Program-made: the position numbers and the translations under genes | NCBI GenBank assembly: GCA_017963105.1 | Contig: JAGCTY010000175.1 | Span: 51-64,050 of the forward strand | Direction of reading: 5' to 3' | Source of the DNA: Lentisphaeria bacterium | GTDB taxonomy: Bacteria > Verrucomicrobiota > Lentisphaeria > Victivallales > UBA1829 | DNA: 64,000 nucleotides | Shown here: piece by piece, positions 1 through 64,000 of the stretch | Position numbering within the stretch: position 1 is the first letter of the stretch | Layout of the letters: every line of letters begins with the position of its first letter | The notes under the pieces: model-generated | Databases searched by the model: none | The model's input: only the letters and a program-made list of their open reading frames with translations | What the model was told of the DNA's origin: nothing

Positions 1-1207
1 ACCAGTCCTGGATGTTCTCCATCCAGTGGAAATAGGTCTTGGCCCAGCGGTCGGGATAGAACTTGATCGCGCCGGAGCGGACCGCCTCGATGGCGGGCTT
101 GGCGAGCTCGTCCATGCGGACGAACCACTGGTCGCTGAGGAGCGTTTCGATCTCGACGCCGCCGCGCTCGGAGAAGCCGACGTTGTGGACGATGTCCTCG
201 ATCTTTTCGAGGAGGCCGAGGCTTTCCATGTCCGCGACGCACTGCTTGCGGCATTCGTAGCGGTCGAGCCCGGCGTACTTGCCGCACTGGGCGTTCATGG
301 AGCCGTCGCGGTTCATGACGTTGATGAACTCAAGGTTGTGGCGCTTGCCGACCTGATAGTCGTTCGGGTCGTGCGCGGGCGTGATCTTCACGCAGCCGGT
401 CCCCTTTTCCGGGTCGGCGTGCTCGTCCTCGATGATCGGGATCTTCCGGTCGGTGAGCGGGAGGTTCACGGTCTTGCCGACGAGGTGTTTGTAGCGCGGA
501 TCGCCAGGCGGGACGGCCACGGCGGTGTCGCCGAACATGGTTTCGGGGCGCGTGGTGGCGACGACGAGGTAACCGGAACCGTCGGTGAGCGGATAGCGGA
601 AATGCCAGAACTTGCCCTTGACCTCGCGATAGATGACCTCCTCGTCGGAAAGCGCGCTCTGGGCGGCGGGACACCAGTTCACCATGCGCTTGCCGCGGTA
701 GATGTAGCCTTTTTCATAGAGCTGGACGAACACCTTGCGGACGGCGGCGCTGAGGCCCTCGTCCATGGTAAAGCGTTCGCGGTCCCAGTCGCAGGACGTG
801 CCGAGCTTGCGGAGCTGCTTGATGATCGTGCCGCCGTAGAGTTTCTTCCATTCCCAGACGCGTTCGATGAACTTTTCGCGGCCGAGGGTGCGGCGGTCGA
901 TGCCTTCCTTCTCGCGGAGGACCTTGTCGACCTTGCTTTCGGTGGCGATGCCGGCGTGATCGGTGCCGGGGAACCAGCAGACTTCCTCGCCCATCATGCG
1001 GTGCCAGCGGATGAGGATGTCCTGGAGCGTATTGTTCAGGACATGGCCCATGGTGAGGATGCCGGTCACGTTCGGCGGCGGGATGACGATGGAATAAGGC
1101 TTCTTGTCGGGGTTCGGCGTGCCGTGGAAGCGTTTGTTCGCCTCCCACTCGGCGTACCATTTCTCTTCGATTTCTGCGGGCAGATATGCTTTCGGCATTT
1201 CCGGCAT
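1..1207 (-). CDS. valS: valyl-tRNA synthetase, N-terminal ~400 codons (rest runs off the left edge of the window)
   Basis: Own translation of the minus strand from ATG 1207-1205 gives MPEMPKAYLPAEIEEKWYAEWE...KKPYSIVIPPPNVTGILTMGHVLN...ATTRPETMFGDTAVAV...KITPAHDPNDYQVG. It shows the class-I HIGH-type motif and ValRS-typical blocks, with AGGAG 8 nt upstream. It is not in the ORF track because no stop codon lies inside the window. Confidence 0.9.
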   Translation of the reverse strand, partial: MPEMPKAYLPAEIEEKWYAEWEANKRFHGTPNPDKKPYSIVIPPPNVTGILTMGHVLNNTLQDILIRWHRMMGEEVCWFPGTDHAGIATESKVDKVLREKEGIDRRTLGREKFIERVWEWKKLYGGTIIKQLRKLGTSCDWDRERFTMDEGLSAAVRKVFVQLYEKGYIYRGKRMVNWCPAAQSALSDEEVIYREVKGKFWHFRYPLTDGSGYLVVATTRPETMFGDTAVAVPPGDPRYKHLVGKTVNLPLTDRKIPIIEDEHADPEKGTGCVKITPAHDPNDYQVGKRHNLEFINVMNRDGSMNAQCGKYAGLDRYECRKQCVADMESLGLLEKIEDIVHNVGFSERGGVEIETLLSDQWFVRMDELAKPAIEAVRSGAIKFYPDRWAKTYFHWMENIQDW

Positions 1208-1318
1208 GATGACGGTCTCCTGAGTAGTATCGTTGATTCAGAATAAAAAGTCAAAACATAATATAGCACGGTTTCAGACATTTTCCTATAAAATAACACG
1301 AAAAGAGGCGTCTTTTTT

Positions 1319-1347
1319 TTGAAAAAAGGGATTTTCGGGGGTATAGT
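1319..1347 (+). promoter_or_regulatory. sigma-70-type promoter upstream of rpoN (TTGAAA-N17-TATAGT)
   Basis: ttgaaa at 1319-1324, a 17-nt spacer and tatagt at 1342-1347, about 35 nt before the rpoN start. Same architecture as other promoters in this window. Confidence 0.5.
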
Positions 1348-1381
1348 ATGAAGTTATCATAATTCAATCCGGGAAAACGCA

Positions 1382-2854
1382 ATGGATCAGAACCTCGCCC
1401 AGGGCGCCAGTCAGAGTCTGGAACAGACACATATCCTTTCGCCTCAGCATCTTCAGGCGCTGAAGGCGCTTCAGGCTCCCCTCATGGAGCTTTCCGGATC
1501 GTTCGCGGACGTCCTGGCGGATAATCTCCTGATCACGACCGAGGACGACGCCGATTTCGAGGACGAACCCGACCTGGATCCGGAGTCCGACGATTCCCTC
1601 GCGCAGGACGACGCCCCGGTCGAGAACCTGGACGAGAACCGTCTGGACTACGACGAGGAACTGGCGCGCATCCTGGAGGAGGACGACGACTGGGCGGCGG
1701 TCCGGCAGGAGGACGGCGAAAGCGCGCCGGACAGCGAGGCGGAGAAACGCCGCGAGTACATGTTCAACTCCGTGGAGCAGGAACTCTCGCTGCAGGAAAT
1801 CCTGATGGAACAGCTCGGCACCGAGGACTGCCCGCCGGACGTGCGCCGCGCCGCCGAGGAGGTCATCGGCAACATCGACGACGACGGTTTCTTCCGCAGC
1901 GTTCCCGCCGAGATCGCGCAGTCCGTGCCGTGCCCGCTGGAGACCGCCGAGGCCGCGCTCCGCCTCGTGCAGACGTTCGATCCGCCTGGAATCGGCGCGC
2001 GTTCCCTGCCGGAATGCCTGCTGATCCAGCTCGAACGCGCCGGGAAGAAAACGGACCGCATGACCGAGTTCGTGACCCGGCACCTGGACGACCTGGAGCA
2101 CAACCGCCTCCCGAAGATCGCGAAGGACATGGGCGTGACCGTGCCGGACGTGAAAGCCATGGCCGAGGAACTCCGCCGCACCTGCGACCCGCGCCCCGCC
2201 GCCTCCCTCGTGCAGTCCCGCACCGAATACTGCCCCGTCGAGGTCACGATCGAACGTTCCGGCGATGAATATGTCGTGCGCCCGAACCGCGAAAACGGAC
2301 CGCGCTTTCTGATCCCGAACCGCTACATGAAGATGCTGGACGACCCGCTGACCGACCAGGAGACCCGCGACTATATCCTGAAGAACCTGAAGAGCCTCAT
2401 GGAGATCCGCAAGGCGCTCGCCGATCGCGAAAGCACCATCGTCCGCATCGCCCGCATCATCGCGGACCAGCAGCACGATTTCTTCGACAAGGGGCCGGAA
2501 TACCTGCGCCCCATGACCATGCGCGACGTGGCGGACCGCCTCGGCGTCCACGAGACCACCGTCAGCCGCGCCATCGCGAACAAGTACATGGCCACGCCCG
2601 CCGGCACGTTCAAGTTCCGCGACTTCTTCACCGGCGGCTACCAGAACACCGACGGCGAGGATGTCTCCAGCGCCGCGGTCAAGGAGTACATCCGCGAAGC
2701 CGTCAAAAACGAAAATCCCGCCCACCCGCTCTCCGACCAGAAAATCGCGGAGGACCTCGGAAAGAAGGGGCTCGACGTCGCCCGCCGCACCGTGGCGAAA
2801 TATCGCGAGGAGCTCGGCATCCCCTCTTCGCAGGGAAGGAAACAGTACACGTGA
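1382..2854 (+). CDS. rpoN: RNA polymerase sigma-54 factor
   Basis: 490 aa. N-terminal Q/L-rich region, acidic linker, and a C-terminal HTH and RpoN box (ARRTVAKYREELGIPSS). Confidence 0.93.
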   Translation: MDQNLAQGASQSLEQTHILSPQHLQALKALQAPLMELSGSFADVLADNLLITTEDDADFEDEPDLDPESDDSLAQDDAPVENLDENRLDYDEELARILEEDDDWAAVRQEDGESAPDSEAEKRREYMFNSVEQELSLQEILMEQLGTEDCPPDVRRAAEEVIGNIDDDGFFRSVPAEIAQSVPCPLETAEAALRLVQTFDPPGIGARSLPECLLIQLERAGKKTDRMTEFVTRHLDDLEHNRLPKIAKDMGVTVPDVKAMAEELRRTCDPRPAASLVQSRTEYCPVEVTIERSGDEYVVRPNRENGPRFLIPNRYMKMLDDPLTDQETRDYILKNLKSLMEIRKALADRESTIVRIARIIADQQHDFFDKGPEYLRPMTMRDVADRLGVHETTVSRAIANKYMATPAGTFKFRDFFTGGYQNTDGEDVSSAAVKEYIREAVKNENPAHPLSDQKIAEDLGKKGLDVARRTVAKYREELGIPSSQGRKQYT

Positions 2855-5199
2855 AAACCAATCTTTCTTCGTTCACAACCAGGCACCGGCGCATCTGGAA
2901 CGCCGTCCTCTTCCTCGTCATCCTCCTGACCGCGTTCTTGTTCCGCACGTACCACTACAACACCTCCGTGCTGATGCTGAACGAGATCATCGAAGAGGTC
3001 CCGAAGCAGGAACGCGTCCACCGTTCGTTCTTCGAGCGGTTCCTTCCGCTCCGTCACAACAACTTCTCGCCGTACACCATCGAGAGCGCCATGATGTATT
3101 CCTATTCGCAGGGCATCGCCGAGGGGAAAGGCGTGCCGGAGCGCGACGAGACGCTGAAGCACATGGAGGACATCCCGCCCTACGCGCAGATGAACATGGC
3201 GCTGGAGTGGTTCCTCGGCTGGGGCTGGCGGCTGAAACAGAAGATTGCGCCGGACCCGGAGGCGTCCCCGCGCGAAAAGCTGTTCCAGGACCATCCGTAC
3301 ATGGCGCAGTGGATGAGCGCGCAGATACGGTTGTGGGCGTCGCTTACGTCCGCGCTGATCTTCCTGTGGCTCCTGCTGCTGAAATGTCCGCGCAAGCTCG
3401 CGTTCTGCGGCGGGTTCCTGCATGCCGTGGCGCTGTCGGCCATTGCGCGGTCCACGGGGCAGGACCTGGTGCGCGGCGAATTCTGCATCCCGCTGATCAC
3501 GATGGCGTTCGTGCTGGCGGCGTGGTGCAGCAGACGGGCTCGCTGGTGGAAGATGCCGATCATTTTCGCCGTGGTGTTCGTGGCGTTCATCGCGTGGGAC
3601 CTGTGCCAGATGATTTTCTCGGCGTGGGCGCTGATCGAGGCCCTGCGGGCGGTCTGCGGATACCGGATGAAGCGCGGGTTGCTGTATGCGTGGATCGCGA
3701 TCGCGGCCGCCGTGCTGCTGAACGCCCTCGTCGTGCCGTTCAACATCACCTACGGCCTGATCCATGCGCCGATCCTGTGGGTGGCGATTCCGTCGTTGTT
3801 CTGCTGTTATGCGCTTCAGAACGTGTCCCGCCGCCTGAACCTGAAAGGCGGACGCCGCCTCGCGCTGCGCCTGGCCGTGCTGCTGCTGGCGGCGGCCCTG
3901 TACCTGAACTGGACGCAGTTCGGCAACACTCCGGAATACGCCTCGAACTACAGCCATTTCTCCGAGGCGATGAAGGCGAAGATCAAGTTCAACAACGTGA
4001 AGCCCGCGAACGCCCTGCTGCTGAACTACGACGCACGCATCATGTGGACGCCCTCCATGCACTCGGCCACCTGGGAAATCGCGTCGTCGTTCTTCCCGAG
4101 CCTCATTTTCGGCCGCATGCTCCAGTTCGGACTGTTCCGGTTCCTGTTCGGCCTGCTCCCTGTCACGCTGGCCCTGTATGCCGCGCTTCTGCTGGGCCTG
4201 ACGCTGTTCCGGATACCACGGGCAGAGTTCATGAAGACGCTGTCGCGGACGTTCCTGCCGAACATCTTCACGCTCGGCTTCATCGTCGGGTTCATCTACA
4301 TCGTGCGCTACCACGAGTTCGTGATCCTCTTCCTCAGCGTCTCCCTGCCGATGCTCGTCTGCACCTATCTGCGGGCATTCCGGCACGCGCCGTGGAAAGT
4401 CGATCCCGCCGAGGCGTGTACGGTCATCTTCGACCGTCCGCGCCTGCTGAAAGTCCTCCGCTGCACGCTGGCCGTCGTTTTCGCGTTCGTCATTTTCTGG
4501 GAGACCCTGCTCTCCATCGGGACGCCCCGGCGCTACACGGGCGACGTCTCACTCAAGGAGACCGCCATGCTGATCATGTGGTTCCGCCAGCACAGGGACG
4601 CCGTGGCGGGCAAGGGCGTGGCGGCGAACTTCACGGTCGGGCCGATGCTGAAGGCGTACGCGGGGACCGGACTTGTCATGAACCCGCAGTTCGGCATGAA
4701 GCGCATCCGCGACGCCACGGAGAATTATCTGAACGCGATGTTCCACGGTTCCGAACTTGACCTGGCCAAATACTGCGGCGAATACGGCGCGGAGTACGTG
4801 ATCTACAACAAGGGCGCGTGTTTCACCTATTCGATCTACTCGAACCGCTACATCGCCGGCGCGAACGAGATCAAGCCGGACTCCATCGTCAACCTCATGA
4901 TCGTCGATCCGGACAACCTCCACTGGTTCTACCGGCTCGACGTCCCGCGCGGACTTGAGGGCATCAACCGCGTCTACACCGTCTTCAAGGTGATCTCGCC
5001 GGAGGCGAAGCTCGAGGCCGCCCGCATCAGCGCGCTCGGCCGCAATGAACTCGCGCTCGGCCGGAAGGAATCCGCCGCCAACCTCGCGAAGAAGGCCGTC
5101 GAGCTCGATCCGGCCGCCGACGGCCCGAAATTCCTGTACCTGGAAACGCACGGCTGTCTGCCGCGCATCACGCTGTCCGGCGTGGAGGACGACAGATAG
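2851..5199 (+). CDS. large polytopic membrane protein with a soluble C-terminal tail; possible GT-C-fold glycosyltransferase (function uncertain)
   Basis: 782 aa with a GTG start overlapping the rpoN stop. There are more than 10 hydrophobic segments through about residue 560, then a soluble domain ending in a TPR-like helix pair (NLAKKAVELDPAADGPKFLYL). No diagnostic catalytic motif was recognised. Confidence 0.6.
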   Translation: MKTNLSSFTTRHRRIWNAVLFLVILLTAFLFRTYHYNTSVLMLNEIIEEVPKQERVHRSFFERFLPLRHNNFSPYTIESAMMYSYSQGIAEGKGVPERDETLKHMEDIPPYAQMNMALEWFLGWGWRLKQKIAPDPEASPREKLFQDHPYMAQWMSAQIRLWASLTSALIFLWLLLLKCPRKLAFCGGFLHAVALSAIARSTGQDLVRGEFCIPLITMAFVLAAWCSRRARWWKMPIIFAVVFVAFIAWDLCQMIFSAWALIEALRAVCGYRMKRGLLYAWIAIAAAVLLNALVVPFNITYGLIHAPILWVAIPSLFCCYALQNVSRRLNLKGGRRLALRLAVLLLAAALYLNWTQFGNTPEYASNYSHFSEAMKAKIKFNNVKPANALLLNYDARIMWTPSMHSATWEIASSFFPSLIFGRMLQFGLFRFLFGLLPVTLALYAALLLGLTLFRIPRAEFMKTLSRTFLPNIFTLGFIVGFIYIVRYHEFVILFLSVSLPMLVCTYLRAFRHAPWKVDPAEACTVIFDRPRLLKVLRCTLAVVFAFVIFWETLLSIGTPRRYTGDVSLKETAMLIMWFRQHRDAVAGKGVAANFTVGPMLKAYAGTGLVMNPQFGMKRIRDATENYLNAMFHGSELDLAKYCGEYGAEYVIYNKGACFTYSIYSNRYIAGANEIKPDSIVNLMIVDPDNLHWFYRLDVPRGLEGINRVYTVFKVISPEAKLEAARISALGRNELALGRKESAANLAKKAVELDPAADGPKFLYLETHGCLPRITLSGVEDDR

Positions 5200-5255
5200 T
5201 ACATCCGGACGTCCTGCTCGTTGGCCGATCGGTTTCTCGCGGCCGGGCAGGGCGT

Positions 5256-5309
5256 CTTCGGTCCGGGCGCCGGCTTCGGGCCAGGCGCCGGCTTCGGTCC
5301 GGGCGCCGG
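5256..5309. repeat. 18-bp tandem repeat x3 (cttcggtccgggcgccgg / cttcgggccaggcgccgg / cttcggtccgggcgccgg)
   Basis: Three head-to-tail units read directly at 5256-5273, 5274-5291 and 5292-5309, in the intergenic region after the 782-aa gene. Confidence 0.9.
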
Positions 5310-5468
5310 CCGCGGCAAATAATGGAACGGCCCCCCTTACATTCCATTTTATGATCCGGATCCCGCTCCGGCCTCGAACCGGGGCGGGGTTTCTCCGTCC
5401 CGCACTTTTTGGAAAAACATTCTGTGAGGTGAAAATGCCCGGAATCGCGTTTTTTTTCGGTTTCCGGC

Positions 5469-5496
5469 TTGTTTTTCCCGAAAAAAGCAATATATT
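5469..5496 (+). promoter_or_regulatory. sigma-70-type promoter of the ferredoxin gene (TTGTTT-N16-TATATT)
   Basis: ttgttt at 5469-5474 and tatatt at 5491-5496, with spacer ttcccgaaaaaagcaa and a T-rich tract upstream. A near-duplicate of the module at 5887-5914. Confidence 0.55.
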
Positions 5497-5539
5497 AACT
5501 GATGCCTTACCCCCCTAACCTTAAACAAGGAGAACTACA

Positions 5540-5713
5540 ATGGCTGCAAAAGTCGATAAGAGCAAATGCGCCGGATGCGAATCCTGCGTCGGTGCCTGCC
5601 CCGTCAACGCAATTTCCATGAAGGACGGCGCTGCCGAAGTCAACGAAGCCGATTGCGTCGGCTGCGGCGCCTGCGCGGGCGAATGCCCCTGCGAAGCGAT
5701 CACGGTTGACTAA
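5540..5713 (+). CDS. 2x[4Fe-4S] ferredoxin (57 aa)
   Basis: Own translation: MAAKVDKSKCAGCESCVGACPVNAISMKDGAAEVNEADCVGCGACAGECPCEAITVD. It has two CxxCxxCxxxCP motifs, AAGGAG 8 nt upstream and a terminator immediately downstream. It falls below the ORF-track size cutoff. Confidence 0.9.
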   Translation: MAAKVDKSKCAGCESCVGACPVNAISMKDGAAEVNEADCVGCGACAGECPCEAITVD

Positions 5714-5740
5714 TCATCCTGCCGCTTTCAGGCAAGAAAA

Positions 5741-5766
5741 ACCCGGCGGAACGGCCGGGTTTTTTG
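5741..5766 (+). terminator. rho-independent terminator after the ferredoxin gene
   Basis: Stem acccggc (5741-5747) pairs with gccgggt (5754-5760), with a 6-nt loop, followed by ttttt. Confidence 0.8.
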
Positions 5767-5886
5767 TATCCGGACATGTCCGCGGAATCCGGGCGTTTCA
5801 TCGGGAAAACGACGGTTTCCCGCCAGTCGGCGGCGTTTCTCTTCTCCTCGAAGATGCCCGCTTTCCCGGTTTTTTACGATTCCGGT

Positions 5887-5914
5887 TTGATTTTTCCTGA
5901 AAATGCGGTATATT
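5887..5914 (+). promoter_or_regulatory. sigma-70-type promoter of rpsD (TTGATT-N16-TATATT)
   Basis: ttgatt at 5887-5892 and tatatt at 5909-5914, with spacer tttcctgaaaatgcgg. About 95 nt of leader precede rpsD. Confidence 0.55.
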
Positions 5915-6010
5915 ATATAACTCGTTTTGTGCGGCCGGCCCCCGGGATACTGGAGCTTGACGCCAGCCGCGCAGTATCATCAACCCTTCTTATGAGAAAG
6001 GACACATGGG

Positions 6011-6622
6011 ATGAAACAAGGTCAAGCGAAACACAAAATCTGCCGCCGCATCGGCTACTGCATCTGGAACATGCCGAACTGCCCCACCGTGAAGGGCCGC
6101 GCCCGCACCTACGCCGCCGGTCTCCAGGGCAAGAACGCGCACCGCAAGAAACTCACGGCCTACGGCGAAATGATGCTCGAAAAGCAGAAACTCAGAGCCC
6201 ACTACGCGCTCACCGAAAGCCAGCTCCGCGCCGCGTACCTCTACGCCAAGCGCATCGAAGGCAAGACCAACGAAATCATGATGCAGCGCATCGAAACCCG
6301 TCTCGACAGCATCGTCTACCACGCCGGTTTCGCGCCCACCATCTTCGCGGCCAAGCAGTTCGTCAGCCACCGCCACATCCTCGTTGACGGCAAGATCGTC
6401 GACCGCGCCTCCTACATCGTGAAGCCCGGCCAGGTCATCTCCATCAACGCCGAGAAGTCCCCGAAGATCGCCGAGATCGCCAAGGCCGTCACCGCCGAGG
6501 CTCCGGCCTATTTCGAGGTCGACAAGGAACAGCTCAAGATCAAGCTCGTCAGCCTTCCCACCATCGACGCGATCCCCTTCGCCGTCGAATCCATGCGCGT
6601 GGTCGAATACTACGCCCGCTAA
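6011..6622 (+). CDS. rpsD: 30S ribosomal protein S4
   Basis: 203 aa with an S4 RNA-binding domain block: RLDSIVYHAGFAPTIFAAKQFVSHRHILVDGKIVDRASYIVKPGQVISI. Confidence 0.93.
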   Translation: MKQGQAKHKICRRIGYCIWNMPNCPTVKGRARTYAAGLQGKNAHRKKLTAYGEMMLEKQKLRAHYALTESQLRAAYLYAKRIEGKTNEIMMQRIETRLDSIVYHAGFAPTIFAAKQFVSHRHILVDGKIVDRASYIVKPGQVISINAEKSPKIAEIAKAVTAEAPAYFEVDKEQLKIKLVSLPTIDAIPFAVESMRVVEYYAR

Positions 6623-6647
6623 GTCTGACAGACTTCCGTTCGTTCCA

Positions 6648-6688
6648 AACCGCCCGGACCCTTTGGCCCGGACGGTTTTTGCTTTTTT
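6648..6688 (+). terminator. rho-independent terminator after rpsD
   Basis: A 13-bp imperfect stem, aaccgcccggacc / ggcccggacggtt, with loop cttt, followed by tttttgctttttt. Confidence 0.65.
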
Positions 6689-6858
6689 CGGATTCCGGTT
6701 TCCGCGCGCCCGATTTCGGAATGCCCCTGTCAGTGCCCGCGGCCCGCAACGTTTTTTTCGTTCAAAAAAAAGGTTCTCCCTTGTTTTTTCCCCCTTTGGG
6801 TGTACATTACTAAGGATAAAAAACTTTTCACCATGTATCCGGAGTTTGCAGTTTCACC

Positions 6859-8094
6859 ATGAGGACGGCCCAAATCATCCGCCGGTTCGCCTTTTCGGAA
6901 TGGGGCGGAACGGAAAGCGTTGTCTGGAATACGGCCCGCACGCTCCAGGAAAAAGGCAATCCTTCCGAGATTTTCGCCACGCGCGCGCTTTCCCAGGTGC
7001 AGGACGAGGTGCGGAGCGCGATCCGGATACACCGGTTCCATTACAGATATCCGTTCTTCCCGCTTTCGAAGGAAAAAATCCGCACCCTTGACAAAAAAGG
7101 CGGGAATCCGGTCGTCTCCGGACTCCGGAGCGCGCTCAGAAAAGGCGAATTCGACATCCTGCACTGCTACACGGACGGACGCATGGCCGCGGACGTCCGC
7201 GCCGCCGCGAAACGGCTGCACGTGCCTTTCGTCGTGACGCTGCCCGGCGGATATTTCGACGTCCCTCCGATGGAAATCCAGCAGATGACGAAGCCCATGA
7301 AGGGGATGCTCCCCTACGGCGACATCCTGGACGGTCTGTTCGGTCGCCGGGCCGACACGCTGAAGCTCGCAAACGGCATCGTTTGCATCGGGGAAAACGA
7401 TTTCCGGTCCGTGAAGGAGCAATTCCCGGACAAGACCGCCATCCGTCTGCCGAACGGCGTGAACTACGAATATTTCCATGAGTATTCCGGGAGCGATTTC
7501 CGCAAGCAGGTCGGCATCCGCCCGGACCGCAAGATCCTGCTCTGCGTCTCCCGCATCGACTACCGGAAAAACCAGCTCATGCTGCCCGAGGTGCTGGCGC
7601 TTCTCGGCGAACCGTGGCATCTCGTGTTCATCGGCGCGCCAACGGCAGAATGGTATATGGACAAGCTCCGCGAGAAAATCCGTCTTATGAACCTCACGGA
7701 CCGCGTGACCATGATCAACAGCGTGCAGCCCGATTCCTCGCTCCTGCCCGCCGCCTATCACGCCGCCTCTGCCTTCCTGCTCCCCTCCATTCAGGAACCG
7801 TTCGGCATCGTGGCGCTGGAGGCGTGGAGCGCCGGGACGCCCGTCATCGCGTCGCCTGTCGACGGCCTGAAGACGCTTATCCGCGACGGCGAAACCGGAT
7901 TCTTCGCGCCCGCGGAAGGCGCGCCCCACGAATGGGCCGACCTGGTCCGCAAACTGGACACGGACGCCGACCTTCGCGGCCGGATCACGGATGCCGCCGA
8001 CGCCGAGGTCCGGGAGCATTATGTCTGGGGCATTGTCACGGACCAGCTGCTGGACTTCTATCAGGAGGTCCAGCGTATCTGCCGCCGCCGCTGA
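6859..8094 (+). CDS. glycosyltransferase, GT4 / family-1 fold
   Basis: 411 aa. The C-terminal half carries the typical GT4 block LLPSIQEPFGIVALEAWSAGTPVIASPVDGLKTLIRDGETGFF. Confidence 0.85.
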   Translation: MRTAQIIRRFAFSEWGGTESVVWNTARTLQEKGNPSEIFATRALSQVQDEVRSAIRIHRFHYRYPFFPLSKEKIRTLDKKGGNPVVSGLRSALRKGEFDILHCYTDGRMAADVRAAAKRLHVPFVVTLPGGYFDVPPMEIQQMTKPMKGMLPYGDILDGLFGRRADTLKLANGIVCIGENDFRSVKEQFPDKTAIRLPNGVNYEYFHEYSGSDFRKQVGIRPDRKILLCVSRIDYRKNQLMLPEVLALLGEPWHLVFIGAPTAEWYMDKLREKIRLMNLTDRVTMINSVQPDSSLLPAAYHAASAFLLPSIQEPFGIVALEAWSAGTPVIASPVDGLKTLIRDGETGFFAPAEGAPHEWADLVRKLDTDADLRGRITDAADAEVREHYVWGIVTDQLLDFYQEVQRICRRR

Positions 8095-8366
8095 CGTTCT
8101 TCTGCCGTTCCGCGTACGGGCTCAAGCCGATCGACAGCCGGAAGCGGCAGGTCGGAAAAGGTCGGAAAAAGAAAGCATTCCGCCCGGAGTTGAACCGGTG
8201 TGAACGTTCGAAAACGCCCGTGCGGACCCCCGCACTGCTGGAATGCCATGTTTTTTGATTTACTGCCGGACTATGGGATAATCAAGCGGTTTTGTCAGGA
8301 TAACAGAAAAACGGAGCGGCGTCCGATGGCGGGAACCCGCCGAACGGGACACGAAACCGTAAGCGC

Positions 8367-9146
8367 TCACATGTTGGTCGGGATATCGACGAACGCGGTT
8401 TCGATGCCGAATTTCGATTTCACGAGGTCCATGGCGGCGAACACGCCGGGCGTTTCGGACCGGTAGTGCCCGAGCGTGAGGATCGCGGTCCCGTATTCCT
8501 TCGCCGGGTGGAAGACTTCGTGCGTGGCTTCGCCCGTGATCAGGCAGTCCACCGGGTCCGGCGCGGTTTCGTCGAACAGCCCCGGCCACGCGCCGCCGCC
8601 CGAAATGATGCCGACGGACTTCACTTCCTGCGCCGGATCTCCGACGATCCCGAAGTCGCCGCTCGAGGGGAGTGCCCTGTCCAGGATTTGCGCGAGCTCG
8701 GAAACGGTTTTCGTTTCGGGCAGGATTCCGCGGAACCCGATTGCCCTGCCGTGGTATGTGCCGAAGGTGCGGCGCTCGGCGAGCCCGATCATATCCGAAA
8801 GGCGCGCGTTGTGTCCGAAGCGCGGATTCGCGTCGAGCGGAAGATGCGCGGCGTAGAGGGAGGTTCCGTTCGCGGCGAGCAGCTTGACGCGGTCCGCCAG
8901 GATGCCGTCGATGCGGCGGATTCCGGATCCCCATGAGATGCCGTGATGGACGAAGACGAACTCGGCGTCGAGGTCGGCGGCCTTGCAGAAGAGTTCGGCG
9001 GAGGCATCCACGGCGAAGACCGCTTTCGCGATTTCGGCGTCGCCCTCGAACTGGAGCCCGTTGTTGGACGGGTCGTCGGGCCACTGGTCGAGTTCGAGGA
9101 TTTGGTCGAGGAAACGGACGAGGTTATTCCGGGAAACTGTTTTCAT
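8367..9146 (-). CDS. Nif3-like dinuclear metal-centre protein (YbgI / GTP cyclohydrolase 1 type 2 family)
   Basis: 259 aa with family-typical blocks: NGLQFEG...VFVHHGISWG...LYAAHLPLDANP...ITGEATHEVFHPAKEYG...LGHYRSE. Confidence 0.85.
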   Translation of the reverse strand: MKTVSRNNLVRFLDQILELDQWPDDPSNNGLQFEGDAEIAKAVFAVDASAELFCKAADLDAEFVFVHHGISWGSGIRRIDGILADRVKLLAANGTSLYAAHLPLDANPRFGHNARLSDMIGLAERRTFGTYHGRAIGFRGILPETKTVSELAQILDRALPSSGDFGIVGDPAQEVKSVGIISGGGAWPGLFDETAPDPVDCLITGEATHEVFHPAKEYGTAILTLGHYRSETPGVFAAMDLVKSKFGIETAFVDIPTNM

Positions 9147-10083
9147 GCGTGGGCTCCGTTCGAGGTGGTTGGAATCGGTGGATCAGGATCTGCCAGCGCA
9201 GTTCGGCGCCGGATTTTTCCTTGAGATATTGTTCCGTCCGGTCGTCCGGGAGGCCGGCGAGCGTGCGGATTTCGTCCGAGGTCATGCGGAAAAGCGCGGC
9301 GTCCGGATTCGTGAACCCGGCTTTTTCGAGTTTCGCCCGCGCGGCGAAGAACGTGCGGCGTCCGGGGATGTTCCGCAGCACCAGAAATGCCGGAAACGCG
9401 AACGCGATGATCCAGAAAGGCCAGAGCGGAAGGCTCAGAAGGCCGGCGTAGACGACGATCTGGACGACGAGCAGCAGGACGACCGGGATCAGGAACACGA
9501 TCGCGTCCCATTCGCGGCGGAAACAGTTTCCGGTCCAGCGGCGGAACGCGCTGTCAGAGGTCATGTAGGCGAATTGTTCTTCGTACGGTTCGTCCTCCAG
9601 ACATCCCCGTACCGCATGGCACAGTTCGTGCGAAAGAAGCTCGTCGCGCCGGTAGATGAACCATTTCGGCTTGTTGCGGAACCCCCGGCGCAGGAAGAAG
9701 ACCGGGAACCCGGAGTCGGTGATGACCGTGCATCCGCCCCACAGCAGTCCGAGTCCGCGCGTCGGGAAGAACGCCGGCACCCAGTCGGCGCGGAATCCGA
9801 AGAGCTTTTCCGTTTTTTCGGCGGCTTCCGCGACGATTTCAGGATCGATCGGCTCGACTGCGCCGACCTTGAACCCGACTTCCGCCTCAAGCGACTCCGC
9901 GCCCGCCCGGTCGTCCGTGCAGAGGTCGAACCGAGCCCGCGTGCGCAAAAGCTCGTCGATGCGGGCCGCGAACGCCTCCAGGGTTTCCCCGGGCGCGGCG
10001 ATCAGCCCGTGCGAATCAAGTTCGTACGGGGTCGCCGGATTGTCCCAGTCGACGGACCAGGAATCTGTGCCGTTGAAAATCAC
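9124..10083 (-). CDS. hypothetical membrane protein with an HExxH motif (possible zinc metallopeptidase)
   Basis: 319 aa with an HELCH motif (LSHELCHAVRG) followed by two or three hydrophobic helices (IVFLIPVVLLLVVQIVVYAGLL, LWPFWIIAFAFPAFLVL). No named family recognised. Confidence 0.6.
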   Translation of the reverse strand: MIFNGTDSWSVDWDNPATPYELDSHGLIAAPGETLEAFAARIDELLRTRARFDLCTDDRAGAESLEAEVGFKVGAVEPIDPEIVAEAAEKTEKLFGFRADWVPAFFPTRGLGLLWGGCTVITDSGFPVFFLRRGFRNKPKWFIYRRDELLSHELCHAVRGCLEDEPYEEQFAYMTSDSAFRRWTGNCFRREWDAIVFLIPVVLLLVVQIVVYAGLLSLPLWPFWIIAFAFPAFLVLRNIPGRRTFFAARAKLEKAGFTNPDAALFRMTSDEIRTLAGLPDDRTEQYLKEKSGAELRWQILIHRFQPPRTEPTHENSFPE

Positions 10084-10386
10084 GCGAATAAACCTTTCGG
10101 ATCGTTGTCGTGCCGGATGAACCGCGGCCCCGCCCGTTTCTTCGCTGCGGACAGGCTTTGCGGACCGCGTCTTCAGGACTATAATTTTGTCCCCGGAGAC
10201 CGATTTTTCAAGCGGGATTCCTCAAAAAAACGGAAAAAGGGGCTTCCGGGACGAATATTCTTTTCAGCGAGAGAGCCGGGGCGCCCGGCAGACCCGGCGG
10301 AGAAACGGTGCGCCGTCTCCCCCTTTTCCTGTTCCATCCACAACGGGCCTTTCGTCCCCGGCATCCATGTTTTTCCGTCTTGCGGT

Positions 10387-10414
10387 TTGCATTTTAGTAA
10401 AAGGGTGCTATAGT
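10387..10414 (+). promoter_or_regulatory. sigma-70-type promoter upstream of nagB (TTGCAT-N16-TATAGT)
   Basis: ttgcat at 10387-10392 and tatagt at 10409-10414, with tgc immediately upstream of the -10 (extended -10). Confidence 0.5.
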
Positions 10415-10503
10415 ATATAGATTAACATGCCGGCGGGCGATGATCCTTTCAGGACATGTCCAAAGGCAAAACAAAAACACGTAAAACAGAAAGCAGGATG
10501 AGT

Positions 10504-11337
10504 ATGGATATCATCGTCATGCCGACCGCCGCGGAAGCGGAACTCCTCACCGCCCGCATCATCGCCGACGCCATCAACGCCAAACCGTTCTACAAACTGG
10601 GACTCGCCACTGGCCGCACCATGGAAAACGTGTATGCCAATCTGGTGAAGATGAACAAGGCCGGCAAGGTCGACTTCTCCCGCGTGATCTCGTTCAACCT
10701 CGACGAATACGTCGGTCTGAAAGGCACCGCCGAGAAGAACAAGGATTCCTACCGCTACTTCATGAATTACCATCTCTTCAACCACGTGAACATCGACAAG
10801 CGCAACACGCACGTGCCGAACGGCTTTGCCCCCGAGGACGAACTTGAGGCCGCGGCCGCCGCCTACGAAGAGGAAATGGAAGACGCCGGCGGCGTGGACA
10901 TGCAGCTCCTCGGCATCGGCCGCAGCGGACATATCGGATTCAACGAGCCGATGTCCTCCTTCTCCAGCCGCACCCGCGTGGTGACGCTCACGAAGACCAC
11001 CTTCGAACAGAACTCCCCGCTCTTCAAGAAGCCGGAAGACATGCCGATGCGCGCCATGACCATGGGCGTGGGAACCTGCCTCGACGCCAAGCGCCTCCTG
11101 CTCCTGGCCACCCACAAGGAAAAAGCCAACATCGTGGCGGCCGCGCTCGAAGGCCCCGTCACCGGCATGATCTCCGCCACCGCGCTCCAGCTCCATGAAA
11201 ACGCGGTCGTGGTCCTGGACGCCGACGCTGCTTCCAAGCTCAAATACAAGGAAGAATACGCGTTCCAGTTCGCCAACGATCCGAAGTGGGCCGCCTACCA
11301 GCCCGCCAAGTGTAAATCCTCCCGCAAAGCGAAGTAA
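10504..11337 (+). CDS. nagB: glucosamine-6-phosphate deaminase
   Basis: Blocks LGLATGRTM...FNLDEYVGL...LLGIGRSGHIGFNEP. The track ORF starts at 10456. I prefer ATG 10504 (MDIIVMP...) because AGGA lies 5 nt upstream. The exact start is uncertain. Confidence 0.88.
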   Translation: MDIIVMPTAAEAELLTARIIADAINAKPFYKLGLATGRTMENVYANLVKMNKAGKVDFSRVISFNLDEYVGLKGTAEKNKDSYRYFMNYHLFNHVNIDKRNTHVPNGFAPEDELEAAAAAYEEEMEDAGGVDMQLLGIGRSGHIGFNEPMSSFSSRTRVVTLTKTTFEQNSPLFKKPEDMPMRAMTMGVGTCLDAKRLLLLATHKEKANIVAAALEGPVTGMISATALQLHENAVVVLDADAASKLKYKEEYAFQFANDPKWAAYQPAKCKSSRKAK

Positions 11338-11358
11338 GAAACAGGGAAGACTGCTCCT

Positions 11359-11814
11359 ATGAAAATCCTCGTCATCAACGGACCGAACATGCAGCTGCTC
11401 GGACGGCGCAAAGCCGAGTTCTACGGGACCAGAACGCTCCCGGAGATCGAGGCCGGCCTCCGCTCGGTGGCCGATGCGCTCGGCGTGACGGTCGAGTTTT
11501 TCCAGAGCAACCACGAAGGCGCGATCTGCGACAGGATCGCAGAAGCGATAACGGGCGGGGTCGACGGCATCGTCATCAACCCCGCCGCCTATACCCATAC
11601 GAGCATCGCCATCCACGATGCGCTGGAAGCCGCCGCGATCCCCGCGGTCGAGGTGCACATGAGCAATATCCATGCGCGGGACGATTTCCGCCGGACGTCG
11701 CTCACCGCCCCCGCCTGCGTCGCGCAGATCGCCGGCCTGGGAGCCGACGGGTACGAGTTCGCCCTCCGGGCGCTTGTCCGCCGTCTCTCCGCCGATTCCG
11801 GTCAAACCCGCTAA
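11359..11814 (+). CDS. aroQ: type II 3-dehydroquinate dehydratase
   Basis: 151 aa: MKILVINGPNMQLLGRR...FQSNHEGAICDRI...IVINPAAYTHTSIAIHDAL...VEVHMSNIHARDDFRR. Confidence 0.92.
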   Translation: MKILVINGPNMQLLGRRKAEFYGTRTLPEIEAGLRSVADALGVTVEFFQSNHEGAICDRIAEAITGGVDGIVINPAAYTHTSIAIHDALEAAAIPAVEVHMSNIHARDDFRRTSLTAPACVAQIAGLGADGYEFALRALVRRLSADSGQTR

Positions 11815-11848
11815 CCAACCCCATTCAACGCAAAACCCCGGGTGCAAT

Positions 11849-12346
11849 ATGAAAATCGATGAAATCAAAACGATCGTGAAACTCATGTCGGACAACGATC
11901 TGACCGAGTTCAAAATCGAATCGGAAGAAATGACGCTCTGTCTCCGCAGGGCCGCGCGTCAGCAGTCCGCTCCCGCACCTGTGTTCGTTCCGACTGCCGT
12001 TCCCGCGGCCGCCGCCCCCGCTGTCTCCATCCCCGCCCCCATCCCCGCCGCCGTTCAGGAACCGGCCGGGCCCGCTCCCGCGGCTACCGCCGGGCATGCC
12101 GCGCCGGATCCGTCCAAGGTCATCGAATCCCCCACCGTCGGCACGTTCTACCGTTCGCCCTCCCCGGGCGCCGAGCCGTTCGTGAAGGTCGGCAGCCATG
12201 TGGAGGCCGACACGACCGTGGCCGTGGTCGAGGCGATGAAGGTCATGAACGAGATCAAGGCCGAAAAGAGCGGCGTGGTCAAGGAAATCCTTCTGGAGAA
12301 CGGCCAGCCGGTGGAATACGGCCAGCCGCTTTTCGTGCTTGAGTAA
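11849..12346 (+). CDS. accB: acetyl-CoA carboxylase biotin carboxyl carrier protein
   Basis: Start taken at ATG 11849 ([24 protein letters not shown]). It has a Pro/Ala linker and the biotinyl-lysine motif [10 protein letters not shown]. The longer track ORF (start 11672) overlaps aroQ. Confidence 0.9.
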
Positions 12347-12369
12347 TCACCGCCGGAGACTGGTTCCCC

Positions 12370-13755
12370 ATGTTCAATAAAATCCTGATCGCCAACCGCG
12401 GCGAAATCGCCGTGCGCATCATCCGCACCTGCCGCGAGATGGGCATCAAAACCGTAGTCGTCTATTCCCAGGCCGACGAGGACAGTCTGCCCGTCCGCCT
12501 GGCCGACGAGGCCGTCTGCATCGGGCCTGCTCCCGCCACGCAGAGCTACCTCATGATCGAGCGTATCATCAGCGTGGCCGAGATCGGCGACGTCGACGCC
12601 ATCCATCCGGGCTACGGGTTCCTTTCCGAAAATCCCCACTTCGCCCAGATCTGCAAGGACTGCAAGATCGAGTTCATCGGCCCCACCGCCGAACAGATGA
12701 GCGCCATGGGCGACAAGGCCTCCGCGCGCGAAACTATGCGCAAGGCCGGCGTGCCCGTCACGCCCGGCAGCAACAGCGTCGTTCCCACCGAGGATGCCGC
12801 GCTCGAAGAGGCCCACAAGCTCGGTTATCCCGTCATCATCAAGGCGACCGCTGGCGGCGGCGGACGCGGCATGCGTGTGGCGCACAACGACGCCAGCCTG
12901 ATCCAGGGGTTCCACGCCGCCATGACCGAGGCGGAACGCGCTTTCGGCAACGGCGACGTCTACATCGAGAAGTTCATCGGCAACCCCAAGCACATCGAGG
13001 TGCAGATCCTCGCCGACAAGTTCGGCAACGTGATCTGCCTCGGCGAACGCGACTGCTCGCTCCAGCGCCGCCACCAGAAGCTCATCGAGGAGTCTCCCTC
13101 CCCGTCGATCTCCCCCGCGCTCCGCAAGAAGCTCTACGAGGCCGCGATCAAGGCCGCCAAGGCCGTCGGCTACACCAGCGCCGGCACGATCGAGTTCCTC
13201 GTCTCCGGCAACAATTTCTACTTCATGGAGATGAACACCCGCGTCCAGGTCGAGCACACCGTGACCGAAATGGTCAGCGGCCTCGACATCATCCGGGAAC
13301 AGATCCGGATCGCCGCGGGCGAACGCCTCAGCGTCCAGCAGAAGCAGATCGCGCTCCGCGGATGTGCCATCGAATGCCGCATCAACGCCGAAAACCCGTA
13401 CTGCAATTTCGCGCCGTCGCCGGGCACGCTGACATTCTACTCCGCGCCGGGCGGCCCGGGAGTCCGCGTGGATTCGCACGTCTACGCCGGATACCGCATC
13501 CCGCCGCATTACGACAGCATGATCTCGAAGCTGATCGTGCACGCCGCCACCCGCGAGGAAGCGGTCGCGCGGTGCAAACGGGCGCTCGACGAGTACCTGA
13601 TCGAGGGTGTCCCGACCACGATCCCGTTCGAGCATTTCCTGATCGAGACGCCCGAATTCATGTCGGGCAACTATGACACCACCCTGATCGAACGCCTGAT
13701 GAAGGGCGGCTATTTCGAACAGCAAACCGCGATCCGCAAGGAACTCGCGAAATAA
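12370..13755 (+). CDS. accC: acetyl-CoA carboxylase biotin carboxylase subunit
   Basis: 461 aa: [26 protein letters not shown]...GYGFLSEN...[15 protein letters not shown]...[17 protein letters not shown]. Confidence 0.95.
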
Positions 13756-13782
13756 CCATATCAACCAAAGGAGGCATGGACA

Positions 13783-14226
13783 ATGAGCAATACGCAGCAA
13801 GCCGAATTTGTTTCCACTGTCCCCGGCGCCTACGAGGTCAACGGCGCCGCCGTCGGTACGATCCGGATCCTCGACGGAGCCATTTCCACCATCGTCAAGC
13901 GCACTGTGCTCGGGATCGAGGGCGTGGCCCGCCTTTCCGGCAGTTCCCTGATCGACGATTTTGCCGATCTCGTCCGAAGCAAACGTATGCAGGACCGTTC
14001 CATCCAGATCGAGCACAAGGATAAGTCGGTCGCGGTCACTGTCGCGGTCAACCCCTATTTCGGCTACAAGTTCCCCCCCCTGATCGCGGAAATCCAGCGG
14101 AAAGTCGCCGATGCCGTCCTTGAGATGACCGGCATCAAGGTCTCTTCCGTCAATGTGGACGTCAAGGGCATCGAGGATCCTCCCGAGGAGGAGGAATCCG
14201 CTGAATCCGGGAAAGAAACCGAATAA
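13783..14226 (+). CDS. Asp23/Gls24-family envelope stress protein
   Basis: 147 aa. Pattern I..I....V..V.GV..L, a central beta-rich core and an acidic tail (PPEEEESAESGKETE), typical of alkaline-shock-protein-23-like proteins. Confidence 0.7.
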   Translation: MSNTQQAEFVSTVPGAYEVNGAAVGTIRILDGAISTIVKRTVLGIEGVARLSGSSLIDDFADLVRSKRMQDRSIQIEHKDKSVAVTVAVNPYFGYKFPPLIAEIQRKVADAVLEMTGIKVSSVNVDVKGIEDPPEEEESAESGKETE

Positions 14227-14238
14227 AGGAGAAGCATC

Positions 14239-14664
14239 ATGGCCAAAGAAACCAGCAAACAGCCCGCCGCGGAACCCGCGGCCTACACGGTCCACGAAAG
14301 CGTCATCATCTCCCTCGCCAGGAAGGCCGTCGAAGGCATTCCCGGCTTCGTCAGGTTCTCCGGCTCCTCCTCCATCGTGTCCGACCTGGCCGACCTCGTC
14401 GGCAGCAAGCGCCGCTTCGACAAGTCCATCGTCGTGACCGAGGCCGACGGCGCCGTCAGCCTCGAAATCCTGATCGTCACGGCCTACGGCTCCAAGTTCG
14501 GAGAAGTCGCCGCCGCCGTCCAGAAGGCGGTCTACGACCAGATCGTCGATTTTACCGGCATGACCGTGAAGAGCGTCGACGTGGTGATCACAGACACGGA
14601 GGACACTCCCGAAGAGGAAAAGGAGGACGACGGTGACGTCGTCGAGGGCGAAATCATTCAATAA
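14239..14664 (+). CDS. Asp23/Gls24-family protein (paralogue of the preceding gene)
   Basis: 141 aa, alignable by eye with 13783-14226 (LARKAVEGIPGFVRFSGSS...DLADLVGSKR...), with an acidic tail. Confidence 0.7.
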   Translation: MAKETSKQPAAEPAAYTVHESVIISLARKAVEGIPGFVRFSGSSSIVSDLADLVGSKRRFDKSIVVTEADGAVSLEILIVTAYGSKFGEVAAAVQKAVYDQIVDFTGMTVKSVDVVITDTEDTPEEEKEDDGDVVEGEIIQ

Positions 14665-14785
14665 GGGTATTCCTGCTGATTGCGTCGGGCGGTTTTTCCG
14701 CGGAAAGACGCCGGAGACCAATTAGCAGCGATGCCCGCAACCCATTGTTTGGGAGGTCGTTTCCTCCCGGAAAGGCGGATGCGGC

Positions 14786-15325
14786 ATGTTCCAGTCGCTT
14801 CGACAGCTCGCGGAAAGAACCGGTTCCATCATCGCGGAGAGGCCTTTTGCCTGGGGAGTCCTGGCCGGACTTGCCGCCGCGCTCGTCCTTCTTTTGGTTT
14901 TTCTTCTGCTCGGTCTCATTTCCCGCTCCCGCAAACTCCGCCGCATCGTGATCCCGTCCGAAGGCGGCGAGCTCCGCATCGACGCGAAGGCGGTGCAGGG
15001 CGCGGTCCGTTCGGTCGCGGAGAATTTCCCCGCGTTCGTCGTCCGGCGCGTCACGCTGTACGGCAAACAGGACGCGGTCGATCTTGAAGTCGCGATGGAC
15101 TTCAGGGGCGGGGACGCGGATGTCTCCCTTTCGGACCTGTCCGTGCGGTTCCGCGCCGCGGTCGCCCGGATGATGACGGAGACCTTCGGCATGGAAAAGC
15201 CCGCACGGATCGAACTTGAAATCCTGCGTTCCGTCGCGTCGATCCCGGATTCCGCCGCGGAATCCGAACCAGCCGGAAAGCCTGCGGAACCCGTGCCCGA
15301 CTCCGAATCCGGACCGTCATGCTGA
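14786..15325 (+). CDS. membrane-anchored protein, possibly an AmaP-like Asp23 anchor
   Basis: 179 aa with one N-terminal TM helix (WGVLAGLAAALVLLLVFLLLGLI) followed by a soluble domain. The call rests on its position directly after two Asp23 genes and is contextual only. Confidence 0.45.
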   Translation: MFQSLRQLAERTGSIIAERPFAWGVLAGLAAALVLLLVFLLLGLISRSRKLRRIVIPSEGGELRIDAKAVQGAVRSVAENFPAFVVRRVTLYGKQDAVDLEVAMDFRGGDADVSLSDLSVRFRAAVARMMTETFGMEKPARIELEILRSVASIPDSAAESEPAGKPAEPVPDSESGPSC

Positions 15326-17022
15326 AGTTTCTGCGCGAGATCCGGCAGACCCTTCCGCCCGGCTACAAGTATGCCGCGGTCGGACTTGCGGCGATGATGG
15401 TCGTGTCGGCGCTGCTTGAGCTTGCGGCGCTCGCGCTGGTGATGCCGGTGGCGTCCGCGCTGGCCGCGCCGGAGCTTCTGGAGTCCAACCGCTGGCTCCA
15501 TGCTTTTTACGAATTCGCCGCGCCGTCCTCACGCGAAGCGTTCCTTCTGGAATCCGTCGCGGTCCTCACGCTCTTTTTCGTTTTCAAAAACGTTTTCGGG
15601 TTCATCCTGACGAAGTGCCAGAACCGTTTCTGCCGCGACCTTTCCGTGAACCTGGCAGGGCGGCTCTACCGCACATACATGCGCGCGGACTATACGTTCC
15701 ATCTGGAGCACGGCGCGTCGGAGCTGATCGGCCGGATCATGCAGATGCGCGAGGTGGCTGAGATCCTGCTGATGCCGGCCCTGGTGGCGCTTTCCGAATC
15801 GGTCGTCTTCCTGTCGATCCTGGCCGTTGTCTTCATGCTCGTGCCGAAGATCGCGCTCGTCGCGTTCCTGGTCTGCGGCACGGTCGTCCTGGTCTTCCAT
15901 AAACTTTTCAAGCGCGTCCTGGACGCCGCCTCGAAAAAGCTCTTCGCGGCGAACGGCGAATCCACGCGCACCATGAATCAGAGTTTCGCCGCGATCCGCG
16001 AGGTGAAGCTGACCGGAAGCGAGGCGTATTTCGGGCGGCGGCTGGAGCAGGCGCAGTTCAACATCGTGAACGCCGTCAAAATTCGCCACGACCTGGGGCA
16101 GCTCCCGCGGTTCTCCCTCGAAGTCTTCGTCGTCGCGGCGGCGGGCGCCCTGGTCGCCGTCCTGACCTGGATGGGGATGCCCTCCTCACGCCTGATCCTC
16201 TACGCCGCGTTTTTCCTGGCGGCGATGTTCCGCCTGATCCCGTCCGTCTCCCGGATGCAGTACAACCTGATCCTCGTGCGCGGGATGCTGTACGTGTTCG
16301 AACGCCTCAGCGGCGACCTGAACACGATCCCGGCGGAAAAGGTCCTGCCCGCCCCTGCCGCCCCGGACGTGCATTTCGAACGCGAACTCCGCATGGAACA
16401 TGTGATGTTCCGCTATGCTCCGGACCGTCCGGTGGTCTTCGAGGACTTCAGCATGTCCGTGAAACGCCTCGAATGCGTGGCGGTCGTCGGACCGACCGGC
16501 AGCGGCAAGTCGACGCTGATCGACCTCGTGATGGGGTTCCTGAAACCCGAATCCGGGCGCGTGACCGTCGACGGCGCCGACATCCGCACGAACCTGCGTT
16601 CGTGGCGCGGACGCATCGGCTACGTGCCGCAGTCGATCTGCCTCTTCGACGACACGATCCGCGCGAACGTGGCGTTTGGCGTGGAGCCGGACCGGATCGA
16701 TGACGCCCGCGTGAAAAAAGCGCTGGAACTGGCGCAGATCGCGGAGTTCGTCGATTCCCTCCCCGATAAACTGAATACCCGGCTGGGCGAATTCGGCGCG
16801 CGGCTCTCCGGCGGGCAGAGACAGCGCATCGCCATCGCCCGCGCGCTGTACTCCGAACCCGAACTCCTGATCCTCGACGAGGCCACGAGCGCGCTGGACG
16901 ACGACACGGAAGCCGCCCTGATCGACGCGCTGAATTCCCTGAAGGGCAAGATCACGATCCTCATGATCGCGCACCGCGCCGGAAGCCTCCGCCACTGCGA
17001 CCGCAGGATCGAACTGAACTGA
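15319..17022 (+). CDS. ABC transporter, fused permease/ATPase (MsbA-like exporter)
   Basis: 567 aa: six-helix TMD followed by an NBD with Walker A GPTGSGKST, signature LSGGQRQR and Walker B LLILDEATSALD. Confidence 0.9.
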   Translation: MLKFLREIRQTLPPGYKYAAVGLAAMMVVSALLELAALALVMPVASALAAPELLESNRWLHAFYEFAAPSSREAFLLESVAVLTLFFVFKNVFGFILTKCQNRFCRDLSVNLAGRLYRTYMRADYTFHLEHGASELIGRIMQMREVAEILLMPALVALSESVVFLSILAVVFMLVPKIALVAFLVCGTVVLVFHKLFKRVLDAASKKLFAANGESTRTMNQSFAAIREVKLTGSEAYFGRRLEQAQFNIVNAVKIRHDLGQLPRFSLEVFVVAAAGALVAVLTWMGMPSSRLILYAAFFLAAMFRLIPSVSRMQYNLILVRGMLYVFERLSGDLNTIPAEKVLPAPAAPDVHFERELRMEHVMFRYAPDRPVVFEDFSMSVKRLECVAVVGPTGSGKSTLIDLVMGFLKPESGRVTVDGADIRTNLRSWRGRIGYVPQSICLFDDTIRANVAFGVEPDRIDDARVKKALELAQIAEFVDSLPDKLNTRLGEFGARLSGGQRQRIAIARALYSEPELLILDEATSALDDDTEAALIDALNSLKGKITILMIAHRAGSLRHCDRRIELN

Positions 17023-17069
17023 ACTGAACAGGCGGATCCAGTCGCGCCCGCGAAGGTGATCCGCTCCGT

Positions 17070-18194
17070 TCAGCGCTTCCCTTTTTCCAGTACATCCGCG
17101 AACACGCGGGCGCGCGAACAGAAATCCTCTTTCATCGCATAGGCCAGCGTCTGCTTCTTGAGCTCGTCCAGGCGCGGCAGCATCTCCGACAGCTTCTTCA
17201 CCAGCTCATCATGTCCGAACGGGCTTTCCAGCACGGTCCCTGTCGCATTCTGCACGAATGGTGCGAACCCGCAGATGTCCGTCGTGAGCACGGGCAGGCC
17301 GGCGGCCAGCGCCTCGATCAGGGCCGATCCGGCGGATTCGTTGCGCGCGGGATGCAGGAAAAGATCGGCGCCGAGCATGAAATCCCGCACGCCGTCGGTC
17401 TGTCCGAACAGAACGGTCTGTCCGGCGAGTCCGGCGTCATGGAGAGCTTTCCGTATTTCATTTTCGGGGAGCTTGCCGATCAGCCACAGCCGGATACCTT
17501 TCTTCCATTCGTCCGGCAGCGCCCCGACGGCGGCGATGGCACGGTCCGTCCCCTTGTTATAGATGCTGTTCGACACAATGAGGACGACCGTATCGTCCGG
17601 CGTCGCCAGGTTCGTCCTGCGGATTTCGGCCCGGATTGCCTCCGCCTCCGGTTCCGGCGGACGGCGGCAGGCCGGGTCCATGCCCGGCGGCAGCAGGAAC
17701 ATCCGGTCCTGCTCCGTGCCGTACGCGGCGGCGTAGTCGCGCATCTGCGCCTGTGCGATGCAGGCGATGCGCGTGGAGGACGGCGGGGCGGCGACGGCGC
17801 GTTCCAGCCGCAGGAAGGCGGCGTAGCGCGGATTGAACCGCAGGGCAAACGCCGAATGCAGGTTCGGCCAGTAGGTCTTCATGCAGACATCGGCGGCGAA
17901 ATAATAATCCGCGCCGGGGATGCGGCTCATCGCCACGGAAACATCGAAGTCGCGCCGTTCGAGGCGGCGGCGGAACGCCCCGGCGAACCGCAGCATGTTG
18001 GCGTGGTTGGAACGCAGTTTCGAGGCGGGAATAAGCTCAAGTTCCGTTCCGGCGGGCGGCTCCGGACCGTCCCAGGCGGTCGTGAAGACGACGACCTCGT
18101 GGCCGCGCCCGGTAAGCTCCTGAATCAGGCGGAGGGTGTCGCGCTGGAGCCCGCCGAACGGGTTGTATTTGTAAATCGCGAGCAGGAATTTCAT
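17070..18194 (-). CDS. waaG: lipopolysaccharide core glucosyltransferase I-like GT4 enzyme
   Basis: Start at ATG 18194 (MKFLLAIYKYNPFGGLQRDTLRLIQELTGRGHEVVVFT), which closely resembles the WaaG/RfaG N-terminus. The track ORF extends upstream into mutY. The ATGA overlap with the mutY stop supports this start. Confidence 0.8.
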   Translation of the reverse strand: MKFLLAIYKYNPFGGLQRDTLRLIQELTGRGHEVVVFTTAWDGPEPPAGTELELIPASKLRSNHANMLRFAGAFRRRLERRDFDVSVAMSRIPGADYYFAADVCMKTYWPNLHSAFALRFNPRYAAFLRLERAVAAPPSSTRIACIAQAQMRDYAAAYGTEQDRMFLLPPGMDPACRRPPEPEAEAIRAEIRRTNLATPDDTVVLIVSNSIYNKGTDRAIAAVGALPDEWKKGIRLWLIGKLPENEIRKALHDAGLAGQTVLFGQTDGVRDFMLGADLFLHPARNESAGSALIEALAAGLPVLTTDICGFAPFVQNATGTVLESPFGHDELVKKLSEMLPRLDELKKQTLAYAMKEDFCSRARVFADVLEKGKR

Positions 18195-19264
18195 GATTTG
18201 CCTCCTGGGAAGGAATCGGGATCGAGGGCGAGTTCGAGCGCAGCCCGGAACGCGCTGGGGATGGCGGTCTCCGAACGGAGGGCGTCGCGCGGGACCCACT
18301 CGAAGCCGTCGGGCGGATCGCCGGTTTCGGCGAGATACAGCGTCATGTCCCATTCCACATGGGTGAAGACATGCCGCGCCCTGCCGGTTTTCGCGATCCT
18401 GACGGCCCGGAACGCCGTTTTGAGCGCGGTTTCGTCGGGATGTCCCTCCAGGTTCGGGAATTCGTAAAGCCCCGCCAGAAGGCCCGTTTCCGGCCTTCTG
18501 CGCACCGCGAAGCGTCCGGCCGCGTCCCGCAGGACGACCACCGCGAATTCCTTCATGGGCCGCGCCGCCTTGGTCTTGCGGACCGGTATCTCGTCCGTAA
18601 GGCCTTTTTGCGAAGCCAGGCAGATGTCCGTGAGCGGGCAGGTCAGGCAGAGAGGCGCGCCGTTCGGCAGACAGACCATCGCGCCGAGTTCCATCAGGCT
18701 CTGCGTGAACTCGCTGCACTTTCCCGCCGGATACACGGCGGCGAGCGCGCCGGTCAGCTCCCTGCGGATATTCGGCGAGTCGATGTCCTCGCGGCTGGCC
18801 ACCAGACGCGACACGACGCGCAGGACGTTCCCGTCGACCGCGGGGAACGGTTTCCCGAACGCGATGGAGAGGATGGCCCCGGCGGTGTAGTCGCCGACGC
18901 CGGGCAGGCCGCGCACACTTTCATAATCGGACGGGAAGACGCCGCCGTGGTCATATATGATCTTCTTCGCGGCGGCCTGGAGGTTGCGGGCGCGCCGGTA
19001 GTAGCCGAGCCCCTCCCAGAGCTTGAGCAGACGCGTTTCGTCGACGGCCGCGAGCGCGGCGACGTCCGGGAGTTCGGCGAGGAACCTGTCGTAGTACGGC
19101 TTGACCGCCTCGACGCGCGTCTGCTGGAGCATGATCTCGGAAATCCACACGCGGTAGGGCGTCGGGTCGTTGCGCCATTCCAGGTCGCGTTTCGCGCGGA
19201 GGAACCACGGCACGAGGAGGCCGGGCAGCTGCGCGAGGCGTTCGGCGGGGAAGTGTTCGCTCAT
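18191..19264 (-). CDS. mutY: A/G-specific adenine DNA glycosylase
   Basis: Start at ATG 19264 (MSEHFPAERL...). Blocks: PYRVWISEIMLQQTRVEAV, the HhH-GPD motif GLPGVGDYTAGAILSIAF, a Cys cluster (CLPNGAPLCLTCPLTDIC) and a NUDIX-like C-terminus. Confidence 0.9.
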   Translation of the reverse strand: MSEHFPAERLAQLPGLLVPWFLRAKRDLEWRNDPTPYRVWISEIMLQQTRVEAVKPYYDRFLAELPDVAALAAVDETRLLKLWEGLGYYRRARNLQAAAKKIIYDHGGVFPSDYESVRGLPGVGDYTAGAILSIAFGKPFPAVDGNVLRVVSRLVASREDIDSPNIRRELTGALAAVYPAGKCSEFTQSLMELGAMVCLPNGAPLCLTCPLTDICLASQKGLTDEIPVRKTKAARPMKEFAVVVLRDAAGRFAVRRRPETGLLAGLYEFPNLEGHPDETALKTAFRAVRIAKTGRARHVFTHVEWDMTLYLAETGDPPDGFEWVPRDALRSETAIPSAFRAALELALDPDSFPGGKS

Positions 19265-20514
19265 GGAAGTTTCTCCGCGTAAAGACATTTCAGGTAGTGC
19301 GACTCCGGGAAGCGCGCGGGATGGTCTGCGGCGTGCCCGGTCCGGGCGAGCTCGCGGACGTGCGTATGGGCCAGGACGACCGGGAAGAAATCGTCGGCGG
19401 AGACGCGGCTGGAACACGATGCGAAAACGAGCGTGCCGCCGGGGTTGAGCAGGGAATCGGCTAGCGAGGCCAGGCGGGCGTAGGAATGCAGCGCGCGGTC
19501 GCGTTCGGCGGCGGATTTCGCGAAGGACGGCGGATCGACGATCACGAGTCCGAACCGGCGTTTTGCCTGCGCGAGGCCGTGCATGACCTCGAACGCGTCG
19601 CCCACGATGCCTTCATGCTTGCAGCGGCAGACGTTCGGATGTGCCGCATTGAGCTCGAAATGGCGCGCGCACGCCGCGATGGCGTGTTTGTCGGCATCGA
19701 GACTGCACACGGTTGATGCGCCGCCCCGGGCCGCGTACAGCGAGAAACCGCCGGAAAACGAAAAGACGTTCAGCACGTCGCGTCCGGCGGACATCGTGCC
19801 GACGCGGGCACGGTTGTCGCGCTGGTCGAGGAAGAACCCGGTCTTCTGCCCGCGGATCACGTCCGCCTCGAAAATGATGCCGTTCTCCTGAAAACGAACG
19901 GGATTCTCGAACGCTTCCGGCTTTGTCGTGAAGACGACCGCGGGTTCCGGGAAGAACCGGCGGACGAACGGGCTGTTCTCCAGCGCGCGGGAGAGCCGGA
20001 TCACGCAGTGGACCAGCCCGGGATTCGCCGCGAAAAACGCGTCGGCGACGTCGCCCGCCCACGGCACGAACGCCTCGGAATAGAGCTTCATGACGAGCGT
20101 GTCGGCGTAGCGGTCGGCGACGAGTCCGGGGAATCCGTCGCTTTCGCCGTTGGCGAGGCGGAACGCCGTTGTTTCAGTCGGTATGACGCCAGCTCGCACC
20201 GTTGCGGCATCCGCGGCGAGTTTCGCGAAGAGCGCGGGCCCGACCGGGGGCTGCGAGGCATCCTTCTGCAGGATACGTACGCGGAGCTGGGAATGCGGGT
20301 CGTACAGCCCGGCGCCGAGGATCTTCTTCCCGTCGGGATCGTACAGGACCGCCACGTCGCCGGGCGTGGCGTCGGGCGGCGCTTTCTTCACGGAATCCTC
20401 GAAGAGCCACGGATGCCCCGAGCGGACCGCGGGCACGGCCTTCTGCTTCACGCGGACGGCGATGCGGCGCGGCTCAGCCTGGCGCGGTAGGGATTCTGGG
20501 GTGCGAATAAGCAT
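19261..20514 (-). CDS. rlmI: 23S rRNA m5C methyltransferase RlmI-like (PUA plus class I SAM MTase)
   Basis: Start at ATG 20514 (MLIRTPES...). Blocks: RSGHPWLFEDSV...LYDPHSQLRVRIL (PUA-like N-terminus), NVFSFSGGFSLYAARGGA (SAM motif) and VIVDPPSFAKS. No obvious SD, so the start is approximate. Confidence 0.75.
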   Translation of the reverse strand: MLIRTPESLPRQAEPRRIAVRVKQKAVPAVRSGHPWLFEDSVKKAPPDATPGDVAVLYDPDGKKILGAGLYDPHSQLRVRILQKDASQPPVGPALFAKLAADAATVRAGVIPTETTAFRLANGESDGFPGLVADRYADTLVMKLYSEAFVPWAGDVADAFFAANPGLVHCVIRLSRALENSPFVRRFFPEPAVVFTTKPEAFENPVRFQENGIIFEADVIRGQKTGFFLDQRDNRARVGTMSAGRDVLNVFSFSGGFSLYAARGGASTVCSLDADKHAIAACARHFELNAAHPNVCRCKHEGIVGDAFEVMHGLAQAKRRFGLVIVDPPSFAKSAAERDRALHSYARLASLADSLLNPGGTLVFASCSSRVSADDFFPVVLAHTHVRELARTGHAADHPARFPESHYLKCLYAEKLP

Positions 20515-20536
20515 AACGTGCGGGAAAAAACGGGAT

Positions 20537-21412
20537 TCAGTTGCGGAGGCGTGCGTAGAGCCCTGCGGGAAGCGCGCGGTCCGGCGCGGACGTCTCCGGG
20601 ATGAGCATTTCGCCGGATTCGACCTGCGCGGCGAAGTCAGGGAACGCCTGTCTGACCATGCGTCCGAGGGAGAACGCGGAGAAACCGGGCGAGTGGCATG
20701 TGAGGAGGATGAAGAAGCGGCCCGAGGTGTCGAGGATGGCGCGGACGGACGCAAGCAGGTCGGCGATGTCGGATTCGATCTTCCATACCTGGCCCTGCGC
20801 GCCGCGTCCGAACGACGGCGGATCGAGCACGATGCCGCGGTATTTGTGTCCGCGGCGCTGCTCGCGTGCGACGAACTTCATGGCGTCGTCGCAGATCCAG
20901 CGGATCTTGCCTTTGAGGTCATTGTTGAGCGCCTGGTTTTTGTTCGCCCAGTCGATGATGCCGCGCGAAGCGTCCAGGTGGCAGGCGTTCGCGCCGCCCT
21001 GCGCCATGGCGAACGTGGCGCCGCCGGAGTAGGCGAAGAGGTTGAGGGTGTCCGAACCCGCCGGCAGGAGCGCGGAGGATTCGCGGAGCCACGCCCAGTT
21101 CCCGATCTGTTCGGCGAAGAATCCGAGGTGGCCGAAATGGGTCGGCTTGACCAGGAAATTGACTTCGCCCCAGCGGACGATCCATTTTCCCTCGTCGGGC
21201 TGCCTCAGGCCGCGTTTCCATGTCCACACGCCGCCGCCCGTGCTCTGCCGCTCGAACACCGCGTCGGCGGCGTTCCATTCCTTTTCGGGCAGGGTGGGGC
21301 GCCAGAAGGCGTTGAGCGCGGGACGGATGATCCGGTAGGGGCCGACCTGTTCGAGTTTGCGGCAGGAGCCGGTGTCGAGGAGGAGATAGGGGGGGATGTT
21401 CGGTTTGCTCAT
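20537..21412 (-). CDS. class I SAM-dependent methyltransferase with an RlmI/RlmK-type catalytic domain and no PUA domain
   Basis: 291 aa with NLFAYSGGATFAMAQGGA...HLDASRG...IVLDPPSFGRG. A paralogue of the catalytic half of the adjacent rlmI-like gene. Confidence 0.75.
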   Translation of the reverse strand: MSKPNIPPYLLLDTGSCRKLEQVGPYRIIRPALNAFWRPTLPEKEWNAADAVFERQSTGGGVWTWKRGLRQPDEGKWIVRWGEVNFLVKPTHFGHLGFFAEQIGNWAWLRESSALLPAGSDTLNLFAYSGGATFAMAQGGANACHLDASRGIIDWANKNQALNNDLKGKIRWICDDAMKFVAREQRRGHKYRGIVLDPPSFGRGAQGQVWKIESDIADLLASVRAILDTSGRFFILLTCHSPGFSAFSLGRMVRQAFPDFAAQVESGEMLIPETSAPDRALPAGLYARLRN

Positions 21413-21422
21413 AGGTGCGGGG

Positions 21423-22589
21423 TCACAGGTCGGGATTTTCGGCGTCGTAGATGATGTTGCCGCGGGAGACGGTCATGCGGACGCGGTTCGTTTTCGAGTC
21501 GAGGATGGTGATGTCGGCGCGTTTGCCGGGTCGGAGTTCGCCGCGTGTGATGAGGCCGAGGTCTTTTGCGGGGTTGGTGGAGACGCACGCGGCGGCGAGC
21601 GATTCGTCCAGGTTGCCGTAGCTGAGGAGATGGAGCCAGGAGTTGTCGAGGGTCATGGTGGATCCGGAGATCACGCCGTCGCCCAGCCGGACGACTCCCT
21701 GCGCGCCGGTTTCGCGGTTGTGCTCCAGGACGACCGCGTTGCTGATGACGACGATCTTGTCGGCGGGCTTGCAGCGCACGATCATGTTCACGATGGTCGG
21801 GTGGAGGTGGAGGCCGTCGACGATGATCTCGATGGTCACGCGGTCGTCGGTGAGCGCGATGGCGGTGAGCGAGGAGGACCTGTGGTAGATGGCGGGCATG
21901 GCGTTGAAGATGTAGGTGCAGCGGTGCGCGCCCGCGTCGATGGCGTCCAGCGTCTCGGATTCGGTCGCGAGGCTGTGCCCCATGGACGGGATCACGCCAT
22001 GCTCCAGCATGAGCTCGACCAGCTTCACCGCGTTCGGCATCTCAGGCGCGAACGTCATGACCTTGATGCGGCCGCGGCCCGCCTCGAAAAGCTCACGCGC
22101 GAACCCGAGGTCGACGGGCGAGATGTTCGCCGCGAGCTGGTCGCCGCGTTTCTGCGGGTTGATGAACGGCCCCTCGAGGTGCAGCGCCTGGGGTTCGGCG
22201 TACTGGTATCCGCCCTGGATCGAGCCGCACATGGCGTCGACCTGCGCGATCATGGTCTCCCGGGGGAGCGATACGATCGTGGGGAAGAACGTCGTGACGC
22301 CGTGCCGGGCGAGGATTCTGCTCATTTCGTGGAGCGGGTCCTGCCCCTCGCCGAAAACCGGCACCGAGTTCGCTCCGAGCCCGTGGATGTGCGTGTCGAT
22401 GAAGCCGGGCAGCCCGTAGGCGTTTTCAAGCTTCACGACCTGTAGTCCGGGCTCGTCCTGCGAGAACGCCGTCTCGCCCCCGATGGCGATGATGGTGTCC
22501 TTTTCGCAGAGGATGCCGCAGCTTTCGATTCGCTCGTAGGGGGTCAGACAGTGGTCCAGAAGGAACAGAATGCGACGTTTTTTCTCCAT
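21423..22589 (-). CDS. nagA: N-acetylglucosamine-6-phosphate deacetylase
   Basis: Start taken at ATG 22589 (MEKKRRILFLL...), with GGAG 9 nt upstream. Blocks: PGFIDTHIHGLG...HGVTTFFPT...LHLEGPFINP...MGHS...FNAM, typical of the amidohydrolase NagA family. The track ORF extends about 75 codons further upstream. Confidence 0.85.
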   Translation of the reverse strand: MEKKRRILFLLDHCLTPYERIESCGILCEKDTIIAIGGETAFSQDEPGLQVVKLENAYGLPGFIDTHIHGLGANSVPVFGEGQDPLHEMSRILARHGVTTFFPTIVSLPRETMIAQVDAMCGSIQGGYQYAEPQALHLEGPFINPQKRGDQLAANISPVDLGFARELFEAGRGRIKVMTFAPEMPNAVKLVELMLEHGVIPSMGHSLATESETLDAIDAGAHRCTYIFNAMPAIYHRSSSLTAIALTDDRVTIEIIVDGLHLHPTIVNMIVRCKPADKIVVISNAVVLEHNRETGAQGVVRLGDGVISGSTMTLDNSWLHLLSYGNLDESLAAACVSTNPAKDLGLITRGELRPGKRADITILDSKTNRVRMTVSRGNIIYDAENPDL

Positions 22590-22595
22590 ATCCAT

Positions 22596-23254
22596 ATACT
22601 CCGTGAAAAAAGTGATACCATAATATGCACCCGAAAAAAATTTTTTCAACATGAAATCAACAGGATACGGCAAAAGTCCGAAAAATCCTCCGTTTTCGAC
22701 TTGCTTATTCGGAAAAATGGTGCAAATTAAAGATAGCGTTCTTCGCGTTTTCCGGCGTCCGTCCGGTCCTTTCCCCCGCATCGGTCCGGTGCGCGCATCC
22801 CTGTGATGCGGCATCGGCGGTTTTGCATGGCATGGTCCTCCGGCGTCCGGTCCGGGAAGGATGTCCGCGCCCTTTTTTTCGCGCCGGATGATGACACGCG
22901 ATTGTCAACAACTTGTCAACAACCTGTCAAGAGAGCTGTATGTCGTTGATTTTCGCAGGGTTTGTCCGAAGTAAAAAAAAGTGCGGAAATTTCGGGAAAT
23001 CGGCTTGACTTTTCAAAAAGTCGTGCATGGGATCCCGAAACATCGGAACGATACAGCGTTTGAGCTTAAAACGAGGCGGAAACAGGCGCCGCGGTTTTCC
23101 CGCGGAAACCCTTTTGCGCCCGTGATTTGCGCGGCGCTGCGGCGTTCGGTCCGGACAGGCTCCGGACGGCTCCAGAAAGGCTGTCCGGCGCATTGTCAAC
23201 AAGTTTTGGAAAAACAACCTTAAACGATACGACAAGAACAGTTAGAGGAAGAAA
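22596..23254. other. candidate chromosomal replication origin / dnaA control region
   Basis: A 660-bp non-coding gap between divergent gene blocks, directly upstream of dnaA. It holds three perfect TTGTCAACA 9-mers plus degenerate copies, and an AT-rich tract at 22600-22740. Confidence 0.5.
22902..22932 (+). repeat. three phased 9-mers, TTGTCAACA / TTGTCAACA / CTGTCAAGA, 11 bp apart (DnaA-box-like)
   Basis: Read directly at 22902-22910, 22913-22921 and 22924-32. A fourth perfect TTGTCAACA lies at 23193-23201, 54 nt before the dnaA ATG. The 9-mer differs from the TTATCCACA consensus at two positions. Confidence 0.6.
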
Positions 23255-24631
23255 ATGTCGCACGGAGAAAGCAGCGCCTCCGAAGTATGGCAGTCCGTCA
23301 CAGGCTATATCAGAGCAAAATCCGAAGACGCGTACAAACAATGGTTCAAGAAAATGGTCCCGGTCTCGGTCGACGAGAAACAGCTCATTCTCGGCACGTC
23401 CGACAGTTTCTTCGCCAACTGGGTGATGAACAACTGCGGAGACCTCCTCAATGAGGCGCTCGCATCCGTCGGCTGCGAAGGCCTGAAGGTGACCTTCGAA
23501 TACGGCTACGGGTACGACCCCGAAGACCCAGGACTGGGCGAGGAACCACCGTTGTTCGAACAGGGCATCGACGAATCCGCGGACGGGGCGCAGATGATCA
23601 CCCCCGAGCTTGCCGACCTGATCCGCAAGCACTCGTTCGACAACTTCGTGGTCGGCGAGGAAAACCGCTACGCGTACACGGCCGCGCTGTCCGCCGCGCA
23701 GAAGCCCGGCACGATCAACCCGCTGTACATCTACGGCGGCTCCGGCATGGGCAAGACGCATCTGCTGCTCGCCGTGGCGCACGAGGTCCGGGCGCACAAC
23801 CCGACGGCGCGCGTCTGCTACATCACCTGCGAAAACTTCCTCAACGCGTTCCTCGATTCGCTCCGCACCAAGACCATGTACGAGTTCCGCGAGACCTTCC
23901 GCAACGTGGACTATCTGCTCGTCGACGACGTCCACACGCTCGGCAATAAGACCAGTCTGCAGGAGGAGTTCTTCAACACGTTCAACACCCTGTACGGCCT
24001 CGGCAGGCAGATCATCCTCACCTCCGACCGGCAGCCGTCCGAGATTCCCGGCCTCGAAAACCGGCTCGTCTCCCGCTTCTTCTCCGGCGTGACCACCCAG
24101 ATCACCCAGTCGTCGTTCGAGACGCGCCTCGCGATCCTGAAGCAGGAGCAGCAGTGCCTGCACATGAAGCTCGGCGACGACATCCTGACCTTCATCGCCG
24201 AGCGCATCTCCTCGAACATCCGCCCTCTGAAGGGCGCGCTGATGAGCCTCTCCATGTACGCCGCCGCGATGCGGAAGGAAATCGACCTGGAGACCGCGAA
24301 GGGCATCCTGTCCGATCAGCTCGAAAAGGAAGCCGAATCCCGCACGATCTCCATCGAGGAGATCCAGAAGGCGGTCGCCGAGGAGTTCGGGATCCAGGTC
24401 TATGACCTCACCGGCCCGAAGAAGCCGAAGAACATCGCCGAGCCGCGCATGATCGCCATGTACCTGTCCCGCAAGCTCACGACCAAGCCGCACCAGGAGA
24501 TCGGGCGCGCGTTCGGCGGCCGCTCCCACGGGACCGTGATCCATGCCGTGAAGCAGATCGAGGCGAACTCGCTTGAGGACGAGGAACTTCGGCGCGTCCT
24601 GAACCAGCTTCAGCGCAAGCTCCGCGGGTAA
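23255..24631 (+). CDS. dnaA: chromosomal replication initiator protein DnaA
   Basis: 458 aa with the AAA+ Walker A GGSGMGKTHLL, Walker B LLVDDVH, and C-terminal domain IV (IAMYLSRKLTTKPHQEIGRAFGGRSHGTVIHAVKQI). Confidence 0.96.
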   Translation: MSHGESSASEVWQSVTGYIRAKSEDAYKQWFKKMVPVSVDEKQLILGTSDSFFANWVMNNCGDLLNEALASVGCEGLKVTFEYGYGYDPEDPGLGEEPPLFEQGIDESADGAQMITPELADLIRKHSFDNFVVGEENRYAYTAALSAAQKPGTINPLYIYGGSGMGKTHLLLAVAHEVRAHNPTARVCYITCENFLNAFLDSLRTKTMYEFRETFRNVDYLLVDDVHTLGNKTSLQEEFFNTFNTLYGLGRQIILTSDRQPSEIPGLENRLVSRFFSGVTTQITQSSFETRLAILKQEQQCLHMKLGDDILTFIAERISSNIRPLKGALMSLSMYAAAMRKEIDLETAKGILSDQLEKEAESRTISIEEIQKAVAEEFGIQVYDLTGPKKPKNIAEPRMIAMYLSRKLTTKPHQEIGRAFGGRSHGTVIHAVKQIEANSLEDEELRRVLNQLQRKLRG

Positions 24632-24733
24632 TTCCGTCCCCGGCGCACACCGTCCCGTGTCTTCGTCCGCTTCCCATCTTCCCGCCGAATAAAAACACTG
24701 CATACACACTCAAATAACTGAAGGATCGAACTC

Positions 24734-25573
24734 ATGTCCGAAAACTGCTCCGGTTCCTGCTCCACCTGCGCCTCCGCGGGGGGTTGCGGCGAACGCAAAC
24801 CCTCCCGTCTCGACAAGATCAAACACAAAATCATGGTGCTCTCCGGCAAGGGCGGCGTGGGCAAAAGCACCGTCGCCGCCTGCCTCGCGGTCGCCCTGGC
24901 GCGCGAAGGCATGAAGGTCGCGCTGCTGGACGTGGATTTCCACGGTCCGAGCCAGCCGACATTGTTCGGCGCGGCGGACCGGCATCTCGACGGCACCGAG
25001 GCCGGGCTCATTCCGCTGTCCGTCGCCGGCGTGAAGCTCGTCTCCATCGGATTCCTGCTCGAAAACCCGGACGACGCGGTGATCCTGCGCGGCCCGGCGA
25101 AGATCGGTCTGCTCGGCCAGCTCTTCGAGGATGTCGACTGGGGCGACGACCTCGACTACCTCATTCTCGACTTCCCGCCCGGGACCGGCGACGAATCCCT
25201 TTCCGCCTGCCAGATGATCCAGGGCGACAAGGCCGCCATCGTGGTCACCACCCCGCAGGAAGTCTCCCTCGCCGACTGCCGCAAGTGCATCAGCTTCTGC
25301 AACCGCCTGGACGTCCGCATCCTCGGCGTCGTGGAGAATATGAGCGCATACGTCTGTCCGGACTGCTCCGCGAAGCACGCGCTCTTCTCCTCCGGCGGCG
25401 GCGAAAAGCTCGCGGACCGCGAGGGCCTCGCGCTGCTGGCGCAGATCCCGCTCGATCCGAAATTCCTCGCCGCGTGCGACGCCGGAAAGCTTCCGCAGGG
25501 GTTCCTGGATTCCGACGCGGTCTCTTCCGAAGTCGCCGGCATCACGAAAGCTGCCCTGGCGATGAATTCCTGA
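24734..25573 (+). CDS. mrp: Mrp/NBP35-family Fe-S cluster carrier ATPase
   Basis: 279 aa with a Cys-rich N-terminus, the deviant Walker A SGKGGVGKST, and CPDC in the C-terminal half. Confidence 0.88.
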   Translation: MSENCSGSCSTCASAGGCGERKPSRLDKIKHKIMVLSGKGGVGKSTVAACLAVALAREGMKVALLDVDFHGPSQPTLFGAADRHLDGTEAGLIPLSVAGVKLVSIGFLLENPDDAVILRGPAKIGLLGQLFEDVDWGDDLDYLILDFPPGTGDESLSACQMIQGDKAAIVVTTPQEVSLADCRKCISFCNRLDVRILGVVENMSAYVCPDCSAKHALFSSGGGEKLADREGLALLAQIPLDPKFLAACDAGKLPQGFLDSDAVSSEVAGITKAALAMNS

Positions 25574-25727
25574 CCGGTTCCGCAGCCATTTTTCCGCCGG
25601 ACTCCGTATCGTTTTTCCCGTGTGTCCGGCGGATGCGGGAAACGGCCTTCAGACCGCCGGAACGCCTTGAAATGCGTGAAAAATGCACGAAAAGGCAAAA
25701 AAAAATCATGTTTTTCGTAATACAGGC

Positions 25728-25756
25728 TTGCATTTTTGCGGAATCGAGGATATTTT
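25728..25756 (+). promoter_or_regulatory. sigma-70-type promoter (TTGCAT-N17-TATTTT)
   Basis: ttgcat at 25728-25733 and tatttt at 25751-25756, 48 nt before the EIIA-like gene. Confidence 0.45.
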
Positions 25757-25803
25757 ATCCCGTCTAAAAGTACACACCCATCTTTTATAGAAAGGCAAAA
25801 ACT

Positions 25804-26259
25804 ATGAAACCGGAATTCGTAAAGTACCTTCAGCAGGACTCCATCCTGATCGTGGACGGCGAGACGAAAAAGAAAGTGCTTGACGCCATTATCGCCCATG
25901 CCTGCACCCGCTGCACCATGGACGAGGACCAGATCCGCGAAGCGATCTGGAAACGCGAACGCATGATGACCACCGGCGTCGGAAAAGGTCTTGCTCTTCC
26001 CCATATCCGCATCAACGGTTTCCCGTCCCCGCTCGTGATCGTGGCCGTCTGCCGCAATCCCGTCTCCGATTACAAGACCCTCGATGAACAGCCCGTCTCC
26101 CTCGCCGTCTTCTTCGCCGCGGATGAACGCGATCCGGAAGCCTATCTGAAGCTCCTCGGCAGCATCTCCTCCCGTCTCAAGGAAGACAACGTCATCCCCA
26201 GCATCCTCGCGGCCGGCGACGACCGCAAGAAAATCTTCGAAATTCTCGCCGCGGAATGA
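25804..26259 (+). CDS. PTS EIIA(Ntr/Fru)-type regulatory protein (PtsN-like)
   Basis: 151 aa with the EIIA type-2 fold signature around the phospho-His (TGVGKGLALPHIRI). Confidence 0.75.
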   Translation: MKPEFVKYLQQDSILIVDGETKKKVLDAIIAHACTRCTMDEDQIREAIWKRERMMTTGVGKGLALPHIRINGFPSPLVIVAVCRNPVSDYKTLDEQPVSLAVFFAADERDPEAYLKLLGSISSRLKEDNVIPSILAAGDDRKKIFEILAAE

Positions 26260-26512
26260 CCGCCGCGGACCGGGTTCCCCCGGTTCGAACACGGTTCTTC
26301 CGACGGGTTCTTTTCAGGCTCTTTGCCAGTTTTCGGGGCGTTTGCCCCGGTCCGGCGCCGGACGCCGTTCCCCCGGTATCCGGCGGAATGCGCTGTCTTC
26401 CGGGCGCGGGCGGATCGTGTATCCGTCCCCGCTTCAGGAAGGCGTCTGCCGGGCGTGAACAGATCGGGAAACAACAGCCGGATCGGTCCGGCAAGCAGGA
26501 AAGCAGGTCATC

Positions 26513-27166
26513 ATGGGCAGAAAAAAATTGTTCAGTCTGATTGAAATCGCGGTGGCGATGGCCGTCGCGGCGATCGGCGTGGCCGCCATCATGGCGCTTC
26601 TGCCGATTGCCGTCAAGTCCACATCCGATTCCGTCGGCGACACGCTCGCCACTGACGTCGCCAATTCCGTGGTCGCCCAGCTTGACCGGGCCGCCTGGGA
26701 GCATTTCGACTGGATCCAGAATCTGAAGACTTCGAAGCCGTCCAAATTTACCGACAGCCAGGCGGCGAACTACGCCAAAATGAAGATGGATTCGGAATCC
26801 TACAGGATCGAGCCCGCCACCGGCCTTCAGAACGGCCATTTTGCGTTCCTTTTCGGCCCCCCGAACGAGCCCGCCGATTTCGCCGCGGAGGTCATCTGCT
26901 GGAAGGAAACGATCGGCAACCTGAAACTGACCACGCTCAATTCGAAAACGGGCAAGGTTGGGACGCCGTTCGCGATGAGCAACCTCAAATACCCGACGGG
27001 CTCCGGAAAATCCGGTCAGCCCTACGTGCGCGTTTTCATCGAAATCACCTGGCCGATGACGAAGCCCTATTCGAAAGGTTCGGGAACCAGCGCGACCTAC
27101 CCGCGCCAGTCGCGCATTTTCGTGCGCGAGTACCTCGACCCCACGTTCTACAAGGAAGAGAAATAA
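26513..27166 (+). CDS. pseudopilin with a prepilin-type N-terminal methylation/cleavage domain
   Basis: N-terminus MGRKKLFSLIEIAVAMAVAAIGVAAIMALLP (the F-S-L-I-E motif plus a hydrophobic helix). Confidence 0.8.
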   Translation: MGRKKLFSLIEIAVAMAVAAIGVAAIMALLPIAVKSTSDSVGDTLATDVANSVVAQLDRAAWEHFDWIQNLKTSKPSKFTDSQAANYAKMKMDSESYRIEPATGLQNGHFAFLFGPPNEPADFAAEVICWKETIGNLKLTTLNSKTGKVGTPFAMSNLKYPTGSGKSGQPYVRVFIEITWPMTKPYSKGSGTSATYPRQSRIFVREYLDPTFYKEEK

Positions 27167-27178
27167 GGAGGATTTCCG

Positions 27179-27814
27179 ATGAAAAAGCCTTTCACTCTCG
27201 TTGAAGTCCTGATCGCGATGAGCGTCCTTTCCGTGTTCCTCCTCGGGCTCATGCAGTTCTATTCCTCCACCGAAACCGTCCTGAGCTCCGGCATCGAGCG
27301 CACCGAGATGTTCGAACGCGCCCGCATCGCCATGGACATGATGGCGAACGACCTCACATGCGTGTATTATTCGCAGACGGACGACGACCTCACGCCGTTC
27401 CAGTACAGCGAGGACAGTTATTTCAAGGTTTCCACGATCCGCCCGGAAAAGCTGAACACGACCGCCAAGACCAATATCGTGGGTGTGCAGTACAAGTGGG
27501 AAAAATCGAAATACTCCCTCGTCTATTCCTATGATGGCGCGGGCGATACGTTCGACATTTCCAAGGCGAGCTGCGGCAACGACACCGAGCTCGTCGATGG
27601 CGTGACCGATTTCAGCGTCAAGGCGTACTTCGGCGACGGGCCGAAAATTCTCCCCGCGCTCGTCGTGATCCGCATGGAGCTGCTCGACGGCAAAGCCGTG
27701 CGCCGCATGAAGGCAAACCCCTCCGCGAAGGAAGCCATCCTCAAAAACGCGAACAAGCGCGAGTTCCGCCGCATGGTCGTCATCGACCGCGGCCAGCCGA
27801 AACCGAAACTCTGA
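27179..27814 (+). CDS. pseudopilin (GspJ/PulJ-like), prepilin-type N-terminal domain
   Basis: N-terminus MKKPFTLVEVLIAMSVLSVFLLGLMQF, with AGGAGG 7 nt upstream. Confidence 0.8.
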   Translation: MKKPFTLVEVLIAMSVLSVFLLGLMQFYSSTETVLSSGIERTEMFERARIAMDMMANDLTCVYYSQTDDDLTPFQYSEDSYFKVSTIRPEKLNTTAKTNIVGVQYKWEKSKYSLVYSYDGAGDTFDISKASCGNDTELVDGVTDFSVKAYFGDGPKILPALVVIRMELLDGKAVRRMKANPSAKEAILKNANKREFRRMVVIDRGQPKPKL

Positions 27815-27835
27815 CCGGGAAGGAGCAAGTGCATC

Positions 27836-30691
27836 ATGATACCGCATAAAAAGACACTGATGACGCGAATGCTGAAGCGTGCCGCCCGCGCCCGCCGCGA
27901 ACACGGCATCGCCCTCCTTTTCACGCTCTGCATCCTCTCCATGGCGCTGATCACCGCCATGATCTTCTCCTCGAGCGCCTCGACGGCGCGCAAAGTGGCC
28001 AACGCCTACGTCGACACCTCCGCGGCGAGAATCCTCGCCGACGGCGTCGTCAACCGTGCCGTCCTGGCCCTGATGCAGTCCGAAAACGCCTCCTACGTCT
28101 GCTCGCACTACAATACGAGCAAGCCGAAGAACACCAACTCGAGCGAGTATTCCTCCGACTGGATCTGGAAACTGGAGAAGCCCGGCCTCTTCGAATTCAA
28201 CAACGGTCCGCTCCGCTTCCGGAACGCCGCGTACTACGACCTCGCCGATTCCCGCTGCCCCTCCTGGGAATACGTCACCACCAAAAACGGCTACGGCGAT
28301 TCCAGCACGACCGAACGCATCTTCGGCCGCTACGCCTACATCGCCATCGGACAGAACGACCAGCTGAACCCGAACGCCATCGGAAGAAGCGGAACCAAAT
28401 ACTACTCCGATTTCAGCGACGACATCTTCCGCAAGCGCCTCGGCCGCTGGACCTGCGAGCCCCAGTTCATCTTCAAGAGCACCCGCAACCACTGGGATTA
28501 TGACGCGATCATCAATCCGTCGGACATCAGGAACAAGTATTCCGCGCTCTCCGACAACTGGACCGACATCGAACTCTTCGTGAACGACCTCGCGGGCTCG
28601 GGAAGCACGCCCGCCGGCGGTCCCGCCGTCGACAAACAGCTCAAGATGATGGCCGACCAGTATTTCGATCCCTCCGGGCAGATCGAATACAACAAATACC
28701 GTCCCGACGGAGCCGCCATCGGCGACCTTACGAAGCACGATCTCGCCAGTGGCGAATCCTTCCGCTTCCCGCTCATCCGCAACGACTGGAACTCCATCGA
28801 CGTCGGCGCGCTGAAGAGTGCGATCCCGTGGTTCGGCAACGCCAACGCCAGCCAGGTCAACGTGAACCAGACCGTCGCCAACCTCATCAACTACAATGCC
28901 TCGGAATCCCGGCAGGCCCTGAGCGACGCGGACTGGTACGGCGGCGAGCCGACCTACACCGGCAACAAGCGCACGCCGTACATCAACGAGGCCCATGCGG
29001 ACGTCGTGGTCGGCGGCCAGCTCGGATTCCCCATGAAGGAAATGTATCTTGAGGATCCCAGCAATCCCGCGTCCAGGAAATTCCGCCTCTGGTATACCGA
29101 CTGCACCTATTCCCACGAGATCACGCTCAATATCGAGACCGTGAACCTCTACAGCAATCCGCTTTCCGTCCGCAATCCCATTCCGGTCGGCGAGATCAGC
29201 TACGAATACTGCGACCCCAACGGCGACGGCGCCGAATTCTGGGTCCCGCAGACCATCCGGTTCGACGCCGGCAACCCCGTCCTGGGCGCTCCCACCGTCG
29301 TCAATTCGGGCAATTATACAGTCTATACGTATATGCTCGACAACGGCTCGGTCGGCAGTGTGACCACGCCGAAACGCGACGGCTACACCACTCCGGTGGG
29401 CCACGCGGGCGATTTCTACCAGTACATCCGGGTCCGCAACATCAAGCTCAGCCTCGACCGCATCATCCTGCAGGACAACTACGGAAACGCCGACCTCGCC
29501 CTGATGCCGTCCCAGCTTCAAGCCGGACGCACGTTCGTCGAAGAGACGCAGGTCGCCGGAGCCGGCGATTTCGGAAAGCACGTCTATTTCGACACGCAGG
29601 TCAACGACCCGCGGTTCAACCTGGCCCGCAACCAGTGGAGCAATCCGCTGTTCACGGAGGCGGACGACACGAACGCCACGCTCGGCGCATTCAACAGCAC
29701 CGTGAACTACAATAAGAGCGACCCGGCGAATTTCGACCCGGGCGAGGATCCCGAGAACAACAAGATCTCCACGGCGTACATCCGGCACGGCCAGATGGAA
29801 TCCCTGTGGGAGCTCGGCGCGATCCACCGCGGCGCTCCGTGGCAGACGCTCAACCTGAAATGCGCCTCCAAGGACGGCACGCGCATGGAAGCCTACCAGT
29901 ACGGCGACGGCCATCTGCTGGACCAGGTCGCGCTCGCGTCCAGCACCGACGGGACCAAGGACTGGGTCATCGGCATGATCAACCTGAACTGCGTGGCCAC
30001 GTTCGGCGGCGGCAGCGCCCCGTTCGCGTTCAAGTCCCTCTTCACTAGCTTCCCGATCTATCAGACCTACGAGAACATGAACAAGAGCGGCGACAGCGGA
30101 AAGGTTTCCGTCATCAACGGCGATTCCGTCGACTCCGAGAATTCGGACGCGGACGCCTTCGCCAGCGACCTTTCCGAGGCCGTGACCTATGCGATCTCCC
30201 AGGGCAACCTGCCGCGCCGCACCGCCGTCTTCCCGACCTCGTATCCCGCCACCGGCTCCCAGATGGACCGGATCATCAAGCGGAACGTCCCGGACGCCGA
30301 GGCCGAGGAGGTCCTCTGCCGCGTGATCAACCTGCTGAAATGGAACAGGCAGCCGCTCAAGCGCGCCACGATCCTGGTCCTGGCGCAGACCATCAAGGAC
30401 GTCGGCGGCGCTTCGCTGGAGCGCGTCCTTCCCGAGAAGGACGTCGACGTCTGGCGCGACTCCGGGTTCCAGGCTTATGACAACTCGAGCAAGAAGACCA
30501 ACCCCACAAGCGTGACCGTCTCGACGATCCGTTCGACCTATGAAAAACGCACCGTCGATCTCAAACAATACGACAACTTCTATGACCAGATCACGGGCGA
30601 GGCGAAGATCATCGTCCGCCTGGAATGGGACGAGTCGGCAAACGAAAACAAAGGCGCCTGGAAAGTTACGAGGAAAGAATATGCGGAATAA
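27836..30691 (+). CDS. very large GspK-like minor pseudopilin / secreted fibre-tip protein
   Basis: 951 aa. The N-terminal basic stretch plus helix (RREHGIALLFTLCILSMALITAMIFSS) resembles GspK N-termini. The remainder has no recognised domain. Confidence 0.6.
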   Translation: MIPHKKTLMTRMLKRAARARREHGIALLFTLCILSMALITAMIFSSSASTARKVANAYVDTSAARILADGVVNRAVLALMQSENASYVCSHYNTSKPKNTNSSEYSSDWIWKLEKPGLFEFNNGPLRFRNAAYYDLADSRCPSWEYVTTKNGYGDSSTTERIFGRYAYIAIGQNDQLNPNAIGRSGTKYYSDFSDDIFRKRLGRWTCEPQFIFKSTRNHWDYDAIINPSDIRNKYSALSDNWTDIELFVNDLAGSGSTPAGGPAVDKQLKMMADQYFDPSGQIEYNKYRPDGAAIGDLTKHDLASGESFRFPLIRNDWNSIDVGALKSAIPWFGNANASQVNVNQTVANLINYNASESRQALSDADWYGGEPTYTGNKRTPYINEAHADVVVGGQLGFPMKEMYLEDPSNPASRKFRLWYTDCTYSHEITLNIETVNLYSNPLSVRNPIPVGEISYEYCDPNGDGAEFWVPQTIRFDAGNPVLGAPTVVNSGNYTVYTYMLDNGSVGSVTTPKRDGYTTPVGHAGDFYQYIRVRNIKLSLDRIILQDNYGNADLALMPSQLQAGRTFVEETQVAGAGDFGKHVYFDTQVNDPRFNLARNQWSNPLFTEADDTNATLGAFNSTVNYNKSDPANFDPGEDPENNKISTAYIRHGQMESLWELGAIHRGAPWQTLNLKCASKDGTRMEAYQYGDGHLLDQVALASSTDGTKDWVIGMINLNCVATFGGGSAPFAFKSLFTSFPIYQTYENMNKSGDSGKVSVINGDSVDSENSDADAFASDLSEAVTYAISQGNLPRRTAVFPTSYPATGSQMDRIIKRNVPDAEAEEVLCRVINLLKWNRQPLKRATILVLAQTIKDVGGASLERVLPEKDVDVWRDSGFQAYDNSSKKTNPTSVTVSTIRSTYEKRTVDLKQYDNFYDQITGEAKIIVRLEWDESANENKGAWKVTRKEYAE

Positions 30692-31379
30692 TCACTTTTT
30701 CAAAACACAGATCCTGCTGGCCGCCCTCGCGGCCGCTGTGATCGCGCCGTTCTGCTCGTTCGCGCAGCAGAAGCCCGCCGCCCGGACCGCAGCGTCCATC
30801 AAGGACAGCGACATCTATGTCCCGGACAAGGTCCTGGAACCCCCTTACACCAAAAAGGAGGCGTCCGACCTGTTGAAGGAATACATCGCGGCGTTCGGCG
30901 ACTCCGACATGCCGAATTCCTACGAGGTGTTCGCGAAGAACCCGGACAAGTACAAGCGCATCGGGACGCGCCAGCTGAAGTCCGCCATGGCCAACCTCTA
31001 CGGCTATGTGAAGGATTCGGACATCCAGGAGGTGACCGAGGCCAGCGACACATGGTTCAAGAACCTCTACAACAAGGCCCTGGAGCTGAACGAGCCGGCG
31101 AAGATGATGGACAACGCCATCCGTCTGAAGAACGCCACGATGTACACCCAGGCCACGAAAGCCTACGCCGAAAAGTACGACGAGCTGAAGGCTTTCGTCA
31201 GGAAGTCCCCGGACCGCCTCAGCGCCGAACAGCTCAAGAAGATCACCGAGGCCAACAAGGCCAGACGCAAAGCCGAATACATCGCCCTGCGCAAGAAACA
31301 GATCCTGGAGCAGGAGGAGGCCGCGAGAAAGGCCCTCGAGGAAGAAACGAAGAAAGCGGCCGCTTCCAAAAAGAAATAA
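30681..31379 (+). CDS. secreted Lys/Glu-rich coiled-coil protein (hypothetical)
   Basis: Start taken at ATG 30681 (MRNNHFFKTQILLAALAAAVIAPFCSFAQQ, a signal peptide), with AGGAAAG upstream. The C-terminus is KKAEYIALRKKQILEQEEAARKALEEETKKAAASKKK. It overlaps the preceding gene by 11 nt. Confidence 0.65.
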   Translation: MRNNHFFKTQILLAALAAAVIAPFCSFAQQKPAARTAASIKDSDIYVPDKVLEPPYTKKEASDLLKEYIAAFGDSDMPNSYEVFAKNPDKYKRIGTRQLKSAMANLYGYVKDSDIQEVTEASDTWFKNLYNKALELNEPAKMMDNAIRLKNATMYTQATKAYAEKYDELKAFVRKSPDRLSAEQLKKITEANKARRKAEYIALRKKQILEQEEAARKALEEETKKAAASKKK

Positions 31380-31403
31380 CCCTATCCCACCGGGAGGCAC
31401 GAC

Positions 31404-32045
31404 ATGAGACAGAAAACAGCCAGGCCATTCACGCTTGTCGAACTGATCGCGGTCATGGGAGTGATGATCCTCCTCGCCGCGGTCGCGATTCCCGCCTACA
31501 GTTCGCTTTTCGCCGGACGCAAGACCACGCTCGCCGCGAACCAGCTGAACGGCGCGGTCATGGAGGCCCGCGCGCACGCCGTGTCCGCCAAGGTCTTTAC
31601 CGCGCTTGTCTTCGTGAAGGACGGAAACGGATACAAGAGTTTCCGCATGGCGGAAGTCTATCATAACACCGAGGACCCGGACAACACCACGTACGCCTGG
31701 CGGCGCTGGGTTCCCGGCACCGCGTTCGTGCTCCTGCCCGAAAACACCATGATCCCCGCCACGAACAACGACCTCGGGATGACCGCAGACGGCACGACGG
31801 GCAGCTCCGGTTCGTCCGCCGCCCCGAGGGTCTCCAACCTGACCAACAGCGGCCTGACCAGCGGCACGGCCCCGGCCGTCATCTTCAAGCCGAACGGGCA
31901 GCTGGCCGGGACGGGCAACAAAAACATGGTGGTGCGGTTCGTGGAGGCAAACCGGTACGACGCGAACAAGACCAAGACGCCGAAGCTCCCGCTGAACATC
32001 AACTGGCTGACCTGCAAGACCAAATTCCTCGATCCCGTGCAGTAA
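31404..32045 (+). CDS. pseudopilin (GspH/FimT-like), prepilin-type N-terminal domain
   Basis: N-terminus MRQKTARPFTLVELIAVMGVMILLAAVAIPAY. Confidence 0.8.
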   Translation: MRQKTARPFTLVELIAVMGVMILLAAVAIPAYSSLFAGRKTTLAANQLNGAVMEARAHAVSAKVFTALVFVKDGNGYKSFRMAEVYHNTEDPDNTTYAWRRWVPGTAFVLLPENTMIPATNNDLGMTADGTTGSSGSSAAPRVSNLTNSGLTSGTAPAVIFKPNGQLAGTGNKNMVVRFVEANRYDANKTKTPKLPLNINWLTCKTKFLDPVQ

Positions 32046-32072
32046 GTCCCCATCTCAGGAGAATAGTTCCAT

Positions 32073-34370
32073 ATGCGTTTCCAATGTTCATCCTGCGGCA
32101 GAATCGTGGCCGTCGACGACATCGACGCCGGCATCATGGTGCAGTGCGGCCACTGCGGCAGCGTGGTGCAGGTGCCCCCGACGCGTCTTTCCCGCGGCTC
32201 CGTGATCGCCGACTTCATCATACGGCGCGCCATCGGCCAGGGCGGCATGGGCACGGTGTATCTGTCCCACCAGATCACGCTCGACCGGCCCGCCGCGCTG
32301 AAGATCCTCGCCGAATCCTACGCGAACAACGCCGAATTCGTGGCGCTCTTCATCAAGGAGGCGCGCGCCGCCGCCAAGCTGAACCATCCGCACATCGTCC
32401 AGGCGTACGCCGTGGGCGAGGACGACGGGCTGCTGTATTTCGCCATGGAGAACATCGACGGCGAGACCATGAAGGACGTGCTGGAACGCGAGGGCGTGAT
32501 CCCCGTCGACCAGGCGCTGAACATCATCCAGCAGATCGCCGAAGCCCTGAATTACGCCTGGATCGAGCAGAAACTCATCCACTGCGACATCAAGCCCGAC
32601 AAAATCAAGCACACCTCCACCGCACCCGCCAAGCTGGCCGCCCTCGGTCTAGCCCGCGTCACCGGCGACATCAGCGACTCCGACGACGACGAGGTCATGG
32701 GAACGCCGCAGTACATCAGCCCCGAGGCCCTCACAGGAGCCCCGATGGACGCGCGCAGCGACATCTACAGCCTCGGCGCCACCTTCTACCAGTTCGTGAC
32801 CGGCCGCCTCGCGTTCGACGGCGCCACCGCCGCCGAGATCGCGAAGAAGCACCTCACCGAGCCGCTGATCCCGCCTCGCTCCGTGAACAAGGACATCCCT
32901 GAAAGCGTCTCCCGCATCATCATGAAGATGATGGCGAAAAACCCGTCCATGCGCTACCAGGACGCCTCCGAGCTCATCGACGACCTCCGCAACGCACGCC
33001 GCGGCAAGCTCGCGGGGCCTTCCACCGATTCCGAGGTCCTGGTCGGCGGCTCGAAAAACGCACCGCGCGTCGCGCGTCCGGCCGGCGGCGGGACCGTCCT
33101 CGACGGATCCGGCGACCGCCAGAACGACCGCGCCCGCAACATCTACAACCTGAAGAAACGCCAGCAGGACGAAGCGCGCAAGACGCAGAACATGATCCTG
33201 ATCGCCGCCATCGTGCTGGTCATTTCGCTGATTGCCGCGGGCATCCTGTTCTATTTCAACAATGCCAAGGCCCGCGAGGAACGCGCCCGCAGGGAAGCCG
33301 CCGAAGCCGTCGAACGCGAACTTCAGCGCGATACCGCGATGACGCTCGCCGTCGACGAGATCGTCGCGTTCTCCCGCACGAATCCCTCGGACAAACGCGG
33401 TCTGCTGGACAAGTGCGAATTCTTCATCTCCAAGAATTACCAGCCCGGGAAACCCAAGGAGGAACAGGCGCTGATGACGTTCCGCGCGGTCTTCCAGGAG
33501 GTCGACGAAAGCATGATGGCCTCCGCGCGCGATCTGGAGGCCCGCAAACTCCGCAAGCTCATCGCCCAGCGCAAGGACGACGCCGAGGCCGCCGCCGCGC
33601 CGCGCCAGCGCGCCGAACAGGCCGCCGCGGACAGACGCCGGGCCGAGGAGTACGCGCAGCAGGCCGACCAGCTCCGCAGGGAACAGAGCGCCCGCACGGC
33701 CATGGAGCTCGCCGAGCGTCTCGCCCGCGAAAAGGAATATTTCGCCGGACGCATGATCGATCAGACCCGTCATGAGCATCTGGACCGGGCGGAAAAGGAT
33801 TACGCCGACTGGTTCCAGACCCTCGACCGCAACGCGCAGGATTCCGACGAGGCCGTCGCCGAGGTCGCGCGTCCGTACCGCGACTGGGCCAGGACCGTGC
33901 TCGACAACATCGCCGGCGCGAAGGCCATCCGCGAGAACACCTACAACGGCAACACCATCCTCGCCGAGACCCAGATCGGCTACGGTCCGTCCGGCATCTG
34001 CCTCGTGAAATCCATCAACAACGGCATCGTGAAGGCCGCCATGGTCGACGGCAAACTGTTCCAGTTCGATTTCGATGACCTGCCCCTGAAACAGCGCCTC
34101 GTCCTCCTCAAAAAAGGCGCCGGCGAAGCCGGACATTCCGATGCGCTGTATTTCTATCTGCTTCTCTACGGTGATTTCGCCGGGGCGAAGACGATCGCCG
34201 CGGACGACGACAACGCCAAGGCGGTTACCGCCTACGTCATCGACAGCTATTTCAAACATGCGATCGAGAACGCCGACGAGAAATCGCTGGAGGACCTCAA
34301 AGAGAAATACGGCACCATGCGCGAATTCCGCAACGCGCTGTCCGCCTGGACCAAGCAAAACAATCCCTGA
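32073..34370 (+). CDS. zinc-ribbon / Ser-Thr protein-kinase-fold / single-TM / coiled-coil protein; predicted pseudokinase or atypical kinase
   Basis: 765 aa with CxxC...CxxC at residues 5-30. The kinase subdomains are recognisable (GQGGMGTVY, AALKIL, GTPQYISPE, DIYSLG). The catalytic loop reads HCDIKPDK and the DFG position reads ALG. A TM helix (ILIAAIVLVISLIAAGILFYF) follows. Confidence 0.85.
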   Translation: MRFQCSSCGRIVAVDDIDAGIMVQCGHCGSVVQVPPTRLSRGSVIADFIIRRAIGQGGMGTVYLSHQITLDRPAALKILAESYANNAEFVALFIKEARAAAKLNHPHIVQAYAVGEDDGLLYFAMENIDGETMKDVLEREGVIPVDQALNIIQQIAEALNYAWIEQKLIHCDIKPDKIKHTSTAPAKLAALGLARVTGDISDSDDDEVMGTPQYISPEALTGAPMDARSDIYSLGATFYQFVTGRLAFDGATAAEIAKKHLTEPLIPPRSVNKDIPESVSRIIMKMMAKNPSMRYQDASELIDDLRNARRGKLAGPSTDSEVLVGGSKNAPRVARPAGGGTVLDGSGDRQNDRARNIYNLKKRQQDEARKTQNMILIAAIVLVISLIAAGILFYFNNAKAREERARREAAEAVERELQRDTAMTLAVDEIVAFSRTNPSDKRGLLDKCEFFISKNYQPGKPKEEQALMTFRAVFQEVDESMMASARDLEARKLRKLIAQRKDDAEAAAAPRQRAEQAAADRRRAEEYAQQADQLRREQSARTAMELAERLAREKEYFAGRMIDQTRHEHLDRAEKDYADWFQTLDRNAQDSDEAVAEVARPYRDWARTVLDNIAGAKAIRENTYNGNTILAETQIGYGPSGICLVKSINNGIVKAAMVDGKLFQFDFDDLPLKQRLVLLKKGAGEAGHSDALYFYLLLYGDFAGAKTIAADDDNAKAVTAYVIDSYFKHAIENADEKSLEDLKEKYGTMREFRNALSAWTKQNNP

Positions 34371-34391
34371 AAACGAACAGGGGGCAACGAC

Positions 34392-34760
34392 ATGAAGATC
34401 ACTGAAGACATCGTCAAAGCTCTGCACGCATGCATCGCGGACGGCTATGATTCCGTCGCCGATTTCGCGAGCCGCGTCAACGTCAGTGCGAACACCCTTT
34501 CCAAATACATGCGCCGCGAGACCGAGGTCATGCAGAAGGATACCTGGCTGAAGCTCCAGCCGCTCCTCACCGCCTATCTGCCGAAGGACGGAGACAAAGT
34601 CAAGTACGAGATCGAAATGACCGCCGACCAGAAGATCCTGCTGGACGCGTTCGACAGCCTCCCTCCGGACGTCCAGAGCCAGAAGCTCATGGAGATCATC
34701 CAGCTTGCCAAACGGCATCTGGCCGCCGTCGAAGCCGAGAAAAACGGCGCCGGCGCCTGA
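34392..34760 (+). CDS. small HTH-domain protein (XRE-like), hypothetical
   Basis: 122 aa with a helix-turn-helix candidate (VADFASRVNVSANTLSKYMRRE). Confidence 0.55.
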   Translation: MKITEDIVKALHACIADGYDSVADFASRVNVSANTLSKYMRRETEVMQKDTWLKLQPLLTAYLPKDGDKVKYEIEMTADQKILLDAFDSLPPDVQSQKLMEIIQLAKRHLAAVEAEKNGAGA

Positions 34761-34775
34761 TCCCGGCGCGCTTCG

Positions 34776-35567
34776 ATGGATTCCGATCCCAACCTCACGA
34801 AGTTCCTGGCGAATTCCGGAGCCGCTTCCAGACGCCGTTCCGCCGAGCTCATCAAGACCGGACATATCTCCGTCAACGGCGAAGTCTGCACCGCCCCCTC
34901 CGTCCGCATTGGCCCGGACGATCGCGTGGAGCTGGACGGCAGGCTGATCGAACCCGTCGAATCATATGTCTATGTCATGCTGCATAAGCCGCGCGGCTAT
35001 GTTTGCACCTCCGACGACCCGCACGCCCCGAAAAAGGCGCTGGACCTGATCCGTATCCCCGGCGTCCGCCTCGTTTCCGCCGGCCGCCTCGACAAGAACA
35101 GCGAGGGGCTGATTCTCTTCTCCAACGACGGCGCCTGGATCGAAAAGCTCACGCACCCGCGCCACGGCACGCGCAAGACCTACCAGGTGACCACCGACCG
35201 GCCGCTCACCCCCGCCGACATCCGGCTCCTGACCACCACGGGCGTACAGAACGACGGCGAAACGCTCCGCGCGCTCGCCATCCGCGCCGAAGCGCCCGGC
35301 CGCTACATCTTTATCCTCGGCGAGGGCAAAAACCGCGAAATCCGCCGGATGCTCGAATCCCTGGACAACCGCACGCGCAGGCTCAAACGCATCGCCGTCG
35401 GCGGCCTCCGTCTCGGCGGCCTCCCGATGGGCCAGTGGCGCAAACTCACCCCGGCGGAGGCGTTGCTCGCGCTTTCCGCCCCGGCATCCGGGTCCGCCCG
35501 TCACCCGCTCCGGAAAGGGCAGCCGGACGACGGACGCCGCGCTCATCGCGGAGGCGATGAAACGTAA
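34776..35567 (+). CDS. pseudouridine synthase, RsuA/RluB family
   Basis: 263 aa with an S4 domain (LTKFLANSGAASRRRSAELIKTGHISVNG) and the catalytic block VSAGRLDKNSEGLILFSNDG. Confidence 0.88.
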   Translation: MDSDPNLTKFLANSGAASRRRSAELIKTGHISVNGEVCTAPSVRIGPDDRVELDGRLIEPVESYVYVMLHKPRGYVCTSDDPHAPKKALDLIRIPGVRLVSAGRLDKNSEGLILFSNDGAWIEKLTHPRHGTRKTYQVTTDRPLTPADIRLLTTTGVQNDGETLRALAIRAEAPGRYIFILGEGKNREIRRMLESLDNRTRRLKRIAVGGLRLGGLPMGQWRKLTPAEALLALSAPASGSARHPLRKGQPDDGRRAHRGGDET

Positions 35568-35655
35568 GACGTTTCCGCCCGGCCGCGACCGCTTCGCCGA
35601 AGATGGTCAGCCTTCGCTTTTTCATGGGTTTTTCCGCCTTTTTTCCCGAACGGGC

Positions 35656-35684
35656 TTGCTTTTCCCTAGAAAAGACTGTATTTT
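35656..35684 (+). promoter_or_regulatory. sigma-70-type promoter upstream of lemA (TTGCTT-N17-TATTTT)
   Basis: ttgctt at 35656-35661 and tatttt at 35679-35684, with a spacer containing tttccctagaaaag. Confidence 0.4.
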
Positions 35685-35808
35685 ATATGAACCGCATCCT
35701 CCACGGGAGCGGTTTCGTCCCCGGAACCTCGCCTTTCGCGCGGACGGACCGTGCGGAAGCCATTCTATTTATACAAACTGTTTTTTGACTCAGGAAAGGA
35801 CAAATATC

Positions 35809-36381
35809 ATGAAACAAGCCACGGGAATCATCATCGTTCTGGTTGTCATCGTTCTTCTCCTCGGTGGCTGGCTGGGTGTTACGTGCAACAGTCTGATCGC
35901 AAAGGATGAAGAAGCGAGCAAAGCCTGGGCGGACACCGATGCGCAGCTTCAGCGCCGCAACGACCTGATCCCGAACCTGGTTTCCACGGTGAAGGGCTAC
36001 GCAGCACACGAGGAAGACGTTTTCTCCGGCATCGCGGAAGCCCGGAGCAAGCTTGCCGGAGCCCAGACCCCGAATGAGAAAGCCGAAGCGGACGCGGTCC
36101 TTTCGTCCGGTCTCTCCCGCCTGCTCGCCATCGCCGAGAATTATCCCGAACTGAAGGCGAACGAGAACTTCATCCGTTTGCAGGATGAACTTGCCGGAAC
36201 CGAGAACCGCATTACCGTCGCCCGCACGAGATACAACGACGCCGTCAAGCGTTACAACACGAGCATCCGCCAGATTCCCGGCTCCTTCCTCGCCGGCAGC
36301 CTCGGCCTGACTGCCCGCGAATACTTCGAGCCTCCGAAGGGGCACGACGCGGTGGCCGATGCGCCGAAAGTCGAATTCTGA
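35809..36381 (+). CDS. lemA: LemA-family membrane protein
   Basis: Start at ATG 35809 (MKQATGIIIVLVVIVLLLGGW, a TM helix). Blocks: AWADTDAQLQRRNDLIPNLV...ENYPELKANENFIRLQDEL...VARTRYNDAV. The upstream part of the track ORF was rejected. Confidence 0.88.
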   Translation: MKQATGIIIVLVVIVLLLGGWLGVTCNSLIAKDEEASKAWADTDAQLQRRNDLIPNLVSTVKGYAAHEEDVFSGIAEARSKLAGAQTPNEKAEADAVLSSGLSRLLAIAENYPELKANENFIRLQDELAGTENRITVARTRYNDAVKRYNTSIRQIPGSFLAGSLGLTAREYFEPPKGHDAVADAPKVEF

Positions 36382-36479
36382 TCCGAGTTCATTTCTCCCG
36401 GACGGACATTCCCTTGTCCGCCCGGGTTTTTCTTCAACAGGCAGGAAGAAGCGGGCGGCCGCCCGGCGCAGGACCAGGA

Positions 36480-37400
36480 ATGAAAAAAAGCCACGGCAGA
36501 CGATTCGGTTTCTGGGAATCGGTGTTTCCGAACCAGCTGGGGAACCTGTGCTTTTTCATCTTTCTCATTAGCCTTCTGCTGTTTTTCCTGGGCAGCATGG
36601 GGCTGAACGTCTTCGATCCGGACTGCTTCAAATCCACCGATGCGCGCATCCCGGAACTCGGCACGCGCCGCGTGGTCGACGACATCGGCGTCCTGACGCA
36701 AAACGAGGTCGACGCGCTTACCGCGCGGATCGACGAATACGAGGCCGCATCCCACGGCCAGATGGCCGTCCTCCTGATCCGGTCTCTTCACGGCGACGCG
36801 ATCGAGGAGTTTTCGCTCGCCGTGGCCGAAAAATGGAAGATCGGCCGGCGGGGCGAAGACAACGGCGTCCTGCTGCTCCTGGCCATGGAAGACCGGGAAA
36901 GCCGCCTCGAAATCGGCTACGGGCTGGAAGGCGTCATCAACGACGCCCGGGCCGGCGACATCCTTCGCGACATAATTCCGTTCATGCGGAACGAACAATA
37001 CGCCCGGGCGATTTCCTTCGTGGTCGACAGCGTTTCGGCGCTCGTCCTGCACGAGAACGGGCCGGAAGCGCCCGGGGAAACACTGGACGACGAAGACATC
37101 GGGGAAGAACCCCGTGCCGATCTTCCGAAAGGGCCGGACGAAATCATGGCCATGTTCGTGCTTATCTGTATCCTGATTGAGATATTCGGGACGGTTTTCG
37201 CGCGCATCATGATCCATCCCGATGTCAAAAAATCCGTCGGCCTTGTCGTCATGATCTGCATCGGCAGGCTGATCCTGGAGTCCCTGATCGCGGCCCTCAA
37301 GGGCGGCGGCAGCGGCGGCGGAAGCGGGGGAGGCGGCAGCAGCCGGAGCGGCGGGGGCGGCGGCGGATTCGGCGGTGGCGGCGCATCCGGCAGATGGTAG
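36480..37400 (+). CDS. TPM-domain (YgcG-like) membrane protein with a Gly-rich tail
   Basis: Start taken at ATG 36480. TPM block: VVDDIGVLTQNEVDALTARIDEYEAASHGQMAVLLI...NGVLLLLAMEDRESRLEIGYGLEG. C-terminus: GGGSGGGSGGGGSSRSGGGGGGFGGGGASGRW. The LemA-TPM pairing is a common gene pair. Confidence 0.8.
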   Translation: MKKSHGRRFGFWESVFPNQLGNLCFFIFLISLLLFFLGSMGLNVFDPDCFKSTDARIPELGTRRVVDDIGVLTQNEVDALTARIDEYEAASHGQMAVLLIRSLHGDAIEEFSLAVAEKWKIGRRGEDNGVLLLLAMEDRESRLEIGYGLEGVINDARAGDILRDIIPFMRNEQYARAISFVVDSVSALVLHENGPEAPGETLDDEDIGEEPRADLPKGPDEIMAMFVLICILIEIFGTVFARIMIHPDVKKSVGLVVMICIGRLILESLIAALKGGGSGGGSGGGGSSRSGGGGGGFGGGGASGRW

Positions 37401-37544
37401 AAGTCAATAGTCATTTTTCAACGGCTGTTGGCGCTTAAAAAACAACAACATAGAAACGATGTTATCGAATAGAACAGAATGACTTGAAAGAAAGGAACAA
37501 AAGCGGTAAGAATCTAATTGTTTCGACTTTTTTCGGAAAAACAC

Positions 37545-37572
37545 TGGATTTTCGGAAAAAACGTGCTATGTT
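37545..37572 (+). promoter_or_regulatory. sigma-70-type promoter (TGGATT-N16-TATGTT) with a leader of about 250 nt
   Basis: tggatt at 37545-37550 and tatgtt at 37567-37572, with spacer ttcggaaaaaacgtgc. A second ttttcggaaaaa copy lies 20 nt upstream. Confidence 0.4.
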
Positions 37573-37828
37573 AAGGGAAACTTCTATTGATCGGCTCCGG
37601 CGTCTTTCCGCGTGCGGGCATATTCCGATTGGAAAGTTTTTCTGTGGCGACGCGGTCTGCCGCGCTCGGATCTTCCCGTATCGGTCTGTCTGCCCGTCCG
37701 CCGATGAATCCGTCCGGGCCGAATGAGCAGGAGTTTTCTGAAGGATTGAAATGTTTCGGGTGTGAAACGATTTCAGTATCATCCATCATCAACTGAACAG
37801 AACAAAACCAGGAAAGGACTTGCCTGTC

Positions 37829-38845
37829 ATGGACGCGAAAAACGACTCCAAGCTGATCCGGATCGGCGTCTTCTACGATGGAAATTATTTCTATCATGTC
37901 AGCAACTACTATTACCACGGACATCCGCGCAAAAGCCGTATCAGCGTCCCGGGCCTTCACAGCCTCATCCGCACCATGGTGGCGGAACGCGAGCATGTAA
38001 GCGAAAACCTCTGCCGCATCGTCGACAGCCACTATTTCCGGGGCCGTCTGACCGCGGCGGAAGCGAACCTCCGTCATTTGTTATTTTCCGAACGCAATTT
38101 CGACGACGTCCTGACGCGGGAAGGCGTCGTGGCGCATTTCCTCCCCGTCAGCCACGGATCCGAAAAGGGCGCGAATATCTCGCTGGCCCTTGAGGCCTAC
38201 GAACAGATGATCAACACCGGGTTCGACGTCGTAGTCCTGGTCGCCTGCGACGGCGACTATGTCCCGCTTGTCCGCAAGCTCAACGCCCTTGGCGCGCGCG
38301 TTATGGTGATCGGCTGGGAGTATTCCTACGACGACGACAACGGCGGCCACCGCCAGACCATGACCTCCGGACGCCTGATGGCCGAGGCCACCTACGGCAT
38401 CTGGATGCAGGACATCATCAACAAGCAGCTTTACCCGCAGGACAAGATCGACGCGCTGTTCGTCTCCGGCGGCGGCTCCAGTTATTCCTTCTCCGACGGA
38501 GCTCCCGAGCCGGACGACGGCTACGAGGAGGAGGACGACTACGACGAGACGCTGCCCCCGGAACGCCGCTGCGGTACCGTGGTTCAGCTGAAAAGCGGAT
38601 ACGGTTTCATCACGCCGGATAGGGGCGACCACGATTTCTTCTTCCTGTGGGAGGACCTCGAAAACTGCGAGTTCGACGAACTGTCCATCAACGACAAGGT
38701 CGAATTCGAAGTCGGCACCAACGACCGCGGCGAATGCGCCCGCAAGGTCCTCTGGCTGGATGCCAACGGGGTTCCTTATTCCGCTCCGGCCGCGGCCGGA
38801 AACGAGGAGAAACAGGACGATGGGAACGGGGATTCCGTCGTTTGA
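37829..38845 (+). CDS. NYN-domain (LabA/DUF88-like) protein fused to a C-terminal cold-shock domain
   Basis: Start at ATG 37829 (AGGAAAGGA 10 nt upstream). NYN-like block: IRIGVFYDGNYF...VVVLVACDGDYVPLVRKLNALGARVMVIG. C-terminal CSD: GTVVQLKSGYGFITPDRGDHDFFFLWEDL. Confidence 0.75.
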   Translation: MDAKNDSKLIRIGVFYDGNYFYHVSNYYYHGHPRKSRISVPGLHSLIRTMVAEREHVSENLCRIVDSHYFRGRLTAAEANLRHLLFSERNFDDVLTREGVVAHFLPVSHGSEKGANISLALEAYEQMINTGFDVVVLVACDGDYVPLVRKLNALGARVMVIGWEYSYDDDNGGHRQTMTSGRLMAEATYGIWMQDIINKQLYPQDKIDALFVSGGGSSYSFSDGAPEPDDGYEEEDDYDETLPPERRCGTVVQLKSGYGFITPDRGDHDFFFLWEDLENCEFDELSINDKVEFEVGTNDRGECARKVLWLDANGVPYSAPAAAGNEEKQDDGNGDSVV

Positions 38846-38939
38846 ACAGAGCCTCTTTCCCCGGCGTATGTGCCCTGACGCCGGGCGTGCGGGAGAACGA
38901 TGCGCGCCCCGGCTTCGGCCAACCGGATAACACCTGACT

Positions 38940-39758
38940 ATGAAGACGCGTGCAACGGACAGGATCAGTCAATTCGGAGACATGGCTTTCCATCTCAAAG
39001 ACGAAGCCGTGTCCATGGTTTCGTTTCTGGGCGACATCACCGCCGCCCTGTGGGAAGGCATCCGCCACCCGAAACGCCTCCGCTGGAAGGATTTCCTGTT
39101 CTACATGAACACCTGCGGCCCGGACGGCCTGCCGATCACGATCATGATCAGCGCGCTGATGGGCGTGGTGCTGGCGTACCAGGCCGAAGTGCAGTCGCAC
39201 AAATACGGCGCGGACAATTTCCTGCCCATGGTCATCGGCTGCACCATCCTGCGCGAGCTCGGCCCGCTGATGGTCGCCATCGTCGCGACCGGCCGCAGCG
39301 GCTCCGCGTTCGCCGCCGAGATCGGCACCATGAAGATTTCGGAGGAGCTCGACGCCCTCCGCACCATGGGCATCCGTCCCGCGCGGTTCCTGGTGGTTCC
39401 GAAGATGTGGGCGATGCTGCTTATGCTGCCGCTGCTGACCGCCGTGGGCGATTTCGTCGGCTGCGCCGGCGGCTACATGGTGCTGAAATCCGAGCTCGGG
39501 ATGCCGCTGGACGTCTTCCTGCGTCTGACCCGGCAGGGTGTCGCGGTCAAGTATTTCGTCGAGGGCATCCTGAAGAGCATCGTCTTCGCCTACATTATCA
39601 CGGCGACCGGCTGCTGGCGCGGGTTCCGCACGGGCAGCGACGCCATCGCGGTCGGGCGTTCCACGACCTCGGCGGTCGTGACCAGCATCCTCTTCATCGT
39701 GCTGGCGGACGCCTTCCTCGCGAAACTTTTCACCATGTTCTACGGATTGCAGGGCTGA
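38940..39758 (+). CDS. mlaE: MlaE-family ABC transporter permease
   Basis: 272 aa with LRELGPLMVAIVATGRSGSAFAAEIGTMKISEELDALRTMGI, typical of MlaE/YrbE. Confidence 0.88.
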   Translation: MKTRATDRISQFGDMAFHLKDEAVSMVSFLGDITAALWEGIRHPKRLRWKDFLFYMNTCGPDGLPITIMISALMGVVLAYQAEVQSHKYGADNFLPMVIGCTILRELGPLMVAIVATGRSGSAFAAEIGTMKISEELDALRTMGIRPARFLVVPKMWAMLLMLPLLTAVGDFVGCAGGYMVLKSELGMPLDVFLRLTRQGVAVKYFVEGILKSIVFAYIITATGCWRGFRTGSDAIAVGRSTTSAVVTSILFIVLADAFLAKLFTMFYGLQG

Positions 39759-39761
39759 ACC

Positions 39762-40583
39762 ATGACGGACAATGTAATCAGTCCCGTGCCCGCTCCCGAA
39801 AGCGCCGTGCCCGCCATCGAGGTCCGCGATCTCGCCATCGGCTATGGGGCGCGCGTCGTGCTCGAAAACCTGAATTTCCGCATCGAACCCGGCCAGATCG
39901 TGACCATCCTCGGCGGCTCCGGCTGCGGCAAAAGCACCCTGCTCAAGCACATCATCGGCCTTCACAGGCCGATCCGCGGCGACATCCTCATCAACGGACG
40001 CAGCATCGTGAACGCAGACGAACAGGAGAAGCGTTCCATCATGTCCGAATTCGGCGTGGCATACCAGGGCGGCGCGCTCTTCCGGTCCCTGAACCTCGCC
40101 GAAAACATCGCACTCCCCATGGAGGAGCTCACGAACTGGAAGCGCGACGAGATCAGGAAACGCGTCTCGGAAAAACTTGCGCTCGTCCACCTGAACGGGT
40201 TCGAACACTACATGCCCTCGGACCTTTCCGGCGGCATGATCAAACGCGCCGCCTTCGCGCGCGCCCTTGCACTCGATCCGAAACTCCTTTTCTTCGACGA
40301 ACCTTCCGCCGGGCTCGATCCGCTGACCTCCGACATGCTCGACAATGTGATCCTGGAGATCCGCGAGAAGACGCACGCCACGATCATGATGGTCACGCAC
40401 GAGCTTCCCAGCATCTTCCGCGTCTCCGACCGCGTGATCATGCTTTCCGCGGAAAAGAAGGGCGTCGTGGATGACGGGGCGCCCGCGTATCTCCGCGACC
40501 ACAGCGCCGACGAATACGTCCGCACGTTCCTTTCGCGCGGCGGCACATACAAAAGCAACAGCACGGAGCCGGACCATGCCTGA
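39762..40583 (+). CDS. mlaF: MlaF-like ABC transporter ATP-binding protein
   Basis: 273 aa with Walker A GGSGCGKST, signature LSGGMIKRAAFARAL and Walker B LLFFDEPSAGLDP. Confidence 0.88.
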   Translation: MTDNVISPVPAPESAVPAIEVRDLAIGYGARVVLENLNFRIEPGQIVTILGGSGCGKSTLLKHIIGLHRPIRGDILINGRSIVNADEQEKRSIMSEFGVAYQGGALFRSLNLAENIALPMEELTNWKRDEIRKRVSEKLALVHLNGFEHYMPSDLSGGMIKRAAFARALALDPKLLFFDEPSAGLDPLTSDMLDNVILEIREKTHATIMMVTHELPSIFRVSDRVIMLSAEKKGVVDDGAPAYLRDHSADEYVRTFLSRGGTYKSNSTEPDHA

Positions 40584-40628
40584 CAACCCGGCCGTTTCCA
40601 TGTCTTTTCCAGGAAGGAATCCCGTATC

Positions 40629-41642
40629 ATGAACGACAACAGTAAATTCAAACTCGGACTGTTCATCATCTTTGCCGCGGTCATCTTCTTCGCCGCCCTG
40701 TTCATTCTCGGCACCATGGACCGCTTCAAGGAAAAGGCGTACATCTCCACGCTCGTCTCGGAATCCGTGCAGGGGCTTTCCGTCGGCTCCTCCGTGAAAT
40801 ACCAGGGCGTGCCCATCGGCAGCGTCCGCGAGATCATGATCTATCCCGGCGACAACGTCATCCGCATCGACATGGAGATCAACATCTCCAAGTTCAAAAT
40901 TCAGCAGCCCGGCCATGCCCCCGTCACGATCACCGTCGAGGAGTTCAACAATAACATCAACAGGGTGGTGGAGAACGGTCTCCGCTGCCGCATGGAGCTC
41001 GAGGGCATCACCGGCTCCAAGTACATCGAACTCCAGCCCGACAAGGATGCCGCGCCGTCGACTTTTGACGTCACGGAATTCGGCCTCGAATATCCCTATG
41101 TTCCCAGCCAGCCGTCCCTCATCAGCGACCTCCGCGGAAGCGTCACCACCATCCTTGCCAAGCTCGAAAGCATCGACTACAAGGGCATCAGCGACCGCAC
41201 GAACGCCGTGCTGGACTCCATCAACGAGCGCGTCAATTCCCCGAAATTCGACGAGACGATCGACAACGTGAACACCATGGTCAACGAGGCGCGCAGGAGC
41301 ATCGAAAACCTCGAAAAGCTCACCGGGCCCGAGCTCCACGAAAAGATCGACGACATTACGAAGAACGTCGACGCCGCCGTGACCGCCGTCGAATCCCTCA
41401 CGAAATCCGTCGAGGAGGAGATCAAATCCATCGAGTTCGCTCAGATCAGTGAAAATCTCCGCTCCTTCCTCTCCACGGCCATTCGCACAGGCAAGACCCT
41501 CGACGAAACCCTCCTCAATGTCAACAACGGCGTCGATGCCCTCATCGAACTCATCCTTTACATCGACAGCGACCCGACTGCCCTGATCCAGGGCAAGAAA
41601 AAACCGAAATCCGATGTCGGCCAGGCCGAAGAAAAACGCTGA
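40629..41642 (+). CDS. mlaD: MlaD/MCE-domain protein with a long helical C-terminal extension
   Basis: 337 aa: N-terminal TM helix, then the MCE block GLSVGSSVKYQGVPIGSVREI. Confidence 0.82.
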   Translation: MNDNSKFKLGLFIIFAAVIFFAALFILGTMDRFKEKAYISTLVSESVQGLSVGSSVKYQGVPIGSVREIMIYPGDNVIRIDMEINISKFKIQQPGHAPVTITVEEFNNNINRVVENGLRCRMELEGITGSKYIELQPDKDAAPSTFDVTEFGLEYPYVPSQPSLISDLRGSVTTILAKLESIDYKGISDRTNAVLDSINERVNSPKFDETIDNVNTMVNEARRSIENLEKLTGPELHEKIDDITKNVDAAVTAVESLTKSVEEEIKSIEFAQISENLRSFLSTAIRTGKTLDETLLNVNNGVDALIELILYIDSDPTALIQGKKKPKSDVGQAEEKR

Positions 41643-41734
41643 ACGCGCCCTCATGACGGGCCCGGCGTATCGGACAACCTGAATTCAAGCCATCGCTCTT
41701 TCACTGCATCAATCATCACCCAGGAGAACCCCAA

Positions 41735-42289
41735 ATGAACGTCCTTATCCTGAACGGAAGCCCCCGCAGGAACGGCAACACCTCCCATGCCCTGCGCGCG
41801 ATCGAAGACGGCCTCAGCCCGCGCCACACGGTCGAGTCCCTGAACGTCTATGACTTTACGTTCCGCCCCTGCCGCAACTGCGATGCCTGCAAGCGCAACG
41901 GCGGCAACTGCATCCAGGTCGACGACACCGTCAAAATCATTGAGAAGGTGACCGCCGCCGACCTTGTGATCTTCGGGTCGCCCGTTTACTGGTGGGGCAT
42001 CTCCGCCCAGCTGAAGGATGTCGTCGACAAGTTCTACTCCCGCGACGACGCTTCCGACGGGAAATCGCCCACGCTGCGGACAAAGAAGAAAATCGGCATC
42101 GTGGCCTGCGGGGCCGATTCCCTCAGCAATCCCGAGTACAAGCTCATCTCCGACCAGTTCCACTGCATCGCGGAGTTCCTCGGCTGGGAAGTCGTACTGG
42201 ATGAATCCGTCTGCGCCGCTGCTGCCGACGACCTGGCGAAAGACGCCGCACGTCTCGCCGCGCTGAAGGCCGCCGCGGAAAAACTCTGA
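41735..42289 (+). CDS. iron-sulfur flavoprotein / NAD(P)H-dependent FMN reductase-fold protein
   Basis: 184 aa with MNVLILNGSPRRNGNT (flavodoxin-like FMN site) and the compact Cys motif CRNCDACKRNGGNC (CX2CX2CX6C), as in Isf-type proteins. Confidence 0.8.
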   Translation: MNVLILNGSPRRNGNTSHALRAIEDGLSPRHTVESLNVYDFTFRPCRNCDACKRNGGNCIQVDDTVKIIEKVTAADLVIFGSPVYWWGISAQLKDVVDKFYSRDDASDGKSPTLRTKKKIGIVACGADSLSNPEYKLISDQFHCIAEFLGWEVVLDESVCAAAADDLAKDAARLAALKAAAEKL

Positions 42290-42403
42290 TTCCCGCGCTC
42301 CATATTCTTCTTGTTTCCTCCGCCGGACCTCCATGAGGATCCGGCAGTATTTGCTTCTACCCCGCTGCGGAAACGGATGAGTTTGGAAAACAGGACGAAA
42401 AAA

Positions 42404-42432
42404 GCGGACGCATCGGAAACGCGTCCGCTTTT
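42404..42432. terminator. bidirectional rho-independent terminator
   Basis: Stem gcggacgc (42404-42411) pairs with gcgtccgc (42421-42428), with a 9-nt loop. An A-run lies upstream and tttt downstream. It sits between the convergent flavoprotein gene and tRNA-Gln. Confidence 0.75.
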
Positions 42433-42447
42433 GTAAAGCAGTAGGAG

Positions 42448-42521
42448 TGGCTGCCCGTCCAGGACTCGAACCTAGACTAAATGAACCAGAATCACTTGTG
42501 CTACCATTACACCAACGGGCA
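42448..42521 (-). tRNA. tRNA-Gln (anticodon CTG)
   Basis: Hand-folded 74-nt cloverleaf on the minus strand: acceptor TGCCCGT/ACGGGCA, D arm GTGT/GCAC, anticodon stem AGTGA/TCATT, loop TTCTGGT, T arm CTAGG-TTCGAGT-CCTGG, encoded CCA. Confidence 0.88.
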
Positions 42522-42730
42522 GGATGAAAACGGGATTGACCGTTTGAATGAGATATTAATATAGCCGCAATTATGGAAAATGCAAGTCGAAAACGCGGAA
42601 AACGCCGGAAAAAACGCCGTTGTCCTCGTTTTTTCCGAAATCTTTACGAAAAGACAACACGTGCCGACGCATTCTTTGCGAAAGGCCGTATGCGAAAACG
42701 GGGTCTGAACGCGGGGCGGGCGGGATGGCT

Positions 42731-42832
42731 GCCGCAACACCGCTTCGAACTGGAACGCATCCCCGCAAGCACTATGGACAGTTTCCCAAGGTTGTTGAGG
42801 CCGCAACACCGTTTCGAACTGGAACGCATCCC
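42731..42832 (+). repeat. two copies of a 33-bp direct repeat separated by 36 bp
   Basis: gccgcaacaccgCttcgaactggaacgcatccc at 42731-42763 and gccgcaacaccgTttcgaactggaacgcatccc at 42800-42832, with one mismatch, in an intergenic region. Confidence 0.9.
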
Positions 42833-43060
42833 GGACAGCCCGGACACTTGATGCCGCGGCATCGGCCGTCGGCGGCTGTTGCCCCGGTCCGCCCGGGAAT
42901 ACGCACGCGACGGTCCCCGATACGCCCGTTCAAGCCGCGGGCGTACCTGACGTGGCTGCCGGCATAAAGAATTTCGTTTTCCGCGTGATGCCCGCGCCAG
43001 CTTTTTTGCGGGCTTGTCGTGCGTTTTCGATAAAAAACCGTTTTGAGCGAGTTCCCCTGC

Positions 43061-43089
43061 TTGATTTTTTGAAAGGGAAATGGTATATT
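43061..43089 (+). promoter_or_regulatory. sigma-70-type promoter (TTGATT-N17-TATATT), about 240 nt upstream of tRNA(CAT)
   Basis: ttgatt at 43061-43066 and tatatt at 43084-43089, with spacer ttttgaaagggaaatgg. One of the best consensus matches in the window. Confidence 0.6.
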
Positions 43090-43328
43090 ATCAATATTGT
43101 GATTCCTGTGTCGGATTTCTTTTCCCTTTCCCCCGGCAGGACAGGTTTCTCCGCCCTGAAAAATTGCGGCGGATGACCGTCGGAAGAGGCGGGTTGCGAG
43201 CCGGGTTGTTCGGCGTTTCGGGGCGATTTGCCGGGAAGCCGGTTACCCCGCGGTGAGATGAACCGCAAGCGGCCGAGGACGGGAAAGGAGTTCAGCACGC
43301 GGGAAACGGCGTTTTTGCCGCTTTTTGT

Positions 43329-43404
43329 GGATCCTTAGCTCAGTGGTTAGAGCGGAGGTCTCATAAACCTTTGGTCGCTGGTTCGAACCCGGCAGGATCC
43401 ACCA
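43329..43404 (+). tRNA. tRNA with anticodon CAT (elongator Met, or Ile2 if lysidine-modified; not an initiator)
   Basis: Hand-folded 76-nt cloverleaf: acceptor GGATCCT/AGGATCC (G1-C72, so not an initiator), D arm GCTC/GAGC, anticodon stem GAGGT/ACCTT, loop CTCATAA, T arm GCTGG-TTCGAAC-CCGGC, encoded CCA. Confidence 0.9.
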
Positions 43405-43410
43405 TTTTTT
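43360..43410 (+). repeat. attL: 51-bp direct repeat (tRNA anticodon loop through CCA plus tttttt)
   Basis: ctcataaacctttggtcgctggttcgaacccggcaggatccaccatttttt is identical to 58481-58531. Confidence 0.95.
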
Positions 43411-43753
43411 ACGCTCTGATTATCAAGTGTTTGAGTTTGATTTCTCTTCATTGTTTCGTTTCCGTCTTTTTGTCTCGTTTTTCCTTGTTTTTGGACTGTT
43501 CGCAAGGTGATTTTGTAAAGACTTTGTAAAGTTCATTTTGAGGGGAGCAGCTGTTAAGGTTTTTCTTCAGTGTTGCAGACTTTTCGTGCCGCTGCTCCGA
43601 CAACTTACCCAGACGGCTTGGAAAAAACCAATGCAAGCTCACTTCTATTTGCTGGCGGGGGTAGCTGCATGGCTTGGACACGAGCTGGACGAAAAGTCTT
43701 TCTGTACCCCCGCATGAGAATAAAGCTCGTGGCGTGACCGAACACGAATAGAA

Positions 43754-43927
43754 TCAATAGCCAAGACTCTCAAGCGCTTGTTTAGCCTCTTCAACTCCTT
43801 GTTCTGCAGCCCTACGATACCATTTGCCTGCTTCGGTCACATTTTTTCTTGTTCCAATACCTTTTTCGTAATAGAGACCAAGAGTTAGTTGTGCAATCGG
43901 GAGCCCCTGTTCAGCTGATTTACTATA
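43754..43927 (-). pseudogene. in-frame continuation of the Sel1-repeat gene beyond its TGA (57 more codons, about 1.5 more Sel1 repeats)
   Basis: Reading through TGA 43928-43930 gives ...AAESFK*YSKSAEQGLPIAQLTLGLYYEKGIGTRKNVTEAGKWYRRAAEQGVEEAKQALESLGY*. The stop sits exactly where every other repeat has Trp (KWY.KAAEQG). Confidence 0.65.
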
Positions 43928-46525
43928 TCATTTAAAGGATTCTGCCGCGTCTTTTTCAACTCCCAATCCCCCCGCATAACAACCACCAAGAGCCCCTTGT
44001 GCCTCAGCAAGTTCTTGTTCAGCAGCTTTGCGGTACCATTTGACCGCTTCCGTTTTGTTTTCGGATACCCCAGTTCCGCTGAGATAGCAATCTCCCAATG
44101 CACACTGGGCCTCTGCAAGGCCCTGATCAGCGGCTTTCTTAAACCAACTAAATGCGGTGTACTCGTTTTCTGTTACACCTATTCCATTTTCATAGCAGAA
44201 ACCAATGGCTGCCTGAGCCTCTGCATAATCTTGTTCAGCAGCCTTGCGATACCATTTCACTGCTTCTGGTTGATTCTCGCTCACACCGGTCCCAGTAATA
44301 TAGCATTCACCTAACTTGTTCTGTGCTTCTGCAAGTCCCTGCTCAGCCGCCTTCTTATACCAGCTGAAAGCAGCAGATTCATTTTCTGTTACACCTATTC
44401 CATTTTCATAGCAGAAACCAAGGGCTGCCTGAGCCTCTGCATAATCTTGTTCAGCGGCTTTACGAATCCATTTTACTGCTTCTGTCTGGTTTTCACTCAC
44501 ACCGGTTCCAGCAATATAGCATTCCCCCAACTTATACTGTGCGTCTGCGTCTCCTTGTTCAGCCGCCTTCTTATACCAGATAAACGCAGTGTTCTCATTT
44601 ACTGTTACCCCTAGTCCATTCTCATAACAGACCCCCAAAGCATACTGCGCCTCAGGGATATCTTGTTCAGCAGCCTTGCGATACCATTTCACTGCTTCTG
44701 GTTGATTCTCGCTCACACCGGTCCCAGTAATATAGCAATCCCCCAGCTTGGTCTGTGCCAATGCAAGGTCTTGGTCGGCGGCTTTCTTGTACCAGCCGAA
44801 CGCGGCAGATTCATTTTCAGTCACACCTATTCCATTCTCATAACAGCCCCCTAGCATAAGCTGAGCCCAATCCAAACCCTGTTCTGCGGCTTTGCGAAGC
44901 CATTTTACTGCCTCGGTGGGATTAATCTCAGAACCTGTTTCGAAGATATCAAGATAGAAAGATCCGAGTATGAACTGCGCCTCTGCAATGTTCTGTCCCG
45001 CAGCTTTACGAAGCCATTTTTCTGCCAGAGCATTGTCTTGGGTTACCCCAAATCCCTCGGCAAAACAATCACCGTATTGCAACTGCGCCCAAACATCTCC
45101 TGACTCTGCAACAGGTTTCAGGTATTCACAATAGTGTTTCTGCAATTTTGCTGAAGCATTATCCCATGTTTCATCATCATCGTCTATACTCTCGGTAGCA
45201 ATATCCGCGATATCAATAGATAGTCCCTCTTCGGAAAGCGGACGTTTCAGTTGGCTTGCGGAGATTGGTGCGCTAGTATAAAGCCCTTCAAGCCCAATGA
45301 CGGGGAGATGATGAATGTCAACCGCCTTTTCACCGGCCAGACTGAGGTTAAAGCCCATCAGAGAAACGCAATCTCCATCGGCATTGAACCCGAAGATAGC
45401 ATTTTCGAAAACACTGTTGATTGCACGCATGGCATCGCCGACAGTCGTCCGGTTACCGTTGGATGTCTTCATTACCTGAAGCTCCAAATCTCGGCAACGG
45501 AACGGCACGGTCCCCACTTGGACAGACTCCTGAACGGCATTCTTGATTAATCCGTCAGCGGAGGAAATGACACCTTGACCTCGTTCCACCCGGATCAGCG
45601 GTTCATGGGAACACATGTATTGGATAAGCTTCAGCGAGGACGTCGTGTTTAAATTGGCTCTGAACTTTAAGTCTGAACTTGCGTTGCTCGGTATCTGGAA
45701 AACTGCTAAAGTCGTGTCCGGAACTGCATTCGTTAGAGGTTCATTTCCCGCATATACAGGAATGCTGAAATTCTGTGGTACGAAACGAAGGTCCGAATCT
45801 GTGTTGTTTTTGAATGTGATAAAAAATGTCAAGTGGCAGTTTGTTATTTTTGTATTTTGGAGAATCTGCGCTTTCTCTTCAAAAAGATTTGAAAGAGCAC
45901 GTTGGGCGTGTTCGTTCCATTGCGACGTTTTAGTCCTATCATAATCTATTCCGGCATACCCGGAAGTGACCCATTCGAATCCCGCTTTTGCAGAAAACCA
46001 TTTAAAAGGATTCCACCCTTTTATGTTTATATCACCGCCCACATCTACATCCAGCTTGGTTTTTGCTCCCGCGTTGATCTTGGTCGCACTGGATAAGCCC
46101 TTGGATTCATCACGATTCTTGCGGCTTTCTTCCTGATAAAGGCTTTCCGTAGAAAGAAGAATATTTGTGGCGCTGTCCACTTCATAGGCAATTTCGATGG
46201 AATGGATCGTCCACTGGAGCGGAGCACGGTAGAGCAACTGTGCCGCAGAAAACGCTTGTTCAACAGACTGAACCTGAGCATTTGTCAAGGCCGGGTATTT
46301 GCTCCGGATCGTTTCGATTTTTTGTTGTTCGGTTTTGTTGCTTCCGGCGATTTCTTTGAGCTCATTCAAGGCCATTTCCCGTGCGATGGAATTTTCGGAC
46401 GGATTTTTTTGAATGATTTGGTTTTGAGCGTCTTCTACGACGTCCCAGAGATTGTCAGCAAAGACAAAGAGTGAGAATGTGAGGAAGGTGCTGATTACGC
46501 AAAGTGTGACAGGAAAACGCTTCAT
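43928..46525 (-). CDS. secreted protein: unknown N-terminal domain of about 430 aa plus about 12 Sel1 (SLR/TPR-like) repeats
   Basis: 865 aa with a signal peptide (MKRFPVTLCVISTFLTFSLFVFA). The C-terminal half is built from reiterated units A.KWYRKAAEQG.AEAQ..LG.CY..G.GV..N. Confidence 0.85.
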   Translation of the reverse strand: MKRFPVTLCVISTFLTFSLFVFADNLWDVVEDAQNQIIQKNPSENSIAREMALNELKEIAGSNKTEQQKIETIRSKYPALTNAQVQSVEQAFSAAQLLYRAPLQWTIHSIEIAYEVDSATNILLSTESLYQEESRKNRDESKGLSSATKINAGAKTKLDVDVGGDINIKGWNPFKWFSAKAGFEWVTSGYAGIDYDRTKTSQWNEHAQRALSNLFEEKAQILQNTKITNCHLTFFITFKNNTDSDLRFVPQNFSIPVYAGNEPLTNAVPDTTLAVFQIPSNASSDLKFRANLNTTSSLKLIQYMCSHEPLIRVERGQGVISSADGLIKNAVQESVQVGTVPFRCRDLELQVMKTSNGNRTTVGDAMRAINSVFENAIFGFNADGDCVSLMGFNLSLAGEKAVDIHHLPVIGLEGLYTSAPISASQLKRPLSEEGLSIDIADIATESIDDDDETWDNASAKLQKHYCEYLKPVAESGDVWAQLQYGDCFAEGFGVTQDNALAEKWLRKAAGQNIAEAQFILGSFYLDIFETGSEINPTEAVKWLRKAAEQGLDWAQLMLGGCYENGIGVTENESAAFGWYKKAADQDLALAQTKLGDCYITGTGVSENQPEAVKWYRKAAEQDIPEAQYALGVCYENGLGVTVNENTAFIWYKKAAEQGDADAQYKLGECYIAGTGVSENQTEAVKWIRKAAEQDYAEAQAALGFCYENGIGVTENESAAFSWYKKAAEQGLAEAQNKLGECYITGTGVSENQPEAVKWYRKAAEQDYAEAQAAIGFCYENGIGVTENEYTAFSWFKKAADQGLAEAQCALGDCYLSGTGVSENKTEAVKWYRKAAEQELAEAQGALGGCYAGGLGVEKDAAESFK

Positions 46526-46609
46526 TTTTAGCTCTTTGTTTTGTTTGTTATAAGATTATCAACGAGTGAATTAGTTTTTTGAAAAATGTATTCCGCAAAA
46601 TATGGTGTT

Positions 46610-47032
46610 CTAATGAGATTCCTCCCATTGTTTAATAGCATCACTTGAAGCACCCCAAAAACCGGCTTTAAGTCCAGCTTTTCTAAGAACTTCTTTCACC
46701 TTTTCGTTGACGATTATAGCAATAATTAGACCGATGGGGGGAATGAAAGACAAAAGGGTTAGAATAACGACCCATATCGTTTTGAATTTTAGTGCAATCG
46801 ACATTTTTATCACAAAAACAATTGATACAATTTCAAGAATAAGTAATACAATAGAACCAATGCAGTTCATCAGTTCATCCTCGTTGATTTTAAGCGAACT
46901 TTTAAAATGCATTGCGAGCTTTGCCAAGGGGAAAATAACGAAAGGCGGAAAAAGGCCCACTAATTCTTTTTGTGTTGTTGCAATAGCGACGATTTGTTCT
47001 TTGGTAAACTGTTTGTTTTTATAAGTAACCAT
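46610..47032 (-). CDS. small multi-pass membrane protein (hypothetical), paralogue A
   Basis: 140 aa: MVTYKNKQFTKEQIVAIATTQKE..., with three hydrophobic helices. It aligns with the next gene (LSFIPPIGLIIAIIVNEKVKEVLRKAGL versus LSFIPIIGLVVLLVVNSKATKVLKSAGI). Confidence 0.65.
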   Translation of the reverse strand: MVTYKNKQFTKEQIVAIATTQKELVGLFPPFVIFPLAKLAMHFKSSLKINEDELMNCIGSIVLLILEIVSIVFVIKMSIALKFKTIWVVILTLLSFIPPIGLIIAIIVNEKVKEVLRKAGLKAGFWGASSDAIKQWEESH

Positions 47033-47110
47033 CGTTTATTCCCTTGAACAGCTATATGTGATTTCCTGTTATAGCAGATATTATTGGTGCTCGAATTTGC
47101 TGATCGCGGA

Positions 47111-47473
47111 TTAAGAAGCACCGAGTAATCCGATTTCAATTCCCGCGGATTTGAGGACTTTTGTTGCTTTTGAATTAACGACAAGAAGAACGACAAGACC
47201 GATGATGGGAATGAAAGATAAAACAGCTCTGATAACCACCCAAACAGCAGCTGTTTTGAGCGCTATCATTAACTTTACGAAAAAGATAACCGTCAATATG
47301 CTGAACATAAGCGCTAATAAACGAAACAACTGTTCAAGGACATTGCCAGCCATTCCGCACATAAGAAGATAGGAGATGATACGGAAAAGAAGAAAAATGA
47401 GAACGTACTTCTGGTTCTTCGCGATAGCGATAATCTGCTCTTTTGTGAAATGTTCATTTTCGTAGGTATACAT
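47111..47473 (-). CDS. small multi-pass membrane protein (hypothetical), paralogue B
   Basis: Start at ATG 47473 (MYTYENEHFTKEQIIAIAKNQKY...), with AAGGAGA 7 nt upstream; 120 aa. The N-terminal extension in the track ORF was rejected. Confidence 0.65.
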   Translation of the reverse strand: MYTYENEHFTKEQIIAIAKNQKYVLIFLLFRIISYLLMCGMAGNVLEQLFRLLALMFSILTVIFFVKLMIALKTAAVWVVIRAVLSFIPIIGLVVLLVVNSKATKVLKSAGIEIGLLGAS

Positions 47474-48028
47474 ACCTGTTCTCCTTGAAAAAAGTTGAAA
47501 AGATTGTTTCGAAGAAACCGAATCGGCCTCGGTGGGGGTTGCGATTCTGCGCACGAGGTAGCGTCCATTCTGGACGGCACAAAATTAAAAATGCCGGTGT
47601 CCTAATACAAAAAAAGCCGGACGATTCCCCATGCGCGAGTATGAAGGTCCGACCAAGAACCCGATTCCGTGACGATAGAGAAACGCCCAGCAGAAACGGA
47701 GACACAATGCTCCTGCTGGTATTTCGAACACGGAATCAAAAGAATCTTTACAAAACTTGGTCGGTTTTCATACTCTTTTGATGAAATACGGCTGAAAATG
47801 AGCTTGGAACCGAGCAACCACAGATGTGGAGGTCCGTTCCAGCAGGTAATTTACTTCCCTTCCTGAAAAAAGTCAAGCCGTTTTCTCGAAAACTATAAAA
47901 AAAACGGCTAGAAATCACGTGGACGTTCGCCTTGCCCGCAATCTTTCAAAATCTTTCTTTTTTTATTTTACGCTTCTGTATCTGAAGAGCGCATCCGGAT
48001 AACCCGCGCTCGGAAAGGTAAAGAAATT

Positions 48029-48304
48029 ATGAAAAACACTACGCTTGATCTTATCAGTACCGTCCTGTCCAATGACGAGACCGTAACGCCGGAACACGCA
48101 GACAGCATTCTCCGCGTCTGCCGTCAGCCAGTCGTTCGGCGTAAACTGATCGGAGCCAAGGAAGCCATGGAAATTCTTAACGTCTCCCGTCCGACGCTCA
48201 GAGCCTATGTCAAGAGCGGCAGTCTGACGCAGATCAATTTTTCCGCCCGCAAAGTGCGTTTCGATGATAACGAGGTCAGACGCTTGGCTTACAGCGGTAT
48301 TTGA
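48029..48304 (+). CDS. excisionase / AlpA-like MerR-superfamily HTH DNA-binding protein
   Basis: 91 aa. KEAMEILNVSRPTLRAYVKSGSLTQINFSARKVRFDDNEVRRL matches the excisionase-type HTH_17 pattern, and the gene lies inside an integrative element. Confidence 0.7.
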   Translation: MKNTTLDLISTVLSNDETVTPEHADSILRVCRQPVVRRKLIGAKEAMEILNVSRPTLRAYVKSGSLTQINFSARKVRFDDNEVRRLAYSGI

Positions 48305-48596
48305 TCCGCGCGGCCGAGAGCGCCGCAGCATTCCCAGAGTGAAAGTCTCCCCCGGTATACTTTTTCAAAAGTCCGGGGGAATTTATCATAATAAAAATCT
48401 TGATTATTTTTTAATTATTACAAGTCAATACCATACGACAAATACAAGAACAATATTCTTTGATATTGTCGCAAAAAAAACGGAATCAGACGCAAATCGG
48501 AGGAAAAGATGGGGGTACGGTAAGGATACCAGTGACGAGGCCCATGGTTCGGGCCGAAGGATAAACCCGCCAATGGAAATATAAGGATTTATTTAC

Positions 48597-50012
48597 ATGA
48601 AAGACAACAACCTCCTACCAACTCCAACCGTCGATTCCCAGGAAACCACGGCCCCTGCATTTTGGAGATCTGTAACGGACGCGGATGTCAGGCAAGCAAT
48701 CTCCGGTTCCTACCTTGGCACGATATGCCACGTGCTTGAAAAGAATTACACACCGTCCGCTCCGCTTCCGCTGATCCTGTTGCAGTCGATGCTCCTGATG
48801 TCCGTAGCCCTGACCCATAAACACGATTATCTAATGGACGAGGAAAACGGTGAATGGGACGAACAGCCATCACTTCTCTGCGATGGACCCGAAGAATCGT
48901 TTGAGCTGGCTCCTGCTCATTTGTCGCGCCTGTATATCAACACCGGCCTGGGTAACGTCCCGAACATCTACGCACTGATTGTTGCGCCGTCGGGAGCTGG
49001 CAAGGGGCTTGGGAATCTTCATCTAATTAAAAGTCTTGGTTATGTGGAAGTTACCAATGGGAGCAGCCTGGAGGGGGTGAAAGACGCCGCAATCATGAAC
49101 CCGCATGTGCTGATCTCTCTTCAGGAGTTCGGCTTGCTTCTTCAGGGAAAAGGATACAAGGACACGTTCAAAAAGGGGCTGACCGACATGTTCAATGCCG
49201 GATGTTTCACAGATGCGCTTTCTGCTCGCTCACGCAAGGAGGTCCGCACCGTTGAATGGTTTTACTCGTCCGTGTACGCGTCTGTCCAGCCGGAAGTCCT
49301 AAGGGCTGCGGGGCGCAGTCTGGATATTGCCCAGGGGATTTTCAGCCGCTTCCTGATCGGGTATCTTTCCCCTCAGGACGCGGAATACGACTTCAATCCA
49401 TGTAATCCCGACCAGTTGCGTGACCTCCAGAAACTACAAATCGGATTGTGCCGCATCTCGACTCTGGCGGGTGTCGTTCAGGTCCCAAACGCCCATTACA
49501 ACACGGATTTTTCAGGTCCCATCCGCCCGCTTATTGATAAAAGAATGATTCCCGTCCTCCTCCGCTACGCCAACGAGTATCTGCCGCGCATCGCATTGAT
49601 GCTGGCGATTCCCTCCACAGTGGGAGATGTGGTCGAACTTCCCGAACTTACCGATGATCATTTCCAGCGCGCGACAACGGTTCTTCATCGTATCCTGACG
49701 ATGGCCGAAGCTGCCCTGGGCTCGCTGACCGACCTTGAGGGGCGCTCACGCCTGCAGGAAGAAAACCTGGGAAAGATGGCCCGTTTGCTAAAACGCTTGT
49801 CCATCAAGAATCCGAGAATTACAATGGCGGACATCAGCAGGTGTTCATCTGGTACCGGCTGGGATTCAAAGACACGCGAGGGGCTTCTCAACGAAATGAT
49901 CCAGCGCGGTTGGATTGATGTTAGTCATCCCACATTGGAGGGTGTGGAAAAAGTCGTCAAGGGTTGCTCCATTACCCTCGACAAAGGGGCTCTCCCGCCC
50001 GGAGTGCTGTAA
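48597..50012 (+). CDS. P-loop-like protein of mobile elements (possibly DUF3987-like, replication/helicase-associated)
   Basis: 471 aa with a Walker-A-like APSGAGKG. It follows an excisionase-type gene, as is often seen in integrative elements. The family assignment is from memory only. Confidence 0.45.
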   Translation: MKDNNLLPTPTVDSQETTAPAFWRSVTDADVRQAISGSYLGTICHVLEKNYTPSAPLPLILLQSMLLMSVALTHKHDYLMDEENGEWDEQPSLLCDGPEESFELAPAHLSRLYINTGLGNVPNIYALIVAPSGAGKGLGNLHLIKSLGYVEVTNGSSLEGVKDAAIMNPHVLISLQEFGLLLQGKGYKDTFKKGLTDMFNAGCFTDALSARSRKEVRTVEWFYSSVYASVQPEVLRAAGRSLDIAQGIFSRFLIGYLSPQDAEYDFNPCNPDQLRDLQKLQIGLCRISTLAGVVQVPNAHYNTDFSGPIRPLIDKRMIPVLLRYANEYLPRIALMLAIPSTVGDVVELPELTDDHFQRATTVLHRILTMAEAALGSLTDLEGRSRLQEENLGKMARLLKRLSIKNPRITMADISRCSSGTGWDSKTREGLLNEMIQRGWIDVSHPTLEGVEKVVKGCSITLDKGALPPGVL

Positions 50013-50290
50013 AAAATGGAGGGGGAAGTTCGGAATATATGCTGAAAGGCCCGAACTTTCCCGAACTACTCCGAAGATTACGACGATTTTTGTTCGTGGT
50101 CTTGGGGCGGTTCGTACAAGATCGCCTTCCGGTTGTAAAACAGCCGGAGGGAAGGCTTGAACTCCTTCGACCTCCGGGATGCCGGGCTCACTGGCACGAG
50201 TGCATCGGGTTCGTGTCAGACGCTCTTCGTTCCAGTTGCGTCTTTTCCTTGGCGGGACCTACATCTTCAGAACGAGGAGACGAGCATAGT

Positions 50291-51019
50291 TCATGCGAAG
50301 AGCGCAGCCTTGCGACCGTCCAGGCCGAATGCCCGGTTCAGGGCGAGGTAGCTGTGATCCACACGCTGCGGGGAATATTTCTTGACGATCTCCGTGATCG
50401 AGTTCAAAAGGCTCCATCGTGTCGGTTCTGCGAACTCCTCGTGCGAGGGCGACTTGAACTCGTGGAACACGGGCAGGATGTCGCAGGAGTTGATGACGCC
50501 AAGCTCGGCAGCGCGCACGATGCAGCTACGGGCTTCATCGTCGTCCCGTAGATAGGCATCTTTCAGCTTCTCGCTGACCGTTTCGACCGTGAGGAAATCG
50601 TCTTCGAGCGATGCAACAGCCCGGTCGATGAGTTCGGCCAGGACAATGCCGCTGGTATGGCGACGTTTGATGACGGTCGTGCCGCCGAAGGCCATGTTCG
50701 TGCAGACGCACACGACGATTCCGGCAGACAGCCCGACGGCAAAACTTTTGTCGTGACTGTTGCGGATGCCGATGCAGCGGTGCCACTCAGGAGAGGCTGA
50801 GCGTGAAATCTCCATCACGCCGAACATCTTCTGCCCGTCACGAGCAAGGCCGAACTTTTCTCCTTCGATGCTCCAGTCGTGCGCCTTGACGACCTCGGTC
50901 ACCGCCTCAATCACGTCGATGTGCGGCACGGGTCGCCAGGTGGCGGTGGAACATGGCGTATCGGTTCTGGCGACCTCGGCTCTGCTCACGAACTTTCCTT
51001 CCTGCATAATCAGTCCCAT
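50291..51019 (-). CDS. DUF932-like phage/plasmid protein
   Basis: 242 aa. KMFGVMEI...IGIRNSHDKSFAVGLSAGIVVCVCTNMAFGG resembles the conserved DUF932 core. Confidence 0.55.
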   Translation of the reverse strand: MGLIMQEGKFVSRAEVARTDTPCSTATWRPVPHIDVIEAVTEVVKAHDWSIEGEKFGLARDGQKMFGVMEISRSASPEWHRCIGIRNSHDKSFAVGLSAGIVVCVCTNMAFGGTTVIKRRHTSGIVLAELIDRAVASLEDDFLTVETVSEKLKDAYLRDDDEARSCIVRAAELGVINSCDILPVFHEFKSPSHEEFAEPTRWSLLNSITEIVKKYSPQRVDHSYLALNRAFGLDGRKAALFA

Positions 51020-51022
51020 GCT

Positions 51023-51814
51023 TCAGCCCGCCTTCCTGTGCGCGGCTTTGCACCGTTCACTGTAAGCACATTCCGAGCAGTTCATGCAGGATTCGACCGG
51101 AAGAAAGATGCCGGTGTTGACGACCTTTTCGATCTGCCCGGCGAGGTAGACGAAGCGGTCGAGGTCGTCCTGGTTCCTGTAGGTGTAGAACTGGTGATGT
51201 GCGGGTGCTTTCGCCTTCGTGAAGACATCGAAGCGGAACATCGGCATCCGACCATGGAGCTGACGGTAGGCGTAGCAGAACGTCGTTGCCTGAAGATCAC
51301 GGTCGGCTTTCCCTGCAGGCCACTTCATCGAAGCGGTCTTCCAGTCGCATATCGTTTCGTCCCCGCCGTCAGTGACAACGAGGTCGAATTCTCCGATGAG
51401 CGGCTTCGACAGTCCCGGCACCTCGACACTGAACGCTTCGGCCACGCTCTTGACCGTGTAGTCATCCGTCCATTCCGCAAGCGCCACATCGAGCATATCG
51501 CAGCCCCGCTGCTCCCAGAACAAGTAATCCTCATCCTGCTTGTAGGTCAGCTTCTCGCAGACCTCGGCTTCGCCTTTGAAGAACACGGAGAAATCTTCCT
51601 TGGCATCCTCGACGGTGTAGTCCGCGCCCTTCATTGCACGTTCGCTGAGAACGGCGTGGAAGGCGCGACCGAAGGGAATGCTCACGGAGGTGCGTTCTGC
51701 CTCGGCGTGCTCGATGTACCGGAAGTAGTAGCGCATCGGGCACGTCAGGTAGGTGTTGAAGGCCGAGTACGACCAGTGCGGTGTCTCACGGACAGTATCA
51801 ATGGAGCGTTCCAT
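51023..51814 (-). CDS. PD-(D/E)XK nuclease, Cas4/RecB-exonuclease-like, with a Cys cluster
   Basis: Start at ATG 51814 (MERSIDTVRETPHWSYSAFNTYLTCPMRYYF), with GGAAAGG 10 nt upstream. Blocks: GEFDLVV...ICDWKT (D...D/E-x-K) and the C-terminal CMNCSECAYSERC, with the N-terminal Cys in LTCP. Confidence 0.7.
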   Translation of the reverse strand: MERSIDTVRETPHWSYSAFNTYLTCPMRYYFRYIEHAEAERTSVSIPFGRAFHAVLSERAMKGADYTVEDAKEDFSVFFKGEAEVCEKLTYKQDEDYLFWEQRGCDMLDVALAEWTDDYTVKSVAEAFSVEVPGLSKPLIGEFDLVVTDGGDETICDWKTASMKWPAGKADRDLQATTFCYAYRQLHGRMPMFRFDVFTKAKAPAHHQFYTYRNQDDLDRFVYLAGQIEKVVNTGIFLPVESCMNCSECAYSERCKAAHRKAG

Positions 51815-51816
51815 GG

Positions 51817-52257
51817 TCAGGCCGCCTTTCCGTTGAGCAGGTCGATGGCGCGGCTGCACTGCGTCCGGCTGAGGTCTTCGAGCGCAGCCACGTTGAACCG
51901 AGCTTTCAGCTGTTCGATAGTGTAGCCGCTCTGTCGCGCCAGATCGAGCAGGAACTTGATCTGCTTGGGCGAGGCGGGAGCATCGGTCGCGGGCTTCTTA
52001 CCGTAGGCGGGCTTGTTCTGCTGCTGTGCGGGCTGCTGAGGTACACTGGTCATCTGCCCGGCATTGACGGTTTCTCCGTGCAGTTCAGCCTCCACGCTAT
52101 CGCGGACCATTGCGAAGGTTTCGTGGATGCGGGCATTGAGCTGTTCGGGCGTGAGGCCATCTGGTAATTCGACCTCTATGGACGCATGGTACGACTGGCT
52201 GGAATACTCCGTATCGGCCGGGACTTTCTTGCTGTAGGATGCGTTGAGTTTCAACAT
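51817..52257 (-). CDS. hypothetical protein (146 aa) with a Q/P-rich linker
   Basis: Open frame in a G+C-rich module, coupled to the downstream nuclease gene (stop 3 nt before its ATG). No family recognised. Confidence 0.55.
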   Translation of the reverse strand: MLKLNASYSKKVPADTEYSSQSYHASIEVELPDGLTPEQLNARIHETFAMVRDSVEAELHGETVNAGQMTSVPQQPAQQQNKPAYGKKPATDAPASPKQIKFLLDLARQSGYTIEQLKARFNVAALEDLSRTQCSRAIDLLNGKAA

Positions 52258-52333
52258 GGTGATTTCCTTTCAAAATTTTGCCCCCGGTAGAACATGTTCC
52301 GAGGGCGGTGTTGAGCGTGATGTGAGGCGGAGA

Positions 52334-53779
52334 TCAGAAACCGCTGGCGGTGCGGATTCGTTCGATCGTGCGCTTGGTCTGGACGTACTCGCGCTCCTTC
52401 TGGCGCTGTGCGATGGCGACCTCGCGGACCTTGCGGCTCATGACGGCAGATTCGTCGTACATGGCTTTGAGCTTAGCCTTCATCGCTTCGATGTTCGCGG
52501 TCAGCTCGTCCAGCGGGTTTGTGGGTTCATTGTTCGGGGTGATCGTCTGCGCGGGGGCAGACACGACGTGGGTGATGGTGTTGGTGTCGATCATCGTGGA
52601 TTTCTCCTTGGGGTTGTTGGTATTGATGGTGGTGGATTCTTTGTGGTGAGGTGCAGTCTGCGTGATTTCCGCGTGCTGTTCCTGCGGTGCGGGCTGCTGA
52701 GCCGTGGCTTCCTGCGTCTGTCGTTCCGTCTTCTGCATACGCATGGGCATGGCGACATACTGGCCGACACCGCCGCTCGCAACGAACGGACAAAGGGCAT
52801 CGCTGAACTCGATTCTCGTGTGACCTTTGCTGAGAAGATGCAGAAGGATGTCTTTTTTGATGGTGAGGGCGAAGTCGCCCCAGGACGAATCAAACTCGGC
52901 AGGGATGCTGAACTCGTGACCGTCTCCGTCACGCAGGGTAAGGAAGCCGACAGAATCGCGATAAAGCTTGATTCCGTTCGATGGGATTGCATCGGCCACA
53001 CTTTTCAGGAAGAACTTCAGGCGGTCGGCGTATTCCACAGTGAAGCTGACATAATGCTTGAGCGCCTTGCTGTCGGGCATAACGCGCTTCCAGTTGGGGT
53101 ACGCTCCGGGCAGAGCTCTTGCCGTCCAGCGCCATTTGCCTATCCTGACCGTGAACATGACGTAGAGGTCGTTGCTCCAGACAGTGATATTGCCCTCACC
53201 AGTGGTCTTCGTCGCCATGAGAGCGAACGGGAACGGAAGCGTGAGCTCGTCGAGATCGAACTTGTACGGGAAGTTGAACAGTTCTTTGGCGTTCATGGCC
53301 GTAATACCGTCCCGGCTGAGGTTGATGCCATTCAGAATGCTCTTCGGATCGTCCAAGTTTACCTGTGGAGCAGCCTGGTTCAAAACCTCGACGAAGTTTT
53401 CCGGCAGAGGCGAGGTCGTGACGGAATTGCCTTGCGGTTCTTCGGCTGTCGTCCATTCACCCTCAATTGGTGCAAGTGGCACATCATCGACATGGAGTTT
53501 TTCGTCCTTGAAGTCGAACGAGAGGTTCTTGTTCCGGCAGTTTCTCACAAGGGAGCGGAAGAAATCGAAGTCCACAGCGATCTTGAAGACATCCGAGATT
53601 TCCGTGTTTGCTCTGAACTCGATTTCTTCGGTCATGCTGTGCGTCCGGAAGAAAAGCGCGTTGCTGCTTGCTTCGATCTGCACGGCACGATACACCGGGA
53701 TCGGTGACGACCGGCAGACAAGTTTCCCCAGAGCAGCCAATGCCCCGACAAGTTCGGTTTTGTTGAGAGTCGTTTTCAT
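52334..53779 (-). CDS. DNA polymerase III beta sliding-clamp homologue with a C-terminal extension of about 110 aa
   Basis: 481 aa. The N-terminus LNKTELVGALAALGKLVCRSSPIPVYRAVQIEASSNALFFRTHS mirrors the DnaN start. YPNWKRVMP corresponds to the clamp FPDY..VIP motif. A Q/T/N-rich linker and a coiled-coil tail follow. Confidence 0.65.
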   Translation of the reverse strand: MKTTLNKTELVGALAALGKLVCRSSPIPVYRAVQIEASSNALFFRTHSMTEEIEFRANTEISDVFKIAVDFDFFRSLVRNCRNKNLSFDFKDEKLHVDDVPLAPIEGEWTTAEEPQGNSVTTSPLPENFVEVLNQAAPQVNLDDPKSILNGINLSRDGITAMNAKELFNFPYKFDLDELTLPFPFALMATKTTGEGNITVWSNDLYVMFTVRIGKWRWTARALPGAYPNWKRVMPDSKALKHYVSFTVEYADRLKFFLKSVADAIPSNGIKLYRDSVGFLTLRDGDGHEFSIPAEFDSSWGDFALTIKKDILLHLLSKGHTRIEFSDALCPFVASGGVGQYVAMPMRMQKTERQTQEATAQQPAPQEQHAEITQTAPHHKESTTINTNNPKEKSTMIDTNTITHVVSAPAQTITPNNEPTNPLDELTANIEAMKAKLKAMYDESAVMSRKVREVAIAQRQKEREYVQTKRTIERIRTASGF

Positions 53780-54147
53780 TTTTTATCCTTTCGGGTTAAG
53801 TTCGTTTTGTGCTCAAGCCATTTCTTCGCCACCCCGCATCCGAAGACGAGGAAGAGAATCATTGCCGCCCAGCGCACGGGCCAAGTCAGCACGGACAGAG
53901 AATCTGCGAAAGCTTCGGGGTTCTCCTTCGCCACGGTCTTGATGCCTTCCTCCACACCGTCGCTGACCTTGTATGCGGCGACCAGAGTTCCCGCCGCAGC
54001 TCCCCCGGCTGCCACTGTTTTCCATGGCACGACTACCGGCGTTTTGCGGGGCGTAGAGACGCGGTGACGGGACGGGATGTGCCTGTGGGCGGCAGAGGCC
54101 GGAACAACGCACAGAAGGGCTATGAAGAGCATTAACAGGCATTTCAT
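53776..54147 (-). CDS. small secreted/membrane protein (hypothetical)
   Basis: Start at ATG 54147 (MKCLLMLFIALLCVVPASA, a signal peptide), with a C-terminal TM helix. ATGA overlaps occur at both ends (54144-54147 and 53776-53779). Confidence 0.55.
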   Translation of the reverse strand: MKCLLMLFIALLCVVPASAAHRHIPSRHRVSTPRKTPVVVPWKTVAAGGAAAGTLVAAYKVSDGVEEGIKTVAKENPEAFADSLSVLTWPVRWAAMILFLVFGCGVAKKWLEHKTNLTRKDKK

Positions 54148-54866
54148 CGGAACGCCTCCCTCCGGCAAGCATCCTGACAATTTTGGACGGCTGTTTGCAG
54201 CAGAGCGATCAATTCTTCACGAAGCTGCGTTTGAGCTTTCCAGAGGTCATAGCCGCTCCATGCCGCTCCGCCTGTCGCAAGCACAACGGCGACCGCATCA
54301 CCGAACGGAAACGGGCCATCGGCCGCAGCAAAGGCCGCTCCGCCGCTGCATACGGCGGTGAGCCTTGTGATTGTGGTGCCGAGAACAGTTTTCAGCGCTG
54401 TAATCGTCTGTTTGAGGAAGACGGCTTCGATAGCGAGGCTGCCGAGGGCGTACGCCTTGATGTTGACGTAATCGGTGTTGACCTCGGCGAGGCTTTCCAG
54501 GAAGTTGTCGTCCTCAAAGTCAAGGCCGTAGACGTTTACGCCTTTGCGGCAGGGTGCGATGATCGGTTCTTTCAAGACTGAAGCCAGAAAATCCTGGGTC
54601 TTGCTTGTTCCAACGATCTTGTCCCGTGCCATGAGCAGGCAGAGCTTGCATTGCGTTCCGGTTTCGGTCAGCCGGTCTACGATAGCGGGGATGTTTCGGC
54701 GGGCTTCGTCGAAATACAACTGCGCTTTCGCGTCGAGGCTGTCGACATCAGCCTGCAGGATAGGGAAAGCTCGCAACGAGCACGAGCCGATGATGCCCAG
54801 AGAAAGGGCGGCGAGCAGTCCGGCAAAGACAAACGCCCTGCCGAACCCGTGATGAGGGTGTTTCAT
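54144..54866 (-). CDS. membrane-anchored hypothetical protein
   Basis: Start at ATG 54866 (MKHPHHGFGRAFVFAGLLAALSLGIIGSC), with GGAGGA 7 nt upstream; 240 aa. It is the first gene of the island's minus-strand operon. Confidence 0.55.
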   Translation of the reverse strand: MKHPHHGFGRAFVFAGLLAALSLGIIGSCSLRAFPILQADVDSLDAKAQLYFDEARRNIPAIVDRLTETGTQCKLCLLMARDKIVGTSKTQDFLASVLKEPIIAPCRKGVNVYGLDFEDDNFLESLAEVNTDYVNIKAYALGSLAIEAVFLKQTITALKTVLGTTITRLTAVCSGGAAFAAADGPFPFGDAVAVVLATGGAAWSGYDLWKAQTQLREELIALLQTAVQNCQDACRREAFR

Positions 54867-54971
54867 GGTTTCCTCCGTGTGGTTAATGGGTTGCGGACGG
54901 GAGTTTTCCCGGTCCATCGGATTATACCGCAAAAAGCAGGTGAAATTAAGCAGAAACCGCCTGTTTTTGTC

Positions 54972-55017
54972 AAAAAAAGGAGCAGCGCCCCAGTTTTTGT
55001 GACTTGAAGCGCTGCTC
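54972..55017 (-). terminator. rho-independent terminator after the reverse transcriptase gene
   Basis: On the minus strand, gagcagcgc pairs with gcgctgctc (9-bp stem extendable by UUCA/UGGG), followed by cttttttt. Confidence 0.65.
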
Positions 55018-55065
55018 AGACTCGCCTCCACAGAAGGAGGGAGTAATTCAGTTCAGGTTTCTTTC

Positions 55066-56514
55066 TTACAACAAAACACCCCGTTGATAGGCGAAGAAGT
55101 TCTTCTTGCCGATTATGTTTCTCCAGCGTCTTGTGCGCCAACGCTTTATGGCTAACAGTTCGTTAACTGCCATACCAGGAATTCTTTTGTAGTGGTTGAT
55201 GAATCCGTTTATCCTTTGAACGGCTTTTATCAGATAATAGTCGTTCTTGGTTTTCGCATATTCATACAACATAGAAAGATATCCTGCGCATGCCTGCTGT
55301 TTCTTGTTTCGCAATATATGCCATTTGCCGCGTTCGAGCTTTACTCCTAACAAGGAAATGTGATTGATTTTCACAATCTTCGTTTTATCCTGGTTGACAG
55401 GACATTTCATTGTCGTTTCGAGGAAAACGATAAGTTTAGCCCTTATTCTTTTCGCAGCTTGTTTAGAATGGCAGAATACGGTTACATCATCAGCATAGCG
55501 TACGAAGCGGTGACCACGACGAGTAATCTCCTTGTCCAGTTCGTCTAAATAGAGCATAGAAGCCAACCAGGGAGATAACACGCTGCCTTGGGGTGTTCCT
55601 ATACGATTCCTTGTCAGTGTGCCGTGTCTGCCGATAACAAGAGGAGTAAGAAAAGCAACTACAAGCTTTACCACTCTCTTGTCAGCAATATGAACACGGA
55701 GTTTCTGAACAAGACGATCATGAGGAACATTGTCAAAGAAAGCTTTCAAATCCATGGTTATCCCATATTGGTAGCCTTCTTCACGAATACGATTAACTTC
55801 AGCAATCGCATCAGCAACGCCACGTTTGGGCTGATATGCAAAGGAGTAAGGACTCCAGGGATTCTCAGGCATATTAGCAGTTACAGCCTGTAGAATCATT
55901 GTTTGTACAACACGGTCCATAACAGTAGCAATTCCCAAGGTCCGCATCTTTCCATTAGCTTTCGGGATCTGTACGGTTAGAATCTTTCCAGGATAGTATT
56001 TACCATGAAGAATATCCTGCCGTATCTTTTCCCTGGCAGATGGAGATGCAAGAAGAGGATCACAAACATCCTTTACTGTTCTATTGTCGTATCCGCAAGC
56101 CTTATTCGGTTCGCTTCTAACAGACGATAGAGCAAGGAGGAAGTTTCCATCATCAACGATTCGTTCCAGTAAGTCTGAAACTTTAACAACCGGAATTGAA
56201 TGAGAGCCCAGCATAGGATCATATATCCGCCGCTGAGAATACTTCCGATTGTTTGAACTTGCGGAGTAGTCACGATCACCATCACAGAAGGTGGTTTTCT
56301 GATTGGTATCTGATTGTCCGTCTTTTAGAGTGTTCCCTACTGTCGCATTATTTCCTTTCTTCAGCGGCAGTGTTTCATGAGAGCAGCCCGGTTGAGCCTT
56401 ACGAGTGTTACGCCGGTAAGCTTGGACATCTCGTAGATTGGCAGTATGCTTCGTGGCAGCAAAAGGCTGTGGCGAAGCGGGTGATATACTATTCTTTGAC
56501 TTGTCTTTTATCAT
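55066..56514 (-). CDS. group-II-intron-type reverse transcriptase/maturase (RT plus X/thumb, no endonuclease domain) with an N-terminal extension of about 115 aa
   Basis: 482 aa. Blocks: LLERIVDDGNFLLAL (RT0), RTLGIATVMDRVVQ, GTPQGSVLSPWLASMLYLDELD, the active site FVRYADDVTVF, and a maturase-like C-terminus (INGFINHYK). The AT-rich codon usage differs from the host. Confidence 0.85.
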   Translation of the reverse strand: MIKDKSKNSISPASPQPFAATKHTANLRDVQAYRRNTRKAQPGCSHETLPLKKGNNATVGNTLKDGQSDTNQKTTFCDGDRDYSASSNNRKYSQRRIYDPMLGSHSIPVVKVSDLLERIVDDGNFLLALSSVRSEPNKACGYDNRTVKDVCDPLLASPSAREKIRQDILHGKYYPGKILTVQIPKANGKMRTLGIATVMDRVVQTMILQAVTANMPENPWSPYSFAYQPKRGVADAIAEVNRIREEGYQYGITMDLKAFFDNVPHDRLVQKLRVHIADKRVVKLVVAFLTPLVIGRHGTLTRNRIGTPQGSVLSPWLASMLYLDELDKEITRRGHRFVRYADDVTVFCHSKQAAKRIRAKLIVFLETTMKCPVNQDKTKIVKINHISLLGVKLERGKWHILRNKKQQACAGYLSMLYEYAKTKNDYYLIKAVQRINGFINHYKRIPGMAVNELLAIKRWRTRRWRNIIGKKNFFAYQRGVLL

Positions 56515-56792
56515 TTATTCTTTCCATTCGGTTTGAAAGATTCTCTTCTACATTACAAGCGGTCGTCAATTGAAACATCGGATGGGAAAATGTCTGAAGA
56601 AAGATTATACGATTTGCATAGGAGTACAATTAGCCATTGTTCCGTCACATAGAATAAATAATATTACAGTTACAGAAAAACAATTAGCGCAACATCAATC
56701 ATGCAGTTATACTGGAACAGCATAATTATACCAAAGTAGAAAATGGCGATTGTTAGGCGAATAATGCTTGAAGCTAACAGATGTTCTTTGAA

Positions 56793-58319
56793 TCAAATCA
56801 AGCCATCCTCTCTCAGGATAACTTCAATTTTATCAATTGTCCTGGAGTCTGCCAGCGGGAGCGCATCTATAATCAGGCGTCTACGACAGCTCAATGGCTC
56901 TTCGATTACGTCATCCTCCGCTTCACCATTTCCTATTGGTGCGGGCAGAGATAAAGAGGGAAGATTCTCAATAGCTTTTTGCTTTGATTCCATTGCTATA
57001 TGAGAATAGTGTTCTGTCATCGAAGGATTCCCATGACCAACAATTGAAGCTACAACAGAATATGGGACTCCGGCGTTAGCACAGAATGAGACAAAGGTGT
57101 GCCGGAAAGAATGAAGTCCATACGCGTTTGCGGAATTTTTACGACGACCAAAAGTTTCTTCTTTATCCAATGTCGTTTCAAGTCCAGTTGAGCATCGAAT
57201 GATTTTCATTACATCCTTGGCAATTCCGCTGGGATTATACCTGTATCGTGCCGCGACATTTGGCAAAACGAAATCATCTTTAGTTCTATTTTCTCCGCGC
57301 CACAATAGAGCTTCATTTAAGGCAACAAATAAATCTGGAGCAATAGGCAAAGTTACAGCTCGTCCTCCAGTTTTAGTTGATGTTTTCCTTGGAATGAACG
57401 AAATCACTTTTTTGTCCAAATCAATATTATTCCATTTCATCAGACAACCATCTTGCCCGCGACATCCTGTATAACAAAAGAGACAGAGCAAGACTCGCAT
57501 TTCGTCTTTGAACATCGGAATGTATTCTTTTTTGACAATAACCCGTTCCCGCTTTCGTTCAGTGGTGAGGCGTTCAACTTCAGTTTCATAAAAGAAGCCG
57601 GTTTGGAATCCATCGAATATTGCTCTGACCTGTTCTGCCGAAAACTCTTTTCTTGATACAACCTCATTTCTTTTGTGCTGAATCCTATCAAATGGATTCG
57701 TATCAAGCGCAGCCGGATCCATTAGATGTTTGAAAACCAATCTCAAAGCCATAGCATATTTATTATATGTAATGGCGGATATTCCCGTGCCCCATAGCCA
57801 CTGCATAAAGTCGAGCGCCATATTGTGATCAACATCAGATATGAACTTTATTTCTGGATGATCCTTGGAAATCCATTGTATGAATCGCTTAAATTGTCCC
57901 TCATATTTCTTTGCTGTGCTGTCTGCACATTCTGTTCTGGTCGGCTGCCTTAAGAAAGTGTCCCAGGCAGAATGAATAGAGAGACCCGATTGCCTCTTTA
58001 TTTTTTTATTCTCCGCGATAATATTCGCAAACTCTTCCTTTGTTGTGGCGTGAAGTATTTTCTGAAAACCCTCAGCGGCCTTTTCTGCCTCAATTCTGTT
58101 TTTACAATGGGTTCCGTCCGGGTTCAGAAGCGGAGTAATGCTGGTTTTGCCCTTGCACATGCTTCTTAAGTAGAACCATTTCTTTACCTTCGTAATAGAC
58201 CCTGCTCCTTTTTCACGATAACGTCTACGTTTTCTTTGAGGGGAAGCCCAAACGGCAGTCTTGTTTTGTGCCTCCAGGTTTGTTGCACCATTGTCGGGGG
58301 AGATAGATTCGTTCAGCAT
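56793..58319 (-). CDS. tyrosine-type site-specific recombinase (phage integrase family)
   Basis: 508 aa. The C-terminal catalytic region reads ...TGCRGQD..., HSFRHTFVSFCANAGVPYSVVASIVGHGNPSMTEHYSH (the R...HxxR...H...Y pattern). It lies 160 nt from attR. Confidence 0.9.
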   Translation of the reverse strand: MLNESISPDNGATNLEAQNKTAVWASPQRKRRRYREKGAGSITKVKKWFYLRSMCKGKTSITPLLNPDGTHCKNRIEAEKAAEGFQKILHATTKEEFANIIAENKKIKRQSGLSIHSAWDTFLRQPTRTECADSTAKKYEGQFKRFIQWISKDHPEIKFISDVDHNMALDFMQWLWGTGISAITYNKYAMALRLVFKHLMDPAALDTNPFDRIQHKRNEVVSRKEFSAEQVRAIFDGFQTGFFYETEVERLTTERKRERVIVKKEYIPMFKDEMRVLLCLFCYTGCRGQDGCLMKWNNIDLDKKVISFIPRKTSTKTGGRAVTLPIAPDLFVALNEALLWRGENRTKDDFVLPNVAARYRYNPSGIAKDVMKIIRCSTGLETTLDKEETFGRRKNSANAYGLHSFRHTFVSFCANAGVPYSVVASIVGHGNPSMTEHYSHIAMESKQKAIENLPSLSLPAPIGNGEAEDDVIEEPLSCRRRLIIDALPLADSRTIDKIEVILREDGLI

Positions 58320-58480
58320 GATTTCTGTGTCTTTCTTGTTTAGGAACGTTTATGATTCTTTTCGATCCTTTACAAAAACACACAGCGTAAAACATTTTCT
58401 GCTAATTCTTTGTAAACCAATCGGCAGATAATAGATGCAATCCATTCACTGCAAGCACAGTGCAAAAATGCCGCACAGCG

Positions 58481-58531
58481 GCTCATAAACCTTTGGTCGC
58501 TGGTTCGAACCCGGCAGGATCCACCATTTTT
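58481..58531 (+). repeat. attR: displaced 3' half of tRNA(CAT), 51-bp repeat
   Basis: Identical to 43360-43410. The upstream sequence cannot form the 5' half of a tRNA. Confidence 0.95.
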
Positions 58532-58933
58532 TGCTTCGATCATCAACCCATATTCCGTTTTTTCTCCGTAATCTGAACTTATCCAGGCACAATTTCATTG
58601 AGCGGGCACACAGAAGCGAGAGGGGCCTTCCTCCGACGATCTTTGCAGAATTCCCCCCTCAGTCTTCCATAAAAACGTCCGCGAGACGGCATGCCGGCTA
58701 TCTTCCGCGTGAGGAAACACCCATTGGGGCAGCGGCTCAGGGATTCCTTGTCCAGCAGGAAAACAGAACAAAAAAGAATTGTCGTTTGCAAGCAGGTTTA
58801 CATTTCGACCTGGATGCAAACAGACTGCCGCTCGGGATACAGATTCCGGTCAAGGTGCAGCCATCTCCAAGGTCAAGGGGCACAGCCGATTAGGTCTAAA
58901 GGAACAACATTTTTAAAAAAACGGAGTTTAGCC

Positions 58934-58961
58934 TTGACATTTTGAAAACACGTGTTAAATT
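58934..58961 (+). promoter_or_regulatory. promoter of the 25-codon ORF (TTGACA-N16-TAAATT with TG extended -10)
   Basis: ttgaca at 58934-58939 and taaatt at 58956-58961, preceded by tgt. Confidence 0.55.
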
Positions 58962-59024
58962 AGAGAATAGAGTGGTGGGATAGCCACCAGGCCGCAACAA
59001 AAAACCGTTATCAGGAGGTAAAAA

Positions 59025-59102
59025 ATGCCGACATTGGAATGCGTTTCTCTCGAAACACAAAACACGTCATGCCACACTGATTGTGGACCCGTCAGCGACT
59101 GA
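59025..59102 (+). CDS. 25-aa Cys-rich peptide, candidate RiPP precursor
   Basis: Own translation: MPTLECVSLETQNTSCHTDCGPVSD. AGGAGG lies 7 nt upstream, with a consensus promoter 60 nt upstream and a perfect terminator 24 nt downstream. It is not in the ORF track (too short). Confidence 0.6.
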   Translation: MPTLECVSLETQNTSCHTDCGPVSD

Positions 59103-59125
59103 CAGTGCTTGTTTCAGAAAAAAAG

Positions 59126-59162
59126 GCATCTTGCCTGTAAAAACAGGCAAGATGCTTTTTTT
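59126..59162. terminator. strong (bidirectional-looking) rho-independent terminator
   Basis: gcatcttgcctg (59126-59137) pairs with caggcaagatgc (59144-59155), a 12-bp perfect stem with loop taaaaa, flanked by aaaaaaa and ttttttt. Confidence 0.85.
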
Positions 59163-59380
59163 GAACATAGTTTCTGCTTCGGAGCAGACTGTCCACGAGG
59201 CAACTCTTATGGTATTACGCCTGATCGAACATGGTTTGAAAAACAAGCAAGACACAAAAAGCATCTCTATGCAAGTGCTTCACGAACAGCGAAGATTTGA
59301 ATCTGCGTAGGACTATGTTGATTGTGCAGTCGAGGGCATTCCTATTCCCACGAACAACCGTGTAAGCACAGAGGTTAAAA

Positions 59381-60085
59381 ATGATATGCCGTTTTCTACT
59401 GAGTTTTCTGGAAATAATCGACAAGCTATGTCGGCAGGGGAAAAAAAGAATATGTTTCAACATATATATGGATTTTTTGAAAAAAAATGCATTAGAAGAT
59501 GGCAGGATGCAGGAGAAGAAAAGTATTCACTATAATCCTTATGAGGGGACAAACATTGTTCTTATTGAAAAACTAATCAAAAGCGGGGTCATTTCCCCGG
59601 AAGATCATATAGCCGACATAGGGTGTGGCGCCGGTATATTCCTGCTCTATTTGGCATCACGGGGTTTTTACAATTTGTCGGGTTACGAGATAGACCAGAC
59701 GCTTTATGAACAAGGTCAAAAAAACATAGAGTCTTTTTACTCGAAGCGAAAAGATTCAAGTAATAAAATAGAATTGCTCAACGTGGATGCCGTTAACACA
59801 GAATATCCTTCTGACATTACATGCTTTTATTTGTTTAATACTTTTTATGATAAGGATACATATCTTTCCTGGATAAAAAAAGTATATTCGTCTTGGCGTG
59901 ATAATCAAAGAAAAATAAAAATAATCATACTGTTTCCAACAGTCGCATCAATGGGCGCATTGCGCGAATGCAATTGGCTTCGAGAAACAGGACGAGTTAT
60001 TGACAAATCACATCCTTGCTGGCGATGTGTCAATTTCCTTGTTTATGAAACGATTGATGAAAAAGATTCCCAGATTCCTGTATGA
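59381..60085 (+). CDS. class I SAM-dependent methyltransferase
   Basis: 234 aa with SAM motif I, HIADIGCGAGIFLLYLASRG, and GAGGT 6 nt before the ATG. Very AT-rich. Its 3' end overlaps the convergent SPASM gene by 43 nt. Confidence 0.75.
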   Translation: MICRFLLSFLEIIDKLCRQGKKRICFNIYMDFLKKNALEDGRMQEKKSIHYNPYEGTNIVLIEKLIKSGVISPEDHIADIGCGAGIFLLYLASRGFYNLSGYEIDQTLYEQGQKNIESFYSKRKDSSNKIELLNVDAVNTEYPSDITCFYLFNTFYDKDTYLSWIKKVYSSWRDNQRKIKIIILFPTVASMGALRECNWLRETGRVIDKSHPCWRCVNFLVYETIDEKDSQIPV

Positions 60086-61270
60086 GGATTATATAGACAC
60101 CTTGGGTTTTTGGTATGCAAATCGTTTGACAAGGACAGCCCGAGGGGACGACAATCTTTGCATGCAAAACGAAATTCGCAATCTGCACAATGTTCTATGT
60201 TGGAAAAGTTCCAGCACCAGCATTTCTTTAGTACAGAAGATGATAATATCATATCGATGGAGGATTCGAGGATATTTCCATATGTGATGTTTCTCTCGAA
60301 TTCGCAGGGGAAAACATCACCATTTGAAGCGACTACAAGTTTGCCATGCCAGCATGAGTTGTTCAAACTGTTGTGAATAAATGTCTTTTTTGACGAGTGG
60401 AAATTTGGTTTCGTAATGAATGCTTTTTCCAGTGCTTTTTGATGATCCGGAAAATGCTTGTTTTGAGTTCCATTATATACATTTCGTATGATGTCGCATC
60501 GGGAACACCTCATACCCATTTTGTTGACAAATCCAAGAATGTCTTCTATAAAGTCCTGATTCTCTTTCATAATTACGACAGAAGCGGAAACTTCAACATT
60601 ATGTTTTAGCAGATAGTCAACATTCTTGCAGCGTTTTTCAAAACTACCAGGAACAGTTGTGATAAGATCATGTACTGTTGCATTATGTCCATAAACTGAA
60701 ACTTTCACGCGTGTTTGCGTAGCTATGATAGTTTCAAGTAATTCCTTAGACATAATTGTAGCATTCGTAAAGATTGTAACATCGACATTGAACTTGGATA
60801 CGAAGAGAAGAATTTCTTTCAAATCAGAGCTGCAACATGGTTCCCCTCCAATCAATAATAATGATACGTTCTGCATGATGTTGGACCAGTTCGCAAACAA
60901 CTCTTTTCCATTGTTCAAGGGATAATGTGTTTTCTTCCATATTATGAAAATCCCCTTCATAACAGTGGATGCAGCGCAGATTGCATTGGTGAGTTATTTC
61001 TAACCAGACAACCTCAAGATCAGTATCTGAATTGTCAGTATTTGTTATGTCAAACACTCTTGGTCTGAAGGTCCGACATAACAAGCCGTTATCTGCCAGA
61101 AGATCAAGATAACTGTTCGAATAAGTGTCTTGATGAATATATTGTTGGATTATTTCGCAGGCTATGTCGTTAACCGAATAGACTTTGCCGGAGACAAAGG
61201 AGTAAATAGCCCCATTTTTTGCTCCTTGGACAAAAACAACATCTTTATTGATCTCGAAAACGGGTGTCAT
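60043..61270 (-). pseudogene. RRE-radical SAM-SPASM peptide-maturase gene interrupted by a +1 frameshift (two overlapping ORFs, 61270-60824 and 60960-60043)
   Basis: ORF1 has a PqqD-like N-terminus plus the CxxxCxxC motif (THQCNLRCIHCY). ORF2 has LLLIGGEPCC..., then SPASM CWHGKLVVASNGDVFPC and CADCEFRFACKDC. The frames switch near 60861-60875, between ...CELVQHHAE and VSLLLIGGEP. Confidence 0.75.
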
Positions 61271-61272
61271 AT

Positions 61273-62895
61273 CTAATCCCTTTCCAATGGAGTTGATTTT
61301 ATGATTTCATCAAGTTCAGAGCATAACAACTGGTATTTCCTGGCACGTTGTTCTTCTTCCTGGATAAATGATGGCAGCATGGATTTACAGTATTGTAAAT
61401 CTGTTGCTACATAGAGGTGGCCAAAGAATTCTTTCAGTGTTTGAAACTCGATCTCTTCTTCTTTTTGGATGACATCCTGATATCGTTGTACTTTCCTTGT
61501 CAAATGTCTTGCTTTTTCGAAACAATGTTTCAACCTGTAAAACTGATATTTAATCTTGTTTGCAGATGGCAGAAAATCAGAACGAAGGAAATCTACAACA
61601 GGTAAAATTTCCTCGTTTTGGAATTTGTATCCATACACATTAAGGAAAGAAAAATCATCCCTCAACAGGCCATCCCTTTTCACAAATTCATACATTTTAG
61701 TTCCATACAACAGTTGCAAATGCAGCCCCCCATAATGGTAAAAATTAGCTGACCTCAATTTGCAAAGATATCTGTATGTCTCACATAGTCTCTCTTTGGT
61801 AGAGTATGGATTGATGGAAATGATCCCATATCTCGCCCAAATGCCATTCTCGGATAACAGAGTTATTGCATCTTGATTCTCCTGAAGCGTGGCACGTTTA
61901 TTGTAGAGAAGTCTGTCCATTTCGTTTCCGGCATCAACACCTATGAATAAATAATAGAATCCCGCTTCCGACATAAGTGTCAACAAGTCTCGTTTATCTG
62001 ATCTAATCGAGTTGGCTTTTGCGAACCCGGAAAAAACCAGATTTAAATTCAAAGAAATAATGCGTTCGGAAAAATCAACCAACCGAGCATAGTTTTCCTG
62101 GGAATCAATATCAAATATGTTATCATCTCCGAAATGGAAATCTCGTACACCGTATCTTTTTGCGACATACTCAATTTCATCAACCAGACGCATTGGTGTT
62201 TTATACTCAAAACGTCCTTTTCTAGAACAACAAAACGTGCAAGCCCCGTTGCAAACATTGCTTTTTGACAATAAGGAGTAGACCTTTAATCTGTTGTTCT
62301 CTGTGGTATCACTTTCATAGTAATCAAAGGCAGGATATCTGTTAATATCCGGTGTAACCCAGCGAGTTTTGTGATTATAGTCGTTCCGGGTTGCTACATT
62401 GGGGTCATGGAATTCCTGGTGCACATGATTGCCTGCATAAAAATCCATCAGTCTCTGTATCGGTTCTTCGCCGTCTCCAATGATATAGTAGTCAGCATTG
62501 CTTTCCGCTTCGATTATTAAACGATAATTCATGGAAATAAACTGACCGCCATAAATGATGACTGAATTCGTTTTCGATTTCAGAAAACGACTTGCGGCAA
62601 CCACTCTTTTGTAGTTTGTAATGAATACGGAAAAACCATAAAAATCGTAATCCAATGGGATTGTATTGCATATTTCTTCAGCCGTTTGGTTCTCATGGTA
62701 ATATTTGATCGTGACAAAAAATCCATGGCTTCGAAGATATGACGCCAGATAATCTACTCCATTGTTGCCATACTTGTGCTGTTCAATGATGGAAACAAGT
62801 AATATCTTCTTTACACTTGAAGATATTGAGTTGTCCGGCTGCTTCTGCATTTTCTTGTCCAGGAAAAGATTATTGTCTGACGGCTGCAAATGCAT
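61273..62895 (-). CDS. B12-binding-domain radical SAM enzyme (class B)
   Basis: 540 aa with an N-terminal Rossmann-like B12-binding region (KKILLVSIIEQH...VIIYGGQF...YYIIGDGE) and the radical SAM motif SNVCNGACTFCCS (CxxxCxxC). The start could instead be the internal Met at 62850. Confidence 0.8.
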   Translation of the reverse strand: MHLQPSDNNLFLDKKMQKQPDNSISSSVKKILLVSIIEQHKYGNNGVDYLASYLRSHGFFVTIKYYHENQTAEEICNTIPLDYDFYGFSVFITNYKRVVAASRFLKSKTNSVIIYGGQFISMNYRLIIEAESNADYYIIGDGEEPIQRLMDFYAGNHVHQEFHDPNVATRNDYNHKTRWVTPDINRYPAFDYYESDTTENNRLKVYSLLSKSNVCNGACTFCCSRKGRFEYKTPMRLVDEIEYVAKRYGVRDFHFGDDNIFDIDSQENYARLVDFSERIISLNLNLVFSGFAKANSIRSDKRDLLTLMSEAGFYYLFIGVDAGNEMDRLLYNKRATLQENQDAITLLSENGIWARYGIISINPYSTKERLCETYRYLCKLRSANFYHYGGLHLQLLYGTKMYEFVKRDGLLRDDFSFLNVYGYKFQNEEILPVVDFLRSDFLPSANKIKYQFYRLKHCFEKARHLTRKVQRYQDVIQKEEEIEFQTLKEFFGHLYVATDLQYCKSMLPSFIQEEEQRARKYQLLCSELDEIIKSTPLERD

Positions 62896-63097
62896 GTTTG
62901 ATTACAAATGTCCTCGATATTTGGGCGATTCCAATATGGCTGTTGAAGCTGTTGTCTTGTTCATAAGCACATCATTTCATTTTTTATCATTTGTGTTTTT
63001 GCCGATTGTTGAGTTGCTTTGTCAATCATTCCTGCAATCCGGACGAAAAGAACCCACAAAACAACCGTTGCGAAAAAAACTGTTCAAATACTAAAAA

Positions 63098-63220
63098 TCA
63101 TTTCTGTTCTGATTTGATAATTCTGATTGAGCGTTGTTGTTTGTGGAAGAGAGCATTCCGGCAACCATGAATGGAATATGTATCTGCTGCAAACTCTTCT
63201 GCCGCTCCCTGTAAAAACAT
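63098..63220 (-). CDS. 40-codon ORF in the leader of the radical SAM operon (speculative)
   Basis: MFLQGAAEEFAADTYSIHGCRNALFHKQQRSIRIIKSEQK, with GGAG 10 nt upstream. No homology was recognised and it may be non-coding. Confidence 0.2.
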   Translation of the reverse strand: MFLQGAAEEFAADTYSIHGCRNALFHKQQRSIRIIKSEQK

Positions 63221-63227
63221 AGCTGTT

Positions 63228-63290
63228 TCACTCCGAGTATGTGCACAACATCCCCTGCTTTCCTAAGCTTGTTCCGCTCTTGGTTTCCAT
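63228..63290 (-). CDS. 20-codon ORF, first after the operon promoter (speculative)
   Basis: METKSGTSLGKQGMLCTYSE, with AAGGTG 6 nt upstream, about 35 nt downstream of the predicted start site. Confidence 0.2.
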   Translation of the reverse strand: METKSGTSLGKQGMLCTYSE

Positions 63291-63333
63291 GCTATTCACC
63301 TTAAACGGTGTATCAACTGTATGTTTTCTCTCT

Positions 63334-63362
63334 ATTATAGCACCATGTTCATATTATTTCAA
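63334..63362 (-). promoter_or_regulatory. near-consensus sigma-70 promoter of the radical SAM operon (TTGAAA-N17-TATAAT with TGC extended -10)
   Basis: On the minus strand, ttgaaa at 63362-63357, a 17-nt spacer ending tgc, and tataat at 63339-63334. Confidence 0.6.
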
Positions 63363-63581
63363 GAAGAAAACAGAAAAGTTTGAGCTTTTTCCCGATACCA
63401 CATGGAATCCGTTGTGGGGCAGGTTCGATTTCGCAGGGGAAGGCTTAAACTCTTTTGCCCACTGCGAAACAGGCTCGCGGATTCCGTCGTCGAAGCAGCC
63501 TCGAAACGAGGTTAAAGCGCATTTTTTCAGGTCTTTTGGCGTAAATCTCTGATTTTTTTCCTGAAAAATAACTTTTTTCGC

Positions 63582-63610
63582 TTGACATGAGCATGGAGCG
63601 AGGTTATATT
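63582..63610 (+). promoter_or_regulatory. sigma-70 promoter (TTGACA-N17-TATATT)
   Basis: ttgaca at 63582-63587 and tatatt at 63605-63610, with tttttcctgaaaaa upstream. Confidence 0.6.
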
Positions 63611-63647
63611 TACATAACCATTCACCTCAACCCAGGAGGATTTTTCC

Positions 63648-63824
63648 ATGAAACACAGCTTCTACGACGTCAAAACGAAAAAGAAAGTCCAGGCCGAAGT
63701 GACCAAGGCCGTCAAGTTCGGCAAAGGCACTCGCACTCGTTATGCGTTCAAGGCCCTTACGAAGGACGGCCGCAATCTGACCGCGTTTGTGAAGAAGGAA
63801 GACTGGGACAAGTTCAAAAAGTGA
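63648..63824 (+). CDS. 58-aa lysine-rich protein (possibly nucleic-acid binding)
   Basis: Own translation: MKHSFYDVKTKKKVQAEVTKAVKFGKGTRTRYAFKALTKDGRNLTAFVKKEDWDKFKK. AGGAGGA lies 7 nt upstream, a consensus promoter lies upstream and a terminator follows. Preferred over the 80-aa track ORF in another frame. Confidence 0.65.
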   Translation: MKHSFYDVKTKKKVQAEVTKAVKFGKGTRTRYAFKALTKDGRNLTAFVKKEDWDKFKK

Positions 63825-63853
63825 TCTGATTCCCTCAGCCTCTTAGATTTGTC

Positions 63854-63887
63854 TGGCGCTCCGGATTCGTCCGGGGCGTCTTTTTTT
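63854..63887 (+). terminator. rho-independent terminator
   Basis: ggcgctccgga pairs with tccggggcgtc (11 bp including two G-U pairs), with loop ttcg, followed by tttttttt. Confidence 0.8.
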
Positions 63888-64000
63888 TGGTTCTTCGACG
63901 GTTTCTGACAAGAAAAATGGGAGATAATCGTGTTGAACCAATGAGATAGGGTTGAAAAAAGTCGGCATCGGTACTATTTTTGAATTTGCGACAACAAAAA

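Follow-up and report, generated by a model that had tools for sequence, protein, structure and literature searches.

A probable inactivated copy of an unnamed radical SAM RiPP maturation cassette in AT-rich DNA of a Lentisphaeria-like host

The window analysed here is a stretch of 64,000 nucleotides from a Lentisphaeria bacterium assembly (GenBank GCA_017963105.1, contig JAGCTY010000175.1). A short AT-rich block towards its end had been predicted to hold a 25-codon ORF (micro-ORF), a methyltransferase gene, a radical SAM (rSAM)-SPASM gene and a B12-binding rSAM gene (B12-rSAM), and all four were found where the original prediction had put them. The features of this region, in window coordinates, are as follows.

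56793-58319, minus strand: tyrosine integrase of the tRNA-Met element
58482-58532, plus strand: attR, perfect 51-bp direct repeat of the 3′ part of tRNA-Met (43360-43410)
58934-58961, plus strand: sigma-70-type precursor promoter, TTGACA-16-TAAATT with extended TG (10/12 match)
58973-58989, plus strand: short 5′-UTR hairpin, GGTGG-GATAG-CCACC / tggtgggatagccacca
59013-59018, plus strand: Shine-Dalgarno AGGAGG, 6 nt ahead of the micro-ORF ATG
59025-59102, plus strand: precursor peptide gene, 25 codons, product MPTLECVSLETQNTSCHTDCGPVSD
59119-59162, no strand assigned: bidirectional intrinsic-terminator hairpin between an A-run and a T-run, with 20-nt arms (95% complementary)
59381-60085, plus strand: class I SAM-dependent methyltransferase, 234 aa, intact (PF00398, motif I DIGCGAG)
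60043-61270, minus strand: pseudogene of an rSAM-SPASM peptide maturase (would be about 408 aa after repair), in two fragments, 60824-61270 and 60043-60960
61273-62895, minus strand: B12-binding radical SAM enzyme, 540 aa, intact (CNGACTFC, PF02310, PF04055)
63334-63362, minus strand: promoter-like site, TTGAAA, 17 nt, TATAAT, TG (consensus match only)

The attR reported earlier is genuine, its 51-bp repeat pairing the two positions without mismatch, and it closes a tRNA-Met integrative element of about 15.1 kb. A gap of 367 bp separates attR from the cassette block, and homology with a related locus, L003, starts at 58899. The GC content of 58899-63362 is 38.4%, against 61.5% in the host part of the window (1-43328). 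This bears out the AT-rich block described beyond attR, although low GC is not limited to it, as 54.9-58.5 kb has 42% and 63.4-64.0 kb has 46% GC. The housekeeping proteins of the host part group with proteins of Lentisphaeria MAGs, and the host is probably a GC-rich bacterium of this group. The relatives of the cassette enzymes come mainly from gut Clostridia, Negativicutes and Peptostreptococcaceae. Given the difference in GC content, the Lentisphaeria-like host proteins and the mostly Firmicute relatives, the cassette is foreign DNA acquired by a Lentisphaeria-like host, and it is AT-rich as in its Firmicute relatives.

The promoter, AGGAGG and terminator ascribed earlier to the micro-ORF are all present. 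Its product consists of the leader PTLECVS, an 8-residue spacer and the core CHTDCGP. L003 is the nearest relative, with 85% nucleotide identity. There the 5′-UTR hairpin is nearly identical, only 3 of the 78 nucleotides of the micro-ORF differ (2 of them synonymously), against about 15% divergence elsewhere, and the terminator stem carries three two-sided (compensatory) changes that preserve pairing. The few changes in the ORF and the compensatory changes in the stem indicate that the precursor unit is under selection. A search of Rfam matched no family.

In all of the 15 related loci examined, a small ORF lies directly upstream of the enzyme genes. It has a strong ribosome-binding site and a downstream hairpin before the enzymes in L001, L002, L004/L166, L164, L165, L167, L170 and L171; further loci with the same small ORF are L005, L006, L008, L168 and L169. 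A terminator hairpin separates the micro-ORF from the next gene in all loci. The enzymes of the 15 loci are merely 35-55% identical, yet the micro-ORF protein is conserved. Because the micro-ORF is kept beside homologous enzymes in every case, it stands far beyond chance. Homologues of both rSAM types occur on shared contigs, and the anticipated co-occurrence of both with a small ORF resembling the 25-mer was found at every locus examined. A profile search detected at least 138 unnamed peptides of this family, with E-values down to 1.5e-14.

The family peptides share a TLxxV[TS] leader, a spacer of 7-10 residues (120 of 122 peptides) and a CxTDC(G/S)P core. The leader residues T, L, C and V and the heptad CHTDCGP are invariant among 8 sequences, and the core is almost invariant over 120 peptides. 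Some members carry two or more cores or additional CxPD modules, and in the wider family the same leader is fused to very different Cys-rich cores. All 15 loci with the CxTDC(G/S)P core carry a B12-rSAM gene; the scan of 83 loci found it in none of the others (69 in all). No model in Pfam or NCBIfam fits the family peptides, and the TLxxV[TS]/CxTDCGP motif was not found in the relevant published paper texts, in agreement with the earlier remark that this is not a named class. An intact family cassette has just 3-4 genes, usually in the order peptide, methyltransferase, B12-rSAM and SPASM enzyme, and its setting is variable, mobile regions, not metabolic operons. Neither a conserved protease nor an exporter or immunity gene was found in the 15 loci, the flanks of which are unrelated.

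The rSAM-SPASM gene contains CNLRCIHC, GGEP, CX10GX4C and CX2CX5CX2C and one further (seventh) Cys, each of them invariant in 25 homologues. These include the rSAM cysteines C96, C100 and C103 (CX3CX2C) and the seven SPASM cysteines C306, C322, C361, C364, C370, C373 and C391. PF04055 matches both fragments of the gene, and the SPASM domain PF13186 scores 32.7 bits (cut-off 21.5). The closest solved sequences are SkfB (9e-26) and CteB (7e-17), and the best Foldseek matches of the full-length model (pLDDT 87.5) are SuiB, SkfB and CteB. All named maturase models of NCBIfam score under their curated cut-offs: AlbA (96 bits vs cut-off 850), StsB (90 vs 625), WgkB (76 vs 650), MftC (71 vs 265), SkfB (61 vs 300) and PqqE (59 vs 381), with only weak matches to ScfB, CcpM, CefB and PapB. 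The top NCBIfam bit score belongs to heme b synthase AhbD (116 vs 500) and covers the rSAM core only; it was counted against the RiPP cassette reading. With SkfB, CteB and SuiB as its nearest solved relatives, and with the cut-offs for anaerobic sulfatase-maturing enzymes (anSME), AhbD, PqqE and MftC unreached, the assignment of this enzyme as a peptide maturase is upheld.

A PqqD-like N-terminus had also been proposed. The sequence does not bear this out, since a search of the enzyme with PF05402 (PqqD) gave no match and a profile of the N-terminal domain retrieved spurious matches only among PDB sequences; the likeness appears only at the level of predicted fold. In the model of residues 1-60 (pLDDT 86), four strands precede two helices. 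Foldseek ranks TbiB1 (5v1u), a leader-bound lasso RRE, first (probability 0.99, TM 0.52, weak E of 0.09), and next the RREs of 6jx3_B and CteB. As modelled, the domain most resembles leader-binding RRE domains. The weak E-value and the unmatched PF05402 were likewise counted against the RiPP cassette reading.

The B12-rSAM probably starts at 62850, giving 525 aa. It scores 41 bits against PF02310 (cut-off 32.1) and 50 bits against PF04055. C215, C219 and C222 are invariant, and its CX3CX2C motif with an N-terminal B12-binding domain places it in class B. It falls short of the cut-off of every curated family, whether RiPP or not, and forms a family of its own of about 40 clusters at 50% identity (E < 1e-80). 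The only solved sequence relative is OxsB (E = 3e-4). Its highest-scoring matches, all weak, are to BchE, PhpK and a lipid B12-rSAM, not to RiPP C-methyltransferases, so that methylation by this enzyme is an assumption. The intact methyltransferase scores 26 bits against PF00398 (cut-off 24), lies slightly under the cut-offs of other methyltransferase models and reaches no NCBIfam equivalog cut-off. Its motif I agrees with the GxGxG of Rossmann-fold class I enzymes. In layout (i) loci the peptide gene is followed by that of a methyltransferase with which the window enzyme shares 44-55% identity.

The B12-SPASM pair of the window is inverted relative to the peptide-methyltransferase pair, unlike the usual family order. 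The earlier note does not mention this inversion. The promoter-like site at 63334-63362, which precedes the B12 gene by about 440 nt, could drive the inverted pair, as far as a consensus match can suggest. The rSAM-SPASM gene is frameshifted by a 4-bp tandem duplication of ATTG at 60849-60856, and the resulting 148-aa SPASM fragment occurs on 4 contigs (NCBI, Logan, ENA). L003, in which the rSAM genes likewise lie opposite to the micro-ORF, does not have this duplication but has its own damage: its methyltransferase and SPASM genes are frameshifted and its B12 gene is truncated. The window copy, as read from its DNA, is inactivated by the 4-bp duplication; it is decaying, because the duplication recurs on four contigs and the nearest relative is damaged in all three enzymes. 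Given the inverted pair and the duplication, the window copy is not expected to yield a mature product. The earlier phrase "minimal or decaying" applies in both senses, to a 3-4 gene cassette without protease or exporter and to a local SPASM gene that is frameshifted.

Among known systems, the sacti/ranthipeptide maturases (AlbA, SkfB, CteB/SCIFF, PapB) share with the cassette enzyme the rSAM CX3CX2C, a 7-Cys SPASM domain and, if its predicted fold is right, an RRE-like N-terminus, and their genes adjoin that of a short precursor that contains Cys and has a conserved leader. In contrast to these systems, the cassette has a precursor (TLxxV[TS] plus CxTDCGP) that fits no model, adds a B12-rSAM, joined in one layout by a class I methyltransferase, and is without protease or exporter. 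The RiPP B12-rSAMs (PoyB/C, bottromycin methyltransferases, TIGR03975, ApyD) also combine an N-terminal B12-binding and an rSAM domain and are encoded beside the precursor, whereas the cassette enzyme stays far under the RiPP C-methyltransferase cut-offs (TIGR03975, 36 bits vs 282; ApyD, 45 vs 750). Like the PQQ and mycofactocin systems, the cassette has an rSAM-SPASM enzyme with a (predicted) peptide-recognition element, a very short precursor whose core is invariant, and no exporter; unlike them, it lacks a separate PqqD or MftB and equivalents of PqqB/C or MftD/E/F, and its core is Cys-based rather than Glu/Tyr or Val-Tyr. The anti-phage defence models of PADLOC showed generic rSAM or methyltransferase similarity only (pVip 54-63, PDC-M51A 18-52, mad2 44 bits).

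Taken together, the block is likely an inactivated, AT-rich copy of a cassette for RiPP maturation, from an unnamed family, in a GC-rich, probably Lentisphaeria host. This RiPP reading is supported by the conserved small ORF, the peptide-maturase relatives of the SPASM enzyme and the tie of the B12-rSAM to CxTDCGP. The same parts might instead yield an intracellular cofactor, metal binder or signal derived from CxTDCGP by PQQ/mycofactocin logic, and not a secreted antimicrobial. A secreted RiPP without exporter or protease is unusual, and the absence of these genes was counted against the RiPP cassette reading; together with the lack of a conserved immunity gene (0/15 loci) and the unrelated flanks, it favours an intracellular product. 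So does the near-invariance of the core over the 120 peptides, as bacteriocin cores are typically hypervariable, and the Cys-His...Cys with an acidic tail could bind metal. Even so, we regard this as unlikely: no conserved partner oxidoreductase or cofactor-dependent enzyme was found nearby, the variable, mobile setting of the cassette is unlike a metabolic operon, the PqqE and MftC scores fall far below their cut-offs, and peptides with multiple cores or extra CxPD modules look more like natural-product precursors. Still less probable is an anSME-like conversion of the C-x-P cysteine to formylglycine or a related product, whose aldehyde would serve later steps without any thioether. Anaerobic sulfatase-maturing enzymes act at C/S-x-P-x-R, and their SPASM fold and C-x-P target context recall the cassette. 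C-x-P (CSPD, CNPD, CGP, CWPS, CYPS), rather than a fixed Cys-acceptor pair, is the most universal core element of the wider family, which was also held against the RiPP cassette reading, and anSME structures match the model well (TM 0.56-0.63, E about 3e-12). However, SkfB, CteB and SuiB surpass them by sequence and Foldseek E-value, the anSME model TIGR03942 gives 39-60 bits where its cut-off asks for 349, and anSMEs have neither the N-terminal RRE-like domain predicted here nor a dedicated micro-precursor. No sulfatase gene was found in the cassette or nearby.

The micro-ORF could also have a regulatory role, as a leader peptide or small RNA attenuating the enzyme genes, with the rSAMs acting on a small molecule. 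The hairpin terminator ahead of the next gene in all loci would suit such a role, as would the ORF nucleotides, which are more conserved than the enzyme genes, synonymous sites included. In the window and L003, however, the micro-ORF cannot attenuate the rSAM genes because they lie on the opposite strand. One leader joined to very different Cys-rich cores is the pattern of a RiPP precursor, and the RRE-like domain, the peptide-maturase relatives and the unmatched Rfam search make attenuation highly improbable. A chance open frame within AT-rich foreign DNA has a negligible probability. The ORF is very short, and the same 8-kb stretch holds 150 ORFs of 20 aa or more, but protein conservation in 15 loci with such divergent enzymes and the 138 database relatives refute it.

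For the RiPP cassette, the following pathway may be proposed. In intact members, the micro-ORF's own promoter would drive its transcription, most of which would stop at the hairpin, yielding an excess of precursor. The RRE-like domain, judging from its predicted fold and the constant spacing, may bind the TLxxV[TS] leader and so bring the core, which follows at a fixed distance of 7-10 residues, into the active site. The rSAM cluster would then make the 5′-deoxyadenosyl radical, while the two auxiliary SPASM clusters would handle a core cysteine. By analogy with SkfB, CteB and PapB, the likeliest product would be a thioether within the peptide that joins Cys16 or Cys20 to a residue close by (Thr18, Asp19 or an Asp of the tail); Cys-Xn-Asp thioethers (n = 0-6) are feasible for PapB (PMC9413430). 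The B12-rSAM, present only with the CxTDC(G/S)P core, would modify the heptad, most likely by C-methylation, and the class I methyltransferase is predicted to add a heteroatom methyl group. The chemistry is probably a Cys thioether plus methylation, as we infer from these parts.

The cassette is an uncharacterised variant of the rSAM RiPP pathways, and its family is undescribed and common in gut Firmicutes. More speculatively, and with considerable doubt, the SPASM rSAM and the dedicated B12-rSAM may act jointly on the invariant Cys-x-Thr-Asp-Cys-Gly-Pro heptad. The CxTDCGP family might then represent a new class of peptide-derived small product, with a bicyclic or rearranged Cys-derived scaffold rather than a simple thioether plus methyl. 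Such a product might be used intracellularly or released without a dedicated exporter, its self-contained 3-4 gene module spreading through gut bacteria, also from one phylum to another.

The cassette at 58.9-63.4 kb of the window consists of a precursor micro-ORF, a class I methyltransferase gene, a radical SAM (rSAM) gene with a SPASM domain and a B12-binding rSAM gene, with the following parts:

58934-58961, promoter of the micro-ORF (TTGACA-16-TAAATT with TG extension)
6 nt 5' of the ATG, Shine-Dalgarno sequence AGGAGG of the micro-ORF
59025-59102, + strand, precursor micro-ORF encoding MPTLECVSLETQNTSCHTDCGPVSD
59119-59162, hairpin 3' of the micro-ORF, with 20-nt arms, an A-run on one side and a T-run on the other
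59381-60085, + strand (that of the micro-ORF), class I methyltransferase of 234 aa with the motif DIGCGAG
60824-61270 and 60043-60960, rSAM-SPASM gene in two overlapping frames, adjoining the B12-rSAM gene
61273-62895, opposite strand, convergent with the methyltransferase, B12-binding rSAM with PF02310 and PF04055 matches and CNGACTFC

The elements described in the original prediction (the micro-ORF with its promoter, AGGAGG and terminator hairpin, the methyltransferase and both rSAM genes) are all present. The observation as a whole is confirmed, and its interpretation as a RiPP cluster is supported. The block was also described as far more AT-rich than the host. Its GC content is indeed 38.4%, versus 61.5% in the first 43 kb of the window, but the neighbouring stretches are likewise AT-rich (42% GC at 54.9-58.5 kb and 46% at 63.4-64.0 kb). 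The methyltransferase reaches PF00398 with 26 bits (cut-off 24). It shares with its homologues three conserved C-terminal cysteines (in ALRECNWL and, further on, C-x-R-C-V), suggestive of a metal or cluster site, a feature that class I methyltransferases do not usually have. A riboswitch or other known RNA was dropped as a candidate, because Rfam gave no match at the gathering threshold in the 440 nt upstream of the B12 gene or around the micro-ORF, and only chance-level matches at E <= 1. Beyond the cassette, a 58-aa lysine-rich protein (MKHSFYDVKTKKKVQ..., 63648-63824, + strand) has its own promoter match (11/12, 63582-63610). Conserved copies are carried by many contigs, one cluster member being found on 57, and no Pfam or NCBIfam model matched it.

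Both rSAM enzymes have homologues (45-53% identity) that share contigs, and a small ORF like the 25-mer of the window stands beside them, in one of two gene orders; the original prediction had set the conservation of such an ORF as a test. In layout (i), the small ORF is followed by the methyltransferase, the B12-rSAM and the SPASM rSAM, all on one strand. This order is found in loci L001, L002 (Megasphaera-type), L004/L166, L164, L165, L167, L170 and L171, whose flanks are unrelated to each other. Each peptide gene here has a strong ribosome-binding site and a hairpin downstream. The leader motif TLxCV[TS], a short spacer and the core CHTDCGP are common to these precursors, with core variants CVTDCGP in L170 and CHTDCSP in L171; the L001 peptide, for example, is MPTLECVTNESEIIISCHTDCGPAN. 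In L171, with its CHTDCSP-type peptides, a third radical SAM gene (5368-6417, 349 aa, Fer4_12 and Radical_SAM) directly follows the SPASM gene. Layout (ii) has the order peptide, SPASM, B12-rSAM, without the methyltransferase, and cores of the form C[LF]TDCGPS[ED]GCNPDD. It is represented by L005, L006, L008, L168 (Paraclostridium sordellii) and L169 (Romboutsia ilealis). The layout (i) precursors are 25-58 aa long.

A profile of 11 peptides, built with a family member of 47 aa at the head of the alignment, was searched against 5.8 billion sequences and retrieved 138 short proteins (at least 138 precursor clusters), with E-values down to 1.5e-14. Nearly all of these peptides are unnamed, the few exceptions bearing the name 'hypothetical protein'. 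The core is CLTDCGP in 68, CHTDCGP in 30 and CFTDCGP in 11 of the 120 best matches. Of 122 peptides, 120 have 7-10 residues between V[TS] of the leader and the first core cysteine. A single precursor can be found on as many as 141 contigs, and a single enzyme cluster comprises 322 sequences. Roughly 275 genome loci belong to the family, which is centred on gut Clostridia, Negativicutes and Peptostreptococcaceae. Some loci depart from one core per peptide or one peptide per locus: L013 has two different precursors side by side (4686-4983), peptide P0245 has a double core (CHTDCGPANLCHTDCGPAN), and P0269 and P0314 each have CHTDCSP twice. In a wider family, SPASM homologues at 35-43% identity adjoin peptides with the same leader and CxPD-type repeat cores. 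More distant SPASM homologues, at 30-33% identity, are found in Sporomusa, Pelosinus and other Negativicutes (loci L039, L041, L045, L048, L053, L056, L063-L065, L068, L069, L072 and L079). At these loci a tRNA-gene-like sequence adjoins the SPASM gene at approximately 4650-4900 (spurious ORF 'MERKTRFELATLALARRCST...') and a family-type peptide is absent; these homologues probably have a different function.

The original prediction did not recognise the gene combination as a named class, and this view holds. Neither Pfam nor NCBIfam has a model that the peptides match, even with the threshold relaxed to E <= 10. In the main paper texts searched, the core strings had no relevant occurrence, and a keyword search (ranthipeptide, B12, SPASM, methyltransferase) found no description of the family there. 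The SPASM enzyme reached no cut-off of the curated NCBIfam models: it scores 116 bits against AhbD (cut-off 500, core coverage only), 96 against AlbA (850), 90 against StsB (625), 71 against MftC (265) and 59 against PqqE (381). The B12-rSAM likewise reached none of the curated families, with 87 bits against BchE (cut-off 481), 83 against a lipid B12-rSAM (360), 61 against PhpK (600), 45 against ApyD (750) and 36 against TIGR03975 (282). Among solved structures, a sequence search finds OxsB as the sole relative. Against 1.84 billion representative sequences, two B12-rSAM clusters score above 740 bits, about 40 lie at E < 1e-80 and 602 at E < 1e-30. Judged by sequence, this enzyme forms a distinct family. 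The enzyme tracks the CxTDC(G/S)P core, being present in 15/15 loci with this core versus 0 of the other 69 of the 83 loci scanned; these 69 include the wider-family loci with CxPD-type cores. In metagenome contigs scanned with the B12 profile (generic patterns), the only relatives were at 30% identity or less. Anti-phage defence was also considered, but the PADLOC matches amount to generic similarity among rSAM enzymes and methyltransferases, and the cassette is not a PADLOC defence system. Overall, the cassette lies outside every named family tested. It resembles a sacti/ranthipeptide-type rSAM-SPASM RiPP pathway to which a class B rSAM has been added.

The SPASM homologues aligned show no variation at the rSAM cysteines, at GGE or at any of the seven auxiliary-cluster cysteines. 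The nearest solved relatives by sequence are SkfB (9e-26), CteB (7e-17) and SuiB. The N-terminus had been described as PqqD-like. By sequence this was not borne out: Pfam found no PqqD/RRE (RiPP recognition element, a PqqD-like leader-binding domain) in 22 N-terminal domains, and the domain profile, when searched against PDB sequences, matched only beta-propellers, all spuriously. The predicted fold lends the description support. In the model, the first 86 residues make up four strands and then two helices (pLDDT 86), and the top Foldseek match is the leader-bound lasso RRE TbiB1 (probability 0.99, TM 0.52, E 0.09), with a second lasso B1 protein and the N-terminus of CteB among the further top matches. 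With moderate confidence, this domain may be regarded as an RRE.

In the proposed pathway, the RRE would dock on the leader and the SPASM enzyme would act on the core cysteines. By analogy with SkfB, CteB and PapB, a thioether would be the likeliest product. PapB cross-links Cys-Xn-Asp with n = 0-6 (PMC9413430), a range that CHTD and CGPVSD would fit. Alternatively, though improbably, the SPASM enzyme could act as anSME does and convert the cysteine of C-x-P into formylglycine by oxidation. The enzyme scores at most 60 bits against the anSME model (cut-off 349); the best matches of its AlphaFold model (pLDDT 87.5) are SuiB, SkfB and CteB, with anSME and PqqE next. The B12-rSAM would probably C-methylate the heptad, and the class I methyltransferase may add a heteroatom methyl. 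The histidine of CHTDCGP was considered as the target of the latter, but a strict link is ruled out by L170, in which a CVTDCGPSD peptide (Val for His) is accompanied by a methyltransferase of 44% identity at the equivalent position. No gene for a protease, an exporter or immunity was found across the family loci, in line with the earlier claim of no protease or exporter. The product may therefore have an intracellular role or leave the cell by general routes.

The cassette adjoins an integrative element at a tRNA-Met gene (43411-58532, approximately 15.1 kb, with perfect 51-bp repeats at both ends). The 3' part of the tRNA (43360-43410) is repeated directly at 58482-58532. Within the 15.1 kb between the repeats are the following:

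43928-46525, - strand, 865-aa protein with Sel1 repeats over nearly its whole length (359 bits in 10 stretches)
55066-56514, - strand, group II intron-type reverse transcriptase (242 bits, cut-off 300)
56793-58319, - strand, tyrosine integrase, adjoining the right repeat

The cassette starts only 367 bp outside this element, so its placement directly beyond attR (the right repeat) was correct. At DNA level, the Sel1-repeat gene consists of tandem repeats of 216 nt (72 aa) at 43.8-45.0 kb, a short way inside attL; no Rfam intron matched at the reverse transcriptase. Other element genes encode a DUF932 protein, a protein with a weak DUF3987 match and one that begins with a match to the N-terminal domain of the DNA polymerase III beta-clamp. 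The GC content of the element is mixed (left 51%, right 42%). The contig is 64,070 bp long, and host proteins such as AccC fall into >=90% identity clusters with proteins of Lentisphaeria MAGs. In Firmicutes (L164, L165, L166, L168 and L169), the cassette is often flanked by mobile or conflict-type genes, including DDE transposases, RadC, GmrSD, AAA_13, PDDEXK_9 ATPases, dynamin-like GTPases, LXG toxin and VapE, which suggests that it travels in variable islands. Phage carriage was dropped, as an IMG/VR scan with the SPASM profile found no relatives.

The nearest relative, L003, is colinear with window positions 58899-62103 at approximately 85% nucleotide identity. It has the same convergent layout and unrelated flanks. 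No convincing inverted repeats flank the inverted B12-SPASM segment as a cause of the inversion. Relative to L003, the SPASM gene of the window has a 4-bp tandem duplication (ATTG ATTG, 60849-60856) just before GGEP. Four contigs (NCBI, Logan, ENA) carry the 148-aa N-terminal fragment that results, so an assembly error is unlikely. With the frame repaired, the protein has about 408 aa, and hundreds of homologues align with it over the full length. In L003, the methyltransferase is frameshifted, the B12 gene lacks its N-terminal half and the SPASM gene is frameshifted near its start. The adjacent enzyme genes, pseudogenised in one or both copies, are about 85% identical, while the precursor ORF with its Shine-Dalgarno sequence (59013-59110 versus L003 10266-10400) is about 96-97% identical. 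Of the 78 nt of the micro-ORF, 3 differ (two synonymously, the third exchanging Leu for His), the Shine-Dalgarno sequence and 5'-UTR hairpin are nearly identical, and the terminator stem preserves its pairing via three two-sided changes. In this inverted lineage the enzymes are decaying and the peptide gene is not; the latter seems to be maintained after enzyme loss. The local copy is an inverted and frameshifted family member and is probably dead. The cluster had been called minimal or decaying, which agrees with the frameshift and with the gene content of the family.

Since its own copy is a cluster of pseudogenes, the window carries only a modest practical message. The window is a record of cross-phylum module transfer followed by gene decay, with the precursor better conserved than the enzymes. 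The family itself is widespread, compact and uncharacterised, and would be a RiPP family of considerable size that has yet to be named. It is a good lead for genome mining with some unusual features, if conceptually no surprise. The precursors have only 25-50 residues, their 7-residue core is nearly invariant, the spacing between leader and core is fixed, the SPASM rSAM is strictly paired with a B12-rSAM, and there is neither protease nor exporter. These features make the family a compact, tractable target for new radical chemistry on cysteine-containing peptides of the gut microbiome.

Follow-up and report, generated by a model that had tools for sequence, protein, structure and literature searches.

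A 25-codon gene as the probable precursor gene of an uncharacterised radical-SAM RiPP-type cassette

In the sactipeptide and ranthipeptide systems (SkfA/SkfB, AlbA, SCIFF/CteB and PapB), a short Cys-containing precursor is encoded beside the gene for a radical-SAM/SPASM enzyme; the acceptor residue is Thr for CteB and Asp for PapB. PqqA/PqqE and MftA/MftC pair precursors of 20–35 residues with a SPASM maturase, have no dedicated exporter, and carry the modified residues in a conserved motif near the C-terminus of the precursor. The PqqA motif is Glu-x3-Tyr, and the C-terminus of MftA is Gly-Val-Tyr. B12-binding radical-SAM enzymes are encoded in the clusters of C-methylated RiPPs, such as the proteusins (polytheonamide PoyB/C) and bottromycin. 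The locus described here has likenesses to each of these systems. Within the window, by which we mean the whole stretch of 64,000 nt that was analysed, a 25-codon ORF lies next to genes for a class-I SAM-dependent methyltransferase, a radical-SAM/SPASM enzyme and a B12-binding radical-SAM enzyme (B12-rSAM). The encoded peptide belongs to a family with a conserved motif near the C-terminus, in which Thr and Asp stand at i+2 and i+3 from a Cys, as would suit the acceptors of CteB and PapB.

Precursor genes of this size fall under the length limits of gene callers. The first-pass annotation had described the ORF as unannotated, and the small gene is indeed uncalled on every near-identical contig of the element, which leaves the cluster with the appearance of three orphan enzymes. 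Once the peptide is taken into account, the cluster becomes a testable biosynthetic pathway.

The peptide gene and its expression signals

The ORF runs on the + strand from the ATG at 59025 to the TGA at 59102 and, read directly, translates to MPTLECVSLETQNTSCHTDCGPVSD. Cys residues occupy positions 6, 16 and 20, confirming the 25 codons and three Cys given by the first-pass annotation, and the promoter, 5' hairpin and ribosome-binding site that it listed are likewise present. The σ70/SigA-type promoter (58934–58961, +) comprises TTGACA (58934–58939), a 16-nt spacer that ends in TGT and thereby supplies a TG extension, and TAAATT (58956–58961). With 10 of 12 consensus positions it shares the top hexamer score in a scan of 56–62 kb and is the only site of that score with a TG extension. 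Over this interval, promoter-like sites taken together are no commoner than chance (13 seen, 14.4 expected from shuffles), and the promoter alone therefore proves nothing. The closest relative of the locus, represented by L099 and L102, keeps the extended -10 element as TGnTA.ATT, and similar TTGACA/TATAAT-like elements lie 5' of the small ORF in L107, L111 and L015. Downstream of the promoter, a 5'-UTR hairpin of the form GGTGG-loop-CCACC, GGTGGGATAGCCACC, spans approximately 58973–58989 (+); L099/L102 has the same stem and a loop with a single change. The Shine-Dalgarno sequence AGGAGG (59013–59018, +) lies 6 nt 5' of the ATG, and every related locus has a strong counterpart of the GGAGG/AGGAG type 5–10 nt 5' of its start codon. 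The predicted transcript, from about 58968 to about 59162, is about 195 nt long with stable hairpins, and folds better than 200 of 200 shuffles (z = -4.7).

The peptide gene is followed by an intrinsic terminator (59119–59162) made up of an A-run, a stem, a 4-nt loop and a T-run. Its GC-rich stem, with arms GCATCTTGCCTGT / ACAGGCAAGATGC at 59126–59155, is perfect over 13 bp; the terminator and its flanking A- and T-runs had been correctly noted, with a stem length of 12 bp that has to be amended. If the A-run pairs with the T-run, the stem reaches 20 bp (59119–59162, 95% complementary), and by this symmetry the terminator could act in both directions. It is the strongest of 14 terminator-like sites in the region, for which 4.8 were expected, and its stem differs from that of L099/L102 by three compensatory double substitutions. 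The T-run and the methyltransferase ATG at 59381 are 219 nt apart, in agreement with the approximately 220 nt first estimated. A hairpin after the stop codon was found in 9 of 11 loci examined, comprising all nine main-family loci and with a T-run in most, which matches the layout of a structural gene with a leaky terminator that had been proposed for this locus. In the two distant subfamilies, L114 has only a weak post-stop hairpin without a T-run, and L116 has no hairpin, with a few nucleotides separating the ORF from the methyltransferase ATG. From these signals, we infer that the peptide gene may be highly expressed.

The enzyme genes and the state of the cassette in the window

The methyltransferase (59381–60085, +; 234 aa) belongs to a small dedicated class-I family, for which 1.84 billion proteins yielded only 22 representatives at E<=1e-30. 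The family is marked by the motifs NPYEGTN and PTVASMGAxR[EQ]C.WL and by a C-terminal CxxC. One source calls the protein 42 codons shorter (192 aa); the family-conserved N-terminus reaches back to the start at 59381. Three Cys near the C-terminus (REC.WL ... CxxC) are invariant in the family and may form a metal or cluster site, which would be unusual in a class-I methyltransferase.

The radical-SAM/SPASM gene (60043–61270, −) is split into ORFs of 148 aa (60824–61270) and 305 aa (60043–60960), and its 3' end overlaps that of the methyltransferase gene by 43 nt. It encodes the radical-SAM site CNLRCIHC followed by GGEP, CX13GX4C and CX2CX5CX2C, with Pfam matches to Radical_SAM and SPASM; the gene thus has the CX3CX2C site and SPASM auxiliary-cluster domain of enzymes of radical-SAM-modified RiPPs, in frameshifted form in the window. 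The nearest solved structures are the peptide-modifying enzymes SkfB, PqqE, CteB and SuiB, and the top NCBIfam matches include StsB, AlbA, MftC, WgkB and CcpM, all under cutoff. The N-terminal domain of the SPASM enzyme, some 85 residues long, is conserved and matched nothing in a Pfam search or a PDB profile search. An AlphaFold model from a three-sequence alignment was too poor for use (mean pLDDT 39.8), and the predicted order of strand-strand-strand-strand-helix-helix would fit an RRE without being diagnostic of one.

The third enzyme is encoded by a 540-aa ORF (61273–62895, −) with B12-binding and Radical_SAM domains. Its homologues align from approximately residue 29, and one source calls a protein of 525 aa; OxsB is the sole solved relative (E = 3e-4). 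About 440 nt 5' of its start lies a candidate promoter with 11 of 12 consensus positions (TTGAAA, a 17-nt spacer with TG, TATAAT; 63334–63362, −), which we tentatively suggest could drive the B12-rSAM and SPASM genes. Downstream of this promoter, and about 330 nt 5' of the B12-rSAM start, is a 20-codon ORF, METKSGTSLGKQGMLCTYSE (63290–63228, −), with a GGTGA ribosome-binding site. The segment 63228–63362 may simply be a new promoter region of this gene pair. Further along, within 63582–63880, a gene for a 58-aa lysine-rich protein, MKHSFYDVKTKKKVQAEVTKAVKFGKG... (63648–63824, +), has an 11/12 promoter (63582–63610), a GGAGG ribosome-binding site and a GC-rich terminator (63855–63880); the gene is richer in GC than the radical-SAM cluster.

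Two rearrangements distinguish the cassette in the window. The B12-rSAM/SPASM pair (60043–62895) is inverted relative to the peptide and methyltransferase genes and converges on the latter; L099 shares the inversion, and all other lineages (L013, L014, L015, L105, L107, L109 and L111) are co-linear instead. A search for inverted repeats flanking the inverted segment found nothing convincing. In addition, a 4-nt tandem duplication, ATTG ATTG (60853–60856, −), shifts the SPASM frame just before GGEP. The same split (148 aa + 277/305 aa) is called in contigs of at least five independent metagenome samples and is therefore not an assembly error of the window record; the frameshift is fixed in the population. 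Damage extends further in the closest relative. In L099 (Ga0310690_10000800, 5810–8630), and also in L102, all three enzyme genes are affected: in L099 the B12-rSAM is a truncated form joined to an HTH segment, the methyltransferase gene carries a frameshift, and the SPASM gene, itself frameshifted near codon 11, lacks its start frame. Neither locus shows damage to the peptide gene, promoter or terminator. Beyond the L099 peptide gene there is a second, unrelated radical-SAM gene (9766–10950).

The sublineage of the window and L099 thus has decaying enzymes and an intact, unusually conserved peptide gene. Persistence of the peptide gene is partly a matter of its small target size; the remainder may reflect residual selection. 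The peptide may be a relic in this sublineage or may have an enzyme-independent role. Because of the SPASM frameshift, the pathway may stop short of a mature product here: the peptide gene of the window is intact and probably transcribed, and full maturation in this organism is doubtful, so that we regard a functional pathway in the window genome as rather unlikely.

The cassette in the window is a horizontally acquired segment of 38% GC, located on an integrase-bearing island in a genome of 62% GC. GC content drops from about 62% to 38–58% immediately after a tRNA-Met gene (43329–43404) and is 38% over the radical-SAM cluster; upstream of the peptide gene lie a tyrosine-recombinase integrase (508 aa; 56793–58319, −), a reverse transcriptase (482 aa; 55066–56514, −) for which Rfam gave no group II intron RNA, and, as part of the low-GC segment, genes with DUF932, PDDEXK and beta-clamp-like products (50291–53779, −), with phage- or ICE-like genes further upstream of the reverse transcriptase. 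The GC drop and these neighbours together identify the cluster as foreign DNA on a mobile island. L099 also lies in a genome of about 61% GC. The segment 43329–64000 has the appearance of an integrative mobile element or composite island whose far end is beyond the window. Its low-GC start (43928–47554) holds a gene for an 865-aa protein (43928–46525, −), the C-terminal half of which apparently consists of many Sel1-like repeats as read from the translation, and two genes (46610–47032 and 47111–47554, −) for paralogous small proteins with predicted membrane segments and the common motif FTKEQI(V/I)AIA. The window records a cassette that entered a high-GC host by way of a mobile island and has since decayed through inversion and frameshift, a history relevant to the prediction of products from sequence alone.

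Recurrence of the cassette and the nature of the small gene

Outside this sublineage, the usual cassette is encoded on one strand in the order peptide, hairpin, class-I methyltransferase, B12-rSAM and SPASM enzyme. A homologous small ORF lies beside the methyltransferase in 12 of 12 distinct related lineages found via the B12-rSAM or the methyltransferase, and the peptide motif occurs in none of 80 control loci around unrelated B12-rSAM genes; linkage of the putative precursor gene to a radical-SAM maturase gene thus holds across diverged loci. When B12-rSAM homologues of 40–50% identity were traced to their contigs, each locus was co-linear, with a small ORF of 25–36 codons followed by the methyltransferase, B12-rSAM and SPASM genes. 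A scan of metagenome DNA with the methyltransferase motif PTVASMGAxR[EQ]C gave seven loci, all seven with a small ORF upstream. Two distant methyltransferase relatives (28% and 34% identity) also have a small ORF beside them, encoding MPEIENVTNSQDVECVTDCGPLDSCNP... and MKDEKNPELVCVTEKDENLGCYTDCGPSYPCSP.... Contigs with identical enzymes are near-identical copies of the same element and are uninformative on conservation. A reference-genome scan with the B12-rSAM alignment, which picked up generic motifs and had relatives of 22–28% identity among the matches listed, served as a negative control; viral contigs, scanned with both the peptide and the methyltransferase alignment, gave no match. A protein-database search with a 50-aa in-frame extension of the peptide matched only itself, and very short products appear not to be retrievable by this type of search.

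The four-gene cassette is the only conserved unit, as neighbouring genes change from locus to locus, and neither a protease nor a transporter is conserved with it on the contigs of the B12-rSAM homologues. The complete set is found repeatedly in anaerobes of gut and rumen type, Megasphaera among them. Outside the family, the nearest B12-rSAM (29% identity) belongs to an unrelated small-molecule cluster that has no peptide of this kind. The family is small and sharply bounded, yet common in gut Megasphaera, for which a single 90% cluster of the B12-rSAM counts 322 member sequences.

An alignment of 11 distinct peptide sequences shows an N-terminal block, P-[TE]-[LI]-x-[CN]-V-[TS], then an acidic variable linker of 6–8 residues and then the core C-x-T-D-C-G-P, which is invariant in the family and corresponds to residues 16–22 of the window peptide. 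The core is mostly followed by F-W-(S/N)-D-D-D, and the window peptide is a short form without this tail; family peptides end in VSD, AN or FW(S/N)DDD. In the distant subfamilies L114 (3041–6786) and L116 (4869–8476) the peptides are longer, additional Cys-x-Pro repeats follow the core (CNP...CNP and CSP...CEP), and in both the core His, His17 in the window, is replaced by Val or Tyr. L114 also has Asn in place of Cys in the N-terminal block, and its gene order differs (B12-rSAM, peptide, methyltransferase, SPASM).

Conservation of the reading frame in related loci had been named at the outset as the point on which the gene would stand or fall, and the frame is kept. Across the 15 codons of the conserved blocks in 10 sequences, 4, 2 and 15 of 15 columns are variable at codon positions 1, 2 and 3, respectively, and pooled pairwise comparison gives pS 0.77 and pN 0.09 (pN/pS 0.12). 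Substitutions fall nearly all at third codon positions, and the frame is therefore under strong purifying selection. ORF lengths differ among lineages by whole codons only, and the frame is open across all 12. Against L099/L102, 75 of the 78 nt of the ORF are identical (96%), the differences being two synonymous changes and L9H; identity is 85.5% for the enzyme genes, 83.8% for the whole promoter-ORF-terminator segment and about 87% for the 5' UTR. Rfam, at gathering and permissive thresholds, returned no RNA family for the region. With a homologous ORF in every related lineage examined and the amino-acid sequence as the object of selection, the view of 59025–59102 as a real small gene is upheld, and we regard it as almost certainly coding.

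These comparisons bear directly on what else the small gene could be. A non-coding small RNA, or a chance intergenic frame, might be suspected from a short ORF that gene callers miss and from a transcript that would span only some 195 nt and form stable hairpins, but such a transcript accounts neither for the three-base periodicity of the substitutions and the low pN/pS nor for a frame kept open with length changes in multiples of three; the lack of an Rfam match and the faster divergence of the 5' UTR than of the ORF point the same way. The codon-level comparison effectively refutes this reading, which we consider scarcely credible. Only a little more probable, and still very improbable, is a regulatory leader peptide, the translation of which would set read-through of the terminator and so attenuate the methyltransferase operon, its product having no role. 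The layout of nearly all loci, with the ORF, a terminator-like hairpin within 15–45 nt and then the operon, is what such a leader would show. Attenuators, however, keep regulatory codons and alternative pairings, whereas here 8–11 residues are invariant with third positions free, and no structure in the predicted fold overlaps the ORF as an antiterminator in competition with the terminator. We rejected transcription attenuation on these grounds, namely an amino-acid motif conserved under free synonymous change, no competing structure, and no hairpin in L116, where the methyltransferase begins a few nucleotides past the ORF; in L114, moreover, the peptide gene sits between the B12-rSAM and methyltransferase genes.

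A peptide under selection might also act as a small accessory or metal-binding protein, with its Cys and Asp as ligands, and help the enzymes as a scaffold, a carrier or a donor of Fe-S clusters or metal, without being their substrate. The very short, acidic sequence with invariant Cys, Asp and Cys would suit such a role, as would the failure of any protease or exporter to travel with the cassette and the better conservation of the ORF than of the decaying enzyme genes in the window/L099 sublineage. Nevertheless, a peptide of 25–45 residues tightly linked to a maturase-related SPASM enzyme is the classical signature of a precursor, and a conserved N-terminal block, variable linker and invariant core are typical of a leader with its core. 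The sole Cys pair found family-wide, Cys-x3-Cys, is too little for a stable metal site, and His17 gives way to Tyr or Val in distant members. We therefore hold an accessory protein to be improbable, and favour the reading as an enzyme substrate.

Proposed function and relation to known systems

We propose that the cassette is an uncharacterised one of the radical-SAM RiPP type, and that the 25-residue peptide is likely to be the precursor on which its three enzymes act. The first-pass annotation had suggested a RiPP-type precursor for the neighbouring radical-SAM and methyltransferase genes, and the co-occurrence, invariant core and coding signature support it, with modification of the peptide as the predicted step. 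In such a pathway, the terminator would let a short peptide transcript build up in excess, and read-through would supply the enzyme genes. The N-terminal block P-T-L-x-C-V-S/T could serve as the recognition element, possibly bound by the N-terminal domain of the SPASM enzyme, which would then make a radical cross-link in the core. From the core residues and the relatives of the SPASM enzyme, the most likely chemistry would be a Cys-to-Thr/Asp thioether of the sacti- or ranthipeptide type. The B12-rSAM may add at least one C-methyl group or perform other B12-radical chemistry, and the class-I methyltransferase may add an O-, N- or S-methyl group. A SPASM enzyme, a B12-rSAM and a dedicated methyltransferase acting on a minimal substrate of about 22 residues would make the cassette attractive for new radical peptide chemistry.

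The absence of a conserved protease or transporter would be unusual for a secreted RiPP, and counts against a precursor. Together with the 25-residue length and a peptide gene that outlasts its enzymes, it is compatible with a cofactor-like product. Tentatively, and at low probability, the cassette may yield a new small peptide-derived molecule from the core. Such a product could, like PQQ or mycofactocin, stay inside the cell as a cofactor or metal-binding compound instead of being secreted as a bacteriocin; SPASM cross-linking, B12-radical chemistry and SAM methylation would together make it, a combination undescribed for any RiPP.

Neither the peptide nor the cassette has a model in NCBIfam, Pfam, Rfam or PADLOC: NCBIfam at E<=1 gave no match to any of three family peptides, and PADLOC found no defence system. 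We found no description of either in the literature, the coverage of which was incomplete, so that this is absence of evidence only. Compared with the sacti- and ranthipeptides, the precursor is much shorter, lacks a long leader and has only two or three Cys, and the cassette adds a B12-rSAM and a dedicated class-I methyltransferase with no conserved protease or ABC exporter. Membership in the SCIFF/ranthipeptide, sactipeptide and other curated Cys-rich radical-SAM families was rejected, as no peptide model matched and the maturase scored far under the cutoffs (bits against cutoff: StsB 103/625, AlbA 88/850, SkfB 66/300). The CcpM, GeoRSP, ScmE/F and RiPP C-methyltransferase families likewise failed, with all enzyme scores far under cutoff (CcpM 61/500, GeoRSP 73/400, ScmE 88/400). 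In particular, the B12-rSAM reaches 36 bits against a cutoff of 282 for TIGR03975, the RiPP maturation radical SAM C-methyltransferase, and 45 against 750 for ApyD, and the peptide lacks the NHLP/nitrile-hydratase-type leader of proteusin-type RiPPs.

Comparison with the cofactor pathways bears out the original remark on the length of the peptide, which falls in the range of PqqA/MftA-type precursors; the likeness goes no further, and membership in either family fails. For PQQ, the SPASM enzyme scores 80 bits with PqqE against a cutoff of 381, the peptide has no Glu-x3-Tyr, and PqqB/C/D genes are not found nearby; for mycofactocin, it scores 90 bits with MftC against 265, the peptides lack the C-terminal Gly-Val-Tyr, and MftB/D/E/F genes are not found nearby. 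Because all enzyme scores are far below cutoff and the peptides are unmatched, the family lies outside the radical-SAM families compared here. Its resemblance to the SCIFF/ranthipeptide, sactipeptide, PQQ, mycofactocin, CcpM, GeoRSP, ScmE/F and RiPP C-methyltransferase systems is one of logic only.
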